From contig NZ_CP042911.1 in NCBI RefSeq assembly GCF_008065095.1, positions 1,920,001 through 1,952,000 of the forward strand: 32,000 bases of DNA, in the 5' to 3' direction. A program made the position numbers and the translations under genes. The stretch is from Gemmata obscuriglobus. Lineage in GTDB: Bacteria > Planctomycetota > Planctomycetia > Gemmatales > Gemmataceae. Under the pieces are notes generated by a model. The model did not search any database. It saw nothing but the letters and a program-made list of their open reading frames with translations, and had not been told where the DNA came from. Positions 1 through 32,000 of this stretch are shown here, one piece after another (the first letter of the stretch is position 1; the number at the start of each line of letters is the position of its first letter).

Positions 1-2276
1 AACCCGGTGCAAACGGTAACCGGGACGCCGGCCGCGTCGAGCGCCGCAACGTTTCCGGTGAACGCGTGCATCGTTTCGATGCTACCACCGGCGCGCAGCA
101 TGGTGGGGTGAACGACGACCGGAACGCCGGCCTGCTTCAGTTCCTCGGCCATGCGGTACCCTTCGGTGCCCAGCGCGATCACGGGCTTCAGCTTGAACTC
201 CGCTGCGATCCGCAGGGCGGTCTGAATGTCGTCCCTGCGGTGCGCCGCGAAGTAGACGTTCGCCTTGCCCTCGAGCGCGGGCACGAGCGCTTCGTGCTTG
301 GGGTTCTTCGCCGCCGGCTTGCTGGTGCGGTACGCGTCGGCGTCGGTGAACGCTTTGCGCACCAACGCCGCGACGCCCATACGGGTCGTCGGCGATTTGC
401 CCTTTGACGATTCTCCCAGGTTCACCACCAGCGCCCCGACAGGTACCAGAGCGGAGTCGGCCGTGGTGCCGTCGGCGCGGAACACCCCGCCGCGGCCCGC
501 GATCGGGTTCACCCGTCCCGGGGTCGCGTGAACCACCGTGGTGCCGTTCGCGACGAGGAAATCGAGGAGCGGTTCCCGCGGGTTGAAGCCGTCGAGCGCC
601 CGGAGGTCCGCCTGGTTGGGGTCACTCGTCTCGTCTTGGTCCTGGTCGGCCGGACTGTTCCACGCGCCGCTCAGCCCCGCCGAGCAAAACGGGTCGATCA
701 GCCCCGGGGTGACGTGCTTCGCCTTATAAATCGGCATGTTCTTGGCTGTGGCTTCGCCGGCAACGACGTGCAGGATCTTCCCGTCCTTCGCCACGATCAC
801 CCCCGGGAAAACGCGGCCGCCGGTGTGGATGAACTCGGCCGTCACCGCGACCGCGCCCTTCAGTTCCGGCGTGTTGCCGTCGAAGGTCGGCGTGCCCAGG
901 TCACGGGCCTCCGGGGCCGGGCGCGGCCCGGGAGGCGGGGTCGGTAACTTCTCGCCCGCGGGCAGCGCGAACCCGCCGGTCTGGTAGCCCCGATCGGGGA
1001 TAACGTCGAACACCTTCTGGCCGTCGATCCAGGTCTGCTCGACACGAGTGTACACGCTGAACGGGGAACCGCTCAGGACCGCAAAATCCGCGTCCTTGCC
1101 CTTTTCGAGCGAGCCGAGCCGGTGGTCGAGGTGCAGCAGCTTCGCCGCGCGGATGGTGATGGCTTTGAGCGCGTCCGCTTCGGACATCCCGCCGCGCGCC
1201 GCGATCGCGCCCGTCCGGAGCAGGAACCGCGACTCGGTGACGCTGTCGTCGGTGTTGATGGTGACGATCACCCCGGCACTGTTCAGGATCGCGGCGTTCT
1301 CTTCGAGCAGGCCCATCGTTTCGGCCTTACCGCCGGGGCTGTCGATGAGCGTCAGCGAAACCGGGATCTTCTTCTTCGCGAGCACGTCCGCGACGCGGTA
1401 CCCTTCCGTGGCGTGTTGGAGCACGAGTTCGAACCCGAACTCCTCGCTGAGGCGCACGGCGGTGAGCAGGTCGTCCGCACGGTGGCAGTGGAAGTGGACC
1501 GTGCGTTTGCCGTCGAGCACCTCCACGAGCGGCTCGAGTGCCACGTCGCGATCGACTTTGCCGCCCCCTTCGAGCTTTGCCCGGTACTCCTTCGCCTTCT
1601 GGAACGTCTCCCGCTGCATGGCGGCGACCTTCATCCGCGTGAACGGGGCGACGCCCTTACCCCGGCCGTACCCCTTCGGGTTCTCGCCGTTGGCCATCTT
1701 CAGCCCGCCGAGGATCTCCTTCCCCCACGCGCGGCCGGTGACCCGCATCTCCTCGACGCTCCGGCCCCGGTACTTCACGTAAACGGTCTGCCCGCCGATC
1801 ACGTTGCCCGACCCGGGCATCACGTTGGCGGTGGTGACGCCGCCGGCGAGGGCCATCTTGATGCCCGGGTCGTCGGCGTTGAACGAGTCGATGGCCCGCA
1901 CCCCCGGCTGCACGGGGCCGCTCATCTCGTTCCCGTCGGAGTTGGCCGCCACGCCCGGGCGGCTGTACACCCCGACGTGCGAGTGCGTGTCCACCAGCCC
2001 GGGGATGACGACGCGCCCCTTGAGGTCGACGACTTCGGCCCCCGGGGGGACCGTTACGTCCGCCGCGGCCCCGACGGCAGCGATCCGCCCGCCTTTGACG
2101 ACGAGCGTGCCGTTCTCGATCGGCCGGTCGGTCGCGGCGGTGTGAATCGTGGCGCCCGTGAACGCGGTGACCCGGTCGGCGTCGGCCGCGCGGGCGGCCG
2201 CGGGCGCGCCGGCCCCGGGCACGAGCGGCAGTGACAACGCGATGACAATCGGAACGAGAGCGGCGAGCCTGCGCAT
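1..2276 (-). CDS. Secreted amidohydrolase-family protein with two tandem amidohydrolase-like modules (the C-terminus runs off the window start)
   Basis: The minus-strand frame is open from ATG at 2276-2274 to base 1. It is absent from the ORF track because it is open-ended, and no complete ORF is listed in that frame. Hand translation gives MRRLAALVPIVIALSLPLVPGAGAPAAARA (signal peptide), then GRVVIPGLVDTHSHVGV (HxH metal motif of the amidohydrolase superfamily), then a Pro-rich linker LPTPPPGPRPAPE (~nt 905-960). A second module follows (KHVTPGLIDPFCSAGLSG) and reads ...AAGVPVTVCTG at the edge. GC3 is high throughout. Confidence 0.8.
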   Translation of the reverse strand, partial: MRRLAALVPIVIALSLPLVPGAGAPAAARAADADRVTAFTGATIHTAATDRPIENGTLVVKGGRIAAVGAAADVTVPPGAEVVDLKGRVVIPGLVDTHSHVGVYSRPGVAANSDGNEMSGPVQPGVRAIDSFNADDPGIKMALAGGVTTANVMPGSGNVIGGQTVYVKYRGRSVEEMRVTGRAWGKEILGGLKMANGENPKGYGRGKGVAPFTRMKVAAMQRETFQKAKEYRAKLEGGGKVDRDVALEPLVEVLDGKRTVHFHCHRADDLLTAVRLSEEFGFELVLQHATEGYRVADVLAKKKIPVSLTLIDSPGGKAETMGLLEENAAILNSAGVIVTINTDDSVTESRFLLRTGAIAARGGMSEADALKAITIRAAKLLHLDHRLGSLEKGKDADFAVLSGSPFSVYTRVEQTWIDGQKVFDVIPDRGYQTGGFALPAGEKLPTPPPGPRPAPEARDLGTPTFDGNTPELKGAVAVTAEFIHTGGRVFPGVIVAKDGKILHVVAGEATAKNMPIYKAKHVTPGLIDPFCSAGLSGAWNSPADQDQDETSDPNQADLRALDGFNPREPLLDFLVANGTTVVHATPGRVNPIAGRGGVFRADGTTADSALVPVGALVVNLGESSKGKSPTTRMGVAALVRKAFTDADAYRTSKPAAKNPKHEALVPALEGKANVYFAAHRRDDIQTALRIAAEFKLKPVIALGTEGYRMAEELKQAGVPVVVHPTMLRAGGSIETMHAFTGNVAALDAAGVPVTVCTG

Positions 2277-2414
2277 GCGGACCTCGTGGCGGAACGGGCG
2301 GATTCAACAACGCTAACCGGTTGAAAAGCCGTGTGCCAGAGTTATCATCGCGGATGGGAAACCTGTCGCGTCGCCGACCCCTTCGCGACTTCACTTCAAA
2401 ACCGGAGAGCGGTC

Positions 2415-2846
2415 ATGAGCTTCAAGATGCAACGGGTTCACCTGTTCCACGCCGAGGTCGAGGACAAGCCGGGCGGCACCGCGGCCAAGCTGAAGAAGCT
2501 GGCCGAGGCGGGCGCGCACCTCGAGTACGTGTACAGCCAGCGGTCGCTGAACAAGCCCGGGGTGGGGGACCTGTACGTGGCCCCCCTCACCGGCACCGGC
2601 GAACTGGCCGCCGCGAAGGCGGTGGGGCTGCACGAGGTGAGCGAGCCGATCGTGATGCGGGTGGAGGGCGACGACAAGGCCGGGTTGGGCGGGCGCGTCA
2701 CCCAGGCGTGGGAGATGGCCGGGATCAACCTGCAAGGGCTCGTGATGTCGGTGATCAGCGGCAAGTTCGTCGGGTACGCCACGTTCGACTCCGTCGCGGA
2801 CGCGAACAAGGCCGCCACCATTCTCGCCGAGCTGGGCACCGCTTGA
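2415..2846 (+). CDS. Small ACT-domain (tandem ACT-like) ligand-binding protein
   Basis: The track ORF is 2331..2846. I prefer the ATG at 2415 (MSFKMQRVHLFHAEVEDKPGG...) because it is preceded by GGAGAG. There are two beta-alpha-beta-beta-alpha-beta-like halves (VHLFHAEVEDKPGGTAAKLKKLAEAG and IVMRVEGDDKAGLGGRVTQAWEMAGINL), typical of ~140-aa ACT proteins. The family call is from motif memory only. Confidence 0.6.
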   Translation: MSFKMQRVHLFHAEVEDKPGGTAAKLKKLAEAGAHLEYVYSQRSLNKPGVGDLYVAPLTGTGELAAAKAVGLHEVSEPIVMRVEGDDKAGLGGRVTQAWEMAGINLQGLVMSVISGKFVGYATFDSVADANKAATILAELGTA

Positions 2847-3230
2847 GGCCCCAACAGCCAGAGCCCGGGGCCGCTTTGGACCCGGTTGTCTTCCGCTCAC
2901 CCGTGTGAACGCCCCCGCCTGCATCGGTAGGCGGGGCACCTCTCGCACCTCGCACCCGCGAACAGCTTAACACCTGCGAACCGAGTCCCGGCACCGGGCG
3001 CGCGGAGCCGTTTCGCGCGCGGGACGTTCATCGCCCCGGTCCGGCGAGACCGGCTCCATTCCCGGCCCGCGTCGCCCAGTGATGAGACGCACGAGACGCT
3101 GCGGGAGCCGACGGCACGCGCCCGGCCCAATTCCCGCGAAACCGGCGCAAGTGGTTGCTTTCGTGAGGCGCACCGCTAGCATCTACGCCGTACCCCAGGA
3201 TCGAGACTCTCTCACCCACCGAGGCGGCCC

Positions 3231-3731
3231 ATGTCCGTGATGTACGTCGGCGAAGGTCTGGTCATCGAAGGCAGCGACCTGGACAACGTGGCCCACATCG
3301 ACCTGCTCATCGGGCCGAAGGACGGCCCGGTCGGCGTCGCGTTCGCCAACGCCCTCGCCAGCCAGACCGCCGGCCACACCAACCTGCTCGCGGTCGTCAG
3401 CCCGAACATCCCGGCCAAGCCGGCCACCGTCACCGTCACCAAGGTGACGATGAAGAAGTCGGCCCAGGTGATGCAGATGTTCGGCCCGGCCCAGGCGGCC
3501 GTGGCCCGCGCGGTCGTGGACAGCGTGGTCGAGGGCGTGCTCCCGAAGGCCGAGGCCGAGAACTGGGTGATCGTGTGCGGGGTGTTCATCGCCCCCAGCG
3601 CCAACGACAACAAGAAGATCTACAAGAACAACTACGAGGCCGTGAAGCTGGCCATCAAGAACGCGATCCAGAAGAGCCCGAGCATCGACGAGATCATCGC
3701 CAAGAAGGACACCCCGCACCCGTTCGAGTGA
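3231..3731 (+). CDS. fae: Formaldehyde-activating enzyme (5,6,7,8-tetrahydromethanopterin hydro-lyase)
   Basis: This 166-aa ORF is collinear with methylotroph Fae as I remember it: VGEGLV..G..VAHIDLLIGPK.GPV..AF, LLAVVSPN.P.KP.T, QMFGPAQ..VA.AV.D.V.EG..P, NYEA.KL.I..A, and a C-terminal HPF. An SD-like GAGG lies 6 nt upstream of the ATG. Confidence 0.9.
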   Translation: MSVMYVGEGLVIEGSDLDNVAHIDLLIGPKDGPVGVAFANALASQTAGHTNLLAVVSPNIPAKPATVTVTKVTMKKSAQVMQMFGPAQAAVARAVVDSVVEGVLPKAEAENWVIVCGVFIAPSANDNKKIYKNNYEAVKLAIKNAIQKSPSIDEIIAKKDTPHPFE

Positions 3732-3743
3732 CGCTCAATGCGG

Positions 3744-3808
3744 AATGCGGAGTGCGGAACGAAGGCAAGAAGCCGAGCCTCTTTTGCCTTTGCTCCGCAC
3801 TCCGCATT
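3744..3808 (+). terminator. Long stem-loop between fae and the mtd-family gene (candidate attenuator, 3'-stabiliser or REP-like palindrome)
   Basis: AATGCGGAGTGCGGA (3744-3758) pairs perfectly with TCCGCACTCCGCATT (3794-3808). The stem extends imperfectly inward (CGAAGGCAAGA / TTTTGCCTTTG). It starts 13 nt after the fae stop and is followed only by a weak TTTCT tract. It is preceded by heptamer repeats AATGCGG AATGCGG AGTGCGG. Confidence 0.45.
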
Positions 3809-3823
3809 TCTGAAGGTTCCGAA

Positions 3824-4696
3824 ATGGAAAAGGCCACCATCCTCGTCCAGCTCGACACCGATCCGCTGCCGAGCGTGTTCGACCGCGTGGTCGCGGTGGA
3901 CGCGGGCGTCCAGCACACCTTCAGTTACGGCGGGGTGACGCCCCAGAACGTGATGCCGCTGGTCCACGGGTGCATCTTCACCCGCGGCGGCAAGGACCTC
4001 GCGCGGACCGCGATCTTCGTCGGCGGGTCCGACGTGACCGCGGGCGAGGCGGTGCTGGCCGAGGTGAAGAAGCACCTGATCCCGCAGTACGGGCTCAGCG
4101 TCTCGCTGATGCTCGATTCCAACGGCGCGAACACGACCGCCGCCGCCGCGGTGCGGGCGGCCGGGCGGCACCTGGACCTGAGCAAGACAAAGGCCCTCGT
4201 ACTCGGGGGCACCGGGCCGGTCGGCCAGCGCGTCGCGCGGCTCCTGGCCAAGGCCGGGGGGCACGTCCGGCTCGGGTCGCGCCAGAAGGGGCGCGCCGAG
4301 GCCGTGTGCGAGGCGATCCGGGCGCACATCCCCGGCGGGCATCTCGAAGCGGTGAGCGTGGCCTCGTCGTCCGACGCGCCGGCCGCCCTCGACGGCCGCA
4401 CCCTGGTCGTCGCCGCCGGCGCCGCGGGCGCGGTGCTGTTGCCGAAGAAGCTGCGGCGCGGGTGCGAATCGCTGAAGGTCGCCATCGACCTGAACGGCGT
4501 GCCCCCGTCCGGCATTGAGGGGGTCGAACTCGGCGACAAGGGCGCCGACCGCGACGGCCACATCTGCTACGGCGCGCTGGGCGTCGGCGGCACCAAGATG
4601 AAGGTCCACCGGGCCGCCATCGGCAAGCTGTTCGAGGCGAACAACGCGGTGCTGGACGTCGAAGAGGTCTACGCGCTCGCGCTGCAACTGCCCTGA
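3824..4696 (+). CDS. NAD(P)-dependent methylene-tetrahydromethanopterin dehydrogenase, MtdA/MtdB/MtdC family
   Basis: The in-frame ATG at 3824 (MEKATILVQLDTDPLPSVFDRVVAVDAG...) lies within track ORF 3575..4696. It has the Mtd-type N-terminal domain, then a Rossmann motif (ALVLGGTGPVGQRVARLLAKAGGHVRLGSR), and ends ...GALGVGGTKMKVHRAAIGKLFE. It sits directly downstream of fae. The subfamily (planctomycete MtdC-type) is inferred from taxon context only. Confidence 0.8.
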   Translation: MEKATILVQLDTDPLPSVFDRVVAVDAGVQHTFSYGGVTPQNVMPLVHGCIFTRGGKDLARTAIFVGGSDVTAGEAVLAEVKKHLIPQYGLSVSLMLDSNGANTTAAAAVRAAGRHLDLSKTKALVLGGTGPVGQRVARLLAKAGGHVRLGSRQKGRAEAVCEAIRAHIPGGHLEAVSVASSSDAPAALDGRTLVVAAGAAGAVLLPKKLRRGCESLKVAIDLNGVPPSGIEGVELGDKGADRDGHICYGALGVGGTKMKVHRAAIGKLFEANNAVLDVEEVYALALQLP

Positions 4697-4726
4697 CCGG
4701 CGCCCGCGGCCCGGACGAAGTTCGGG

Positions 4727-4756
4727 TTGACACGCCGGCCCGAAATCGAACATCAT
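4727..4756 (+). promoter_or_regulatory. Candidate sigma70-like promoter for the PEP-CTERM gene
   Basis: TTGACA at 4727-4732 is followed by an 18-nt spacer and CATCAT at 4751-4756, ~30 nt upstream of the ATG at 4785. This is a pattern match only, and planctomycete promoter consensus is poorly defined. Confidence 0.25.
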
Positions 4757-4784
4757 TCGCCGCCCACCACACCTGGAGCGACGA

Positions 4785-5420
4785 ATGGCGGTCAGATTAT
4801 CAGCACTGAGCTTCTGCGCACTGACTTGCCTGCCCGCCCTCGCCAGCGCCGGACCGATCGCGTTCACCCTCGGGGCCGGGAACCTCACCACCTCCCCCGA
4901 AGCACCCCAGCTCGGCATGGCGCTCGTTCCGGTCGTGACATCGACGGCGACGCGCAGCGCCGAACTCGACAGCACCCAGCCCGTCACGCTCGGCGTGGTC
5001 GCCTACGAGCCGGGGCGCATCCCCACCCCCGACCCGCGCGACGTTCATCCGGACGGCACCACCCACTGGAACAACGACGGGTACTTCGCGGTCGATGTGA
5101 ACCTGGTCGATTACGCCTCCGGCGAGAGCGCGATCCTGACGCTGCACGGGCGCGCCCACATGTACAGCAACTACGCCACCGGCTCCGGCTGGAGCGGGCA
5201 AACGGTGTTCTGGTTCGACGAGCGCGAGCAGGTGACGCTCGGCGGGAACACGTACACGGTCTGGGGGGCGAACCGGTTCACCGACGGGAACGGGCAGGCC
5301 GCGGTCAACGTGTGGGTCGGGTCTGGCGCCCCGGTCGCGACCCCGGAGCCGGGGACGCTCGTTCTGGCGGCCCTCGGGCTGGCCCCGATCGGGCTGCGCC
5401 GGTTCCGCCGCACGAAGTGA
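4785..5420 (+). CDS. PEP-CTERM sorting-domain secreted protein
   Basis: It has an N-terminal signal peptide (MAVRLSALSFCALTCLPALASA). The C-terminus, ...VATPEPGTLVLAALGLAPIGLRRFRRTK, is the PEP motif plus a hydrophobic helix plus a basic tail, the signature of exosortase substrates. Confidence 0.8.
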   Translation: MAVRLSALSFCALTCLPALASAGPIAFTLGAGNLTTSPEAPQLGMALVPVVTSTATRSAELDSTQPVTLGVVAYEPGRIPTPDPRDVHPDGTTHWNNDGYFAVDVNLVDYASGESAILTLHGRAHMYSNYATGSGWSGQTVFWFDEREQVTLGGNTYTVWGANRFTDGNGQAAVNVWVGSGAPVATPEPGTLVLAALGLAPIGLRRFRRTK

Positions 5421-5429
5421 TAATATGAA

Positions 5430-5499
5430 GACAGATTTCGACAGGATGAACAAGATTGACGAGATAAAAATCGATTGCGTTTATCCTGTCGATCCTGTC
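5430..5499. repeat. Low-GC imperfect palindrome (GACAGGAT-type intergenic repeat)
   Basis: GACAGATTTCGACAGGATGAACAAGATTGA (5430-5459) is an imperfect inverted repeat of TCGATTGCGTTTATCCTGTCGATCCTGTC (5471-5499). GACAGGAT / ATCCTGTC appears three times. It lies inside a sharp AT-rich island (5420-5600) in an otherwise GC-rich window. Confidence 0.5.
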
Positions 5500-5607
5500 A
5501 GAATATTCTGGCTTCTCCATCGAGCTTTGGTGATACGCGCCCTCACCTCGGCCAAGCCGTAACAGCCAGCGTAGGCTTAATACCAACACGCGTTCAGAAG
5601 TACCCGT

Positions 5608-6630
5608 ATGCCGCGCGTAGCCGGGTGCGACCCGGGCACCTCTTCGCTGGACCTCCTCGCGCTCGAAGACGGGCGCGTGATCGCGCAGGCGCGCATCGAA
5701 CCGGCCGAGTTGCGTGCCGACCCCGCCGCGCCGGTGCGATGGCTCACCGACCACGGGCCGTTCGACCTCGTCGCGGGGCCGTCGGGTTACGGCCTCCCCC
5801 TCGTCCGCGCGGAAGCCTGCACCGACCGTCAACTCGCGCTCATGTCGCTCGTGCGGCCGGACGAGCCCGGCGCGAAGGGCGTCAGCGGCTTCTCCGCGAC
5901 GGTTCGCGCGCTGCGGGCCAGCGGGCTGCCGATCGTCTTCCTTCCGGGCGTCGTACACCTGCCCAGCGTCCCGGCGCACCGCAAACTAAACAAGATCGAT
6001 CTCGGCACCGCGGACAAGCTGTGCGTCGCCGCGCTCGCGCTGGCCCAGCACAACAGCGACGAGCCCGCGCTGGTCGTGGAGTTCGGCTCCGCGTTCACCG
6101 CGTTCCTGGTGCTGAAGGGCCGGCAAATCGTGGACGGCTTGGGCGGAACGAGCGGGCCGCTCGGAGCGCGGAGCGGGGGCGCGTGGGACGGAGAAACCGC
6201 GTACCTGCTCTCACCGCTCGGCAAGAACGACCTGTTCCACGGCGGGGTGAACGACGCCCCCGACCGCGACACCGGCCGCGCCGCGTTTCGCGAATCGTTC
6301 TGCAAGGCGGTCTACGGGCTGCTGAACGTCCACGGGTGTCAGGACGTGTACTACAGCGGCAGCCTGCTGCGATCGGACCCGGACCTCGTTCAGCAGGCGC
6401 TGGGCGAGTTGCCGAACGGCTTCTTCCGGTTGCACTACGCCGGCGATCTGCCCGGCGCCTGGGTGAAGCACGCCGCACAGGGAGCGGCCCTACTCGCCGA
6501 CGGGTTGTGCGGCGGCACGTTCGCACCGCTGGTGGAGTGGCTGCGGCTGCGCGCGGCGAGCGGCACCGTGTTCGACTGGCTCACGCACCCGCGGGCCGCT
6601 GACGTGCGCCGGCAGTTCTTGGCAGAATAG
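5608..6630 (+). CDS. ASKHA-fold (actin/Hsp70/sugar-kinase-like) protein, DUF1464-like; function unknown
   Basis: This is a 340-aa ORF with coding-type GC3. The N-terminus VAGCDPGTSSLDLLALEDG resembles the phosphate-1 loop of ASKHA ATPases and the archaeal DUF1464 N-terminus as I recall it. A second Gly-rich element reads IDLGTADKLCVAALA. The family call is tentative. Confidence 0.55.
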   Translation: MPRVAGCDPGTSSLDLLALEDGRVIAQARIEPAELRADPAAPVRWLTDHGPFDLVAGPSGYGLPLVRAEACTDRQLALMSLVRPDEPGAKGVSGFSATVRALRASGLPIVFLPGVVHLPSVPAHRKLNKIDLGTADKLCVAALALAQHNSDEPALVVEFGSAFTAFLVLKGRQIVDGLGGTSGPLGARSGGAWDGETAYLLSPLGKNDLFHGGVNDAPDRDTGRAAFRESFCKAVYGLLNVHGCQDVYYSGSLLRSDPDLVQQALGELPNGFFRLHYAGDLPGAWVKHAAQGAALLADGLCGGTFAPLVEWLRLRAASGTVFDWLTHPRAADVRRQFLAE

Positions 6631-6693
6631 GCGCCCCACCCGCCACTGCCGGCGGGGCGACGAACTGCGACGCGGTCCGTCCGGTCCCAAACC

Positions 6694-6910
6694 CCGTAGT
6701 TTCAAGCTGGCGGTCTGGGAACATTGCCGTGAGCCGCAAACTACGGGCAGTAGTTTCAAGTTCGCGCGGCGTGGTTCTGGTTCTGAGTGTGGCCCGCTCG
6801 CTCCGCGAGCGGTTGCGACGGAGTGCGGGTCGCATCGGGTGTGGTAAATTTGATACGCGAAGCACCGCTCGCGGAGCGGGCCGCACTCAGGACCAGAGCC
6901 ACGACGCGCG
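6694..6910. repeat. Composite palindromic intergenic element (GTAGTTTCAAG direct repeats plus a ~47-bp imperfect inverted repeat)
   Basis: GTAGTTTCAAG occurs at 6696-6706 and 6750-6760. CCGTAGTTT (6694-6702) pairs with AAACTACGG (6738-6746). A long inverted repeat joins 6763-6813 (CGCGCGGCGTGGTTCTGGTTCTGAGTGTGGCCCGCTCGCTCCGCGAGCGGT) and 6864-6910 (ACCGCTCGCGGAGCGGGCCGCACTCAGGACCAGAGCCACGACGCGCG). The element lies between convergent genes. Confidence 0.55.
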
Positions 6911-6935
6911 GAGGGGGCGGGACACACTGTACCGG

Positions 6936-9900
6936 TCACGGCTTCGCGCGGGGCGCCGGTGCGGTGCGAAGGGGCGCGGTCAGCTCGGCCACCTTCGCCT
7001 GTGCGGCCTTCAGCAGCGGGTCGCGCACGAAGTTGCTCGTGAAGCCCAGTTGGTGCGGCCCGGCGCTCTTGAGTGCGGCGGCCCCGCGCCTGACGGAGAA
7101 GCCCCAGTCGGCCGGCTCCTCGCCGTTCAGTTTGAGTGCGACGGCGGTGGCGATGTCTCGCATCTGCAAGGTGCGTTCGCGCGAGGAGGCGAACTCGCGC
7201 GCGTCGCCGAACGCTGCCACCGCTGCGGCGGTGTCGGCCGCGGTTCCGCCCTGCGCGAGGTACAGCAGCGCCCAACCCCGCGCACGCTCTGTCCGCTTGG
7301 CATCGGCCGCAACGGCATGGGCCAGGGCCGCTCCTTCCCGGCAGTCGAGCATGAGGAGCGTCGAGAACCCGGAAACGGCGGCGTCCGGGTTCTCGCGTGC
7401 CCCGAGCCACGCCACAAACAGGCGCTGGAGGGCGGCCGGCGGGCGCCCCAGCGCGCCAGGTGCTGGCCGCTGCTCGGCACCGAGCCCGGCCCAGCAAGCG
7501 TGCCATGCGGTGTGTTCATCCCGTGGTGCATCGAGCCGCACGCGGTGCGCAGGCACCGCCTCAGTGCCAGGGAACGTGCCCAACAGGAGCATCGCGGGGT
7601 ACGTGCCGCGTTCCGGCGACCACTGCGTTAGCGCGGTCACCGCGTTTCGTTTCGCGTCGGCGGCGTACCAGCCCTTGAGATCCTGAGCCAGTCGCGCGTG
7701 GGCCGCCCGGTGCAACCGCTCGGCCGCGTTCGGGTTCTCGATCGCTTCGACTATTCCCACGAACGCCCGTTCGTTCGCCAGGAGTTCGGCGAAGATGGCG
7801 CGGGCGTCCGGGCCGGCGCCGGTGACGGCCTTGAGTTTCGTCCAGACCGGGTGCTTGAACGTGTCCGGGTTCGCGGCGAACGCGGCCGCGGCGCGCTGCC
7901 AGTCGGCCCGACGGAGCACGGGCAGGACGGCGGCGCACCGCCGCGCGATCTCGGGGTTGTCCGACTTCAGCCCCGCGAGTACGGCAGCCTTGGCCGGGGC
8001 ACCGAGTTCTTTCAGCTTCTCCTCCGCAGCCTCTCGTTCGGCAAAACTTTCACTGCCCAACTGCTCCACGAGTTGCGCTGCGACCGGGGCCGGCGGTTTC
8101 TTCGGCCCCTTCGGCTTTTGCTCATCAAGGAACGCCCGGGCCTTCGCGTGCGCCGCGGCGCGGGACGGGTCATCGTTGAAGCCGAAGTCTTCCGCGCCGT
8201 ACCCTGCGATTACGGGGCGCCGGTTCTCGCGCTGGAACAGCCCCTTGGCGCGGGCGAACCCGTACTCGAACGGGTCCTGGTCGCACAGCAAGAGCGCCAG
8301 CGCGACGGCGTGGTCGCTGGCGATCAGCCGGCGCGACCGCGGGCCGGGTGAATAACGGCTCGGTGGCGGGGGGAAAACAACAGGCGTGTCGTCGCCGTAG
8401 AGTTCGGCGAAGAGCGGCAGATCGCTCGCCGCGCCGAACTGTGCGACCGCGCGGAGGGCGCCGCACCGCTCGCCCGCGCTGCGCTTTCCGTCTCCGGCGA
8501 TGAGCCGCGCGGCCGGTAGCACATCGGCCGCTCGCGAAACGACGGCCAGATCGAAACTGTTGTACAGCACCGATGTGTCCGCTCGGCGCGGGAGCCACGC
8601 GGCGAGCAACTTCCAGAACACGCGATCGCTCCCGCTGGGGAGTGCGGCGGTCGCGTCGTACCGCTTCTCCGGCCCCGGGGCGATCTCCAGACCCCGCAGT
8701 CCCAGCGACATTCCTTTGGCGTAGTGCAGGCGCCCTTCGCCCGTCGAGAATAAGGCCCGGGTGTCGTTCGCCGGGGGAGCGGTTTCGGTTCCCGGGTAGC
8801 TCCCCAGGAACAGCAGATACGCGGCTTCCTCCGCGGTGTCCGCGGGCCAAACGGGGATGCGGAAGAACACCGCCATATTGCTCTGAAAGCGCGTCCCGAT
8901 CTCGGTCACCGCGTCACGGTACTGCCGGGCTGCGGCCGCCGGGTTGGCTTCCGCGGCGTCGAGCCGGGCGACCCACTCCGGGCGCTTCAGAATTCGGGCG
9001 AACAGCTCGCGCGATGCGGAAGTGTTCCCGGTGATCGCCTGGAACCGTTTCCAGATCGGGTGCGCGGGTTGCGGTTCGACCTTCGGGTCGAACCCCTTCA
9101 CCAGGGCGGCGAGTGCGTCTTTCCGCACCCCTACCAGCACCACCGCACACCGGGCGCGGACTTCGGGATCGTCGGACCGCAGCCCGGCCGTCAGCGCGGG
9201 TTCCGCTTTCGTGCCGTGCGCGCGGAGTGCTTTCTCCGCAGCCTCTCGTTCGGCAAAACTCTCACTGCCCAACTGCGCGATCAGCCTCGCCATCGAATCG
9301 TCAACGGGGTGCGGTGCCGGTGCGGTCGCGTTCCCGCGTGCGGGCGGCGCGTCGGCCGAACCGGTCATTGCCAGCCCGCCGCACGCGAGCGCGAGGCACA
9401 CCGCTCCCACGACCGCGCCGGCCCGCAACTGATCGAACAGCATGGCTTTCAGGACCACCGCCGCGGCCGCGCCCGCGGTTCCGCCGGCGGCGCCGCTCAC
9501 CGCGCCCGTCGTTGCCCGGGTGAGTTCGGCCGAAACGGTCATCGATCCGGAGGTCAGCACCGCGAGCGCGACCGAAGGCGCGACCCCGCGGGCGGCGAGT
9601 CGTGACGCGAGCTTGCGCTTCGCGGCGGCGAGCCGGCTGGAGACGGTGCCTTCTGGTACGCCGAGTTCCGTTGCCGCCTCGCGCCGCGACAGCCCTCTTA
9701 ACTCGCACAGCACCACCGCCACGCGGTACAACTCTGGAAGCCGCGCGAGTTCCTCGTCGACGATCGCGGCCTGCTCGGCGACCGCGAGCGCGTCGCCGGG
9801 CGCCGGGGCCGGGCTCGTGTGATCCCGTTTCCGATCCGGGTCAGCGCGTCGCTCGCGCCGGTCGCGTGCGAGTCGCACCCCGCGGGCGGTCCGCACGGCG

Positions 9901-10175
9901 ACCCCGTACAGCCACCCGGCCACGTTCGCCCCGCGCACGCTCCCCGCCTTGCGGGCCAGCACCAGGAACGTCGCCTGGAACGCGTCCTCCGCGTCGTGCG
10001 GGTCGGACAGCACCCGCCGACACACCGCGAGGACCATTGATCCGTGCCGGCGGACCAACTCCGCGAACGGGTTTTCGGCGCGCGACGCGATGAACGCGCT
10101 CAGGAGTTGCGCGTCCGTGTTCGGTGTGTCGTGGGCAAGGGCGAAACGCGCCAGCGCGACGGCGGAACGGGGCAC
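6936..10175 (-). CDS. Membrane-tethered ECF sigma factor fused to a large, internally duplicated extracytoplasmic region with HEAT-like motifs
   Basis: The start is GTG at 10175, with GGAGGG 7 nt upstream. Sigma region 2 reads DAEDAFQATFLVLARKA...VAGWLYGVAVRTA. Region 4 HTH reads LPELYRVAVVLCELRGLSRREAATELGVPEGTVSSRLAAAKRKL. A TM segment follows (LRAGAVVGAVCLALACGGLAMTG). After it come two ~400-aa repeats, each opening with L(I/V)xQLGSESFAEREAAExxL...AGL(R/K)SD(D/N)PE(V/I)xxRCAxVL. Confidence 0.85.
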   Translation of the reverse strand: MPRSAVALARFALAHDTPNTDAQLLSAFIASRAENPFAELVRRHGSMVLAVCRRVLSDPHDAEDAFQATFLVLARKAGSVRGANVAGWLYGVAVRTARGVRLARDRRERRADPDRKRDHTSPAPAPGDALAVAEQAAIVDEELARLPELYRVAVVLCELRGLSRREAATELGVPEGTVSSRLAAAKRKLASRLAARGVAPSVALAVLTSGSMTVSAELTRATTGAVSGAAGGTAGAAAAVVLKAMLFDQLRAGAVVGAVCLALACGGLAMTGSADAPPARGNATAPAPHPVDDSMARLIAQLGSESFAEREAAEKALRAHGTKAEPALTAGLRSDDPEVRARCAVVLVGVRKDALAALVKGFDPKVEPQPAHPIWKRFQAITGNTSASRELFARILKRPEWVARLDAAEANPAAAARQYRDAVTEIGTRFQSNMAVFFRIPVWPADTAEEAAYLLFLGSYPGTETAPPANDTRALFSTGEGRLHYAKGMSLGLRGLEIAPGPEKRYDATAALPSGSDRVFWKLLAAWLPRRADTSVLYNSFDLAVVSRAADVLPAARLIAGDGKRSAGERCGALRAVAQFGAASDLPLFAELYGDDTPVVFPPPPSRYSPGPRSRRLIASDHAVALALLLCDQDPFEYGFARAKGLFQRENRRPVIAGYGAEDFGFNDDPSRAAAHAKARAFLDEQKPKGPKKPPAPVAAQLVEQLGSESFAEREAAEEKLKELGAPAKAAVLAGLKSDNPEIARRCAAVLPVLRRADWQRAAAAFAANPDTFKHPVWTKLKAVTGAGPDARAIFAELLANERAFVGIVEAIENPNAAERLHRAAHARLAQDLKGWYAADAKRNAVTALTQWSPERGTYPAMLLLGTFPGTEAVPAHRVRLDAPRDEHTAWHACWAGLGAEQRPAPGALGRPPAALQRLFVAWLGARENPDAAVSGFSTLLMLDCREGAALAHAVAADAKRTERARGWALLYLAQGGTAADTAAAVAAFGDAREFASSRERTLQMRDIATAVALKLNGEEPADWGFSVRRGAAALKSAGPHQLGFTSNFVRDPLLKAAQAKVAELTAPLRTAPAPRAKP

Positions 10176-10268
10176 GGGGTAGCCCTCCGGTGTGACTGCT
10201 CACCGAAATAGTGTGCGGCGGCGGTCGGCGCGTCGCGCGAATGTGCGTGGCAACACGAAAACCCGATT

Positions 10269-10420
10269 CCAGTCGTTTCACGTTGTCGGTTGTGCGCCAC
10301 CCGCCTGCTGACGCAAGCGGTTCGACCGTGGCTTGTCGAACCCCCTGCGTCAGCAGGCGGGTGTAAGTGTTGGGTTCCGCGAGTGATCTCATCTCGGCCG
10401 CGCCAACTTGAAACGACTGG
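10269..10420. repeat. MITE/REP-like element with terminal inverted repeats and a central long hairpin
   Basis: The terminal inverted repeat is CCAGTCGTTTCACGTTG (10269-10285) against CAACTTGAAACGACTGG (10404-10420). The core is a perfect 18-bp inverted repeat: CACCCGCCTGCTGACGCA (10298-10315) against TGCGTCAGCAGGCGGGTG (10346-10363). It has no coding capacity. A truncated copy lies at 29990-30053, and related termini lie at 6694-6770. Confidence 0.6.
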
Positions 10421-10698
10421 AGTTCGCTCGCGGTGCGGTCGGCTGCTAGGCGATCGGTACTTCAGGTCATTGCGGCCCCTATGTCGCCCCGGTGAGGCCG
10501 GGTTCGTGAACAGTGAACGACATCATAAATGGCAGTAATCGCATCGTGAATAGCCGGGTCCGCCGGGCCCCATTTCCTCCCTCGAACTGGTCACAGCGTA
10601 CTCGTGCCTGATCGCAACTTGTCCAGTTGCCTGCCTGACCTTGATGCGATCTGTGTGATTTAGCCGGAAATTCTCTTCGGTACACGAATTGCATTTGC

Positions 10699-12294
10699 GT
10701 GCGCCGCCGTTCGCCACACGCCCGCGCTGCTCGCACCCTCCAACGAATTGGGGACGTGCCGGTAGCGCGGTTCACCCTGATCCGCCTTCGGAGGCCCGCC
10801 CGCGTGCGACCCGCCGTTCTCGCCGCTTTGACCTTGCTGCTGATCCACGGAACCGGGCGGGCGGCATCGCCCGCGGAGCTGGCGGCCCAGGTAGATGCGC
10901 GCATCGCCGCGCGGTGGAAGGCCGAGAAGGTTGCGCCCGCGGCTCTAGCCACCGACGCCGCGTTCGCGCGCCGCGCGTACCTCGATCTGGTCGGGCGCAT
11001 CCCGACGGTGGCGGAGGCGCGAGCGTTCATCAAGGACCGCGGCGCCGACAAGCGGCCGGCGCTCGTCGCGCGGCTGCTCGGCTCCGGCGGGTACGCCCGT
11101 CACTGGGCCACCTTCTGGCGCCGCGAGTGGGTGCCGCAGCCCCCGGCCGCGAGCGGCGACGAGATCGAGGGCTGGATCGCCGCCCAGTTGCGCGACAACG
11201 CCCCCTACGACCGCGTGGTCCGCGCCCTGCTGACCGCCCCGGCGGCGCGCGCCCCCGGGACCGCCCCGCAGACGTTCCTGGTCGCCAGCGAGTTCAAGCC
11301 CGAGAACCTCGCGGCCAACATCACCCGCGCGTTCCTGGGCATCAACCTGGACTGCGCGCAGTGCCACAACCACCCGTTCGCCCGCTGGACCCGCGACCAG
11401 TTCTGGGAAACGGCGGCGTTCTTCGCTCGCCCCTCGGAGGCCGGGGCCGGGGCTCAGAAGATCGAGATCGGCGTTCCGGGCACCGGCACGAAGCTCGGCC
11501 CGCAGCTCCTGACCGGGGAGCCGGTGACGTGGCCCGCGGCCCTCGCCCCCGACACCGGCCGCGGCGTGCTCGCCGCGTGGGTGACGAAGAAGGGCAACCC
11601 GTACTTCGCGAAGAACGCGGTCAACCGGGTGTGGGCGCAGCTCTTCGGCACCGGGCTGGTGGAACCGCTCGACGACCTGAGCGGCGAGAACCCCGCGAGC
11701 CACCCCGAACTGCTCGACGAACTCGCGGCGGCCTTCGCCGACAGCGGCTTCGACCTGAAGCACCTCACCGCTGCGCTGGTGCAGACGCGGACGTACCAGC
11801 TCTCGTCGGTGGCGCCACCGGGCGGCAGTTCGGACCCGCGGCTGTTCGCCCGCGCCGCCGTCCGCGGGCTGACGGGCGAGCAACTCTACGACAGCCTCCG
11901 GGGCGCGGCCGGGCTCCCGCCGGACCGCACCGACCTGGACCCGCTCAACGCGGCGGCCGCGCGCAAGCGGTTCGCCGAGCGGTTCCGGGGCGAGCGCGCG
12001 GGCACCGCCCAGCGGTCGATCCTGCAAAGCCTCGCCCTCATGAACGGCGCCGTCACCGCCGAACTGACCGACCCCGCCACGTCGCCGGCGCTCAAGGCGG
12101 TGGCGGGCGCGCCGTTCCTCGACGCCGCGGCGAAGGTGGAGGCGCTGTACCTCGCCGCGCTCGGGCGGACGCCGACCGCCGAGGAGTCCGCGGCGGCTGT
12201 CCGGCACCTGGCGCGCGGCGCGGACGCCGGCCCGGCGCTCGCGGACGTGCTCTGGGCGCTGCTCAACGGCAGCGAGTTCGGCACCAACCATTAA
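10699..12294 (+). CDS. DUF1549 (PSCyt2) / DUF1553 (PSD1) domain protein, exported
   Basis: DUF1549-type block: FARRAYLDLVGRIPTVAEARAF...LLGSGGYARHWATFWR...LGINLDCAQCHNHPFARWTRDQFW (CxxCH at 11353-11367). DUF1553-type block: NPYFAKNAVNRVWAQLFGTGLVEPLDDL...HPELLDELA..F...DLKHL...TRTYQLSS and a C-terminal LLNGSEFGTNH. There is a hydrophobic signal segment (AVLAALTLLLIHG). The start is ambiguous: GTG 10699 (track), GTG 10756, or GTG 10804 (the last has GGAGG 9 nt upstream). Confidence 0.85.
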   Translation: MRRRSPHARAARTLQRIGDVPVARFTLIRLRRPARVRPAVLAALTLLLIHGTGRAASPAELAAQVDARIAARWKAEKVAPAALATDAAFARRAYLDLVGRIPTVAEARAFIKDRGADKRPALVARLLGSGGYARHWATFWRREWVPQPPAASGDEIEGWIAAQLRDNAPYDRVVRALLTAPAARAPGTAPQTFLVASEFKPENLAANITRAFLGINLDCAQCHNHPFARWTRDQFWETAAFFARPSEAGAGAQKIEIGVPGTGTKLGPQLLTGEPVTWPAALAPDTGRGVLAAWVTKKGNPYFAKNAVNRVWAQLFGTGLVEPLDDLSGENPASHPELLDELAAAFADSGFDLKHLTAALVQTRTYQLSSVAPPGGSSDPRLFARAAVRGLTGEQLYDSLRGAAGLPPDRTDLDPLNAAAARKRFAERFRGERAGTAQRSILQSLALMNGAVTAELTDPATSPALKAVAGAPFLDAAAKVEALYLAALGRTPTAEESAAAVRHLARGADAGPALADVLWALLNGSEFGTNH

Positions 12295-12309
12295 TCGGAG
12301 ACCGACACC

Positions 12310-13239
12310 GTGAGATCCCACCGCCCGCGCCGCGGGTTCACCCTCATTGAGCTGCTGGTGGTGATCGCGATCATCGCGATCCTCATCGGGCTGCTGCTAC
12401 CCGCCGTGCAGAAGGTGCGGGCCGCCGCCGCCCGGCTCCAGTGCGCGAACAACCTGAAGCAGATCGGGCTGGCGGTCCACAACTACCACGACGCGGAAAA
12501 GGGCCTGCCCTACCTCGTCTTCAACAACACGTCGTCCGTCAGTCCGAAGCACGCCTGGACAGCGTACCTGTTGCCGTACCTGGAGCAGGGGGCGGTTGCG
12601 AGTTCGTATTCGTGGAACGTGGACTTCTCCGATCCGGCGAACCAAGCGGCCGCAAACGCCTCGATCCCGGTCTTCGTCTGCCCGGCGACGCCCCGCTCGA
12701 AGGCCAAGGTGGACCTCGTCCCCGGGTTCGCCACGGCGACGAACCCGGCGGTCACCGGCTCGCCGAGCGACTACGTCGGCTTCTGGCGGTTCTGGGACCC
12801 CATCGCGTTCCCAACGACGCCGTGGCGGGACACGGTCGGCGCGCTGGACGGGTACGACAACACCCAGCGCAAGCTGACGCAAATCACGGACGGCACGTCG
12901 AACACGGCGATCATCGGCGAGTCGGCCGGGCGGCCGGACAAGTGGGTGCGCGGGAAGTTGGACGGCGCCCTGCCGGTCCAACACGGGCTCGGCGGGGCGT
13001 GGGTCGGATGGGAAGCGACTTCGGTGAAGAGCTTCGACTCGACCGGCCAGACCAACCACGGCCCGTGCATTATCAACTGCTCGAACAACGGCGGGCTGTA
13101 CGGCTTCCACACCGGCGGCATCAACGTCCTCTTCGCGGACGGCTCGGTTCACTTCCTCCGGGACGGGGCGGACAAGTTGGTGGTCTACGCGCTCGTCAGT
13201 TACAACCTCGGCGAGGTCCTTTCGAACAGCGACTTCTGA
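12310..13239 (+). CDS. DUF1559 protein 1 (type IV pilin-like N-terminal cleavage/methylation signal, H-X9-DG C-terminal motif)
   Basis: GTG start. The N-terminus reads RRG|[52 protein letters not shown]. The conserved core is TDGTSNTAIIGE, and the C-terminal motif is GFHTGGINVLFADGSVHFL. Confidence 0.9.
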   Translation: MRSHRPRRGFTLIELLVVIAIIAILIGLLLPAVQKVRAAAARLQCANNLKQIGLAVHNYHDAEKGLPYLVFNNTSSVSPKHAWTAYLLPYLEQGAVASSYSWNVDFSDPANQAAANASIPVFVCPATPRSKAKVDLVPGFATATNPAVTGSPSDYVGFWRFWDPIAFPTTPWRDTVGALDGYDNTQRKLTQITDGTSNTAIIGESAGRPDKWVRGKLDGALPVQHGLGGAWVGWEATSVKSFDSTGQTNHGPCIINCSNNGGLYGFHTGGINVLFADGSVHFLRDGADKLVVYALVSYNLGEVLSNSDF

Positions 13240-13293
13240 CGGTTCAGGGTTCGCCACCCGTCCGTACTTCACTCAACCGTAACCCGTGAAGAC

Positions 13294-13719
13294 ATGAAGG
13301 TGATCGTTTTGGTTCGCCGTTCGTTCATTGCTTTCGCCTCGGCCGCAGCGGTGTCGTGTGGCGGCGCCGAACGGTCGGACGTTCAGCCCGTGCGGGGCAC
13401 GTGCCTCGCGGCCGGTCGTCCGGCCGTCGGCGCGCGCGTCGTTCTCGTGCCCGTCGCTGCCGGACGGGGTTCCCCCGCCTCCGGTGTCGCCGGTTCGGAC
13501 GGCACGTTCCGGCTCACGACGGTCACCAAAGACGACGGGGCGAAGGAGGGCGAGTACGCGGTCACGATCACGTGGCCGGACCCGCAGCGCGCCAACGGCG
13601 ACGGGACCGGCGAAGCGGCCGACCGGCTGCGCGGGGCGTACCGGGACCCCGCCAAGCCGTTCTGCCGGGTAACGGTCCGGCCGGGGGAGAACGAGTTACC
13701 CCCGTTCGAAATCAAGTGA
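13294..13719 (+). CDS. Small lipoprotein 1 (beta-sandwich / carboxypeptidase-regulatory-like), partner of DUF1559-1
   Basis: It has a signal plus lipobox-like AAAVSC|GG. It shares motifs with three paralogs downstream: P.RG.....G.P..GA.V, DGTFRLTT....[26 protein letters not shown], and a terminal P.FEI. The fold assignment is tentative. Confidence 0.75.
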   Translation: MKVIVLVRRSFIAFASAAAVSCGGAERSDVQPVRGTCLAAGRPAVGARVVLVPVAAGRGSPASGVAGSDGTFRLTTVTKDDGAKEGEYAVTITWPDPQRANGDGTGEAADRLRGAYRDPAKPFCRVTVRPGENELPPFEIK

Positions 13720-13788
13720 TGTCTCGTCCCGTACTCGACATCCGTCCCGGCTTGCAACCCAACGTTCACGCTCGATCCGAGGTGCTCC

Positions 13789-14712
13789 ATGAAGCGCGTC
13801 CGCTCCACTCGCCCCGCGTTCACCCTCATTGAGCTGCTGGTGGTGATCGCCATCATCGCGATCCTCATCGGCCTGTTGCTGCCGGCCGTGCAGAAGGTCC
13901 GCGCCGCCGCCGCCCGGATGGTGTGCGGCAACAACCTGAAGCAGATCGGGCTGGCGGTCCACAACTACGCCGGCGCCAACGAGGACTGCTTCCCGAAGTA
14001 CGACGGCACCAACCGCCGGCTGAGTTGGACCACGCTGCTGCTCCCGTACCTGGAGCAGGACAACGTGTACAAGATGATCGACCAGACCCAGACCTGGGCC
14101 GCGACCGCCAACGGGTGCCAGAACCGGGCCGCCGGGCAGGTCCCGCTCAAGGTGTTCGTGTGCCCGGCGAACCCCGGCGCACAGCGGATGCCGCTCATCG
14201 CCGACCCGGAGGTGACCGGCGGCAGCTTCCGCGCCGCGCCCACCGACTACACCGTGGCCGAGGGGTTCTACTACTCGACCAACCCGTTCAACTGGGTCGA
14301 GGGCACCATCCGCGGCACCGCCGCGATCGGCAAGCGGCGCATCACCGACGTGACCGACGGCACCTCGAACACGCTCGTCATCTTCGAGAACGCGGACGTG
14401 CCGAACCTGTGGATCAACGGCAAGCTGACCACCGACAACACGAACACGGTCACCACCTACCAGCACAGCAACAACGGCACCTGGTGCAACCCGAACAACA
14501 ACAACATGCGGGGCTGGGACGCGACCGGCACCGTCCAGTTCGGCCCGTACATCGTGAACAAGCGCAACGGGGCTGCGCTGTACGGGTTCCACACCGGCGG
14601 CGCGCACGCCCTCATCGGCGACGGGTCGGTCCGGTTCTTCGGCGAGAACACCACCGCCGAGACCGTCAAGCGGTACGTCAGCTTCAACGGCGGCGACATC
14701 AACGACGACTGA
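13789..14712 (+). CDS. DUF1559 protein 2 (pilin-like N-terminus, H-X9-DG)
   Basis: The N-terminus reads TRPA|[52 protein letters not shown]. The core is [12 protein letters not shown], and the C-terminal motif is [19 protein letters not shown]. Confidence 0.9.
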
Positions 14713-14753
14713 GCCGGGGCGGCCGAACCGTCCCGATCCGAGCGAGGGGCAGA

Positions 14754-15182
14754 ATGCGAATCTGGTTGACGATGGCCGCGGTGTGCGCGGCGCTGGCGGC
14801 GGCCGGGTGTGGCTCGAAGCGGCCCGGCGAGGTGCCCGTGTACCCGGTGAAGGGGCGGGTCACCTTCAGGGGCGAGCCGATGCCGCACGCGGTGGTCACC
14901 TTCTACCCGCTCGGGCAGCCGTTCGCGCAGGCGCTCAAGTGCCGCGCGAATGCCGACCCGGACGGGAACTATCGCCTCACCACTTATGAACTGAACGACG
15001 GCGCCCCGGAGGGCGAGTACGGGGTCATCCTGTACGTCCCGCCGGCGCCCCCGGAGCCGCACGCGCTCGAGGTGCCGAACCCGCCCGACCGCTTGAAGGG
15101 CGCGTACCTGGACCCCGCGAAATCGAAGCTGAGGTACACCGTCCGGCCCGAGCCGAACACCATTAACATCGACCTGCCGTAA
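14754..15182 (+). CDS. Small lipoprotein 2, partner of DUF1559-2
   Basis: The ATG at 14754 lies inside track ORF 13923..15182. The sequence is MRIWLTMAAVCAALAAAGC|GS (lipobox), VYPVKGRVTFRGEPMPHAVVTFYP, DGNYRLTTYELNDGAPEGEYGV, PDRLKGAYLDPAKS, PNTINIDLP. Confidence 0.75.
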   Translation: MRIWLTMAAVCAALAAAGCGSKRPGEVPVYPVKGRVTFRGEPMPHAVVTFYPLGQPFAQALKCRANADPDGNYRLTTYELNDGAPEGEYGVILYVPPAPPEPHALEVPNPPDRLKGAYLDPAKSKLRYTVRPEPNTINIDLP

Positions 15183-15189
15183 CGGAGGG

Positions 15190-16110
15190 GTGCGCGTGAA
15201 GCGGTTCACTCGCGGGTTCGCCGCGGTCGACCTGTTGGCGGCCGTCGCGCTGGGGACGGCCGCCGCCGGGCTGTTGCTCCCGGCCGTGCAGAAGGTGCGG
15301 GCGGCCGACGCCCGCGCCCGGTGCGCCGACCACCTGCGCCTGATCGGGAAGGGCGCGGCCGGGTACGCCGCGGCCCACGACGGGAACCTGCCGCGCGACG
15401 GCTCGGCGCCGCGCGGGAGTTGGAACAGCGAGATCCTGGCCCACATCGGCGAGGAGAAGCTGGCGAAGGCGTACGCCCCGGGCCAGGACTGGTTCGCGCC
15501 CGGCCCGGGCGGCAACCGGGACGTGGCCGCGACCCGCGTGCCCGCGTTCCTGTGCCCGGCGGCGCCGCACCCGGACCGCTGGGTGCTCACGCAGGACCCC
15601 GACGACGCCGCGCGGAGCTTCAAGGCCGCCCCGACGGACTACGTCGGCTCCGCGGGCGCGTACTACCAGAACAACGACCCGGGCAACCTGCACCCGGGCG
15701 CGATGCACCACCGCAAGATCACCCGCCGCATCCACGTGTCGGATGTTCAGGACGGCGCCGCCAACACGCTGCTGGTGGTCGAGATGGCGGACAAGCCGAA
15801 CGGGTGGCGCGCCGGGAAACTGGCCGAGGACCGGTCGGGGAAGCCGCAGATGCCGGCGCTCAACGGCCAGTGGGCGGCGCCGAACTGGAACCACCTGCGC
15901 TCGTACACGGCCGACGGCCGGGAGCAGTTCGGCCCGTGCGCGGTGAACTGCGCGAACGGGGCCAGCATCTACGGGTTCCACCCCGGGGGCGCGAACGCCC
16001 TGTTCGTGGGCGGGTCGGTGCGGTTCCTCAAGGCCGGGCTGTCCCAGGAACTGCTGGTCGCGCTCGTGAGCATCGCCGGCGGCGAGGTGCTCGGCCCGAA
16101 CGACTTTTGA
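15190..16110 (+). CDS. DUF1559 protein 3, divergent paralog with degenerate pilin signal and degenerate H-X9-DG motif
   Basis: GTG start at 15190. The N-terminus TRG|[44 protein letters not shown] replaces [16 protein letters not shown] (E5 becomes D, and the Ile/Val helix is replaced by Ala/Gly). The core [12 protein letters not shown] is retained. The C-terminal motif [19 protein letters not shown] has DG changed to GG. Confidence 0.8.
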
Positions 16111-16133
16111 CCCACCACAGGAGATCCGGACTC

Positions 16134-17018
16134 ATGCGCGCTCGCCGTGGCTTCACGCTGATCGAGCTATTGGTGGTGATCGCGATCATTGCGATCCTCA
16201 TCGGCCTGTTGCTGCCCGCCGTGCAGAAGGTGCGCGACGCCGCGGCGCGGATGAGCTGCCAGAACAACCTGAAGCAGATCGGCCTCGCGCTGCACAACTA
16301 CGAGAACGCCAACGGCAAGCTCCCCCCGCGGGCCTTCCCGGGCACCGGGGCCGCGTGGGGCACGCTGATCCTGCCGCACATCGAGCAGGACAACGTGTTC
16401 AAGCTGTACCGCCCGGACCTCGACTGGCGCGACCCGCTCAACCAGGACGCGGTCACCAAGCCGGTCAAGACGTACAAGTGCCCGTCCTCGCCCGAGCGGA
16501 CCGCGAGCGGCACGTTCAACGGCGGGGCGTGGGCGTCGAGCGTCAGCGACTTCGGGGCCAACGGCGGCCTCGACCCGTCCCTCATGACGCTCGGCTGGCT
16601 CCCCGCGACGACCAGCCGCAACGGGGTCTTCATGCAGGGGATCGAGTTGCGGGTCACCGACATCACCGACGGCACCTCGACCACCCTGGCCGTGGTCGAG
16701 ATGGGCGGGCGGCCGAACCGCTGGAACGCCGGCCGGGACACCGGGGCCATCCAGAACGCCGGGGTGAAGGGGCCGTGGGCGCACACCCACAACCACATCG
16801 AGGCCCGCGGGCACTCGGCCGACGGCACCACCAAGCCCGGCGCCTGCACCGTCAACTGCACCAACGCCGACGGCATCTACGGGTTCCACACGAACGGCGC
16901 GAACGTGGCGCTGATGGACGGGTCGGTCCGGTTCGTCACGCCGGCGCTGAACAACTTCGTCCTGTACGCCGTCGCGACCCCGAGCACCGGTGAGGTGGTG
17001 AATGGCTCGGACTTTTAG
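16134..17018 (+). CDS. DUF1559 protein 4 (pilin-like N-terminus, H-X9-DG)
   Basis: The ATG at 16134 lies inside track ORF 15321..17018. The sequence is MRARRG|[52 protein letters not shown], then [13 protein letters not shown], then [19 protein letters not shown]. Confidence 0.9.
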
Positions 17019-17436
17019 CTTGGCCGCCCTGTTCGTCGTGCTGGCCGCCGGCTGTGGACCCCGGGACGGCCGCAAGCCGGTGATCCCTGTTTCGGGACGG
17101 GTGACGTGCAAGGGCGAGCCGATGGCCGGCGCGATGGTCGGGTTCCACCCGCTCGACGACCCGGACCCGCGGGCCGTACGCGCGCAGGCCACCGCCGACA
17201 AGGACGGCCGCTACACGCTGACCACCTACGCCACCGGCGACGGCGCGCCGGCCGGCGCGTACGCGGTCACGGTCTACTGGCCCGGGCCGCGCCCGAAGGG
17301 CCAGGCCTTGGAACCGGGCGAGGACGAAGAGGTCCCGCCGGACCGGCTCAAGCGCGCGTTCGCGGACCCGAGAGCGACCAAGCTGCGCGCCGCCGTGCGC
17401 GCCGAACCGAACACGATCGACTTCCACCTGCCGTGA
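17002..17436 (+). CDS. Small lipoprotein 3, partner of DUF1559-4 (17-nt overlap)
   Basis: The sequence is [18 protein letters not shown]|GP (lipobox), [74 protein letters not shown]. The start overlaps the 3' end of the preceding gene. Confidence 0.75.
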
Positions 17437-17447
17437 GGACCCCGGCC

Positions 17448-18356
17448 GTGCCCCGACGTTCCGCCTTTACCCTGATCGAACTGCTGGTGGTGATCGCGAT
17501 TATTGCGATCCTCATCGGCCTGTTGCTGCCGGCCGTGCAGAAGGTGCGCGAGGCCGCCGCGCGCATGAAGTGCCAGAACAACCTGAAGCAGATCGGGCTG
17601 GCCATGCACAATTACGCGGGCGCGAACAACGGGCTGCCGCCGCGCCGCTCGTACCCGCTGCCGGAGCCGAACGTCGGCTGGCCGGTGCTGATCCTCGATT
17701 ACCTCGAGCAGGGGAACGTGAAGGCCGCGCTGAAAATGGATCAGAGCTATTTCGCCCCCGAGAACAACGAGGCCCTCAAGAAGCCGCTGCCGGTCTACCA
17801 GTGCCCGGCCGCCCCGAGCCCCGAGCGGCTCATCAAAATGAACGCCAACGGCATGTACGGGGCCGTCGGCGACTACTACGCGTGCAACATCGTTCAAGAC
17901 CCCACGTTCGCCATGCCCGGCGCGGCCGGGGGCACCAGCGCCGCACTGATCGACGACATGGCACTGAGTCAAGGAAGTGCGGTGCGTCCGCTCACAAACT
18001 TCCCGGACGGCACCTCAAGCACCCTCGTGCTGCGCGAGGTGGCGGGCCGCCCGGACGGGTACAACGCGACGGGCGCCCGGACGCCCTACGCCGACGGCGT
18101 TTCTTCGATCGGGGCGTGGGCGTCGTACCAGTCGGCGGTGGTCGAGAGCTGGGACGAGTCGGGCACCACCAAGAACGGCACCTGCGTCGTCAATTGCAAC
18201 AACTTTTACGGAACGTACGCGTTCCACCCGGCCGGCGCGAACCATGTGTTCGCCGACGGGTCGGTCCGCACGGTCCGCAAAGGGGTCAACAAGTACCTGT
18301 ATTACGCCCTGGTGACCCGCAACGGCGGTGAGGTGCTGAGCGATGGCGAGTTCTGA
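17448..18356 (+). CDS. DUF1559 protein 5 (pilin-like N-terminus, H-X9-DG)
   Basis: GTG at 17448, in frame within track ORF 17106..18356, whose upstream part is Arg/Gly-rich junk overlapping lipoprotein 3. The sequence is VPRRSA|[52 protein letters not shown], then [13 protein letters not shown], then [19 protein letters not shown]. Confidence 0.85.
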
Positions 18357-18783
18357 CCGCGCGCCGCCCGCGGCGCGGCTGGCAGGGGCGCTGGCCCTGC
18401 TCACCGCGCTCGGCTGCGGCGCGGGCGGCCCTCCGCCGGCCCAGCCGACGCGCGGCGAGGTCCGCCTTCAGGGGAAGCCGGTGGCCGGCGCCTGGGTGGT
18501 GCTCACCGCGACCGAGGGCGATAAGGCGCGCGCCATGAAGCCGTTCGGCCGGACCGGCCCGGACGGCACGTTCCGGCTCCGCACCTACGAGGGCGAGGAC
18601 GGCGCGCCCGCCGGCGAGTACGCGGTCACGATCACCTGGCCCGGCCCGCCGCCGAAGGGCGACCCGGACGCGACCGAAGGGCCGGACCGGCTCAAGGGGC
18701 GGTTCGCGGACCCGGCCAAGGCGCGGTGGAAGGTCCAGATCGCCCCCGGCGACAACACGCTCCCGGCGTTCGTACTCGACTGA
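18343..18783 (+). CDS. Small lipoprotein 4, partner of DUF1559-5 (14-nt overlap)
   Basis: The sequence is ...[13 protein letters not shown]|GA (lipobox), [73 protein letters not shown]. Confidence 0.75.
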
Positions 18784-18809
18784 GTTCCGTTACCCACACA
18801 GGAGCACCG

Positions 18810-20096
18810 GTGCGCACCTTTACGAACCCACTCACCCGCCGCGGACTGTTCCGCTCGGCGGCCGGCGCCGGCCTCGGGGCCGGGTTCACGTCCGGCTGGC
18901 TCCGCGCGCTCGCCGCGGGCGCGCCCAAGAAGCCCGCCAAGTCGGTCATCGTGCTGTGGCTCGACGGCGGGCCGGCGACCATCGACCTGTGGGACCTGAA
19001 GCCGGGCCACGCGAACGGCGGGCCGTTCCGGGCGATCGACACCGCCGCCCCCGGCCTGAAGATCGGCGAGCACCTGCCGAAGCTCGCGAAGCTCGGCAAG
19101 GACCTCGCCGTGGTGCGGTCGATGTCCACCAAGGAGGGCGACCACGGGCGGGCCACCTACCTCCTGCGCACCGGGTACACCCCGCTGGGCGCGATCCAGT
19201 ACCCGGCCGCCGGCGCGGTCATCGCCAAGGAGCTGGGGGCCGAGGCCGGCGACCTGCCGAACTTCGTCAGCGTCGCGCCGGCGCGCAACGCCGCGTCCGG
19301 CGGCGGGTTCCTCGGGCCGCACTTCGACCCGCTCGTGGTCGGCGAGCTGACCGCCCCGCAGGACGGGCTGAAGGTGCCCGACCTGGCCCGCACCGCCGGC
19401 GTCGGCGACGACGCGCAGCGGGCGCGGCTCGAACTGCTCGCCGGCGCCGAGCGGCAGTTCGCCGCCGGCCGCGAGTCGGCGGTCGCGGGCAGCGTCCGGG
19501 CCGCGACCGCCCGCGCGGTGCGGCTCATGAAGCCGGAGGCCGCGGCGGCGTTCGACCTGGAGCAGGAGAAGCCGAAGGCGCGCGACGCCTACGGCCGCGG
19601 GCTGTTCGGTCAGGGGTGCCTGCTGGCCCGCCGGCTGGTGGAGCGGGGCGTGCCGTTCGTGGAGGTGACGCTCGACGGCTGGGACACCCACCAGAACAAC
19701 TTCGACCGCGTGAAGGACCTGTGCGGCGCCCTCGATGCCGGGTTCGCCGCTCTGCTGGCGGATCTGAAGGACCGCGGGATGCTGGACAGCACGCTGGTGG
19801 TGTGCCAGGGGGAGTTCGGCCGCACGCCCAAGATCAACGGCAACACCGGGCGCGACCACTGGCCCGCGTCGTGGGCCGTGGCCCTCGCCGGCGGCGGGCT
19901 GAAAACGGGGCAGGCGGTCGGCAGAACGAGCACGGACGGCGCCGCGGTCGAGGACAAGCCGCGCGGGGTGCCGGACCTGATCGCCACGGTCGCGAAAGCG
20001 GTCGGCATCGACCCGAAGAAGCAGAACATGTCGAACGTGGGCCGGCCCATCCGGGTCGCCGACCCGGACGCCGAGCCCATCAAGGAGCTGCTGTGA
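18810..20096 (+). CDS. DUF1501 protein 1 (alkaline-phosphatase/sulfatase-superfamily fold, Tat signal)
   Basis: GTG at 18810, 5 nt after AGGAG (18800-18804), in frame with track ORF 18726..20096. Twin-arginine signal: LTRRGLFRSAAGAGLGAG. DUF1501 blocks: VIVLWLDGGPATIDLWDLKPGH, VVRSMSTKEGDHGRA, FGQGCLLARRLVERGVPFVEVTLDGWDTHQNNF, LVVCQGEFGRTPKING..GRDHWPASWAVALAGGG. Confidence 0.9.
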   Translation: MRTFTNPLTRRGLFRSAAGAGLGAGFTSGWLRALAAGAPKKPAKSVIVLWLDGGPATIDLWDLKPGHANGGPFRAIDTAAPGLKIGEHLPKLAKLGKDLAVVRSMSTKEGDHGRATYLLRTGYTPLGAIQYPAAGAVIAKELGAEAGDLPNFVSVAPARNAASGGGFLGPHFDPLVVGELTAPQDGLKVPDLARTAGVGDDAQRARLELLAGAERQFAAGRESAVAGSVRAATARAVRLMKPEAAAAFDLEQEKPKARDAYGRGLFGQGCLLARRLVERGVPFVEVTLDGWDTHQNNFDRVKDLCGALDAGFAALLADLKDRGMLDSTLVVCQGEFGRTPKINGNTGRDHWPASWAVALAGGGLKTGQAVGRTSTDGAAVEDKPRGVPDLIATVAKAVGIDPKKQNMSNVGRPIRVADPDAEPIKELL

Positions 20097-21649
20097 ACCG
20101 GGTCATTTTCGTCGCGCTGGTCGGGGCCGCGGTCCTGTGCGCCGCGCCCGCGAGACCGGCGGAACCCGGCCCCAGCCCGCGGGCCGACGCGCTCGAACTG
20201 CTGTTCATCGGGGGCGAGAAGCCCGCGCGGCTGGAGCTGCGCGCCGAGATCGACGGGCGGCCCGTCCCCGCGGTCTGGGATGACACGTTCGCGAAGCTGT
20301 TCGCGTACTTCGACCGCGACGCCGACGGCGCCCTCGACGCCACCGAGGCGGCCCGCCTGCCGTCGGCGTTCGCGCTGCGGCAGGTGCTGTGGGGGCAGTC
20401 CACGCCCTTCACGGGCGCCGCGCCGCCGCTTGCGGACATCGACCTCAACGGGGACGGCAAGGCGAGCCCCGACGAACTCGCCGACTTCTACCGCCGGGCT
20501 GGGCTGGGCGGGGTGCTCGTGGGGGTCGGGAGGGCACCGGCGACCGATGCCTTAACCGATGCGCTGCTGAAGCACCTCGACACCAACAAGGACGGCAAGC
20601 TCACCGAGGCGGAGGTGAAGGCGGCCCCCGACGCGCTGAAGGCGCTCGACGCCAACGACGACGAGCTGATCGGCCCCGGCGAACTGGTCGAGCGCACCGC
20701 CTACCCCGGCGCGCTCGGGGCGATCCTGGTGACGGCCCCGGCGCCGAACGGGGCGCCCGACGCCGTCGCGGACGCGCTCCCGTTCGTGGTGCTGCCGCTG
20801 CGCACCGCGGACCGCGGCTGGGAGGCCGCCGTGGCGGCCCGTCGCGAAAAGGTCGGGCTATCGGCGTTCACGGCCGAGTCGCTACGTGGTCCGCGAAGGC
20901 CGTCACCAGCGGCCGTGTGGAAGGCACGGTTCGGGGAGAAGCTGACCGGCGGCGCGCTGGAGCCGGTCGGCGGAAAGCTCCCCGCGAGCGGCCGGCTCGT
21001 GTACGCCGCCGGCGCGGTGCGGCTCGAACTCCGGTCGGACGAGGGGAAGCTCGCCGAGCCGGTCGCCGCCGCGCGCAAGCGGTACGCCGCCCAGTTCGCC
21101 GAGGCCGACGCCGACGCGAACGCGCGCCTCGACCCGAAGGAGCTCGCGGCCCCGAAGGCCGGGACGCTCAAACAGCTCGCGGCGGCGGCCGACCGGAACG
21201 GCGACGGCGCCTTGAGCGACACGGAGCTGACCGCGTGGCTCGACCTCCAGGACCAGATCGCGAGGGGGCACGTGCTGCTGACGGTGATCGACCACGGCGC
21301 CGGGCTGTTCGAGCTGCTGGACGCGGACCACGACGGGGCGCTGTCGGTGCGCGAGCTGCGCGGCGCGTGGGACCGGCTGACGGCCGCGGGGTGCGTGACC
21401 GACGGCCGTTTCGACCGCGCGAAGCTGCCGCGCCAGTTGCTCGCCGCGATCAGCCGCGGGCACCCGAAGTCGTCCCCGGGCAAGCCGGCCCGGCCCGGCC
21501 CGGCGTGGTTCGTGGCGATGGACCGCAACGGCGACGGGGACGTGTCGCGCCGCGAGTTCACCGGCCCGGCTGCGGTGTTCGACACGCTCGACGCCGACAA
21601 GGACGGCCTCCTCGACGCCCGCGAGGCCGGCGCCGCGGTTAAAAACTGA
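20093..21649 (+). CDS. Secreted multi-EF-hand (8 Ca2+-loop) protein 1, stop/start-coupled to DUF1501-1
   Basis: The GTG at 20093 overlaps the DUF1501 stop (GTGA). The N-terminal part of track ORF 18956..21649 is an out-of-frame shadow of DUF1501. The signal-like N-terminus is VNRVIFVALVGAAVLCAAPARPA. There are eight DxDxDG-type loops: DRDADGALDATE, DLNGDGKASPDE, DTNKDGKLTEAE, DANDDELIGPGE, DRNGDGALSDTE, DADHDGALSVRE, DRNGDGDVSRRE, DADKDGLLDARE. Confidence 0.8.
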   Translation: MNRVIFVALVGAAVLCAAPARPAEPGPSPRADALELLFIGGEKPARLELRAEIDGRPVPAVWDDTFAKLFAYFDRDADGALDATEAARLPSAFALRQVLWGQSTPFTGAAPPLADIDLNGDGKASPDELADFYRRAGLGGVLVGVGRAPATDALTDALLKHLDTNKDGKLTEAEVKAAPDALKALDANDDELIGPGELVERTAYPGALGAILVTAPAPNGAPDAVADALPFVVLPLRTADRGWEAAVAARREKVGLSAFTAESLRGPRRPSPAAVWKARFGEKLTGGALEPVGGKLPASGRLVYAAGAVRLELRSDEGKLAEPVAAARKRYAAQFAEADADANARLDPKELAAPKAGTLKQLAAAADRNGDGALSDTELTAWLDLQDQIARGHVLLTVIDHGAGLFELLDADHDGALSVRELRGAWDRLTAAGCVTDGRFDRAKLPRQLLAAISRGHPKSSPGKPARPGPAWFVAMDRNGDGDVSRREFTGPAAVFDTLDADKDGLLDAREAGAAVKN

Positions 21650-21776
21650 CCGCGCCCGGACAAAGCGTTGTCAGCCCTCGGGTTCGCATCGCTTCCGCGC
21701 CCCCGAAAAGTGATAATGCCGGTGCCCGCCGCCCGCACCCGGCTCGACCTGAATCGCTCGCTCACCGGAGGCCCTG

Positions 21777-23072
21777 ATGTTCTCACTGCGTGTTCGGCCG
21801 TCGCGCCGGGACTGGCTGCGGCTCTCGGCCGCCGGCGCGGTCGGCGTGTCACAGTCCGGGTGGCTCGGCGCGCTGGCCGACGACGCCGCCCGCGCCCCGA
21901 AGAAGCACAAGTCCGTCATCCTCTTGTGGATGAACGGCGGCCCCGCGACCATCGACCTGTGGGACCTGAAGCCGGGCCACGACAACGGCGGCCCGTTCCG
22001 GGAGGCCGCCACCGCCGCACCCGGGCTGAAGATCAGCGAGCACCTGCCGAAACTCGCGAAGCTCGGCAAGGAGCTGGCCGTGGTCCGCTCGATGGCGACC
22101 CGCGAGGGCGACCACCAGCGGGCGCGCGTCGTCGGCCTGACCGGGTACACCCCGCAAGGGGCGATCCAGTTCCCCGCGCTCGGCGCGCTGGTGGCGCACG
22201 AGTTCGACGACCCGAAGGCCGACCTGCCCGGGTTCGTCGCGGTCGGCGGCCGGTCGGACGTCGGCGGCGGGTTCCTCGGGCCGCGGTTCGCGCCGTTCGT
22301 GGTGGGCGGGGAGCGCGAGCGCGGCGGCCCTGCGAACGCCGACCTGCGCGTCGCCGACCTCGACCCACCGGCCGGCCTCGGCACGGAGGCGCAGGTGAAG
22401 CGCCTCGACCTGCTCGCGGGGCTGGAGAAGGACTTCGCGCCCGGGAAGGCGCACCCGGTGGCCGAGACGATGCGCGCCGCGACCGACCGCGCCGTCCGGC
22501 TGATGCGCCCGGAGGCCGCCGCTGCGTTCCGGCTCGAGGACGAGACGCCGCAGGTGCGCGACGCCTACGGCCGCGGCACCTTCGGCCAGGGGTGCCTGCT
22601 CGCCCGCCGGCTGGTGGAACGGGGCGTGCCGTTCGTGGAAGTGACGCTCGACGGCTGGGACACGCACAACAACAACTTCGACCGCGTCAAGGCGCTCTCC
22701 ACCACGCTCGACACCGGGTTCTCCGCTCTGCTGGCGGACCTGAAGGACCGCGGGCTGTTGGACCGCACGCTGGTGGTGTGCCAAGGGGAGTTCGGGCGGA
22801 CGCCGAAGATCAACGGGCAGAGCGGCCGCGACCACTGGCCCGCGTCGTGGGCCGTGGCCCTCGCCGGGGCCGGCGTCAAGGGCGGGCAGGCGGTCGGCAA
22901 GACCAGCAAAGACGGCACGCAGGTGGAGAGCGACCCGACCCGCACCGCGGACCTCGTCGCCACCGTGATGAAGGCCGCCGGGCTGGATCCGATGAAGCAG
23001 AACATGTCGAACGTGAGCCGGCCCATCCGGCTGGCCGACCCGAGCGGCAAACCGATCAAGGAGCTGCTGTGA
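21777..23072 (+). CDS. DUF1501 protein 2 (Tat signal), paralog of 18810..20096
   Basis: ATG at 21777, 5 nt after GGAGG. Tat motif: PSRRDWLRLSAAGAVGV. It is collinear with paralog 1 and shares long identical runs: GGPATIDLWDLKPGH, HLPKLAKLGK, FGQGCLLARRLVERGVPFVEVTLDGWDTH, LVVCQGEFGRTPKING, GRDHWPASWAVALAG. Confidence 0.9.
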   Translation: MFSLRVRPSRRDWLRLSAAGAVGVSQSGWLGALADDAARAPKKHKSVILLWMNGGPATIDLWDLKPGHDNGGPFREAATAAPGLKISEHLPKLAKLGKELAVVRSMATREGDHQRARVVGLTGYTPQGAIQFPALGALVAHEFDDPKADLPGFVAVGGRSDVGGGFLGPRFAPFVVGGERERGGPANADLRVADLDPPAGLGTEAQVKRLDLLAGLEKDFAPGKAHPVAETMRAATDRAVRLMRPEAAAAFRLEDETPQVRDAYGRGTFGQGCLLARRLVERGVPFVEVTLDGWDTHNNNFDRVKALSTTLDTGFSALLADLKDRGLLDRTLVVCQGEFGRTPKINGQSGRDHWPASWAVALAGAGVKGGQAVGKTSKDGTQVESDPTRTADLVATVMKAAGLDPMKQNMSNVSRPIRLADPSGKPIKELL

Positions 23073-24556
23073 CCCGTTTCACGTTCGGCGCGCTGGTTCT
23101 GGGGCTGGCGGCCGTCGGTCTGTGCCCGGCGGCCGACCCGGGCGCGGCCAAGCCGGCCGGGGTGCCGGTCGGGTTCGCGCTGCTCGACGGCGACGCGCTC
23201 CGGCGCATCGAGGTGCGGGCCGAAGTCGACGGCGTCCCGGTTTCCGCGATCTGGGACGAGACGTTCGCGAAGCTGTTCGCGTACTTCGACCGCAACGCCG
23301 ACGGCGCTCTGGACGCGAAGGAGGTGACGCTGCTGCCCCCGGCGCGGGCGCTGCGCCAGTCGCTGGGGAGCGGGTTCACGCCGCCGACCGGGCCGGTCCT
23401 GACGCTCGCGGACCTGGACCGCAACGGTGACATCAAGGTGAGCCTCGACGAGTTGGTGGCCTACTACCGCGCGAACGGGCTGGGCAACATTCAGGTCGGC
23501 GCCGGCACGCTGCCCGCGAGCGCCGACCTGACCGCGGCGCTGGTCAAGCACCTGGACACGAATTCTGACGGCAAAGTGAGCGAAGCGGAGTGGCGGGCGG
23601 CGGCCGACGTGCTGAAGGCGCTCGACAAGAACGACGACGAGCTGATCGGCGCCGGCGAACTGGTGCCGAAGGCCGTGTACCCCGGCGCCGCGGGCGCGCT
23701 GCTCCTGTCCCCACCGGGCACGGACACAACCGGGCAACCCGCGGCGGTCGCGGCTCTGCCGCTGGTGCTGCTCCCGGCCGACCCGAAGGACGCGAACTGG
23801 GCCGCCGAGGTCGCCCGCCGCGACCCGCGGCACAAGGTGACCGACGCGGCGGCGTGGCGCCAGAAGGCGGCCGACGTTACGTGGGCGGTGAATCTGTCCG
23901 ACAAAGGTGGTGCGTCGGACCGGCTCGCGTTCGCCGGGACCGCGGTTCGTGTGGACGGCTGGGCCGCTCCGGGGAAGGCGGGCGAAGCCGCCGCGACCGC
24001 GCGCAAACAGTTCGTCGCGCAACTGGACGCGCCCGAACCGGCCGACGCACCCAAGGGGCGCCGGCCGGCCGGCGGGCTGGGGTGGCTGACACCGATCGCC
24101 GACCGCGACGGCGACGGCACCCTGGACCGCAAGGAACTCGACGGGTGGCTCGACCTGCAAGCCCAGATCATGCGGGGGCAGGTCTTCCTCACGGTCCTCG
24201 ACGGCGCCGGGTTGTTCGAGCTGCTGGACGCGAACCACGACGGGGCGCTGTCGGTGCGGGAGCTGCGCGGCGCGTGGGACCGGCTGAAGGCCGCGGGGTG
24301 CGTCGCCGACGGCGCGGTCGCCCCGGCGAAGGTGCCGCGCGGGGTTCTGTGTGCGGCGAGCCTGGGTTACCCGCGGACGCTGGCGGCGAGCACCCGCGGC
24401 GGCCCGGCGTGGTTCGTGGCGATGGACCGCAACGGCGACGGGGACGTGTCGCGCCGCGAGTTCACCGGCCCGGCCGCGGTGTTCGACACGCTCGACCTTG
24501 ATAAGGACGGGCTGCTCAGTGCCGAAGAGGCCGGGAAGGCGAACCCGAAGAAGTGA
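23069..24556 (+). CDS. Secreted multi-EF-hand (8 Ca2+-loop) protein 2, stop/start-coupled to DUF1501-2
   Basis: The GTG at 23069 overlaps the DUF1501-2 stop (GTGA). The N-terminus is VTRFTFGALVLGLAAVGLCPAADP. The loops are DRNADGALDAKE, DRNGDIKVSLDE, DTNSDGKVSEAE, DKNDDELIGAGE, DRDGDGTLDRKE, DANHDGALSVRE, DRNGDGDVSRRE, DLDKDGLLSAEE. It is collinear with 20093..21649. Confidence 0.8.
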   Translation: MTRFTFGALVLGLAAVGLCPAADPGAAKPAGVPVGFALLDGDALRRIEVRAEVDGVPVSAIWDETFAKLFAYFDRNADGALDAKEVTLLPPARALRQSLGSGFTPPTGPVLTLADLDRNGDIKVSLDELVAYYRANGLGNIQVGAGTLPASADLTAALVKHLDTNSDGKVSEAEWRAAADVLKALDKNDDELIGAGELVPKAVYPGAAGALLLSPPGTDTTGQPAAVAALPLVLLPADPKDANWAAEVARRDPRHKVTDAAAWRQKAADVTWAVNLSDKGGASDRLAFAGTAVRVDGWAAPGKAGEAAATARKQFVAQLDAPEPADAPKGRRPAGGLGWLTPIADRDGDGTLDRKELDGWLDLQAQIMRGQVFLTVLDGAGLFELLDANHDGALSVRELRGAWDRLKAAGCVADGAVAPAKVPRGVLCAASLGYPRTLAASTRGGPAWFVAMDRNGDGDVSRREFTGPAAVFDTLDLDKDGLLSAEEAGKANPKK

Positions 24557-24596
24557 TGACCGATCCGATTGAACCGAACGAGCCGCAGATGAGTCA

Positions 24597-24641
24597 AGCT
24601 GAAGTTCCGGCCCCGCCTGTTTGGGGGCGGGAGCTTCAGCT
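24597..24641 (+). terminator. Candidate stem-loop at the end of the 14-gene array
   Basis: AGCTGAAG (24597-24604) pairs with CTTCAGCT (24634-24641). The inner pair is CCCGCC (24612-24617) with GGCGGG (24626-24631). The left arm has a bulge, and there is no U-tract, so this is weak. Confidence 0.3.
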
Positions 24642-24749
24642 CTTCCCGACTTGGAAAGTGGAACAATTGGACTTGATACCCGATCCCGTCCGGGACGTGT
24701 CGTTCCCGGATTCCGTGTAATTCGCGCCCCATCGTCATAAAATGCCGGT

Positions 24750-25391
24750 ATGTGGCCCAACCGCGAAGAAACCGACCGCCTGCTCGACGAGGCCCGCGCC
24801 GGCGCGCCGGGCGCGGTCGACAAGCTCCTCGGCGAGTTCCGCGACCCGCTGCGCCAGGTCGTCGGCCTGCGGCTCGACCCCGCCGTCGCGCGCCGCGTGG
24901 ACGCCTCCGACATCGTTCAGGACGTGCTGATCGAGGCCAACCAGCGGCTCACCGAGTACCTGAAGAAGCCCGACATGCCGTTCCACCTGTGGCTGCGGCA
25001 CCTCGCGCAGGACCGCATCATCGACACGCACCGCCGGCACCGGCTGGCGCAGCGCCGCAGCGTGGACCGCGAGCAGCCGATCGCCCGCCCGGCGTGGAAC
25101 GACGAGTCGAGCGTCTCCCTCGTCGCGCAACTGATCGACACCGAGCGCACCCCCACGTCCGAAGCGATCCGGCTGGAGCTCCAGCGCCGGCTCGCGACCG
25201 CGATCGACAAGCTCTCCGAGGACGACCGCGAGATCGTGCTCATGCGGCACCACGAGGCGCTGTCGAACCAGGAGGTGGCGCACGCGCTGCAGTTGACCGA
25301 GGCCGCGGCGTCGATGCGGTACTTGCGGGCGCTGCGGCGGTTGCGCACGGTGCTCGTGCCGGACGGACAGGAGCGGCCCGATGACGTCTGA
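24750..25391 (+). CDS. ECF-type sigma-70 family RNA polymerase sigma factor (planctomycete subgroup)
   Basis: The N-terminal extension is ETDRLLDEARAGAPGAVDKLLGEFRDPLRQVVGLRLDPAVARRVDASDIVQDVLIEA. Region 2 reads FHLWLRHLAQDRIIDTHRRH. Region 4 HTH reads LSEDDREIVLMRHHEALSNQEVAHALQLTEAAASMRYLRALRRLR. The layout matches the planctomycete ECF group that is typically linked to Ser/Thr kinases (from memory of TIGR02984 and the ECF-STK literature). Confidence 0.9.
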   Translation: MWPNREETDRLLDEARAGAPGAVDKLLGEFRDPLRQVVGLRLDPAVARRVDASDIVQDVLIEANQRLTEYLKKPDMPFHLWLRHLAQDRIIDTHRRHRLAQRRSVDREQPIARPAWNDESSVSLVAQLIDTERTPTSEAIRLELQRRLATAIDKLSEDDREIVLMRHHEALSNQEVAHALQLTEAAASMRYLRALRRLRTVLVPDGQERPDDV

Positions 25392-25941
25392 TGCCGGCGC
25401 CGCCGGGCGCGCGTACCCGTACTGGTCGGGCTGGCACATGGTCGGCTGCTCGGTGCTGTTCTTCGGGCTCTTCGGCACGTTCGCGGTGTCGCTGTTCCCG
25501 GCCGGGTACGGCCGCGTCCGCACCGGCGACCTGCCGACCGGCGTCGCGATGATGGTGTTCGGCGTGTTCGGCGCGCCCACGCTCGGGATGGCGTTCTGGT
25601 CGCTGGTCACGGGCGTGCGCAACGCGTTCCGCCCGCCGCTGCTGCGGCTCACCGCCGCCGCACTGGTGCTCCCGGTCGAAGCGCGCGGCGAGCCACCGCG
25701 GGGCGAACACGGCGAGCTGCTGTCGCACGAGCCCCCTCAGCCCGAAGCGGTGCCGCTGAACGCGATCCGGACGGTCGCGACGAACGGGGGCGGGCACAAG
25801 CGGGCGCTGGAGGTGGTTCACGACCTCAGCGCCCAGCCGCTCCGCATCGAGGCGCACATGATGCGCCCGGCCGACTTTGACGATCTTGAGGCCCGGTTGA
25901 GGAACGCCGTGCCGGCCGCGTTCGCGACCGCCGTGATGTGA
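25381..25941 (+). CDS. Two-TM membrane protein of unknown function, overlapping the sigma gene by 11 nt
   Basis: ATG at 25381. The hydrophobic segments are MVGCSVLFFGLFGTFAVSLFPAG and GVAMMVFGVFGAPTLGMAFWSLV, followed by a ~100-aa soluble tail. There is no zf-HC2 (HxxxCxxC) anti-sigma motif. GC3 is coding-like. Confidence 0.6.
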   Translation: MTSDAGAAGRAYPYWSGWHMVGCSVLFFGLFGTFAVSLFPAGYGRVRTGDLPTGVAMMVFGVFGAPTLGMAFWSLVTGVRNAFRPPLLRLTAAALVLPVEARGEPPRGEHGELLSHEPPQPEAVPLNAIRTVATNGGGHKRALEVVHDLSAQPLRIEAHMMRPADFDDLEARLRNAVPAAFATAVM

Positions 25942-25954
25942 GCCGAGGGTTCCG

Positions 25955-26413
25955 ATGCCGCCCTTCGACCTCGACACCGCCGCACGGTTCGGCACAGGCC
26001 CCGCCCGCCTGGTGTCGCTCGCCTTGATGATGACGACCCGCGACGGGGCCGATCGGCTCACGTTCGATCCCTCGCGCCGGTCCGGGGCCGGGAGCAGCAC
26101 CGTCGAGTGCCGCATCGGGGGCGACTGGTATAGCCTGGTACCGCCGCCCGATACGGTCCTGCCAAAGTTGACGCGCCTGCTGCGCGAGCTGGCCGGCGGA
26201 CCGGACGGCCGGTTCACCGCGCGTCTCGGCGGGCACGAGTTCGCCGTCCGCGTAGAGATCGTGCCGGTGCCACACCCGCCGTCGTCCGTCCTGGAGTGCT
26301 CGACTCTGGAACTCCCGGTTCTGCCGGAGCTGTCCGGGCGGGCAAATGAACTGCTCGACTCGCACTTTGATGAAAACGGCTCTGTGTATTTTGACGATTC
26401 CGAATTCGCCTGA
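25955..26413 (+). CDS. Standalone GspE/PilB N2-like domain protein A (no ATPase core)
   Basis: 152 aa. ARLVSLALMMTTRDGADRLTFDP...VECRIGGDWYSLVPPPDTVLPKLTRLLRELAG...GRFTARLGGHEFAVRVEIVP parallels the secretion-ATPase N2 segment (L.N.IL..A...GASDIHIEP....R.RIDG.L.....P......I..RIK.LA....QDGRI....G...D.RVS..P). There is no Walker A motif. The call comes from by-eye alignment. Confidence 0.5.
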   Translation: MPPFDLDTAARFGTGPARLVSLALMMTTRDGADRLTFDPSRRSGAGSSTVECRIGGDWYSLVPPPDTVLPKLTRLLRELAGGPDGRFTARLGGHEFAVRVEIVPVPHPPSSVLECSTLELPVLPELSGRANELLDSHFDENGSVYFDDSEFA

Positions 26414-26431
26414 CTGCCTCGTGAGGTTCCC

Positions 26432-26908
26432 GTGCTGGCTTATGAATCCGTCGATCAGCTTCTCGGCGAATCGGACGTTAAGCGCTTCCTGCACGTCGTG
26501 ATCTTGAACGCGATCCGCGACAAGGCGACGCAGCTCGAAGTGCGGTTCGGCGAAGAGGGCGGGCTGCTGTACTACCGCGTGGACGGCCGCGACTGGGAGC
26601 TGTCGGCGCCGCCGGACGAGGTGTACCCGCTGATCAAAGAGGCGGTGCGCGAGGCGTCCGTGCTGGTGTCGCCCGAGCGCCCGGAGCTGACGGTCATCGC
26701 GGGCATCCCGGGGGCGCGGTACGAACCGCTCGAAGCCGGGTGGCTCACGTACCAGATCGGCGGCCGGTGGATCGACCTCGCGGTGCGCATCGACCCCCGG
26801 GAGCCCTACGGCTTCATCCGGTTCGACATCGACGACGCGACCGAGTTCGCGGACGACGCGGCCGAGGCGCTCGCGGACTACGCGGCCCGCCTCGGGGAAG
26901 ACGAGTAA
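26432..26908 (+). CDS. Standalone GspE/PilB N2-like domain protein B (no ATPase core)
   Basis: GTG start, 158 aa. VKRFLHVVILNAIRDKATQLEVRFGEEGGLLYYRVDGRDWELSAPPDEVYPLIKEAVREASVL....GWLTYQIGGRWIDLAVRIDPREPYGFIRFDI aligns by eye with EpsE/PilB (IIKLINAMLGEAIKEGASDIHIE...IRFRVDGVLREVLAP...LVSRVKVMAKL...DGRISLRIGGRAVDVRVSTMPS.HGERVVMRL). It ends in an acidic tail, and no P-loop follows. Confidence 0.6.
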   Translation: MLAYESVDQLLGESDVKRFLHVVILNAIRDKATQLEVRFGEEGGLLYYRVDGRDWELSAPPDEVYPLIKEAVREASVLVSPERPELTVIAGIPGARYEPLEAGWLTYQIGGRWIDLAVRIDPREPYGFIRFDIDDATEFADDAAEALADYAARLGEDE

Positions 26909-26920
26909 AGGCAGAAGGCG

Positions 26921-27133
26921 TTTTTTACCGCAGAGGGCACGAGAGGGCGCAGAGAGAAACAAGAGTGAGGAAGGCTCAGCTCTCTTGTCTTTCTCTCTGC
27001 GCCCTCTGCGGTGAGCACTCTTTAGACTTTTTTTACCGCAGAGGGCACGAGAGGGCGCAGAGAGAAAGACAAGCGAGGGGCACCTCAACTCTCTGTTCGT
27101 TCTCTCTGCGCCCTCTCGTGCCCTCTGCGGTGA
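26921..27133. repeat. Two tandem copies of a long palindromic (REP-like) element
   Basis: A 39-nt direct repeat TTTTTTACCGCAGAGGGCACGAGAGGGCGCAGAGAGAAA occurs at 26921-26959 and 27029-27067. Each copy pairs with a downstream ...TTCTCTCTGCGCCCTC(TCGTGCCCTC)TGCGGTGA arm. The copy-1 right arm lacks the 10-nt TCGTGCCCTC segment. It fills the gap between the N2-like gene and the kinase gene. Confidence 0.7.
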
Positions 27134-27152
27134 ACCCTTTTTATTTTGAGCC

Positions 27153-28874
27153 ATGGCGCACGACCACGACGAGCAGTTGGCGTTGCTCATCGACCGGCTC
27201 GCGTTCGAGCAGCGGGCCGGGCGCCCCGCGGACGTGGACTCCGCGGCCCGCGAGCACCCCGAACTGGCGGCCGAGTTGCGCGAGCTGTGGGCGGTGGCCC
27301 AGTTCGCGCACCTGGCCCGCCCGGCCGAGCCGGCCCCGCACGCGGTCACCCTGTCCTACCCGGACGCGCCGACGCCCACGGACCGGGCCGAGCACGGGTC
27401 CGCGGCGCTGCCCCGCGACTTCGGCGACTTCGAGCTGCTCGAAGAGGTGGGGCGCGGGGGCATGGGGGTCGTGTACCGCGCCCGGCAGAAGAGCCTCAAC
27501 CGCGTCGTCGCGCTCAAGCTGGTCCGCGAAGCGCACCTCGCGACCGACGCCGACCGCGCGCGATTCCGCACCGAGGCCGAGTCCGCGGCGCGGCTCAAGC
27601 ACCCCAACATCGTAACCGTGTACGACGTGGGCACGGCCGGCGGGCAGGCGTACCTGTGCATGGAGTTCGTCGACGGGCCGACGCTCGCGGAGAAGGTCCG
27701 CACCGGCGGCCCGCTCCCGCCCCGCGCGGCCGCCGCGCTGGTCGCCGTGATCGCCCGGGCGGTCGAGCACGCGCACGCCGCGGGCATCCTGCACCGGGAC
27801 CTGAAGCCGAGCAACATCCTGCTCGGGGGCGCGGAACGGAAAGCCGACCCGCTGCCGCTTTCGGGTTCCGATTCCGCGCTCCGCGCCACGGCCTCGGCGC
27901 TCCAGCCGAAGGTGTCCGATTTCGGCCTCGCGAAGCAGATCGACCGATCGGAGGGCATCACCAAAACCGGCCTCGTGGTCGGGACGCCGAGCTACATGGC
28001 GCCCGAACAGGCCGCGCGGCGCAAGGACCTCACACCGACCGCCGACGTGTACGCGCTCGGCGCCATCCTGTACGAACTGCTCACCGGGCGCCCGCCGTTC
28101 CAGGCCGCCCACCCCGTCGACACCCTGCTCCTCGTCATGGAGCAAGAGCCGGTGCCGCCGCGGCACCTCAACGCGACCGTCGACCGCGAGCTGGAACTCA
28201 TCTGCCTGAAGTGCCTCCAGAAGCCCGCCGAGATGCGGTACCCGTCGGCCGCCGCCCTGGCGACGGACCTCGAAGCCTACGCGGCCGGGCAGCCGGTCGC
28301 GGCGGCGCCCAGCGGGCTGCGGTTCTTCATGGCGCGGCTGTTCCGCGAGACGCACCACGCCGACGTGCTCGAGAACTGGGGCAAGCTGTGGATCTTCCAC
28401 AGCGTCATGATCTTCCTGCTGTGCCTGCTCACACAGGTGCTGGCCTGGGAAGGCTACAAGGACCACGTGTGGTACATGGGGTTCTGGTCGGTCGGGCTGG
28501 TCACCTGGGGCACGATCTTGTGGCAGTTGCGCAAGGCCGCCGGGCCGGTGCTGTTCGTGGAGCGGCAGATCGCGCACGCGTGGGCGGCCGGCGTGTGCGC
28601 CAGCATCGCGATGTTCTGGATCGAGTGGCTGGCGCAGCTCCCGGCGCTGACGCTGTCGCCGGCGGTCGCGGTCGCGGCCGGGATGGTGATGATGTTCAAG
28701 GCCGGCATCCTGTCGGGGCGGTTCTACGGCTGGGCCGCGCTGAACTTCGGCGCCTCGGTCGTGATGCCACTGGTTCCGCAGGTGAGCATTCTGCTGTTCG
28801 GGGCGGTGTCGGCGCTGTCGTTCTTTGTCCCGGGGCTGAAGTACTATCGCCAGAGGAAGGCGCGGATCGCGTAG
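27153..28874 (+). CDS. Ser/Thr protein kinase with N-terminal helical extension and C-terminal polytopic membrane domain
   Basis: Hanks motifs: GRGGMGVVYRA, VALKLV, HRDLKPSNILL, DFGLAK, SYMAPEQ. The N-terminal ~95 aa read EQLALLIDRLAFEQRAGRPADVD...HPELAAELRELWAV. The C-terminus has about six hydrophobic helices (LWIFHSVMIFLLCLLTQVLAW ... ILLFGAVSALSFFVPGL). Confidence 0.9.
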   Translation: MAHDHDEQLALLIDRLAFEQRAGRPADVDSAAREHPELAAELRELWAVAQFAHLARPAEPAPHAVTLSYPDAPTPTDRAEHGSAALPRDFGDFELLEEVGRGGMGVVYRARQKSLNRVVALKLVREAHLATDADRARFRTEAESAARLKHPNIVTVYDVGTAGGQAYLCMEFVDGPTLAEKVRTGGPLPPRAAAALVAVIARAVEHAHAAGILHRDLKPSNILLGGAERKADPLPLSGSDSALRATASALQPKVSDFGLAKQIDRSEGITKTGLVVGTPSYMAPEQAARRKDLTPTADVYALGAILYELLTGRPPFQAAHPVDTLLLVMEQEPVPPRHLNATVDRELELICLKCLQKPAEMRYPSAAALATDLEAYAAGQPVAAAPSGLRFFMARLFRETHHADVLENWGKLWIFHSVMIFLLCLLTQVLAWEGYKDHVWYMGFWSVGLVTWGTILWQLRKAAGPVLFVERQIAHAWAAGVCASIAMFWIEWLAQLPALTLSPAVAVAAGMVMMFKAGILSGRFYGWAALNFGASVVMPLVPQVSILLFGAVSALSFFVPGLKYYRQRKARIA

Positions 28875-28936
28875 GCGCCCCGGCCGAGCGGCCGGATTCA
28901 CCGCCCGACCGATCGTGTCTGCTTTTGCTGACGGCT

Positions 28937-29004
28937 TTGTGGCACAGACATTCCTGTCTGTGCGGTAATTTTGAGGAACACAGACAGGAATGTCTGTGCC
29001 ACAA
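28937..29004. repeat. Perfect 26-bp-stem hairpin with self-palindromic arms (REP-like; possible terminator of the kinase gene)
   Basis: TTGTGGCACAGACATTCCTGTCTGTG (28937-28962) is the exact reverse complement of CACAGACAGGAATGTCTGTGCCACAA (28979-29004), with a 16-nt loop. Each arm also contains CACAGACA-N4-TGTCTGTG. Confidence 0.7.
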
Positions 29005-29039
29005 GAAACAGACTACGGCCGGAAGGCCAAGAGCTTGCT

Positions 29040-29948
29040 ATGAGTCGCAGGACGCGCCGTGTGTTGTGGGTGGTCGCCGCGCTCGGTTCGCTGCCGCTGC
29101 TGGTGGTCGGGCTGTTCGCGCTAAACGGTCTCGCCCTCGCCGGCCGGCAGGCGCCGCGGATGCAGCACCTCGCGGACGTGCCCGTAGCCGCGTCGCGGTC
29201 CCCGGCGGGGGAGGCCACGTTCGTCAGTTACAACATCGCGAAGGGGTTCGCCCACAGGGGCGGGCTGAAGTTCGAGTCGCGCGAGTTCGTGCTGGCGAAG
29301 CTCCGGCGCATGGCCGAAGTCATCCGGGCCGAGCAACCCGACGCGGTGTTCCTCTCGGAAGCCCTCACCGAGCTGGCGCCCTGTAACGTCGATCAGGTCG
29401 AGTACCTCGCGCGTGAGTGCGGGCTGCCGCACGTCGCGGCCGGCGAGAACTACAACGTCGGCCTCCCGTTCGCGCGCGTGGCCGGCGGCAACGCGATCCT
29501 GTCGCGCACGCCGCTCACGCCGGTCGCGAACATCGACCTGGCGGGCCGGAAACCGTTCTGGGTGACGGGGAACAACCGGCGGGCGCTGTTCGTGTCGGCC
29601 GAGTTCGGCGGGCGACCGGTGCTGATGGCCGCCCTGCACAACGACTCGTTCGACATGCGGAACAACCTGACGCAGGCGCAGCAACTTTTGGACTTCGTGG
29701 GCGACCGGCCCGCGATTCTGGCGGGCGATTTCAACAACCGGCCCGAGAACGCGTCGATCAAGCTGATCCGCGACACCGGCAAGTTCTGCGGCGCGTTCGA
29801 CGGCCCGCCGACGTTCTTCGAGGGCACGCGCGCCGAGCGCCTCGACTACATCTTCGCCCCGGCCGGGTGGGAGTTGCTCGAATCGCGTGTGGTCGCCGAC
29901 GACACGTCGGACCACCGCCCGCTCGTGTGCCGGTTCAAGGTGAAATGA
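29040..29948 (+). CDS. Endonuclease/exonuclease/phosphatase (EEP) family protein with N-terminal membrane anchor or signal
   Basis: I prefer the ATG at 29040 (MSRRTRRVLWVVAALGSLPLLVVGLFAL) over the track start 28971, which lies inside the hairpin. EEP hallmarks: FVSYNI, PDAVFLSEA, GNAILSR, ILAGDFN, RLDYIF, and a C-terminal SDHRPLVCRF. Confidence 0.85.
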   Translation: MSRRTRRVLWVVAALGSLPLLVVGLFALNGLALAGRQAPRMQHLADVPVAASRSPAGEATFVSYNIAKGFAHRGGLKFESREFVLAKLRRMAEVIRAEQPDAVFLSEALTELAPCNVDQVEYLARECGLPHVAAGENYNVGLPFARVAGGNAILSRTPLTPVANIDLAGRKPFWVTGNNRRALFVSAEFGGRPVLMAALHNDSFDMRNNLTQAQQLLDFVGDRPAILAGDFNNRPENASIKLIRDTGKFCGAFDGPPTFFEGTRAERLDYIFAPAGWELLESRVVADDTSDHRPLVCRFKVK

Positions 29949-29989
29949 CGACCGGACCAAGTCCGATTGAAGGGTATTGGTGATTGGGA

Positions 29990-30053
29990 GCGCCACCCGC
30001 CTGCGTCAGCAGGCGGGTGGCGCACACAAGTGACGAACTGGAAACGACTGGAT
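29990..30053. repeat. Truncated copy of the 10269-10420 repeat family
   Basis: GCGCCACCCGCCTGC (29990-30004) pairs with GCAGGCGGGTGGCGC (30009-30023) across a 4-nt loop. It is followed by ...GAACTGGAAACGACTGGAT (to 30053). The reverse complement ATCCAGTCGTTTCCAGTTCGTCACTTGTGTGCGCCACCCG closely parallels 10266-10303 (ATTCCAGTCGTTTCACGTTGTCGGTTGTGCGCCACCCG). Confidence 0.55.
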
Positions 30054-30067
30054 TTGGTGTCCAAAGC

Positions 30068-30304
30068 TCATGCGCGGTCGCGCAAGGCGGTGTGCCCGGC
30101 GTGCTTCGCGCAGTTCGCACAACAGTAGATGACGCCGCCCTGTTCGACGCCGTGTCCCACGACCCGGCACCCGCAGTGCGAGCACTCGGGCGCCAGGGCG
30201 TGAATCGCGCACTCGAACGAGTCGAACGTGTGCTCGCTGCCGTCGGTTTCCGTCACGGTGAACGCCTTATCGTACTCGTTGCCACACACTTCGCACTTCT
30301 TCAT
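30068..30304 (-). CDS. Small Cys/His-rich (three CxxC) putative metal-binding protein
   Basis: I prefer the ATG at 30304 (MKKCEVCGNEYDKAF...), which has GAGGGG 5 nt upstream, over the track start at 30322. It is 78 aa with 9 Cys and 6 His (counted). CxxC occurs at residues 4-7, 41-44 and 62-65. FDSFECAIHALAP and CCANCA are typical of a conserved small bacterial family whose name I cannot recall. Confidence 0.7.
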   Translation of the reverse strand: MKKCEVCGNEYDKAFTVTETDGSEHTFDSFECAIHALAPECSHCGCRVVGHGVEQGGVIYCCANCAKHAGHTALRDRA

Positions 30305-30410
30305 TGGTGCCCCTCGGTTCATGTCCGCTCATGCGGTGATGGTGTTCCCCTCCGCGCCGCAGGTAGTGCAAATAGCACGCCCATCTGATCGTGACGCACC
30401 TATGCCGGGG

Positions 30411-30440
30411 CAAAAAAGAAAACGCGGCCGAATGGCCGCG
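30411..30440 (-). terminator. Canonical intrinsic terminator of the Tyr-rich peptide gene
   Basis: On the minus strand the sequence is CGCGGCC-ATTC-GGCCGCG (7-bp GC stem, 4-nt loop; + strand 30423-30440), followed by TTTTCTTTTTTG (+ strand A-run 30411-30422). It starts ~20 nt after the stop at 30461. Confidence 0.7.
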
Positions 30441-30460
30441 CTTCTGCTCGCACACACCGA

Positions 30461-30784
30461 CTACCAGCGCCGGAACCCGCGATACCCGCCGTACCCGCTC
30501 CGCCAACCGGCCCCGTATGCGCCATACGACGGATACGCGCGGTAGCCGGACCAACCCCATGTGGAGTATGGGTTCGACCAGCCGTAGGAGTACGTGCGGT
30601 AACCAGGGTAGTTGTACGCGTAGTTGTAGGAGTAAGACGGGTACGAATAGTACCCCGCCGGGTATACATACGGGCTGCTGTTGATCGACGGGTACACGAC
30701 CACCTGGGCGCTGGCCTTCGCCGGTTGCCCGGCCGTAACTGCGAGTGCGGCGACGACCGCCGCGGAGAAGAGTGACGTGCGCAT
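30461..30784 (-). CDS. Secreted Tyr/Gly/Ser/Pro-rich low-complexity peptide
   Basis: ATG at 30784, with AAGGGG 6 nt upstream; the track ORF 30461..30892 starts further upstream. The signal peptide is MRTSLFSAAVVAALAVTAGQPAKA. The 83-aa mature part has 21 Tyr (counted): ...YVYPAGYYSYPSYSYNYAYNYPGYRTYSYGWSNPYSTWGWSGYRAYPSYGAYGAGWRSGYGGYRGFRRW. A canonical terminator follows. Confidence 0.65.
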   Translation of the reverse strand: MRTSLFSAAVVAALAVTAGQPAKASAQVVVYPSINSSPYVYPAGYYSYPSYSYNYAYNYPGYRTYSYGWSNPYSTWGWSGYRAYPSYGAYGAGWRSGYGGYRGFRRW

Positions 30785-30949
30785 CGGATGCCCCTTTCGT
30801 AGTCGAGCACAGGCGAGGGCGGACATCCGAACTGTTGAGCAAGTTGCGCGCCCGTCCGGTTGCTGAAACCGCCCCGGGGCCATACGTTGCAAGCAGTCCG
30901 CCCGGTGCGGTTCAGTGAGCGTGCGCCCACAACGGCTGTGAGGACACCA

Positions 30950-32000
30950 ATGTCAGCCCCCGAGTGCGTCGTGGTCGGGTCCGGGCCGAACGGGTTGGCC
31001 GCGGCGGTCGCGCTCGCCCGGCAGGGTCGCTCGGTACTCGTCGTGGAAGGCGCGGACACGATCGGCGGCGGCACGCGGTCGGCCGCGCTCACGCTGCCCG
31101 GGTTCGTTCACGACATCTGCTCTGCCGTTCACCCGATGGCGGTCGTGTCCCCGTTCCTTCAGTCGCTGCCCCTTCACGAACACGGGCTGGAGTGGGTTCA
31201 CCCGGAAACGCCGTTCGCGCACCCGCTCGACAACGGAAGAGCGGCGGCCCTGGAGCGGTCCGTGGACGCAACGGCCGAAGGGGTAGGTGAGGACGCCCGC
31301 GCGTACCGGAAGCTGATGCAACCGCTCGCGGCCGGCGCAGCCAACCTGTTCGGGGACATGCTCGGCCCGTTCCGCATCCCCCGGCACCCGATCCTGGGAA
31401 TGCGGTTCGGACTGCGGGCGCTGTACTCCGGCAAGCGGCTGGCGGAAGCGTGGTTCCGAACGGACGGCGCGAAGGCGATCGTGGCGGGGTTGGCGGCGCA
31501 TGCGGTGCTGCCGCTGGAGCAGTCCCCGGGCGGGGCGGTCGCGCTGATGCTCGGGCTCGCGGGCCACGCGGCCGGGTGGCCGTTCCCGAAGGGCGGCGCG
31601 CAGAAGATCGCCGACGCCCTGGCTTCCTATCTGCGTTCACTCGGCGGGCGGATCGAAACCGGGCGGCCGGTGAAGTCGGTAGACGAGTTCGCCGGCGCGA
31701 AAGCGATCCTACTCGATGTCACACCGAAGCAAATTCTCGCCCTGGCGGGCCACAAGCTGCCGGCGCGCTACCGGCGGGCGCTCGAACGGTTCCGGTACGG
31801 CCCCGGGGTGTTCAAGTTAGACTGGGCGTTATCGGCGCCGATCCCGTGGTTGGCCGCCGAGTGCCGCCGCACCGGTACGGTCCACGTCGGCGGGACGCTC
31901 GAAGAAGTTGCCGCCGCGGAGGCCGCCCCCTGGAAGGGGGAGCACGCGGAAAAGCCCTTCGTGCTGGTCGCACAGCCGACGCCGTTCGACCCGACGCGCG
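30950..32000 (+). CDS. NAD(P)/FAD-dependent oxidoreductase, phytoene-desaturase (CrtI-like) family (partial; runs off the window end)
   Basis: ATG at 30950, after GAGGA. It is open to the window end, which is why it is not in the track. Hand translation gives MSAPECVVVGSGPNGLAAAVALARQGRSVLVVEGADTIGGGTRS (GxGxxG dinucleotide fold), then ...GWPFPKGGAQKIADALASYLRSLGGRIETGRPV..., typical of the CrtI-like amine-oxidase superfamily. Confidence 0.85.
   Translation, partial: MSAPECVVVGSGPNGLAAAVALARQGRSVLVVEGADTIGGGTRSAALTLPGFVHDICSAVHPMAVVSPFLQSLPLHEHGLEWVHPETPFAHPLDNGRAAALERSVDATAEGVGEDARAYRKLMQPLAAGAANLFGDMLGPFRIPRHPILGMRFGLRALYSGKRLAEAWFRTDGAKAIVAGLAAHAVLPLEQSPGGAVALMLGLAGHAAGWPFPKGGAQKIADALASYLRSLGGRIETGRPVKSVDEFAGAKAILLDVTPKQILALAGHKLPARYRRALERFRYGPGVFKLDWALSAPIPWLAAECRRTGTVHVGGTLEEVAAAEAAPWKGEHAEKPFVLVAQPTPFDPTR

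Follow-up and report, generated by a model that had tools for sequence, protein, structure and literature searches.

DUF1501 proteins and PSCyt/PSD proteins are encoded as a conserved module in PVC bacteria, described in 2012 by Kamneva et al. (PMC3542564; see also Studholme 2004). In this module, a DUF1501 protein with a Tat signal is paired with a PSCyt2/PSD1 partner encoded on the same strand, the pair occurs in multiple copies, and many of the described architectures, though not all, include PSCyt1 or carbohydrate-binding/Big_2 modules; the paper makes no mention of DUF1559, lipoprotein, or EF-hand partners. A second pairing, DUF1800-DUF1501, is found in Proteobacteria, e.g., beside chitin synthases (PMC5122149). 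DUF1559, DUF1501, and PSCyt/PSD proteins each reach tens of copies per planctomycete genome (PMC10632474; PMC2754498) and, as a preliminary description of the locus studied here had stated, the searchable literature gives none of its protein families a tested function.

The locus lies in a 32-kb window of Gemmata obscuriglobus (the window being the whole stretch of DNA analyzed). Like the Kamneva module, it encodes Tat-signal DUF1501 proteins and a PSCyt2/PSD1 partner on one strand, here with nine DUF1559 and lipoprotein genes (6.5 kb) between the PSCyt2/PSD1 gene and the first DUF1501 gene. Unlike that module, its PSCyt2/PSD1 protein has no PSCyt1 or carbohydrate-binding/Big_2 modules, its DUF1501 genes overlap genes for proteins with eight EF-hands, and DUF1559 genes, with or without a lipoprotein gene, belong to the unit. 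The DUF1800-DUF1501 pairs likewise combine a Tat-exported DUF1501 protein with an all-alpha partner; however, they occur in another phylum, without EF-hand or DUF1559 proteins, and their partner lacks the PSCyt2 CxxCH region. The preliminary description had called the system uncharacterised, a term that has to be qualified for its PSCyt/PSD-DUF1501 core, known as a conserved module since 2012 (PMC3542564). The connection of this core to DUF1559, lipoprotein, and EF-hand genes was not found in the searchable literature; measured against that literature, two protein families that rank among the largest unexplained ones of the phylum are here linked in genomes for the first time.

Organization of the array

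The array consists of 14 open reading frames, all on the + strand. Their third-position GC is 0.84-0.98, and the intergenic gaps along g1-g14 are 15, 54, 69, 41, 7, 23, -17, 11, -14, 26, -4, 127, and -4 nt, the 127-nt spacer lying 5' of g13. Gene number, strand, and gaps of the preliminary description are all reproduced exactly, and every family that it named (PF07583, PF07587, PF07596, PF07394, and EF-hand) is matched in our HMM scan. Genes are abbreviated below as P (PSCyt2/PSD1), N (DUF1559), l (small lipoprotein), S (DUF1501), and E (EF-hand protein).

6936-10175, - strand: upstream ECF sigma gene, with a C-terminal extension of ~880 aa
10804-12294, + strand: g1 (P), PSCyt2/PSD1 (DUF1549/DUF1553) protein, Sec-type signal (Pfam, homologue length)
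12310-13239, + strand: g2 (N), DUF1559 pseudopilin-like protein, prepilin signal RRG/FTLIEL, C-terminal H-X9-DG (PF07596 and N_methyl)
13294-13719, + strand: g3 (l), small lipoprotein, lipobox AVSC, transthyretin-like beta-sandwich family (motif, family HMM)
13789-14712, + strand: g4 (N), DUF1559, A/FTLIEL, orthologue of the first DUF1559 gene of G. algarum (Pfam, motif)
14754-15182, + strand: g5 (l), small lipoprotein, lipobox AAGC (motif, family HMM)
15190-16110, + strand: g6 (N'), DUF1559, 'proximal' subfamily, degenerate class III signal G/FAAVDLL (Pfam, orthologues)
16134-17018, + strand: g7 (N), DUF1559, canonical prepilin signal RRG/FTLIEL (Pfam, motif)
17002-17436, + strand: g8 (l), small lipoprotein, lipobox AAGC, 17-nt overlap with g7 (motif, AF2 model)
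17448-18356, + strand: g9 (N), DUF1559, A/FTLIEL (Pfam, motif)
18343-18783, + strand: g10 (l), small lipoprotein, lipobox ALGC, 14-nt overlap with g9 (motif, family HMM)
18810-20096, + strand: g11 (S1), DUF1501, Tat signal TRRGLF (Pfam E 1.6e-112)
20093-21649, + strand: g12 (E1), 518 aa, Sec signal, eight canonical EF-hand loops, 4-nt overlap with the g11 stop
21777-23072, + strand: g13 (S2), second DUF1501, Tat signal SRRDWL (Pfam, tree)
23069-24556, + strand: g14 (E2), a second protein with EF-hands, sharing 54% identity with g12, 4-nt overlap with g13
24750-25391, + strand: downstream ECF sigma gene, above the TIGR02984 cutoff

Judged from motif and hydrophobicity, all 14 products carry a predicted export signal, as had been claimed, with the reservation that the prepilin signal of g6 is degenerate. 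The g1 product matches PF07583 (PSCyt2/DUF1549; E 2e-40) and PF07587 (PSD1/DUF1553; E 1e-41), the only two Pfam families found on it and on its 120 best homologues; no PSCyt1, carbohydrate-binding, or Big_2 module is matched by Pfam on g1, and DUF1800 gives a weak match (E 0.0016). The start at 10699 given previously yields a 531-aa reading, of which the homologues (~500 aa) span just 88-93%. A GTG at 10804, with GGAGG 9 nt upstream, gives a 496-aa product that opens with a classic signal peptide MRPAVLAALTLLLIHGTGRAAS, and this GTG, rather than 10699, is probably the start of g1. The motif C-A-Q-C-H-x-H-P is invariant among 115 g1 homologues. The AF2 model of g1 (pLDDT 90) is nearly all alpha-helical and has no structural neighbor in the PDB, cytochrome-like or other (best Foldseek E 0.42, TM 0.14).

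Conservation of the cluster across Planctomycetia

The comparison, anchored on the EF-hand gene, covered 79 genome loci in the orders Gemmatales, Isosphaerales, Pirellulales, and Planctomycetales. The relatives keep a fixed gene order, i.e., DUF1559 (usually two subfamilies), sometimes a lipoprotein, PSCyt2/PSD1, DUF1501, and EF-hand. In 52 loci the sequence reaches 7.5 kb or more upstream of the E gene; of these, 48 have S immediately upstream of E, 47 have P, placed directly ahead of S, 43 have DUF1559, and 24 have a lipoprotein. NNPSE, NlNPSE, and lNNPSE are the arrangements seen most often, and the Gemmata clade has PNl(N)SE; precomputed Pfam annotation provides independent support in Schlesneria paludicola, with P-N-l-N-S-E, and in Fimbriiglobus ruber, with N-N-P-S-E. 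DUF1559 genes are concentrated upstream of the E gene (2.1 per 10 kb vs 0.11 per 10 kb downstream, a 19-fold difference), 65 of 72 S-E junctions show a 4-nt overlap of DUF1501 stop and EF-hand start, an arrangement of translational coupling, and the DUF1501 tree tracks cluster architecture. Beyond the cluster genes, the 79 loci have no gene family in common in their flanks.

The array is thus an enlarged copy of a self-contained, conserved cluster of exported proteins in the class Planctomycetia. The cluster core comprises P, a Tat-exported S, and an E of ~500 aa with eight EF-hands, to which most clusters add two non-equivalent DUF1559 proteins and roughly half add a small transthyretin-like lipoprotein encoded beside a DUF1559 gene. 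With the same families in the same order amid unrelated flanks in four orders, the earlier proposal that these genes act as one functional unit is upheld, and we consider it very likely that the cluster is a co-functioning conserved module. Adjacency by chance would draw on the enormous expansion of the paralogue families, which have tens of copies per genome (DUF1559, DUF1501, PSCyt/PSD; PMC10632474; PMC2754498), and would imply no functional link; given the order kept across four orders, the local DUF1559 enrichment, the retained S-E overlap, and gene trees that follow cluster type, this explanation is scarcely tenable. Synteny, the DUF1501 tree, and the junction overlap effectively refute it.

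In one clade of six loci, P-S-E stands alone with no DUF1559 nearby. In the metagenome loci collected with the lipoprotein as anchor, a DUF1559 gene adjoins the lipoprotein gene on the same strand in 29 of 30, and among N-l pairs with long flanking sequence, half occur by themselves, with no P, S, or E nearby. Therefore, the pseudopilin-like and the enzyme genes can work separately.

DUF1559 proteins and small lipoproteins

PF07596 is above cutoff in g2, g4, g6, g7, and g9 (E 1e-22 to 5e-48). A predicted class III signal (Gly or Ala at -1, Phe at +1, Glu at +5, followed by a hydrophobic helix of ~20 residues) is present in g2, g4, g7, and g9, all matched by N_methyl, with Ala at -1 in g4 and g9; in g6, Asp replaces Glu5 and N_methyl gives no match. 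In an NCBIfam scan of g2 and g6, TIGR04294 (H-X9-DG) scores 35.8 and 22.9, respectively (cutoff 19), and TIGR02532 is above cutoff in g2. Distal DUF1559 genes and proximal ones fall into distinct clades of orthologues; the exact signal [GA]FTLIEL is found in 43 of 64 distal genes vs 2 of 41 proximal ones, with Glu or Asp often kept at position 5 in the proximal subfamily. The g6 subfamily (orthologues L004_4631, L010_7711, and L012_7793) directly precedes P or S in relatives.

The DUF1559 proteins resemble the T2SS pseudopilins GspG-K and the type IV pilins in their class III signal, in their hydrophobic N-terminal helix, in their similarity to GspG model positions 1 to ~97, and in having several non-equivalent subunit genes side by side. 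They differ in a globular domain about twice as large with its own H-X9-DG motif, and their genes lie outside machine operons, with tens of paralogues per genome. Assignment as the GspG major pseudopilin was rejected, the score under the equivalog model TIGR01710 being 38.2 bits vs a cutoff of 88.85, with model positions 1-97 of 134 matched. A PDB sequence search with DUF1559 returned pilin N-terminal helices as its only matches. The Pfam identifier of DUF1559 is SBP_bac_10 ('solute-binding protein family 10').

The four small lipoproteins (141-146 aa) show weak CarboxypepD_reg matches as their sole Pfam signal, and g3 matches our lipoprotein-family HMM with E 3.5e-39. The AF2 model of g8 (pLDDT 86.7) is a beta-sandwich; the PDB entries that score best against it are transthyretin-like, intradiol-dioxygenase-like, and Cna-B-like, all with E >= 1.4e-3. 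PilP and GspC-HR were considered as identities for the lipoprotein and rejected, neither being among the top 50 Foldseek matches of this model.

DUF1501 and EF-hand proteins

PF07394 (DUF1501) matches g11 and g13 with E 1e-108 to 1e-112. Compared with S1 sulfatases, DUF1501 gives a local hhalign match (E 4.6e-5, probability 69%, 79 columns) in the C-terminal half of the core, and its near-threshold PDB profile matches (E 0.3-2) are almost all S1 sulfatases, a similarity that fits the earlier description of hydrolase-fold proteins. DUF1501 would further share with the alkaline-phosphatase superfamily its periplasmic location and metal dependence. However, PF00884 (Sulfatase) gives no match to DUF1501 even at E <= 10, the C/S-x-P-x-R formylglycine motif is absent, and the alignment is only partial; DUF1501 is accordingly rejected as an S1 sulfatase proper.

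Both g12 and g14 have hydrophobic N-termini and contain eight canonical 12-residue EF-hand loops plus one degenerate loop; g12 is 100% identical to a G. obscuriglobus protein. A lanmodulin identity was discarded (NF053806 54.7 bits vs >= 135), loop position 2 being R, L, T, A, or K and never P.

Proposed mechanism and alternative readings

We tentatively propose that the cluster encodes a Ca-dependent, sulfatase-superfamily-like enzyme complex together with a pseudopilin-like scaffold or capture device in the envelope, a possibility that we hold to be somewhat unlikely in this specific form. All array products would meet in the periplasm or envelope. S would be a metal-dependent hydrolase of the alkaline-phosphatase/sulfatase superfamily, folded in the cytoplasm and exported by Tat, and would form a roughly 1:1 complex with E, which would supply or sense Ca2+. 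P, the long-known obligate partner of S, is all-alpha, and its invariant CxxCH-x-H site could bind haem or metal; this binding, like that of Ca2+ by E, is predicted from sequence motifs. The DUF1559 proteins would be cut by prepilin peptidase, after which they would remain tethered to the inner membrane or else build a short pseudopilus or fibre, and jointly with the lipoprotein they would bind substrate or place the P-S-E enzyme at the envelope, and the number of N-l cassettes may tune binding specificity. Several observations count against this mechanism: N-l pairs and P-S-E clusters each occur apart from the other; in the Pfam scans of the window and of the relatives' flanks, no gene for a pilus-assembly ATPase, a platform protein, a prepilin peptidase, or a secretin turns up in or near the cluster; the sulfatase similarity is local and lacks the nucleophile motif; and 127 nt separate g12 from g13. 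As the best overall explanation, the conserved module combined with a mechanism of this kind has, in our judgment, an even chance of being right.

A different role for the pseudopilin-like proteins, which we think unlikely, is that P, S, and E reach the periplasm by Sec or Tat and then cross the outer membrane as cargo of a T2SS-like machine encoded elsewhere, with DUF1559 proteins as cargo-specific pseudopilins of which the distal one polymerizes and the proximal one caps. Tat-exported folded enzymes are classical T2SS cargo, and GspK, the T2SS cap subunit, also lacks Glu5. The GspG-like N-terminal region and prepilin signal of DUF1559, the retention per cluster of two non-equivalent subfamilies, one with a degenerate signal, and the export signals on every product are consistent with such secretion. 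However, N-l pairs are often found by themselves, some P-S-E clusters have no N, and the GspK parallel is loose given the Glu or Asp often present in the proximal subfamily. Nor does a secretin or ATPase gene lie nearby. We know of no precedent for cargo-linked pseudopilin genes. Distinctly improbable, in our view, is a redox module, published for PSCyt/PSD-DUF1501 by Kamneva et al. (PMC3542564), in which P would be a c-type haem protein (CxxCH) passing electrons to or from the DUF1501 substrate, with EF-hand and DUF1559 proteins as accessories. The motif invariant in all 115 homologues argues for it, and Tat export of S suits a cofactor-bearing enzyme; yet the high-confidence P model has no cytochrome-like neighbor (E 0.42, TM 0.14), g1 lacks PSCyt1, and S resembles hydrolases rather than oxidoreductases.

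The preliminary description had also likened the array to Bacteroidota polysaccharide-utilization loci (PULs) under ECF sigma control, a reading as a polysaccharide capture-and-degradation locus that we regard as highly unlikely. ECF sigma genes do flank the array on both sides in this genome, but of 47 loci just 6 have an ECF gene no farther than 3 kb from the cluster, a number close to that expected from 0.14 ECF genes per 10 kb of flank, i.e., background. PULs and the array are alike in their co-localized genes for exported or lipidated proteins, their apparent modularity, and their many copies. Moreover, PSCyt/PSD proteins elsewhere bear carbohydrate-binding modules (PMC5615132), DUF1800-DUF1501 pairs accompany chitin-synthase operons (PMC5122149), and dextran binding by G. 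obscuriglobus takes place on pilus-like fibres (PMC5394234). However, neither a SusC/SusD-like pair nor a TonB-dependent transporter, glycoside hydrolase, or polysaccharide lyase occurs in the window, and relatives show none of them as a conserved feature; the array lacks the CAZymes, conserved regulator, and transporter of a PUL, and g1 has no carbohydrate-binding module. A bolder extension of the pseudopilin-like device, to which we assign little likelihood, is that DUF1559 proteins are subunits or tips of planctomycete pilus-like fibres, those to which dextran binds at crateriform structures, or of periplasmic pseudopili, such clusters being the PUL counterpart. If so, a variable set of N-l cassettes would capture a particular polymer and pass it to a dedicated periplasmic P-S-E complex, which would explain both the DUF1559 and DUF1501/PSD expansions and the entry of macromolecules into the periplasm without TonB-type transporters.

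Build-up of the G. obscuriglobus array

The corresponding locus of G. algarum (L004) has the order P-N-l-N-S-E-S-E, relative to which the window contains three extra DUF1559-lipoprotein cassettes. Two stretches, delimited by blastn against this collinear locus, are missing there:

12495-13809, + strand: 1.3-kb stretch with most of g2, all of g3, and the 5' end of g4
16109-18764, + strand: 2.65-kb stretch with g7-g10, i.e., two N-l cassettes

The breakpoints of the 1.3-kb stretch fall within the conserved 5' 180 nt common to the DUF1559 genes, where a direct-repeat family (D1) of 77-85% identity is located. In the second stretch, g7 is nearest to the DUF1559 gene of a minimal cassette (L007) and g9 to that of another locus (L016). 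In the DUF1501 tree, g11 groups with the 'P-first' cluster lineage and g13, which lacks its own P and N in this array, with the 'N-N-P-S-E' lineage. Judging from these sequence relationships, the array is a composite of an ancestral Gemmata P-N-l-N-S-E cluster, three extra N-l cassettes, and a second S-E pair from another lineage. Bigger arrays occur, e.g., P-N-l-(N-N-l)x3-S-E in locus L090.

Gene content and export signals of the array

At a G+C content of about 70% across the window, raw ORF lists are full of spurious frames; the 14 + strand genes of the array (g1-g14, in order) were therefore tested by codon-position composition, and all of them showed a third-position GC of 0.84-0.98. The genes of the preliminary description and their spacing (15, 54, 69, 41, 7, 23, -17, 11, -14, 26, -4, 127 and -4 nt) were reproduced, and its family assignments stand in a Pfam HMM scan of the window proteins, as follows.

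Genes of the array (+ strand, in order, ending at 24556)
g1: PSCyt2 (DUF1549) and PSD1 (DUF1553) protein, hereafter P (Pfam)
g2, g4, g6, g7, g9: DUF1559 proteins, N (Pfam)
Four proteins of 141-146 aa: small lipoproteins, l, with lipoboxes and weak CarboxypepD_reg similarity (motif, Pfam)
g11, g13: DUF1501 proteins, S (Pfam)
g12, g14: multi-EF-hand proteins, E, with 8 canonical loops and 1 degenerate loop in each (Pfam, loop inspection)

Because homologues of g1 are about 500 aa long, and because the GTG at 10804, with GGAGG 9 bases before it, starts a typical signal peptide, g1 most likely spans 10804-12294 (496 aa) instead of starting at 10699. Relaxing the Pfam scan added nothing. NCBIfam models identify an H-X9-DG domain and a prepilin cleavage/methylation domain in the DUF1559 proteins, which also match the GspG model, below threshold, over its N-terminal two-thirds. 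The claim that the array products carry export signals was borne out when motifs and hydrophobicity were inspected: in four DUF1559 proteins [GA]|FTLIEL precedes a nearly invariant hydrophobic helix, the prepilin signal of g6 (G|FAAVDLL) is degenerate, both DUF1501 proteins have an RR motif, and both EF-hand proteins have hydrophobic N-termini. The g12 product (20093-21649) is 100% identical to a G. obscuriglobus protein at NCBI. A promoter/terminator scan of the array found no internal + strand terminator, and its counts equalled the shuffled expectation.

Conservation of the cluster across Planctomycetia

The array belongs to a cluster type that has clear limits, is inherited together and encodes exported proteins: S and E form a tightly coupled pair, P is their constant partner, two pseudopilin-like proteins that are not equivalent accompany them, and the lipoprotein is optional. 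EF-hand homologues were aligned and one genome per species was scanned, yielding 79 EF-hand-anchored loci that span Gemmatales, Isosphaerales, Pirellulales and Planctomycetales; the EF-hand family itself has 1,724 representatives of 50%-identity clusters (E <= 1e-30). Loci were annotated by comparing six-frame ORFs with HMMs made from the window's own proteins, and co-occurrence was counted in the 52 loci whose upstream sequence extends for 7.5 kb or more. DUF1501 directly precedes the EF-hand gene in 48/52 loci, a PSCyt2/PSD1 gene is present in 47/52, DUF1559 genes, usually two, in 43/52, and a small lipoprotein gene in 24/52. The most frequent orders are N-N-P-S-E (14 loci), N-l-N-P-S-E (8), l-N-N-P-S-E (4) and P-S-E (4); in the clade closest to the window the order is P-N-l-S-E or P-N-l-N-S-E. 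A minimal version with the gene order of the window, P(535)-DUF1559(296)-lipoprotein(146)-DUF1501(434)-EF-hand(519), lies on a 22-kb MAG contig. Precomputed Pfam annotation, which is independent of our HMMs, gives P-N-l-N-S-E in Schlesneria paludicola and N-N-P-S-E in Fimbriiglobus ruber, each among unrelated neighbours, and all-against-all clustering of the flank ORFs returned no further conserved family, the largest group being Ser/Thr kinases (15 loci).

The preliminary description had cautioned that families so expanded in planctomycetes may be adjacent by chance. DUF1559 is the largest planctomycete paralogue family: P. limnophila has 68 copies, of which two are essential (PMC10632474), and R. 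baltica, in which the family is stress-responsive, has 74 (PMC2754498). Against chance adjacency of such paralogues stand the conservation of gene order in four orders and the density of DUF1559 matches, which is 2.1 per 10 kb upstream vs 0.11 downstream of these loci, the flank that served as our internal control for copy number; on these grounds chance adjacency is excluded.

Several loci are noted for other reasons. Seven (L016, L019, L022, L033, L060, L075 and L040) come from MAGs labelled 'uncultured Alcaligenaceae' or 'Bacteroidales' that carry a planctomycete-type cluster with 37-59% identity to the query; these assemblies are probably mis-binned or mislabelled. On a Gemmataceae MAG contig shared by loci L001 and L007, a minimal P-N-l-S-E cluster lies between resolvase/recombinase, HTH_17 (excisionase-like) and DNA_pol_A genes (L001 2731-3303, 3893-6566 and 13474-15824), and the cluster may sometimes be carried by a mobile element. 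Locus L003 (9584-11530) has a DUF1559 fragment and a lipoprotein followed by a 241-aa protein with a faint EF-hand match, and a separate PSCyt1/PSCyt2/PSD1-DUF1501 pair 4 kb downstream, a looser arrangement of the same families.

Coupling of DUF1501 and EF-hand genes

The start of the EF-hand gene overlaps the DUF1501 stop by 4 nt at 65/72 S-E junctions, including both pairs of the window (g11/g12 and g13/g14), an arrangement that points to translational coupling and to a stoichiometric partnership of S and E. In the Gemmataceae MAG chromosome OZ245717.1, where locus L011 has the order N-l-N-S-E-P, the EF-hand gene reads without a stop into PSCyt2/PSD1 (9695-13195; protein P0295, 1065 aa). We discounted this E-P junction as a 'Rosetta stone' fusion, as P retains its own Met and signal peptide past the junction; the read-through looks like stop-codon loss or a sequencing or assembly error.

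Two DUF1559 subfamilies

In a neighbour-joining tree of DUF1559 proteins, the copies distal to P and the proximal copies, which adjoin P or S, form distinct orthologous clades; g6 is the proximal-type copy of the window. The exact [GA]FTLIEL motif occurs in 43/64 distal vs 2/41 proximal proteins, and by regular expression the remaining proximal copies comprise 8 Glu variants, 9 Asp variants and 22 without a match. Pfam detects no N_methyl motif in the proximal DUF1559 of Schlesneria or Fimbriiglobus. The idea that proximal proteins always lack Glu5, in the manner of GspK, is weakened by the retention of Glu in 10/41 (the 2 exact motifs plus the 8 variants).

Expansion by cassette gain

Among lipoprotein-anchored metagenome loci that extend 700 bp or more to each side of the lipoprotein, a same-strand DUF1559 gene directly adjoins it in 29/30, and any P, S or E gene is near in just 5/10 long-flank loci; N-l is thus a widespread stand-alone two-gene unit. 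Compared with the G. algarum locus (P-N-l-N-S-E-S-E), the window has 88-96% nucleotide identity outside two unaligned stretches, one N-l unit at 12495-13809 and two N-l units at 16109-18764. Four DUF1559 genes share a direct repeat, 77-85% identical between copies, in their first ~180 nt.

Direct repeats at the 5' ends of DUF1559 genes
12336-12515, first copy
13818-13997, second copy
16151-16330, third copy
17465-17644, fourth copy

The 12495-13809 stretch ends in this shared 5' segment, and since one breakpoint against G. algarum falls inside the repeat, the repeat may be a recombination substrate for cassette gain or loss. That the five DUF1559 genes arose by recent tandem duplication was rejected, as each has separate orthologues and their shared 5' 180 nt are just 77-85% identical; the tree places g7 nearest the DUF1559 copy in the minimal MAG cassette, and g9 nearest a copy from a different lineage. 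In the DUF1501 tree, g11 falls among 'P-first' clusters and g13 among N-N-P-S-E clusters, each of which normally includes a P, so that the second S-E pair was gained without its partners. Other Gemmataceae, too, have N-l or N-N-l units multiplied between P and S-E, as in P-N-l-N-N-l-S-E-N-l (L089) and in P-N-l-N-N-l-N-N-l-N-N-l-S-E (L090, JAESFO010000061.1, 6370-18358), which is larger than the window's array. The Gemmata cluster has expanded through cassette gain.

Folds of the components and possible function

A PDB sequence search found no solved relative of DUF1501, and sequence and profile searches of the PDB gave nothing significant for either DUF1501 or PSD. The near-threshold PDB matches of a 47-sequence DUF1501 profile are almost all S1 sulfatases (E 0.3-2), and against four Pfam-verified planctomycete sulfatases hhalign gave a local match over 79 columns (E 4.6e-5, probability 69%) that falls on the conserved C-terminal core. 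This is consistent with the placement of DUF1501 in Pfam's alkaline-phosphatase clan. Unlike the S1 sulfatases, DUF1501 lacks the formylglycine motif and is therefore not an S1 sulfatase. The P model (115 sequences, pLDDT 90, pTM 0.90) is almost wholly alpha-helical and resembles no PDB structure (best E 0.42, TM 0.14), and C-A-Q-C-H-x-H-P is invariant in P. The lipoprotein was modelled as a beta-sandwich (pLDDT 86.7), whose weak best matches are transthyretin-like, intradiol-dioxygenase-like and Cna-B-like domains (E >= 1.4e-3); the fold search ruled out a PilP/GspC-HR-like role.

We tentatively propose, as a possible reading, an envelope enzyme complex working with a pseudopilin-like scaffold or capture device. 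The hydrolase in the complex would belong to the alkaline-phosphatase/sulfatase superfamily; a second subunit would bind Ca, and an all-alpha protein with CxxCH would be their partner. Membrane-anchored or filament-forming DUF1559 proteins would bind substrate or position the complex. Pilin N-terminal helices are the sole matches of DUF1559 in the PDB sequence search. The cluster might alternatively be a secretion cassette with DUF1559 proteins as dedicated pseudopilins for P/S/E cargo, an explanation that we consider unlikely. An earlier analogy with polysaccharide-utilisation loci did not hold, there being no SusC/SusD pair and no CAZyme.

DUF1501 with PSCyt/PSD has been described as a conserved many-copy PVC module, possibly redox-related, with no mention of EF-hand or pilin-like partners (Kamneva et al., 2012; PMC3542564); PSCyt proteins can carry carbohydrate-binding modules (He et al., 2017; PMC5615132), and DUF1800-DUF1501 pairs accompany bacterial chitin-synthase operons (PMC5122149). 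None of these families comes up in a 2025 review of the phylum, and our literature search found no paper linking DUF1559 to PSCyt/PSD-DUF1501. The P-S core pair is thus already known, and the extended cluster and its DUF1559 link appear to be undescribed. PSCyt/PSD-DUF1501 is the other large unexplained planctomycete expansion beside DUF1559, and a small, sharply bounded cluster kept in four orders joins the two with a predicted Ca-binding protein and a lipoprotein. G. obscuriglobus accumulates dextran in its periplasm, and dextran-gold binds pilus-like fibres of undefined composition (Boedeker et al., 2017; PMC5394234); the cluster is a concrete candidate for the make-up of planctomycete substrate-binding fibres and for macromolecule processing in the enlarged periplasm. 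As a defined five- or six-gene target it is experimentally tractable, and hence of moderate to high interest. Loci of Gimesia and Schlesneria have the cluster, and genetic tools are available for Planctopirus limnophila, Gimesia maris and G. obscuriglobus.

Flanking genes and control

Two ECF sigma genes flank the array in the window.

6936-10175, - strand: ECF-type sigma gene, divergent from the array; sigma regions 2 and 4 lie within the first ~190 aa and are followed by a ~880-aa C-terminal extension with just a weak HEAT_2 match
From 24750, in a unit reaching 28874: ECF sigma gene of TIGR02984 (planctomycete subfamily 1), followed by three small ORFs without a Pfam match and a Ser/Thr protein kinase gene

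The genes at 24750-28874 appear to form a sigma/kinase signalling unit that has no relation to the array. The flanking ECF genes reported earlier are present, but the ECF control proposed with them was rejected: 6/47 loci have an ECF gene at a distance of up to 3 kb, a background frequency, given ~8-9% expected from flank density. Control by Ser/Thr kinases was likewise rejected, their positions and strands being variable across the 15 loci. Elsewhere in the window (3231-4696 and 5608-6630), genes of H4MPT-linked C1 transfer, for Fae (formaldehyde-activating enzyme) and a methylene-tetrahydromethanopterin dehydrogenase-like protein, precede those for a PEP-CTERM protein (4785-5420) and a DUF1464 protein. 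A lanmodulin/lanthanide link, raised by a weak LanM match and the nearby H4MPT genes, was dismissed, as the score falls short of the cutoff, Pro is missing from the loops and the flanks are unconserved.

Follow-up and report, generated by a model that had tools for sequence, protein, structure and literature searches.

DUF1559 proteins form the largest paralogue group in planctomycetes; P. limnophila encodes 68 of them, R. baltica 74, and T. immobilis 91. Of the 91 N_methyl+SBP_bac_10 proteins of T. immobilis, 25 were detected in its membrane fractions (PMC8567305). Dextran-binding fibres were observed in G. obscuriglobus (PMC5394234), and the players of uptake have been called "still unknown" (PMC12673574). 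The literature treats DUF1559/SBP_bac_10 (TIGR04294) proteins as stand-alone genes of unknown function, and mentions their neighbours only in a passing remark that flanking genes encode signal peptides. Here, we describe an array in G. obscuriglobus where the genes of five members of this family (D1 to D5) instead alternate with those of small lipoproteins (L1 to L4). A first-pass annotation of this DNA held that such a partnership had not been described as a defined system, and we likewise found no paper in the literature that defines it; the near-obligate L partner, a conserved D-L-D3 triple, and the nesting of the array between DUF1553 and DUF1501 genes have likewise no description there.

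Four described systems resemble parts of this array. The D proteins share with type IV pilins and pseudopilins (PilA, PilE, GspG) the class III signal peptide with its G-1, F+1, and E+5, ~20 consecutive hydrophobic residues, and a predicted long helix at the N-terminus, but they differ in a head of ~230 aa without significant match to solved pilin heads and in numbering dozens of paralogues per genome, each with its own lipoprotein partner. An assignment as GspG (TIGR01710) was rejected, as the best D score was 41.1 bits versus a cutoff of 88.85, with alignment only over the N-terminal 60 to 97 residues. The Verru_Chthon cassette proteins A to D (TIGR02596 to TIGR02599) of the Planctomycetes-Verrucomicrobia-Chlamydiae group also form a multigene cassette with pilin-type N-termini; the likeness is, however, confined to the D N-terminus (E 1e-5 to 5e-5), the D scores lie far below the cutoffs, and both partner proteins and architecture are different. 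In the bindosome of Sulfolobus (Bas system), sugar-binding proteins that carry class III signal peptides are displayed at the envelope and serve nutrient uptake (PMC3047682). Here, the likeness is conceptual only, namely a substrate-recognition repertoire with pilin-type signal peptides: The bindosome consists of genuine solute-binding proteins of ABC transporters, encoded alongside these transporters, and has no known lipoprotein partner, whereas no solute-binding protein appeared among the PDB sequence matches or Foldseek matches of D and the window, i.e., the whole 32-kb stretch of DNA analyzed, contains no ABC transporter. The Pfam name SBP_bac_10 thus finds no backing in these searches. 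Lastly, the L proteins recall the transthyretin-like sandwiches of the PF13620 clan, from which they are set apart by their lipobox, a G-DGAP-G-Y-V hairpin, the DUF1559 neighbour, and, in close L members, a C-terminal PDRL...DP...L segment.

Results

Architecture of the array

The array occupies positions 12310 to 18783 of the window and comprises the D genes and the genes of the 141- to 146-aa lipoproteins, all on the plus strand, in the order D1 L1 D2 L2 D3 D4 L3 D5 L4 (Table 1). The first-pass annotation had read this as a DUF1559 gene followed by a lipoprotein gene four times in a row; the four pairs are there, but not in strict succession, because D3 stands between the second and the third, a point already implicit in that annotation. 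The overlaps that it reported were recovered on re-reading, with 17 nt at D4/L3 and 14 nt at D5/L4. The remaining intergenic gaps measure 54, 69, 41, 7, 23, and 11 nt, the last of these separating L3 from the GTG start of D5. Between L2 and D3, the distance is 7 to 13 nt by the D3 start chosen, which is probably the GTG at 15196, with GGAGG upstream. The DUF1549/DUF1553 gene ends 15 nt before D1, and the DUF1501 gene likely starts at the GTG at 18810, 26 nt past L4 and with AGGAG upstream. No terminator-like site was found on the plus strand inside the array, and the 32-kb window contained no pilus or type-II-secretion assembly genes. Tandem repeats run through the array as repeat families of 60 to 85% nucleotide identity with a period of ~1.3 to 1.5 kb.

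Table 1. Genes of the D-L array and its flanks, in window coordinates.
Feature	Coordinates	Strand	Evidence
DUF1549/DUF1553 (PSCyt2 + PSD1) context gene, 531 aa	10699..12294	+	Pfam PF07583 E 2e-40, PF07587 E 1e-41
D1, DUF1559 pilin-like, 309 aa, canonical prepilin N-terminus G-FTLIE	12310..13239	+	PF07596 E 4.5e-48; N_methyl E 9e-10; TIGR04294
L1, partner lipoprotein, 141 aa, GobsT_16480 = WP_010034602	13294..13719	+	Lipobox AVSC, Cys22; L-family HMM E 3e-39; weak PF13620
D2, DUF1559 pilin-like, 307 aa	13789..14712	+	PF07596 E 1.3e-39; N_methyl; TIGR04294
L2, partner lipoprotein, 142 aa, GobsT_16500	14754..15182	+	Lipobox AAGC, Cys19; L-family HMM E 3e-52
D3, DUF1559, ~305 aa, non-canonical N-terminus G-FAAVD	15190 (likelier 15196)..16110	+	PF07596 E 8.7e-22; TIGR04294 22.9 bits
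D4, DUF1559 pilin-like, 294 aa	16134..17018	+	PF07596; N_methyl; TIGR04294; AF2 model
L3, partner lipoprotein, 144 aa, GobsT_16530	17002..17436	+	Lipobox AAGC, Cys18; AF2 beta-sandwich; PF13620 sub-cutoff
D5, DUF1559 pilin-like, 302 aa, GTG start	17448..18356	+	PF07596; N_methyl; TIGR04294
L4, partner lipoprotein, 146 aa, GobsT_16550	18343..18783	+	Lipobox ALGC, Cys25; L-family HMM E 2e-43
DUF1501 context gene, twin-arginine signal	18810..20096	+	PF07394 E 2e-112
Multi-EF-hand context gene, 518 aa, immediately 3' of DUF1501	20093..21649	+	EF-hand Pfam families

D proteins combine a constant N-terminus with a divergent head

All five D proteins match PF07596 (DUF1559, SBP_bac_10) above its gathering score of 23.3 bits (165.1, 137.3, 78.9, 162.5, and 140.5 bits for D1 to D5; E-values 9e-22 to 5e-48). 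They likewise exceed the 19-bit cutoff of the H-X9-DG model TIGR04294 (35.8, 27.9, 22.9, 35.1, and 28.3 bits). D1, D2, D4, and D5 furthermore match N_methyl and TIGR02532 above cutoffs and carry the class III signal peptide motif G-1/F+1/E+5 followed by ~20 hydrophobic residues. Over the 50 codons from F+1, these four are 90 to 94% identical in amino acids and 84 to 91% in nucleotides, whereas whole D proteins are just 36 to 45% identical to each other, in line with the earlier description of nearly identical first ~40 codons and a divergent body. The near-identity at the nucleotide level is thus real, but it did not prove to be of locus-specific origin: The same codon is used at 67 to 85% of identical residues among D1, D2, D4, and D5 versus 65 to 74% against the divergent D3, and the same N-terminus was found in unrelated metagenome loci. 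The nucleotide identity is explained by amino-acid conservation together with codon bias. Conservation along the D proteins falls on the N-terminus and on the H-X9-DG region at the C-terminal end, with hot spots of insertion in the head.

D4 is 100% identical to the G. obscuriglobus "putative major pilin subunit," and its AF2 model (pLDDT 93) places a helix at residues 9 to 60 ahead of a mixed alpha/beta globular head, i.e., a predicted pilin-like extended N-terminal helix packed on a globular head. In PDB sequence and Foldseek searches, the resemblance of D4 to solved pilins was limited to the N-terminus. Because the Foldseek search yielded no significant structural match for the head, ligand binding has no support from homology.

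L proteins form a large family of predicted beta-sandwich lipoproteins

The four L proteins are 35 to 40% identical to each other. The first-pass annotation had proposed a common lipoprotein skeleton, and indeed 27 columns are invariant across L1 to L4, among them the lipobox Cys and the motifs DG..L.T, DGA..G.Y.V, and DRL...DP. Judged by signal peptide and lipobox Cys, found in all four, they are putative bacterial lipoproteins; of 38 aligned family members, 90% or more keep the G-C of the lipobox. The family is large, with 49,095 clusters at 50% identity (E <= 1e-3), mostly of 135 to 160 aa, and has no Pfam or NCBIfam model of its own. L1 to L4 are named "carboxypeptidase regulatory-like domain-containing" in UniRef and NCBI, and three of them match PF13620 (CarboxypepD_reg) at 24.2 (L3), 19.5 (L4), and 15.8 bits (L1), all below the gathering score of 32.3 bits, with no match for L2. 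The AF2 model of L3 (pLDDT 88) is a seven-strand beta-sandwich, whose best fold matches were transthyretin/HIUase, the intradiol-dioxygenase sandwich, DUF3823, and CBM41, with Foldseek E-values no better than 2e-3. These models suggest that L is a family of transthyretin-like beta-sandwich lipoproteins, with a predicted fold compatible with the PF13620 clan.

L genes almost always adjoin DUF1559 genes

All four L genes of the window adjoin a same-strand DUF1559 gene, and among the L genes of L-anchored metagenome loci that could be fully assessed, 48 of 51 (94%) do so too. Seen from the other side, an L gene adjoins 31 of the 80 DUF1559 genes sampled in D-anchored genome loci (~39%, a fraction that may overestimate the genome-wide one because the sample is biased toward relatives of D1). 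The partnership thus extends well above the negligible fraction of DUF1559 genes that the first-pass annotation had named as grounds for abandoning it. The adjacency spans metagenome loci of 55% to 70% GC content, extends to two Planctomycetia loci of low GC3 (L006 and L080), and was present in all three sampled loci of T. immobilis, where all five small ORFs belong to the L family. Recurring in dozens of unrelated loci, the pattern lies far beyond chance. No D-L fusion proteins were found when looked for, and some DUF1559 genes lacking L have other small anchored ORFs in its position.

The order of the two genes is less constant than had been supposed: The 48 L genes comprise 24 D→L, 19 L→D, and 5 flanked on both sides, so that an L followed by D but not preceded by one occurs almost as often as D→L. 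The tight junctions behind the earlier suggestion of translational coupling recur widely among D→L pairs, with a median gap of ~18 nt and overlaps in 18 of 53, and the 17-nt D4/L3 overlap is kept in orthologues. In Planctomycetes, the L family almost always stands beside a DUF1559 gene, and the two look like a widespread two-protein envelope module, in which a pilin-like family has a dedicated lipoprotein partner.

Discussion

A candidate receptor module and its alternatives

Our leading, if tentative, reading is that the array is an ancient tandem expansion of this Planctomycetota D-L module, with cognate pairs acting as putative two-subunit receptor or capture units. D, with its class III signal peptide, would be held in the cytoplasmic membrane or a pilus-like fibre by a ~50-residue N-terminal helix, and would expose a ~230-residue head whose loops vary between paralogues. 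The cognate ~145-aa L, a single transthyretin-like beta-sandwich, would be tethered through its lipidated Cys. The two genes would share a transcript, often be coupled in translation, and be inherited and diverge as a pair; in G. obscuriglobus, the modules would work within one operon with the DUF1553/DUF1501 pair. If D heads bind their cognate L proteins, then the many paralogous pairs per genome could provide a repertoire of specificities, which may feed a type-IV-filament or type-II-secretion-like machine and possibly the fibre-mediated macromolecule uptake that has been reported for Gemmata.

L could also be a dedicated biogenesis factor (chaperone, sorting, or docking) of its pilin-like D rather than a co-receptor, holding or delivering the D head in the periplasm and taking no part in the final function. 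There is one L for each D, their junctions are tight or overlap, and L is a small single domain without enzymatic signature whose evolution outpaces that of D in orthologous pairs (omega 0.13 to 0.37 versus 0.11 to 0.15 for D4 orthologues), all of which would suit such a role. However, ~60% of the sampled DUF1559 genes stand without an adjacent L gene; L is thus not universally required, and DUF1559 proteins in general can do without it. The non-overlapping L→D order, nearly as common as D→L, likewise argues against a biogenesis factor, as does the precedent of type IV pili and type II secretion, where one PilP or pilotin lipoprotein serves each machine and not each pilin. We consider this role unlikely.

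Somewhat harder to sustain is the notion that D and L make no contact and are independent envelope proteins, sharing an operon because they serve the same pathway as the flanking DUF1549/DUF1553 and DUF1501 genes. The short gaps on both flanks of the array favor it, as does the recurrence of this nesting in loci L085 to L093 and in T. immobilis locus L165. A DUF1553-family gene precedes the D/L array in L090, L091, L092, L093, and L165, and DUF1501 follows D/L genes in L085 to L087, L092, and L165; locus L165 repeats the entire G. obscuriglobus layout of DUF1553, D/L array, DUF1501, and EF-hand gene, the latter also found in the corresponding position in L001. In L005, L105, and L166, the order is D-L-PSD1-DUF1501. 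Yet L adjoins D in 94% of cases whatever other genes are near, and of the 32 D-anchored loci with a D-L pair, just 3 have a PSD1 or DUF1501 gene on the same strand (Fisher p = 0.06 versus unpaired loci). D and L moreover diverge pair by pair: In a mirror-tree comparison, their identity matrices correlate, with r = 0.69 where D precedes L and 0.57 where L precedes D (Mantel p = 0.001), a co-divergence that co-inheritance alone can give, and the nearest neighbours of D and of L agree in 27 of 88 pairs.

Far less probable is a conflict system (phage-receptor variation, decoys, or toxin-immunity) with diversifying selection on the variable head, although the constant N-terminus, the variability of the head loops, and the large number of paralogues in each genome would be expected of one. 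Orthologous D-L pairs are under purifying selection: The omega values of ~0.1 to 0.3 argue against ongoing diversifying selection, which the first-pass annotation had proposed testing for in the central region, and pN/pS reaches at most 0.40 in any 20-codon window of D4 and 0.65 in L, there within the signal peptide. PADLOC anti-phage defence models gave no match for D1, D4, L1, or L3, and orthologous pairs are conserved across genomes (in locus L005, D5 at 69% and L4 at 54% identity), as is the D2-L2-D3 triple at 71 to 80%. That the pairing is a functionally meaningless accident, one ancestral adjacency amplified in Gemmata by local duplication, would fit the tandem repeats but is refuted by the survey, where adjacency recurs in independent metagenome loci of widely differing GC content, in low-GC3 Planctomycetia, and in T. 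immobilis.

D3 belongs to a conserved subtype

D3 departs from its siblings in having Asp at +5 and no N_methyl match and so lacks the type IV pilin N-terminal motif. In the window it reads H-x9-GG, and its orthologues keep DG. A reading of D3 as a decayed copy was not borne out, and we rejected it: Loci L092 and L093 hold D3 orthologues that are 71% identical and have the same kind of N-terminus, together with orthologues of D2 (80% identical) and L2 (73 to 75%). By these sequence comparisons, D3 is a conserved non-canonical DUF1559 subtype, which is also present in T. immobilis.

An array of pilin-like proteins and lipoproteins

Nine genes on the forward strand, within 12310-18783 of the 32-kb window (GC ~70%), form four pairs of a DUF1559 (PF07596) pilin-like protein (D) and a ~145-aa lipoprotein (L), together with a non-canonical fifth D, in the order D1 L1 D2 L2 D3 D4 L3 D5 L4. 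The array lies inside a putative DUF1553-DUF1501 operon: a DUF1549/DUF1553 (PSCyt2/PSD1) gene, hereafter PSD1, ends 15 nt upstream of it, and a DUF1501 gene with a Tat signal begins 26 nt after it, followed by an EF-hand gene and a second DUF1501 gene. The two gene overlaps reported in the first-pass annotation were borne out by the coordinates, with 17 nt for D4/L3 and 14 nt for D5/L4, while the remaining junctions are 7-69 nt apart. A promoter and terminator scan found no terminator-like site on the + strand inside the array and no sigma-70-like promoter, the latter being uninformative for planctomycete promoters. Repeat analysis showed the array to be an old tandem duplication, with conserved segments at 60-85% nucleotide identity.

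Genes of the array and its surroundings (window positions), and D3-type genes in sampled loci (locus positions)
Feature	Position	Strand	Remark
Upstream neighbours	3180-3731, 4731-5420, 5581-6630		
ECF-type sigma factor	6936-10175	-	
PSD1	10699-12294		
D1	12310-13239	+	
L1	13294-13719	+	GobsT_16480
D2	13789-14712	+	
L2	14754-15182	+	GobsT_16500
D3	15190/15196-16110	+	two candidate starts; D3-type
D4	16134-17018	+	
L3	17002-17436	+	GobsT_16530
D5	17448-18356	+	
L4	18343-18783	+	GobsT_16550
DUF1501, EF-hand, second DUF1501	18810-23072		likely start GTG 18810
D3-type, locus L092	2319-3795		
D3-type, locus L093	2837-3788		
D3-type, Tuwongella immobilis locus L166	11501-12475		
D3-type, T. immobilis locus L165	12657-13646		

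The two protein families

All five D proteins match PF07596 (E 9e-22 to 5e-48) and exceed the TIGR04294 (H-X9-DG) cutoff, and D1, D2, D4 and D5 also match prepilin N-methylation models. Identity is 36-45% over the whole proteins and, among D1, D2, D4 and D5, 90-94% in protein and 84-91% in DNA over the first 50 codons from Phe+1. The first-pass annotation had singled out this near-identity of the 5′ DNA; it is present to that extent but is not specific to the locus, as DUF1559 genes on unrelated metagenome contigs begin with the same conserved N-terminal sequence. The same codon is used at 67-85% of identical residues among these four genes and at 65-74% versus the divergent D3, a range that fits a codon bias of ~90-95% GC3. 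Recent gene conversion at the 5′ ends was thus rejected, since same-codon use is no higher among the four genes than versus D3 and the same N-terminus occurs throughout the DUF1559 family.

In an alignment of 56 D sequences, residues 11-50 are highly conserved, as is a C-terminal block around H-X9-DG; the head is less conserved, with insertion hot spots after residues 72, 129, 153, 168, 205 and 247. The AlphaFold2 model of D4 (pLDDT 93) consists of a helix (residues 9-60) and a mixed alpha/beta head. By sequence comparison, its likeness to solved pilins (geopilin, PilE, GspG) is confined to residues 1-65, and a Foldseek search with the D4 model returned no significant match to the head and no solute-binding-protein fold, so that the Pfam short name "SBP_bac_10" lacks structural backing for D.

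L1-L4 share 35-40% identity and 27 invariant columns, and each carries a signal peptide that ends in a lipobox Cys, with the G-C nearly invariant among 38 family members. Every Pfam and NCBIfam model falls short of its cutoff on L (best, CarboxypepD_reg, 24.2 bits versus 32.3). A profile search with L matched 49,095 clusters at 50% identity when the threshold was E <= 1e-3, and 24,562 clusters when it was E <= 1e-10; the top-scoring sequences are mostly 135-160 aa long. Accordingly, L is a very large family without a curated model. The AlphaFold2 model of L3 (pLDDT 88) is a seven-strand beta-sandwich; because all its best PDB matches in Foldseek (transthyretin/HIUase, intradiol-dioxygenase sandwich, DUF3823 and CBM41) have E >= 2e-3, the predicted fold is a generic prealbumin-like one. 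We also observed tandem L-L fusions (P0055, P0073, P0116) with two sandwich domains, one lipobox and a Pro/Glu/Lys-rich linker; the L profile also matches very long proteins in which the L-like repeat occurs 10-14 times (P0061, P0124).

D-L pairing beyond the array

Pairing was quantified from both sides, in two independent samples. In 80 metagenome loci retrieved by L alignment and scanned with HMMs for D and L, a same-strand DUF1559 gene directly adjoined 48 of the 51 L genes for which both flanks were assessable (94%). D stood upstream only in 24 cases, downstream only in 19, on both sides in 5 and on neither in 3, where two of these last three L genes stood beside another L gene. The D-then-lipoprotein order, which the first-pass annotation described for the cassette, is therefore one of two arrangements, and the pairing has no fixed orientation. 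With heuristic start assignment, junctions with D upstream of L had a median gap of ~18 nt and overlapped in 18 of 53 cases; those with L upstream of D had a median gap of ~48 nt and no overlap.

Conversely, we took 80 GTDB genome loci retrieved by DUF1559 alignment, all of them on Planctomycetota-type contigs. Among the 80 assessable DUF1559 genes, L lay downstream of 14, upstream of 17 and on neither side of 49, i.e., 39% were paired, a share that may be an overestimate because the sample comprises the best matches to D1. The expectation that the partnership extends beyond this array was clearly upheld, the paired fraction being far from negligible. In T. immobilis, each of three loci picked solely by similarity to D4 contained D-L pairs, and the small ORFs in them, five in number and 149-159 aa long, were all members of the L family (E 1e-12 to 9e-51).

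DUF1559 genes that lack an L neighbor often have another small ORF behind them, at -14 to +12 nt, that encodes a lipoprotein or membrane-anchored protein of an unrelated family (loci L027, L051, L054, L065, L066, L075 and L079). Among such families are one of 86-87 aa (L027, L051) and a helical one of 114-137 aa with the shared motif ARAG[DS]W..AE..LY.F (L065, L066). Pairing of D with a small anchored partner may extend beyond the L family.

Co-inheritance and selection

In a set of 88 adjacent pairs, the identity matrix of the D proteins was correlated with that of the L proteins, with r = 0.69 for D upstream of L and r = 0.57 for L upstream of D (Mantel p = 0.001 for both), and the nearest D neighbor was also the nearest L neighbor in 27 of the 88. 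Orthologs of the D4-L3 pair recurred in five metagenome contigs (L085-L087, L090, L091), where they keep the 17-nt overlap. The matrix correlation and these recurring pairs show that D and L duplicate and diverge as a unit, which does not in itself prove contact. The fetched loci contained no D-L fusion proteins of the Rosetta stone type; long matches to the L profile were rejected as such fusions, being L-L tandems or mis-called starts.

NG86 estimates gave dN/dS of 0.11-0.15 for D4 orthologs, with a highest pN/pS of 0.40 in any 20-codon window, and 0.13-0.37 for L3 orthologs, with a highest window of 0.65 that falls in the signal peptide. These values place each D-L pair under purifying selection, both pairwise and in sliding windows, and the diversifying selection envisaged earlier for the variable D body was rejected. 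The differences among paralogs are old functional divergence and not an ongoing arms race. A reading as a defense system was dismissed, as there were no PADLOC matches. In one contig pair (L088/L089), L differed from L3 by pN 0.26, near the 0.22-0.24 of true orthologs, while the D upstream of it was far more divergent from D4 (pN 0.36 versus 0.07-0.10 in orthologs); this may reflect partner exchange or accelerated D divergence.

A non-canonical DUF1559 subtype

D3 reads G-FAAVD-LL and H-x9-GG and has no N_methyl match. We rejected the idea that it is a pseudogene or decaying copy, as conserved orthologs have the same odd N-terminus. Orthologs of D2 (80% identity), L2 (73-75%) and D3 (71%) occur in the same order in VFQN01001113.1 (L092) and JAESFO010000061.1 (L093), so D2-L2-D3 is a conserved triple; the D3 orthologs there likewise depart from the canonical N-terminus, having Asp at +5 and a less pronounced hydrophobic stretch. 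In T. immobilis, the subtype follows an L gene (L166) or stands at the array end (L165). These genes represent a conserved DUF1559 subtype in which G-F/L-x-x-x-D replaces G-F-T-L-I-E, the hydrophobic stretch is weaker and N_methyl does not match, and they usually come after an L gene or close an array. The subtype may not be a prepilin-peptidase substrate.

Possible function of the pairs

DUF1559 is a planctomycete-restricted expansion and the largest paralog family that planctomycete genomes contain. Model species have 68-91 copies: P. limnophila has 68, including two essential ones (PMC10632474), R. baltica has 74, of which some are stress-regulated (PMC2754498), and T. immobilis has 91 N_methyl+SBP_bac_10 proteins, 25 of which were detected in membrane fractions (PMC8567305). 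Full-text literature searches returned no paper defining a partner family for it, in agreement with the earlier impression that the partnership had not been described as a system.

The data show D-L to be a conserved, co-inherited and putatively co-transcribed module of a pilin-like protein and a predicted lipid-anchored, transthyretin-like sandwich. The comparative-genomic signal for the pairing is strong and apparently unreported. As to function, we infer that each D head would bind its own cognate L, and that the pairs would supply the envelope with a repertoire of receptor or capture units on which a type-IV-filament-like machine acts. The main rivals of this reading are that L is a dedicated biogenesis factor, and that D and L belong to one operon but make no contact.

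Gemmata binds dextran on fibers that arise from crateriform structures (PMC5394234), and according to a 2025 review, the mechanisms of its receptor-mediated macromolecule uptake, and the players in it, are "still unknown" (PMC12673574). We regard it as unlikely, although conceivable, that D-L pairs are the missing receptor repertoire of this uptake, with each pair, a substrate-specific pilin-anchored head plus its lipoprotein co-receptor, being exposed on the crateriform-structure fibers or cycled by them. If so, they would correspond in bacteria to the archaeal bindosome (PMC3047682), and the most expanded family of the phylum and an unnamed family of ~49,000 clusters would encode one modular capture system. 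The bindosome is the closest conceptual analog of the D-L pairs, but its defining features, a solute-binding-protein fold and an ABC transporter, are both absent from the D-L system.

As L is almost never found away from DUF1559, the cognate pair is a concrete, testable unit. The pairing also argues for a new family model (L) in genome annotation, and it lets the DUF1559 expansion be divided according to whether a gene is paired with L, is paired with another small lipoprotein, or is of the non-canonical D3 type.

Genomic surroundings

Parts of the DUF1553-DUF1501 context recur elsewhere: PSD1-D4-L3 in L090 and L091, D4-L3-DUF1501 in L085-L087, PSD1-D-L-D-D-L-DUF1501 in L092, PSD1-D-L-D-L-D-D3type-DUF1501-EF-hand in T. 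immobilis L165, and D-L-PSD1-DUF1501 in L005, L105 and L166. Two other giant planctomycete-specific families may be functionally tied to some D-L modules. In the DUF1559-anchored sample, this linkage was seen in 3 of 32 paired loci versus 0 of 48 unpaired ones (p = 0.06), which is suggestive only of a general tie.

Divergent from the operon, across a ~520-nt intergenic region, lies a candidate regulator, an ECF-type sigma factor (regions 2 and 4) fused to a HEAT-repeat-containing extension of ~880 residues. The upstream neighbors include a formaldehyde-activating enzyme (Fae), a small PEP-CTERM protein and a DUF1464 protein, which appear unrelated to the array.

Follow-up and report, generated by a model that had tools for sequence, protein, structure and literature searches.

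The conserved core of the locus described here is an ECF sigma factor gene, then smB, the gene of a stand-alone N2-like protein, and then the gene of a Hanks-type Ser/Thr kinase; the three small proteins encoded between sigma factor and kinase are unequal members of the cluster. From this arrangement, kinase-controlled transcription may here involve a third participant not described before. With confidence a little short of even, we interpret the locus as a kinase-controlled ECF module in which smB would be a new N2-like partner, control would be post-translational and the kinase would activate the sigma factor. In the window (the whole 32,000-nt stretch of Gemmata DNA that was analysed), the five reading frames have the coordinates given in the first-pass annotation (Table 1), with an 11-nt overlap between the sigma and TM2 genes, gaps of 13 nt (TM2–smA) and 18 nt (smA–smB), and a repeat-filled spacer of 244 nt before the kinase gene. 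GC3 is 0.82–0.95 in all five genes, which matches the coding pattern of the genome.

Table 1. Features of the sigma–smB–kinase locus, in positions of the window
Feature	Position	Strand	Description
-10-like hexamer TAAAAT	24738..24743	+	6 nt before sigma ATG
sigma gene	24750-25391	+	ECF sigma factor, 213 aa, TIGR02984 planctomycete subfamily
TM2 gene	25381-25941	+	186 aa, two-TM hairpin and PH/PTB-like soluble domain
smA gene	25955-26413	+	152 aa, divergent stand-alone N2-like domain, C-terminal phi-x-F-D-D tail
smB gene	26432-26908	+	158 aa, stand-alone N2-like (PilB/GspE N2 domain fold)
kinase gene	27153-28874	+	573 aa, Hanks-type Ser/Thr kinase
Tandem palindromic REP/MITE-like element, ~108 nt, two copies	26916-27024, 27024-27143	not assigned	both form long hairpins with T-runs on either side

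Synteny was assessed in 45 Gemmataceae loci with smB, of which 38, from Gemmata, Frigoriglobus, Urbifossiella and Fimbriiglobus, were informative on both sides: 24/38 have sigma–smB–kinase, 9/38 sigma–smB and 5/38 smB alone. The proposal of a sigma–kinase module stands in that the sigma factor and an orthologous kinase are conserved neighbours over Gemmataceae genera, but the kinase, scored within 1.5 kb downstream of smB, is present in 27 of 41 informative loci and replaced by unrelated housekeeping genes in the other 14, so adjacency to the kinase is dispensable. The sigma gene lies upstream of smB in 36 of 42 informative loci, and smB occurs without it in five to six. Because smB is more tightly linked to the sigma gene than the kinase is, it looks like a real candidate intermediary. 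All three small proteins had been proposed for that role; TM2, found in 17 of the 36 sigma-linked loci, and smA, present only in G. algarum (the window and locus L001), do not share the pattern. Where TM2 is missing, smB lies directly 3′ of the sigma gene, after a gap of 12–118 nt. All loci belong to one family, and the synteny could partly reflect vertical inheritance.

The sigma protein is an ECF (group 4) sigma-70 factor with sigma2 and sigma4 domains only. It passes the Pfam cutoffs for Sigma70_r2, Sigma70_r4_2 and Sigma70_ECF and scores 234.7 bits against TIGR02984 (cutoff 183.75) and 84 bits against TIGR02937 (cutoff 42.9); its orthologues are 74–98% identical over 36 loci. The sigma2.2 motif reads D51-A-S53-D54-I-V-Q-D, and RRVDASDIVQD is unchanged in 35 sequences. 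Aligned with CnrH and AlgU, S53 falls on the third residue of DxxD, which is D in CnrH and Q in AlgU; since S53 sits inside an 11-residue invariant block, its own invariance is uninformative. The sigma2–sigma4 linker holds further conserved Ser/Thr residues (S120, S121, S123, T134 and S137). A TAnAAT-type hexamer precedes the sigma ATG in 35/35 orthologous loci, by 6 nt in 32 and by 7 nt in three, against a background frequency for TAnnnT of 0.4% per position. Judged from this placement, the sigma mRNA appears to be leaderless, with a housekeeping-type -10 box. A -10 box so close to the start codon in every locus argues that the promoter is neither ECF-type nor autoregulated, which fits post-translational control.

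The smB product is a real, constrained protein; it belongs to a strongly conserved family of stand-alone proteins about 158 aa long. It had been described as an N2-only secretion-ATPase fragment: "N2-only" is borne out by structure prediction and search, whereas "fragment" does not suit an intact conserved family. The AF2 model (pLDDT 90.5, pTM 0.85) retrieved with Foldseek 24 top PDB matches that are all PilB, GspE/EpsE, PilF or BfpD (best E = 2.7e-6, TMq 0.48–0.58), and the fold is that of the N2 domain of these ATPases and of PilT. Identity is 16–19% to the best-matching PDB ATPases and 10% to BfpD, and there is a weak sequence match to PilB model positions 172–230. Read from the sequence, LNAIRDKATQLEV and YYRVDG of smB would be the counterpart of the ASDIHIEP and RxRIDG region of the ATPases. 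Unlike these, smB has neither N1 nor the RecA-like ATPase domain and ends after a C-terminal acidic helix; neither smA nor smB has Walker A/B motifs or a T2SSE Pfam match. The loop at residues 80–100, longer than in ATPase N2, is conserved and of low confidence in the model, features typical of a putative binding loop. Homologues number 262 (65–99% identical among the 120 matches listed), the family comprises 45 representative clusters, mean column identity of smB is 64–74%, and the stop codons of both smA and smB are conserved in homologues. The smB profile found no full-length ATPase at E ≤ 1e-3 among 1.84 billion proteins; this and the weak identity to ATPases indicate that the divergence is ancient. 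The conservation of smB greatly exceeds that of typical anti-sigma factors, a point against our reading.

The kinase is an intact Hanks-type Ser/Thr kinase: Pkinase (PF00069) matches residues 93–368 with E = 5e-51, and the GRGGMG, VALK, HRDLKPSN, DFG and APE motifs are complete and conserved. The kinase domain, which has an insert of some 35 aa, is preceded by a conserved N-terminal extension (about 90 aa) and followed by a juxtamembrane motif and a C-terminal polytopic membrane domain with at least four, probably six, TM segments. Orthologues are 60–98% identical, TM domain included. Over 25 sequences (the window protein and 24 orthologues), column conservation is highest in the lobes (0.88–0.90), followed by the TM region (0.83), the N-terminal extension (0.65) and the insert (0.49). 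This orthologous kinase and its unusual TM domain persist immediately downstream on the same strand in genera where smB is only 53–54% identical.

As the first-pass annotation had stated, a classical anti-sigma factor is missing: the five proteins have no Pfam or NCBIfam anti-sigma domain, and TM2, smA and smB showed none even at E ≤ 1. Class I/II anti-sigma factors (zf-HC2, RskA and other ASD-containing proteins) have a helical ASD, whereas smB has the alpha/beta N2 fold and TM2 is PH-like. Partner-switching domains (STAS, HATPase_c, PhyR-like receiver/sigma-mimic) are likewise absent from the five proteins and their immediate neighbours. One survey counts linkage to Ser/Thr kinases among the recognised hallmarks of several planctomycetal ECF groups and describes such groups as typically lacking anti-sigma factors (PMC7826278). 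The locus resembles ECF59–ECF62 and ECF217 (formerly ECFSTK1–4) in its planctomycete origin, kinase neighbour and lack of a classical anti-sigma factor, a comparison by description for a sigma factor that passes the TIGR02984 planctomycete model; the kinase is the sole partner, and no N2-like protein is mentioned, in the available parts of the sources on these groups (PMC7826278, PMC8999054). The mechanism of sigma–kinase linkage had been called unresolved, which is in part out of date: for ECF43, direct sigma phosphorylation is shown in the EcfP–PknT pair of Vibrio parahaemolyticus and the EcfK–PknS pair of Xanthomonas citri (PMC8999054, PMC13147305).

The locus shares with ECF43 an ECF sigma factor co-encoded with a membrane Hanks kinase (here in the window and in the 27 loci counted above), no recognisable anti-sigma factor, and a Ser/Thr at the third position of sigma2.2 DxxD, S53 here and the phospho-Thr in ECF43 (PMC8999054, PMC13147305). 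The EcfK linker phosphosites are paralleled here by the candidate residues S120, S121, S123, T134 and S137, and PknS also has a conserved N-terminal extension (PMC13147305). The same paper gives ECF43 an uncharged QTTA consensus around the phospho-Thr, whereas DASD in the 35 orthologues here retains D51 and D54, with the third-position Ser/Thr alone in common (PMC13147305); the EcfP logic, "intrinsically inactive until phosphorylated", is therefore not directly transferable. PknS is portrayed there as a receptor with a transmembrane and an extracellular sensor region, whereas the kinase here has a polytopic C-terminal membrane domain (PMC13147305), and an N2-like protein lies between sigma factor and kinase here, while none is mentioned for the ECF43 pairs in the available text (PMC8999054, PMC13147305).

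We suggest that Gemmataceae share a conserved signalling operon, of which this module is the form found in Gemmata algarum; its core would be the sigma factor, a cytoplasmic smB and the membrane kinase. The sigma gene would be constitutively transcribed as a leaderless mRNA from the housekeeping-type -10 box, and control would therefore be post-translational. The kinase may use its conserved multi-TM domain to sense a cue from membrane or envelope and, by analogy with EcfP/PknT and EcfK/PknS, could phosphorylate the sigma factor and so switch it on, Ser53 in sigma2.2 and the Ser/Thr cluster in the linker being candidate sites. In the usual position of an anti-sigma factor, smB could be the third component, a protein that binds the sigma factor or acts as adaptor for the kinase and so holds or presents the sigma factor; alternatively it could be a second kinase substrate. 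We infer these interactions, the phosphorylation and the role of smB from gene order, conservation, folds and motifs. A more far-reaching and somewhat unlikely version is that secretion-ATPase motors were the source of a class of sigma-factor regulators not recognised before, namely exapted N2 domains that stand alone. Here smB would bind the exceptionally conserved sigma factor with its leaderless transcript (as anti-sigma, chaperone or phospho-adaptor) and the kinase would control smB; if true, this phospho-switch of three components would differ from classical anti-sigma factors as well as from ECF43-type direct activation. We know of no precedent for the N2 fold as a sigma binder.

TM2 and smA would be lineage-specific add-ons that tune this core. 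TM2 is a clade-specific accessory at the +1 position, present in 0, 1 or 2 copies. It has no Pfam or NCBIfam match, and none to the Pfam bPH models at E ≤ 1; its AF2 model (pLDDT 86) has helices at 18–47 and 51–83 and then a beta-rich domain. bPH (YdbS/YdbT-type) proteins also begin with two TM helices, with a small PH-superfold domain behind them, but the Foldseek matches of TM2, mostly to PH/PTB-superfold domains, are weak (E ≥ 0.016). To our knowledge, bPH proteins have no link to sigma control. TM2 homologues fall into 74 clusters, and those with a source name are from Gemmata or Frigoriglobus. For smA, the one line of support for an N2-only assignment is remote homology to smB (BLASTP E = 9e-6; hhalign against the smB family, probability 90%, E = 1.4e-6 over 112 columns), from which it would be a divergent N2-like paralogue; its tail is common to distant family members. 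Two other loci (L021 and L024) have a double-domain analogue in the smA position, and two separate lineages therefore have additional N2-like domains between the sigma gene and smB, a recurrent recruitment.

The position of TM2 raises the question of whether it, rather than smB, is the real, non-classical membrane anti-sigma factor here, with smB a sigma-independent housekeeping protein and the kinase acting on other targets. TM2 overlaps the sigma gene, is membrane-anchored in the AF2 model, evolves quickly (35–91% identity among relatives), as do sensors and anti-sigma factors, and is tandemly duplicated in three loci. We nevertheless consider this quite unlikely: TM2 is absent from 19/36 sigma-linked loci, where smB comes straight after a nearly identical sigma factor (74–89% identity to that of the window), its PH-like match is weak and comes with no anti-sigma signature, and in Gemmataceae smB rarely occurs apart from this sigma factor. 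Synteny might also be all there is, inherited in one bacterial family, with no functional module beyond sigma and smB, or none, and the kinase an unrelated neighbour. The divergent HAD hydrolase gene that is also syntenic in 18 loci, the 14 loci without the kinase and the T-run hairpins that separate it in the window are all in keeping with this, and with roughly 100–140 kinases encoded in Gemmataceae (PMC11032199) a chance neighbour is more probable. We think this reading unlikely, however, because the kinase is retained immediately downstream across genera even at the smB divergence noted above, in about 10 loci no more than 40 nt separates the smB stop codon from the kinase start codon, or the two overlap, flanking genes otherwise vary on both sides, and several planctomycetal ECF groups have kinase linkage as a recognised hallmark (PMC7826278).

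It is also conceivable that smB and smA are the outputs of the operon, free N2 domains that dock on a PilB/GspE-type motor ATPase and modulate secretion or pilus assembly, for instance as decoys that disturb hexamer packing, while sigma factor and kinase merely control their expression. The structural relatives of smB are exclusively N2 domains of PilB, GspE, PilF, BfpD and PilT, and in PilB/GspE-type ATPases N2 packs against the neighbouring catalytic domain. Planctomycetes have many pilin-like (DUF1559) genes, an array in the window included, and one distant family member (P0356) combines an N2-like domain with a putative GspE N1-like region, read from its sequence, and no ATPase. Still, the module has no conserved neighbour among secretion ATPase or pilus-machinery genes, the divergence of smB from the ATPases is ancient, and one survey holds that the gene right after an ECF sigma factor is usually its regulator (PMC7826278). 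The adjacency of the pilin-like array, which had been pointed out, is not kept even in the closest strain: G. algarum JC673 has the same locus without the array, homology beginning at 24693, 57 nt before the sigma ATG, and we regard the adjacency as accidental. A role as outputs seems quite unlikely, and the kinase-controlled module with smB as partner remains the likeliest reading.

The spacer repeats are a lineage-specific palindromic insertion. The spacer folds with a z-score of -14.9, and the repeat core was found in 0/100 shuffles. The elements are missing at the smB–kinase junction in most relatives, and in many relatives (about 10 loci) the two genes overlap or are separated by 0–40 nt; related repeat arms also occur in two Fimbriiglobus loci (L040 and L041), there between the sigma gene and smB. 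The two strong T-run hairpins in the window may uncouple smB and kinase transcription, and the insertion, presumably recent, would probably reduce read-through to the kinase in this species. The palindromic elements are present in JC673 too.

The first-pass annotation had joined an ECF sigma factor, a two-TM protein (TM2), two N2-only secretion-ATPase fragments (smA and smB; N2 is a domain of PilB/GspE-type ATPases) and a kinase into one candidate module. All five forward-strand ORFs were confirmed, as were the 11-nt overlap, the 13- and 18-nt gaps and the 244-nt spacer before the kinase gene, and the codon-position GC pattern favours them over opposite-strand shadow ORFs in this high-GC planctomycete DNA (64-75% in 1-kb windows). 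A scan with an smB alignment, taking one genome per species, gave 45 Gemmataceae loci (Gemmata, Frigoriglobus, Urbifossiella and Fimbriiglobus), which were searched by tblastn with the window proteins. Of 42 loci informative on the 5' side of smB, 36 encode an orthologous sigma factor there in the same orientation (74-98% identity), and of 41 informative on the 3' side, 27 encode an orthologous kinase (60-98% identity, TM domain included). The 38 loci informative on both sides comprise 24 with sigma-smB-kinase, nine with sigma-smB, five with smB alone and none with smB-kinase lacking sigma. In loci without TM2, smB starts 12-118 nt after sigma; the distance from smB to the kinase is 0-40 nt, or the genes overlap, in about ten loci, the junction carries GC-rich palindromes in the Gemmata/Frigoriglobus clade, and where the kinase is missing, unrelated housekeeping genes lie 3' of smB. 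In Gemmata sp. SH-PL17, independent gene calling gives the order sigma-TM2-smB-kinase-EEP (EEP, endonuclease/exonuclease/phosphatase-family protein). Of the three intervening proteins once proposed as missing intermediaries, smB is retained beside the sigma and kinase genes, but TM2 occurs in only 17 of the 36 sigma-linked loci (with two copies in three) and smA, within the 45-locus set, only in the window and in G. algarum JC673. The comparison thus singles out sigma-smB-kinase as the conserved core, with TM2 and the extra N2-like proteins as inserts of particular lineages, which narrows five candidate genes to three.

Coordinates of the module genes and associated features (window numbering, or numbering of Gemmataceae loci, Lnnn, from the smB scan; L001, JC673; L046, SH-PL17)
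Feature	Location	Strand	Remark
Formaldehyde-activating enzyme (Fae) gene	3231-3731		
DUF1464 gene	5608-6630		
Second ECF sigma factor (ECF-HEAT)	6936-10175	-	1079 aa; C-terminal extension of ~880 aa with HEAT repeats
Block missing from JC673 locus	10261-24692		14.4 kb
Start of JC673 homology	24693		57 nt 5' of sigma ATG
-10-like hexamer TAAAAT	24738-24743	+	5' of sigma ATG
sigma	24750-25391	+	
TM2	25381-25941	+	
smA	25955-26413	+	
smB	26432-26908	+	
Palindromic element, ~108 nt	26916-27143		two tandem copies between smB and kinase; arm ...CTCTGCGCCCTCTCGTGCCCTCTGCGGTGAA
Kinase	27153-28874	+	
EEP protein, membrane-anchored	28971-29948		directly 3' of kinase
Cys-rich ORF, 84 aa	30068-30322	-	repeated CxxC-like motifs; no Pfam match
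Palindromic element	L001 8490-8716		
Related arms	L040 585-752; L041 7808-7839		between sigma and smB, Fimbriiglobus
Double N2-like protein	L021 6960-7970; L024 about 7000-7980		gives three N2-like domains in a row
Orthologous kinase, SH-PL17	L046 6660-8389		called as two genes
ECF-HEAT relative, 682 aa	L046 1973-4021		just 5' of module
ECF-HEAT match	L001 3232-5457		just 5' of module
HAD-family hydrolase gene (example)	L007 5995-6702		divergent, just 5' of sigma

The relationship of smB to the N2 domain was seen by structure search only. Its profile had given nothing significant against PDB sequences, and NCBIfam returned just a weak match to positions 172-230 of the PilB model. In contrast, the AlphaFold model (75-sequence alignment, pLDDT 90.5, pTM 0.85) found N2-plus-ATPase constructs (PilB, EpsE/GspE, PilF and BfpD) as all of its top 24 Foldseek matches in the PDB, with a best E = 2.7e-6, TMq of 0.48-0.58 and ~120-137 aligned columns, equivalent to one N2 domain; the ATPase domain is absent. 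The protein has 262 homologues, the 120 listed being 65-99% identical, and its profile detected 45 clusters at E <= 1e-3 among 1.84 billion representative proteins. Since nearly all of these are 110-200 aa long and none is a full-length ATPase, smB is a member of a small, old, stand-alone family rather than a gene fragment; the N2 part of the original description therefore holds for smB, and the word fragment does not. No informative gene fusion of smB emerged: an apparent smB-permease fusion in L039 is an out-of-frame ORF artefact, and two longer smB-containing proteins (P0335 and P0321) look like chimeric or frameshifted predictions. Metagenome scans with two alignments of distant N2-like proteins yielded no confirmed locus.

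The smA protein is a divergent member of the smB superfamily (BLASTP E = 9e-6, hhalign probability 90%) and carries a short hydrophobic-acidic C-terminal tail that is common to distant family members and absent from smB. Between TM2 and smB, where the window has smA, L021 and L024 instead encode a P0340-like protein of ~338 aa that has two N2-like domains in tandem. Neither of these loci has an adjacent kinase.

The sigma factor has sigma2 and sigma4 domains and scores 234.7 bits against TIGR02984, a planctomycete subfamily model (cutoff 183.75); a homologue search returned close orthologues only (83-96% identity), none bearing an ECF group label. Its sigma2.2 motif, D51-A-S53-D54-I-V-Q-D, is invariant in 35 orthologues, the counterpart of S53 is D in CnrH and Q in AlgU, and the linker holds a cluster of conserved Ser/Thr residues (S120, S121, S123, T134 and S137). 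Every one of the 35 loci whose upstream sequence is long enough has a TAnAAT-type hexamer before the sigma ATG, 6 nt away in 32 and 7 nt in three, against a background frequency of 0.4% per position. Because this spacing puts the transcription start on the ATG, we infer a housekeeping-type promoter that yields a leaderless mRNA. ECF sigma genes are commonly autoregulated, and such a promoter is therefore unusual for one; it speaks for constitutive synthesis, with control at the post-translational level. Taken with the unusually high conservation of the protein across genera, the promoter also suggests that the sigma factor governs a core process in Gemmataceae. In the kinase, a complete Hanks domain (residues 93-368) is flanked by two conserved parts, a ~90-residue N-terminal extension and a hydrophobic C-terminal region that holds four or more, probably six, TM segments. 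In SH-PL17 its orthologue is annotated as two overlapping genes, one for a 341-aa kinase domain and one for a 246-aa membrane domain; this reflects a frameshift, a split in the annotation or a real separation of catalytic and sensor parts.

Published studies describe ECF43 sigma factors as activated through direct phosphorylation, at position three of an uncharged sigma2.2 motif in EcfP/PknT (PMC8999054, PMC13147305) and at the same site plus linker sites in EcfK/PknS (PMC13147305). For planctomycetal ECF59-62 and ECF217, they predict rather than show a similar mode, and anti-sigmas are usually lacking (PMC8999054, PMC13147305, PMC7826278). The present sigma factor resembles ECF43 in having Ser at the phospho-position but differs in keeping the acidic DxxD residues. 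Planctomycetes have many kinase-linked ECF sigma factors, although we know of none dissected there, and the two-component ECF43 mechanism is, to our knowledge, the only one established for such factors. By analogy, kinase-dependent post-translational control of the sigma factor is most likely, with smB as a third component that would bind the sigma factor, the kinase or both. A role within the module is indicated by the position of smB, by its linkage to sigma, which is tighter than that of the kinase, by its strong conservation and by the recurrent recruitment of extra N2-like domains.

Three rival readings were considered. The adjacent kinase is missing in a third of loci, and the synteny might exist without functional coupling to the kinase. 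With its N2 fold, smB might instead act on secretion ATPases; we know of no precedent for this fold in a sigma regulator. As the first-pass annotation had it, no classical anti-sigma is present: TM2, smA and smB match no Pfam or NCBIfam family, the weak PilB match of smB excepted. TM2 might nevertheless be the real anti-sigma in its clade. It is modelled as a two-helix membrane hairpin with a small beta-rich domain (pLDDT 86), structure search gave it weak matches only, mostly to PH/PTB-superfold domains, and it is unrelated to the smB profile (hhalign probability 0.7%). We favour kinase-dependent control with smB as a partner. The sigma-kinase linkage is of a known kind, and the module, not surprising in itself, is a clearly delimited set of three genes that lends itself to testing. 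The literature searched, available in part, makes no mention of a conserved stand-alone N2-like partner, a leaderless promoter or accessory TM2 and N2-like inserts. What emerges is smB as a conserved, structurally defined, uncharacterised partner; were it to bind the sigma factor or the kinase, it would be a new fold among sigma regulators and a new use of a secretion-motor domain.

The repeats that fill the spacer (fold z-score -14.9) also occur in JC673, and since related arms are found in two Fimbriiglobus loci as well, they probably represent a REP/MITE-like element dispersed in Gemmataceae. A T-run follows each hairpin in the window, and the element may weaken or stop transcription ahead of the kinase gene. 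Rfam contained no known RNA family matching anywhere in the window, spacer included, and a consensus promoter/terminator scan of the spacer gave nothing useful, the hairpins exceeding its stem and loop limits.

The proposed link to the preceding pilin-like array was not borne out when JC673 and SH-PL17 were compared. The region is 95-96% identical in DNA to JC673 contig 88, and the block missing there holds DUF1549/1553 genes, four DUF1559 pilin-like genes, two DUF1501 genes and an EF-hand protein gene. Because the array is absent from the JC673 locus, its adjacency is incidental. The module's neighbour in JC673 is the ECF-HEAT gene, inverted relative to the window, so a recent indel and an inversion separate the two strains. 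An ECF-HEAT relative also lies beside the SH-PL17 module. In 18 loci a HAD-family hydrolase gene precedes sigma; neither the window nor JC673 has it there. The EEP gene recurs 3' of the kinase in several loci (L001, L004, L011, L018, L019 and L046) and may either belong loosely to the module or be a target gene. Elsewhere in the window, the Fae and DUF1464 genes fit the planctomycete H4MPT-linked C1 gene set, and the Cys-rich ORF possibly encodes a metal-binding protein.
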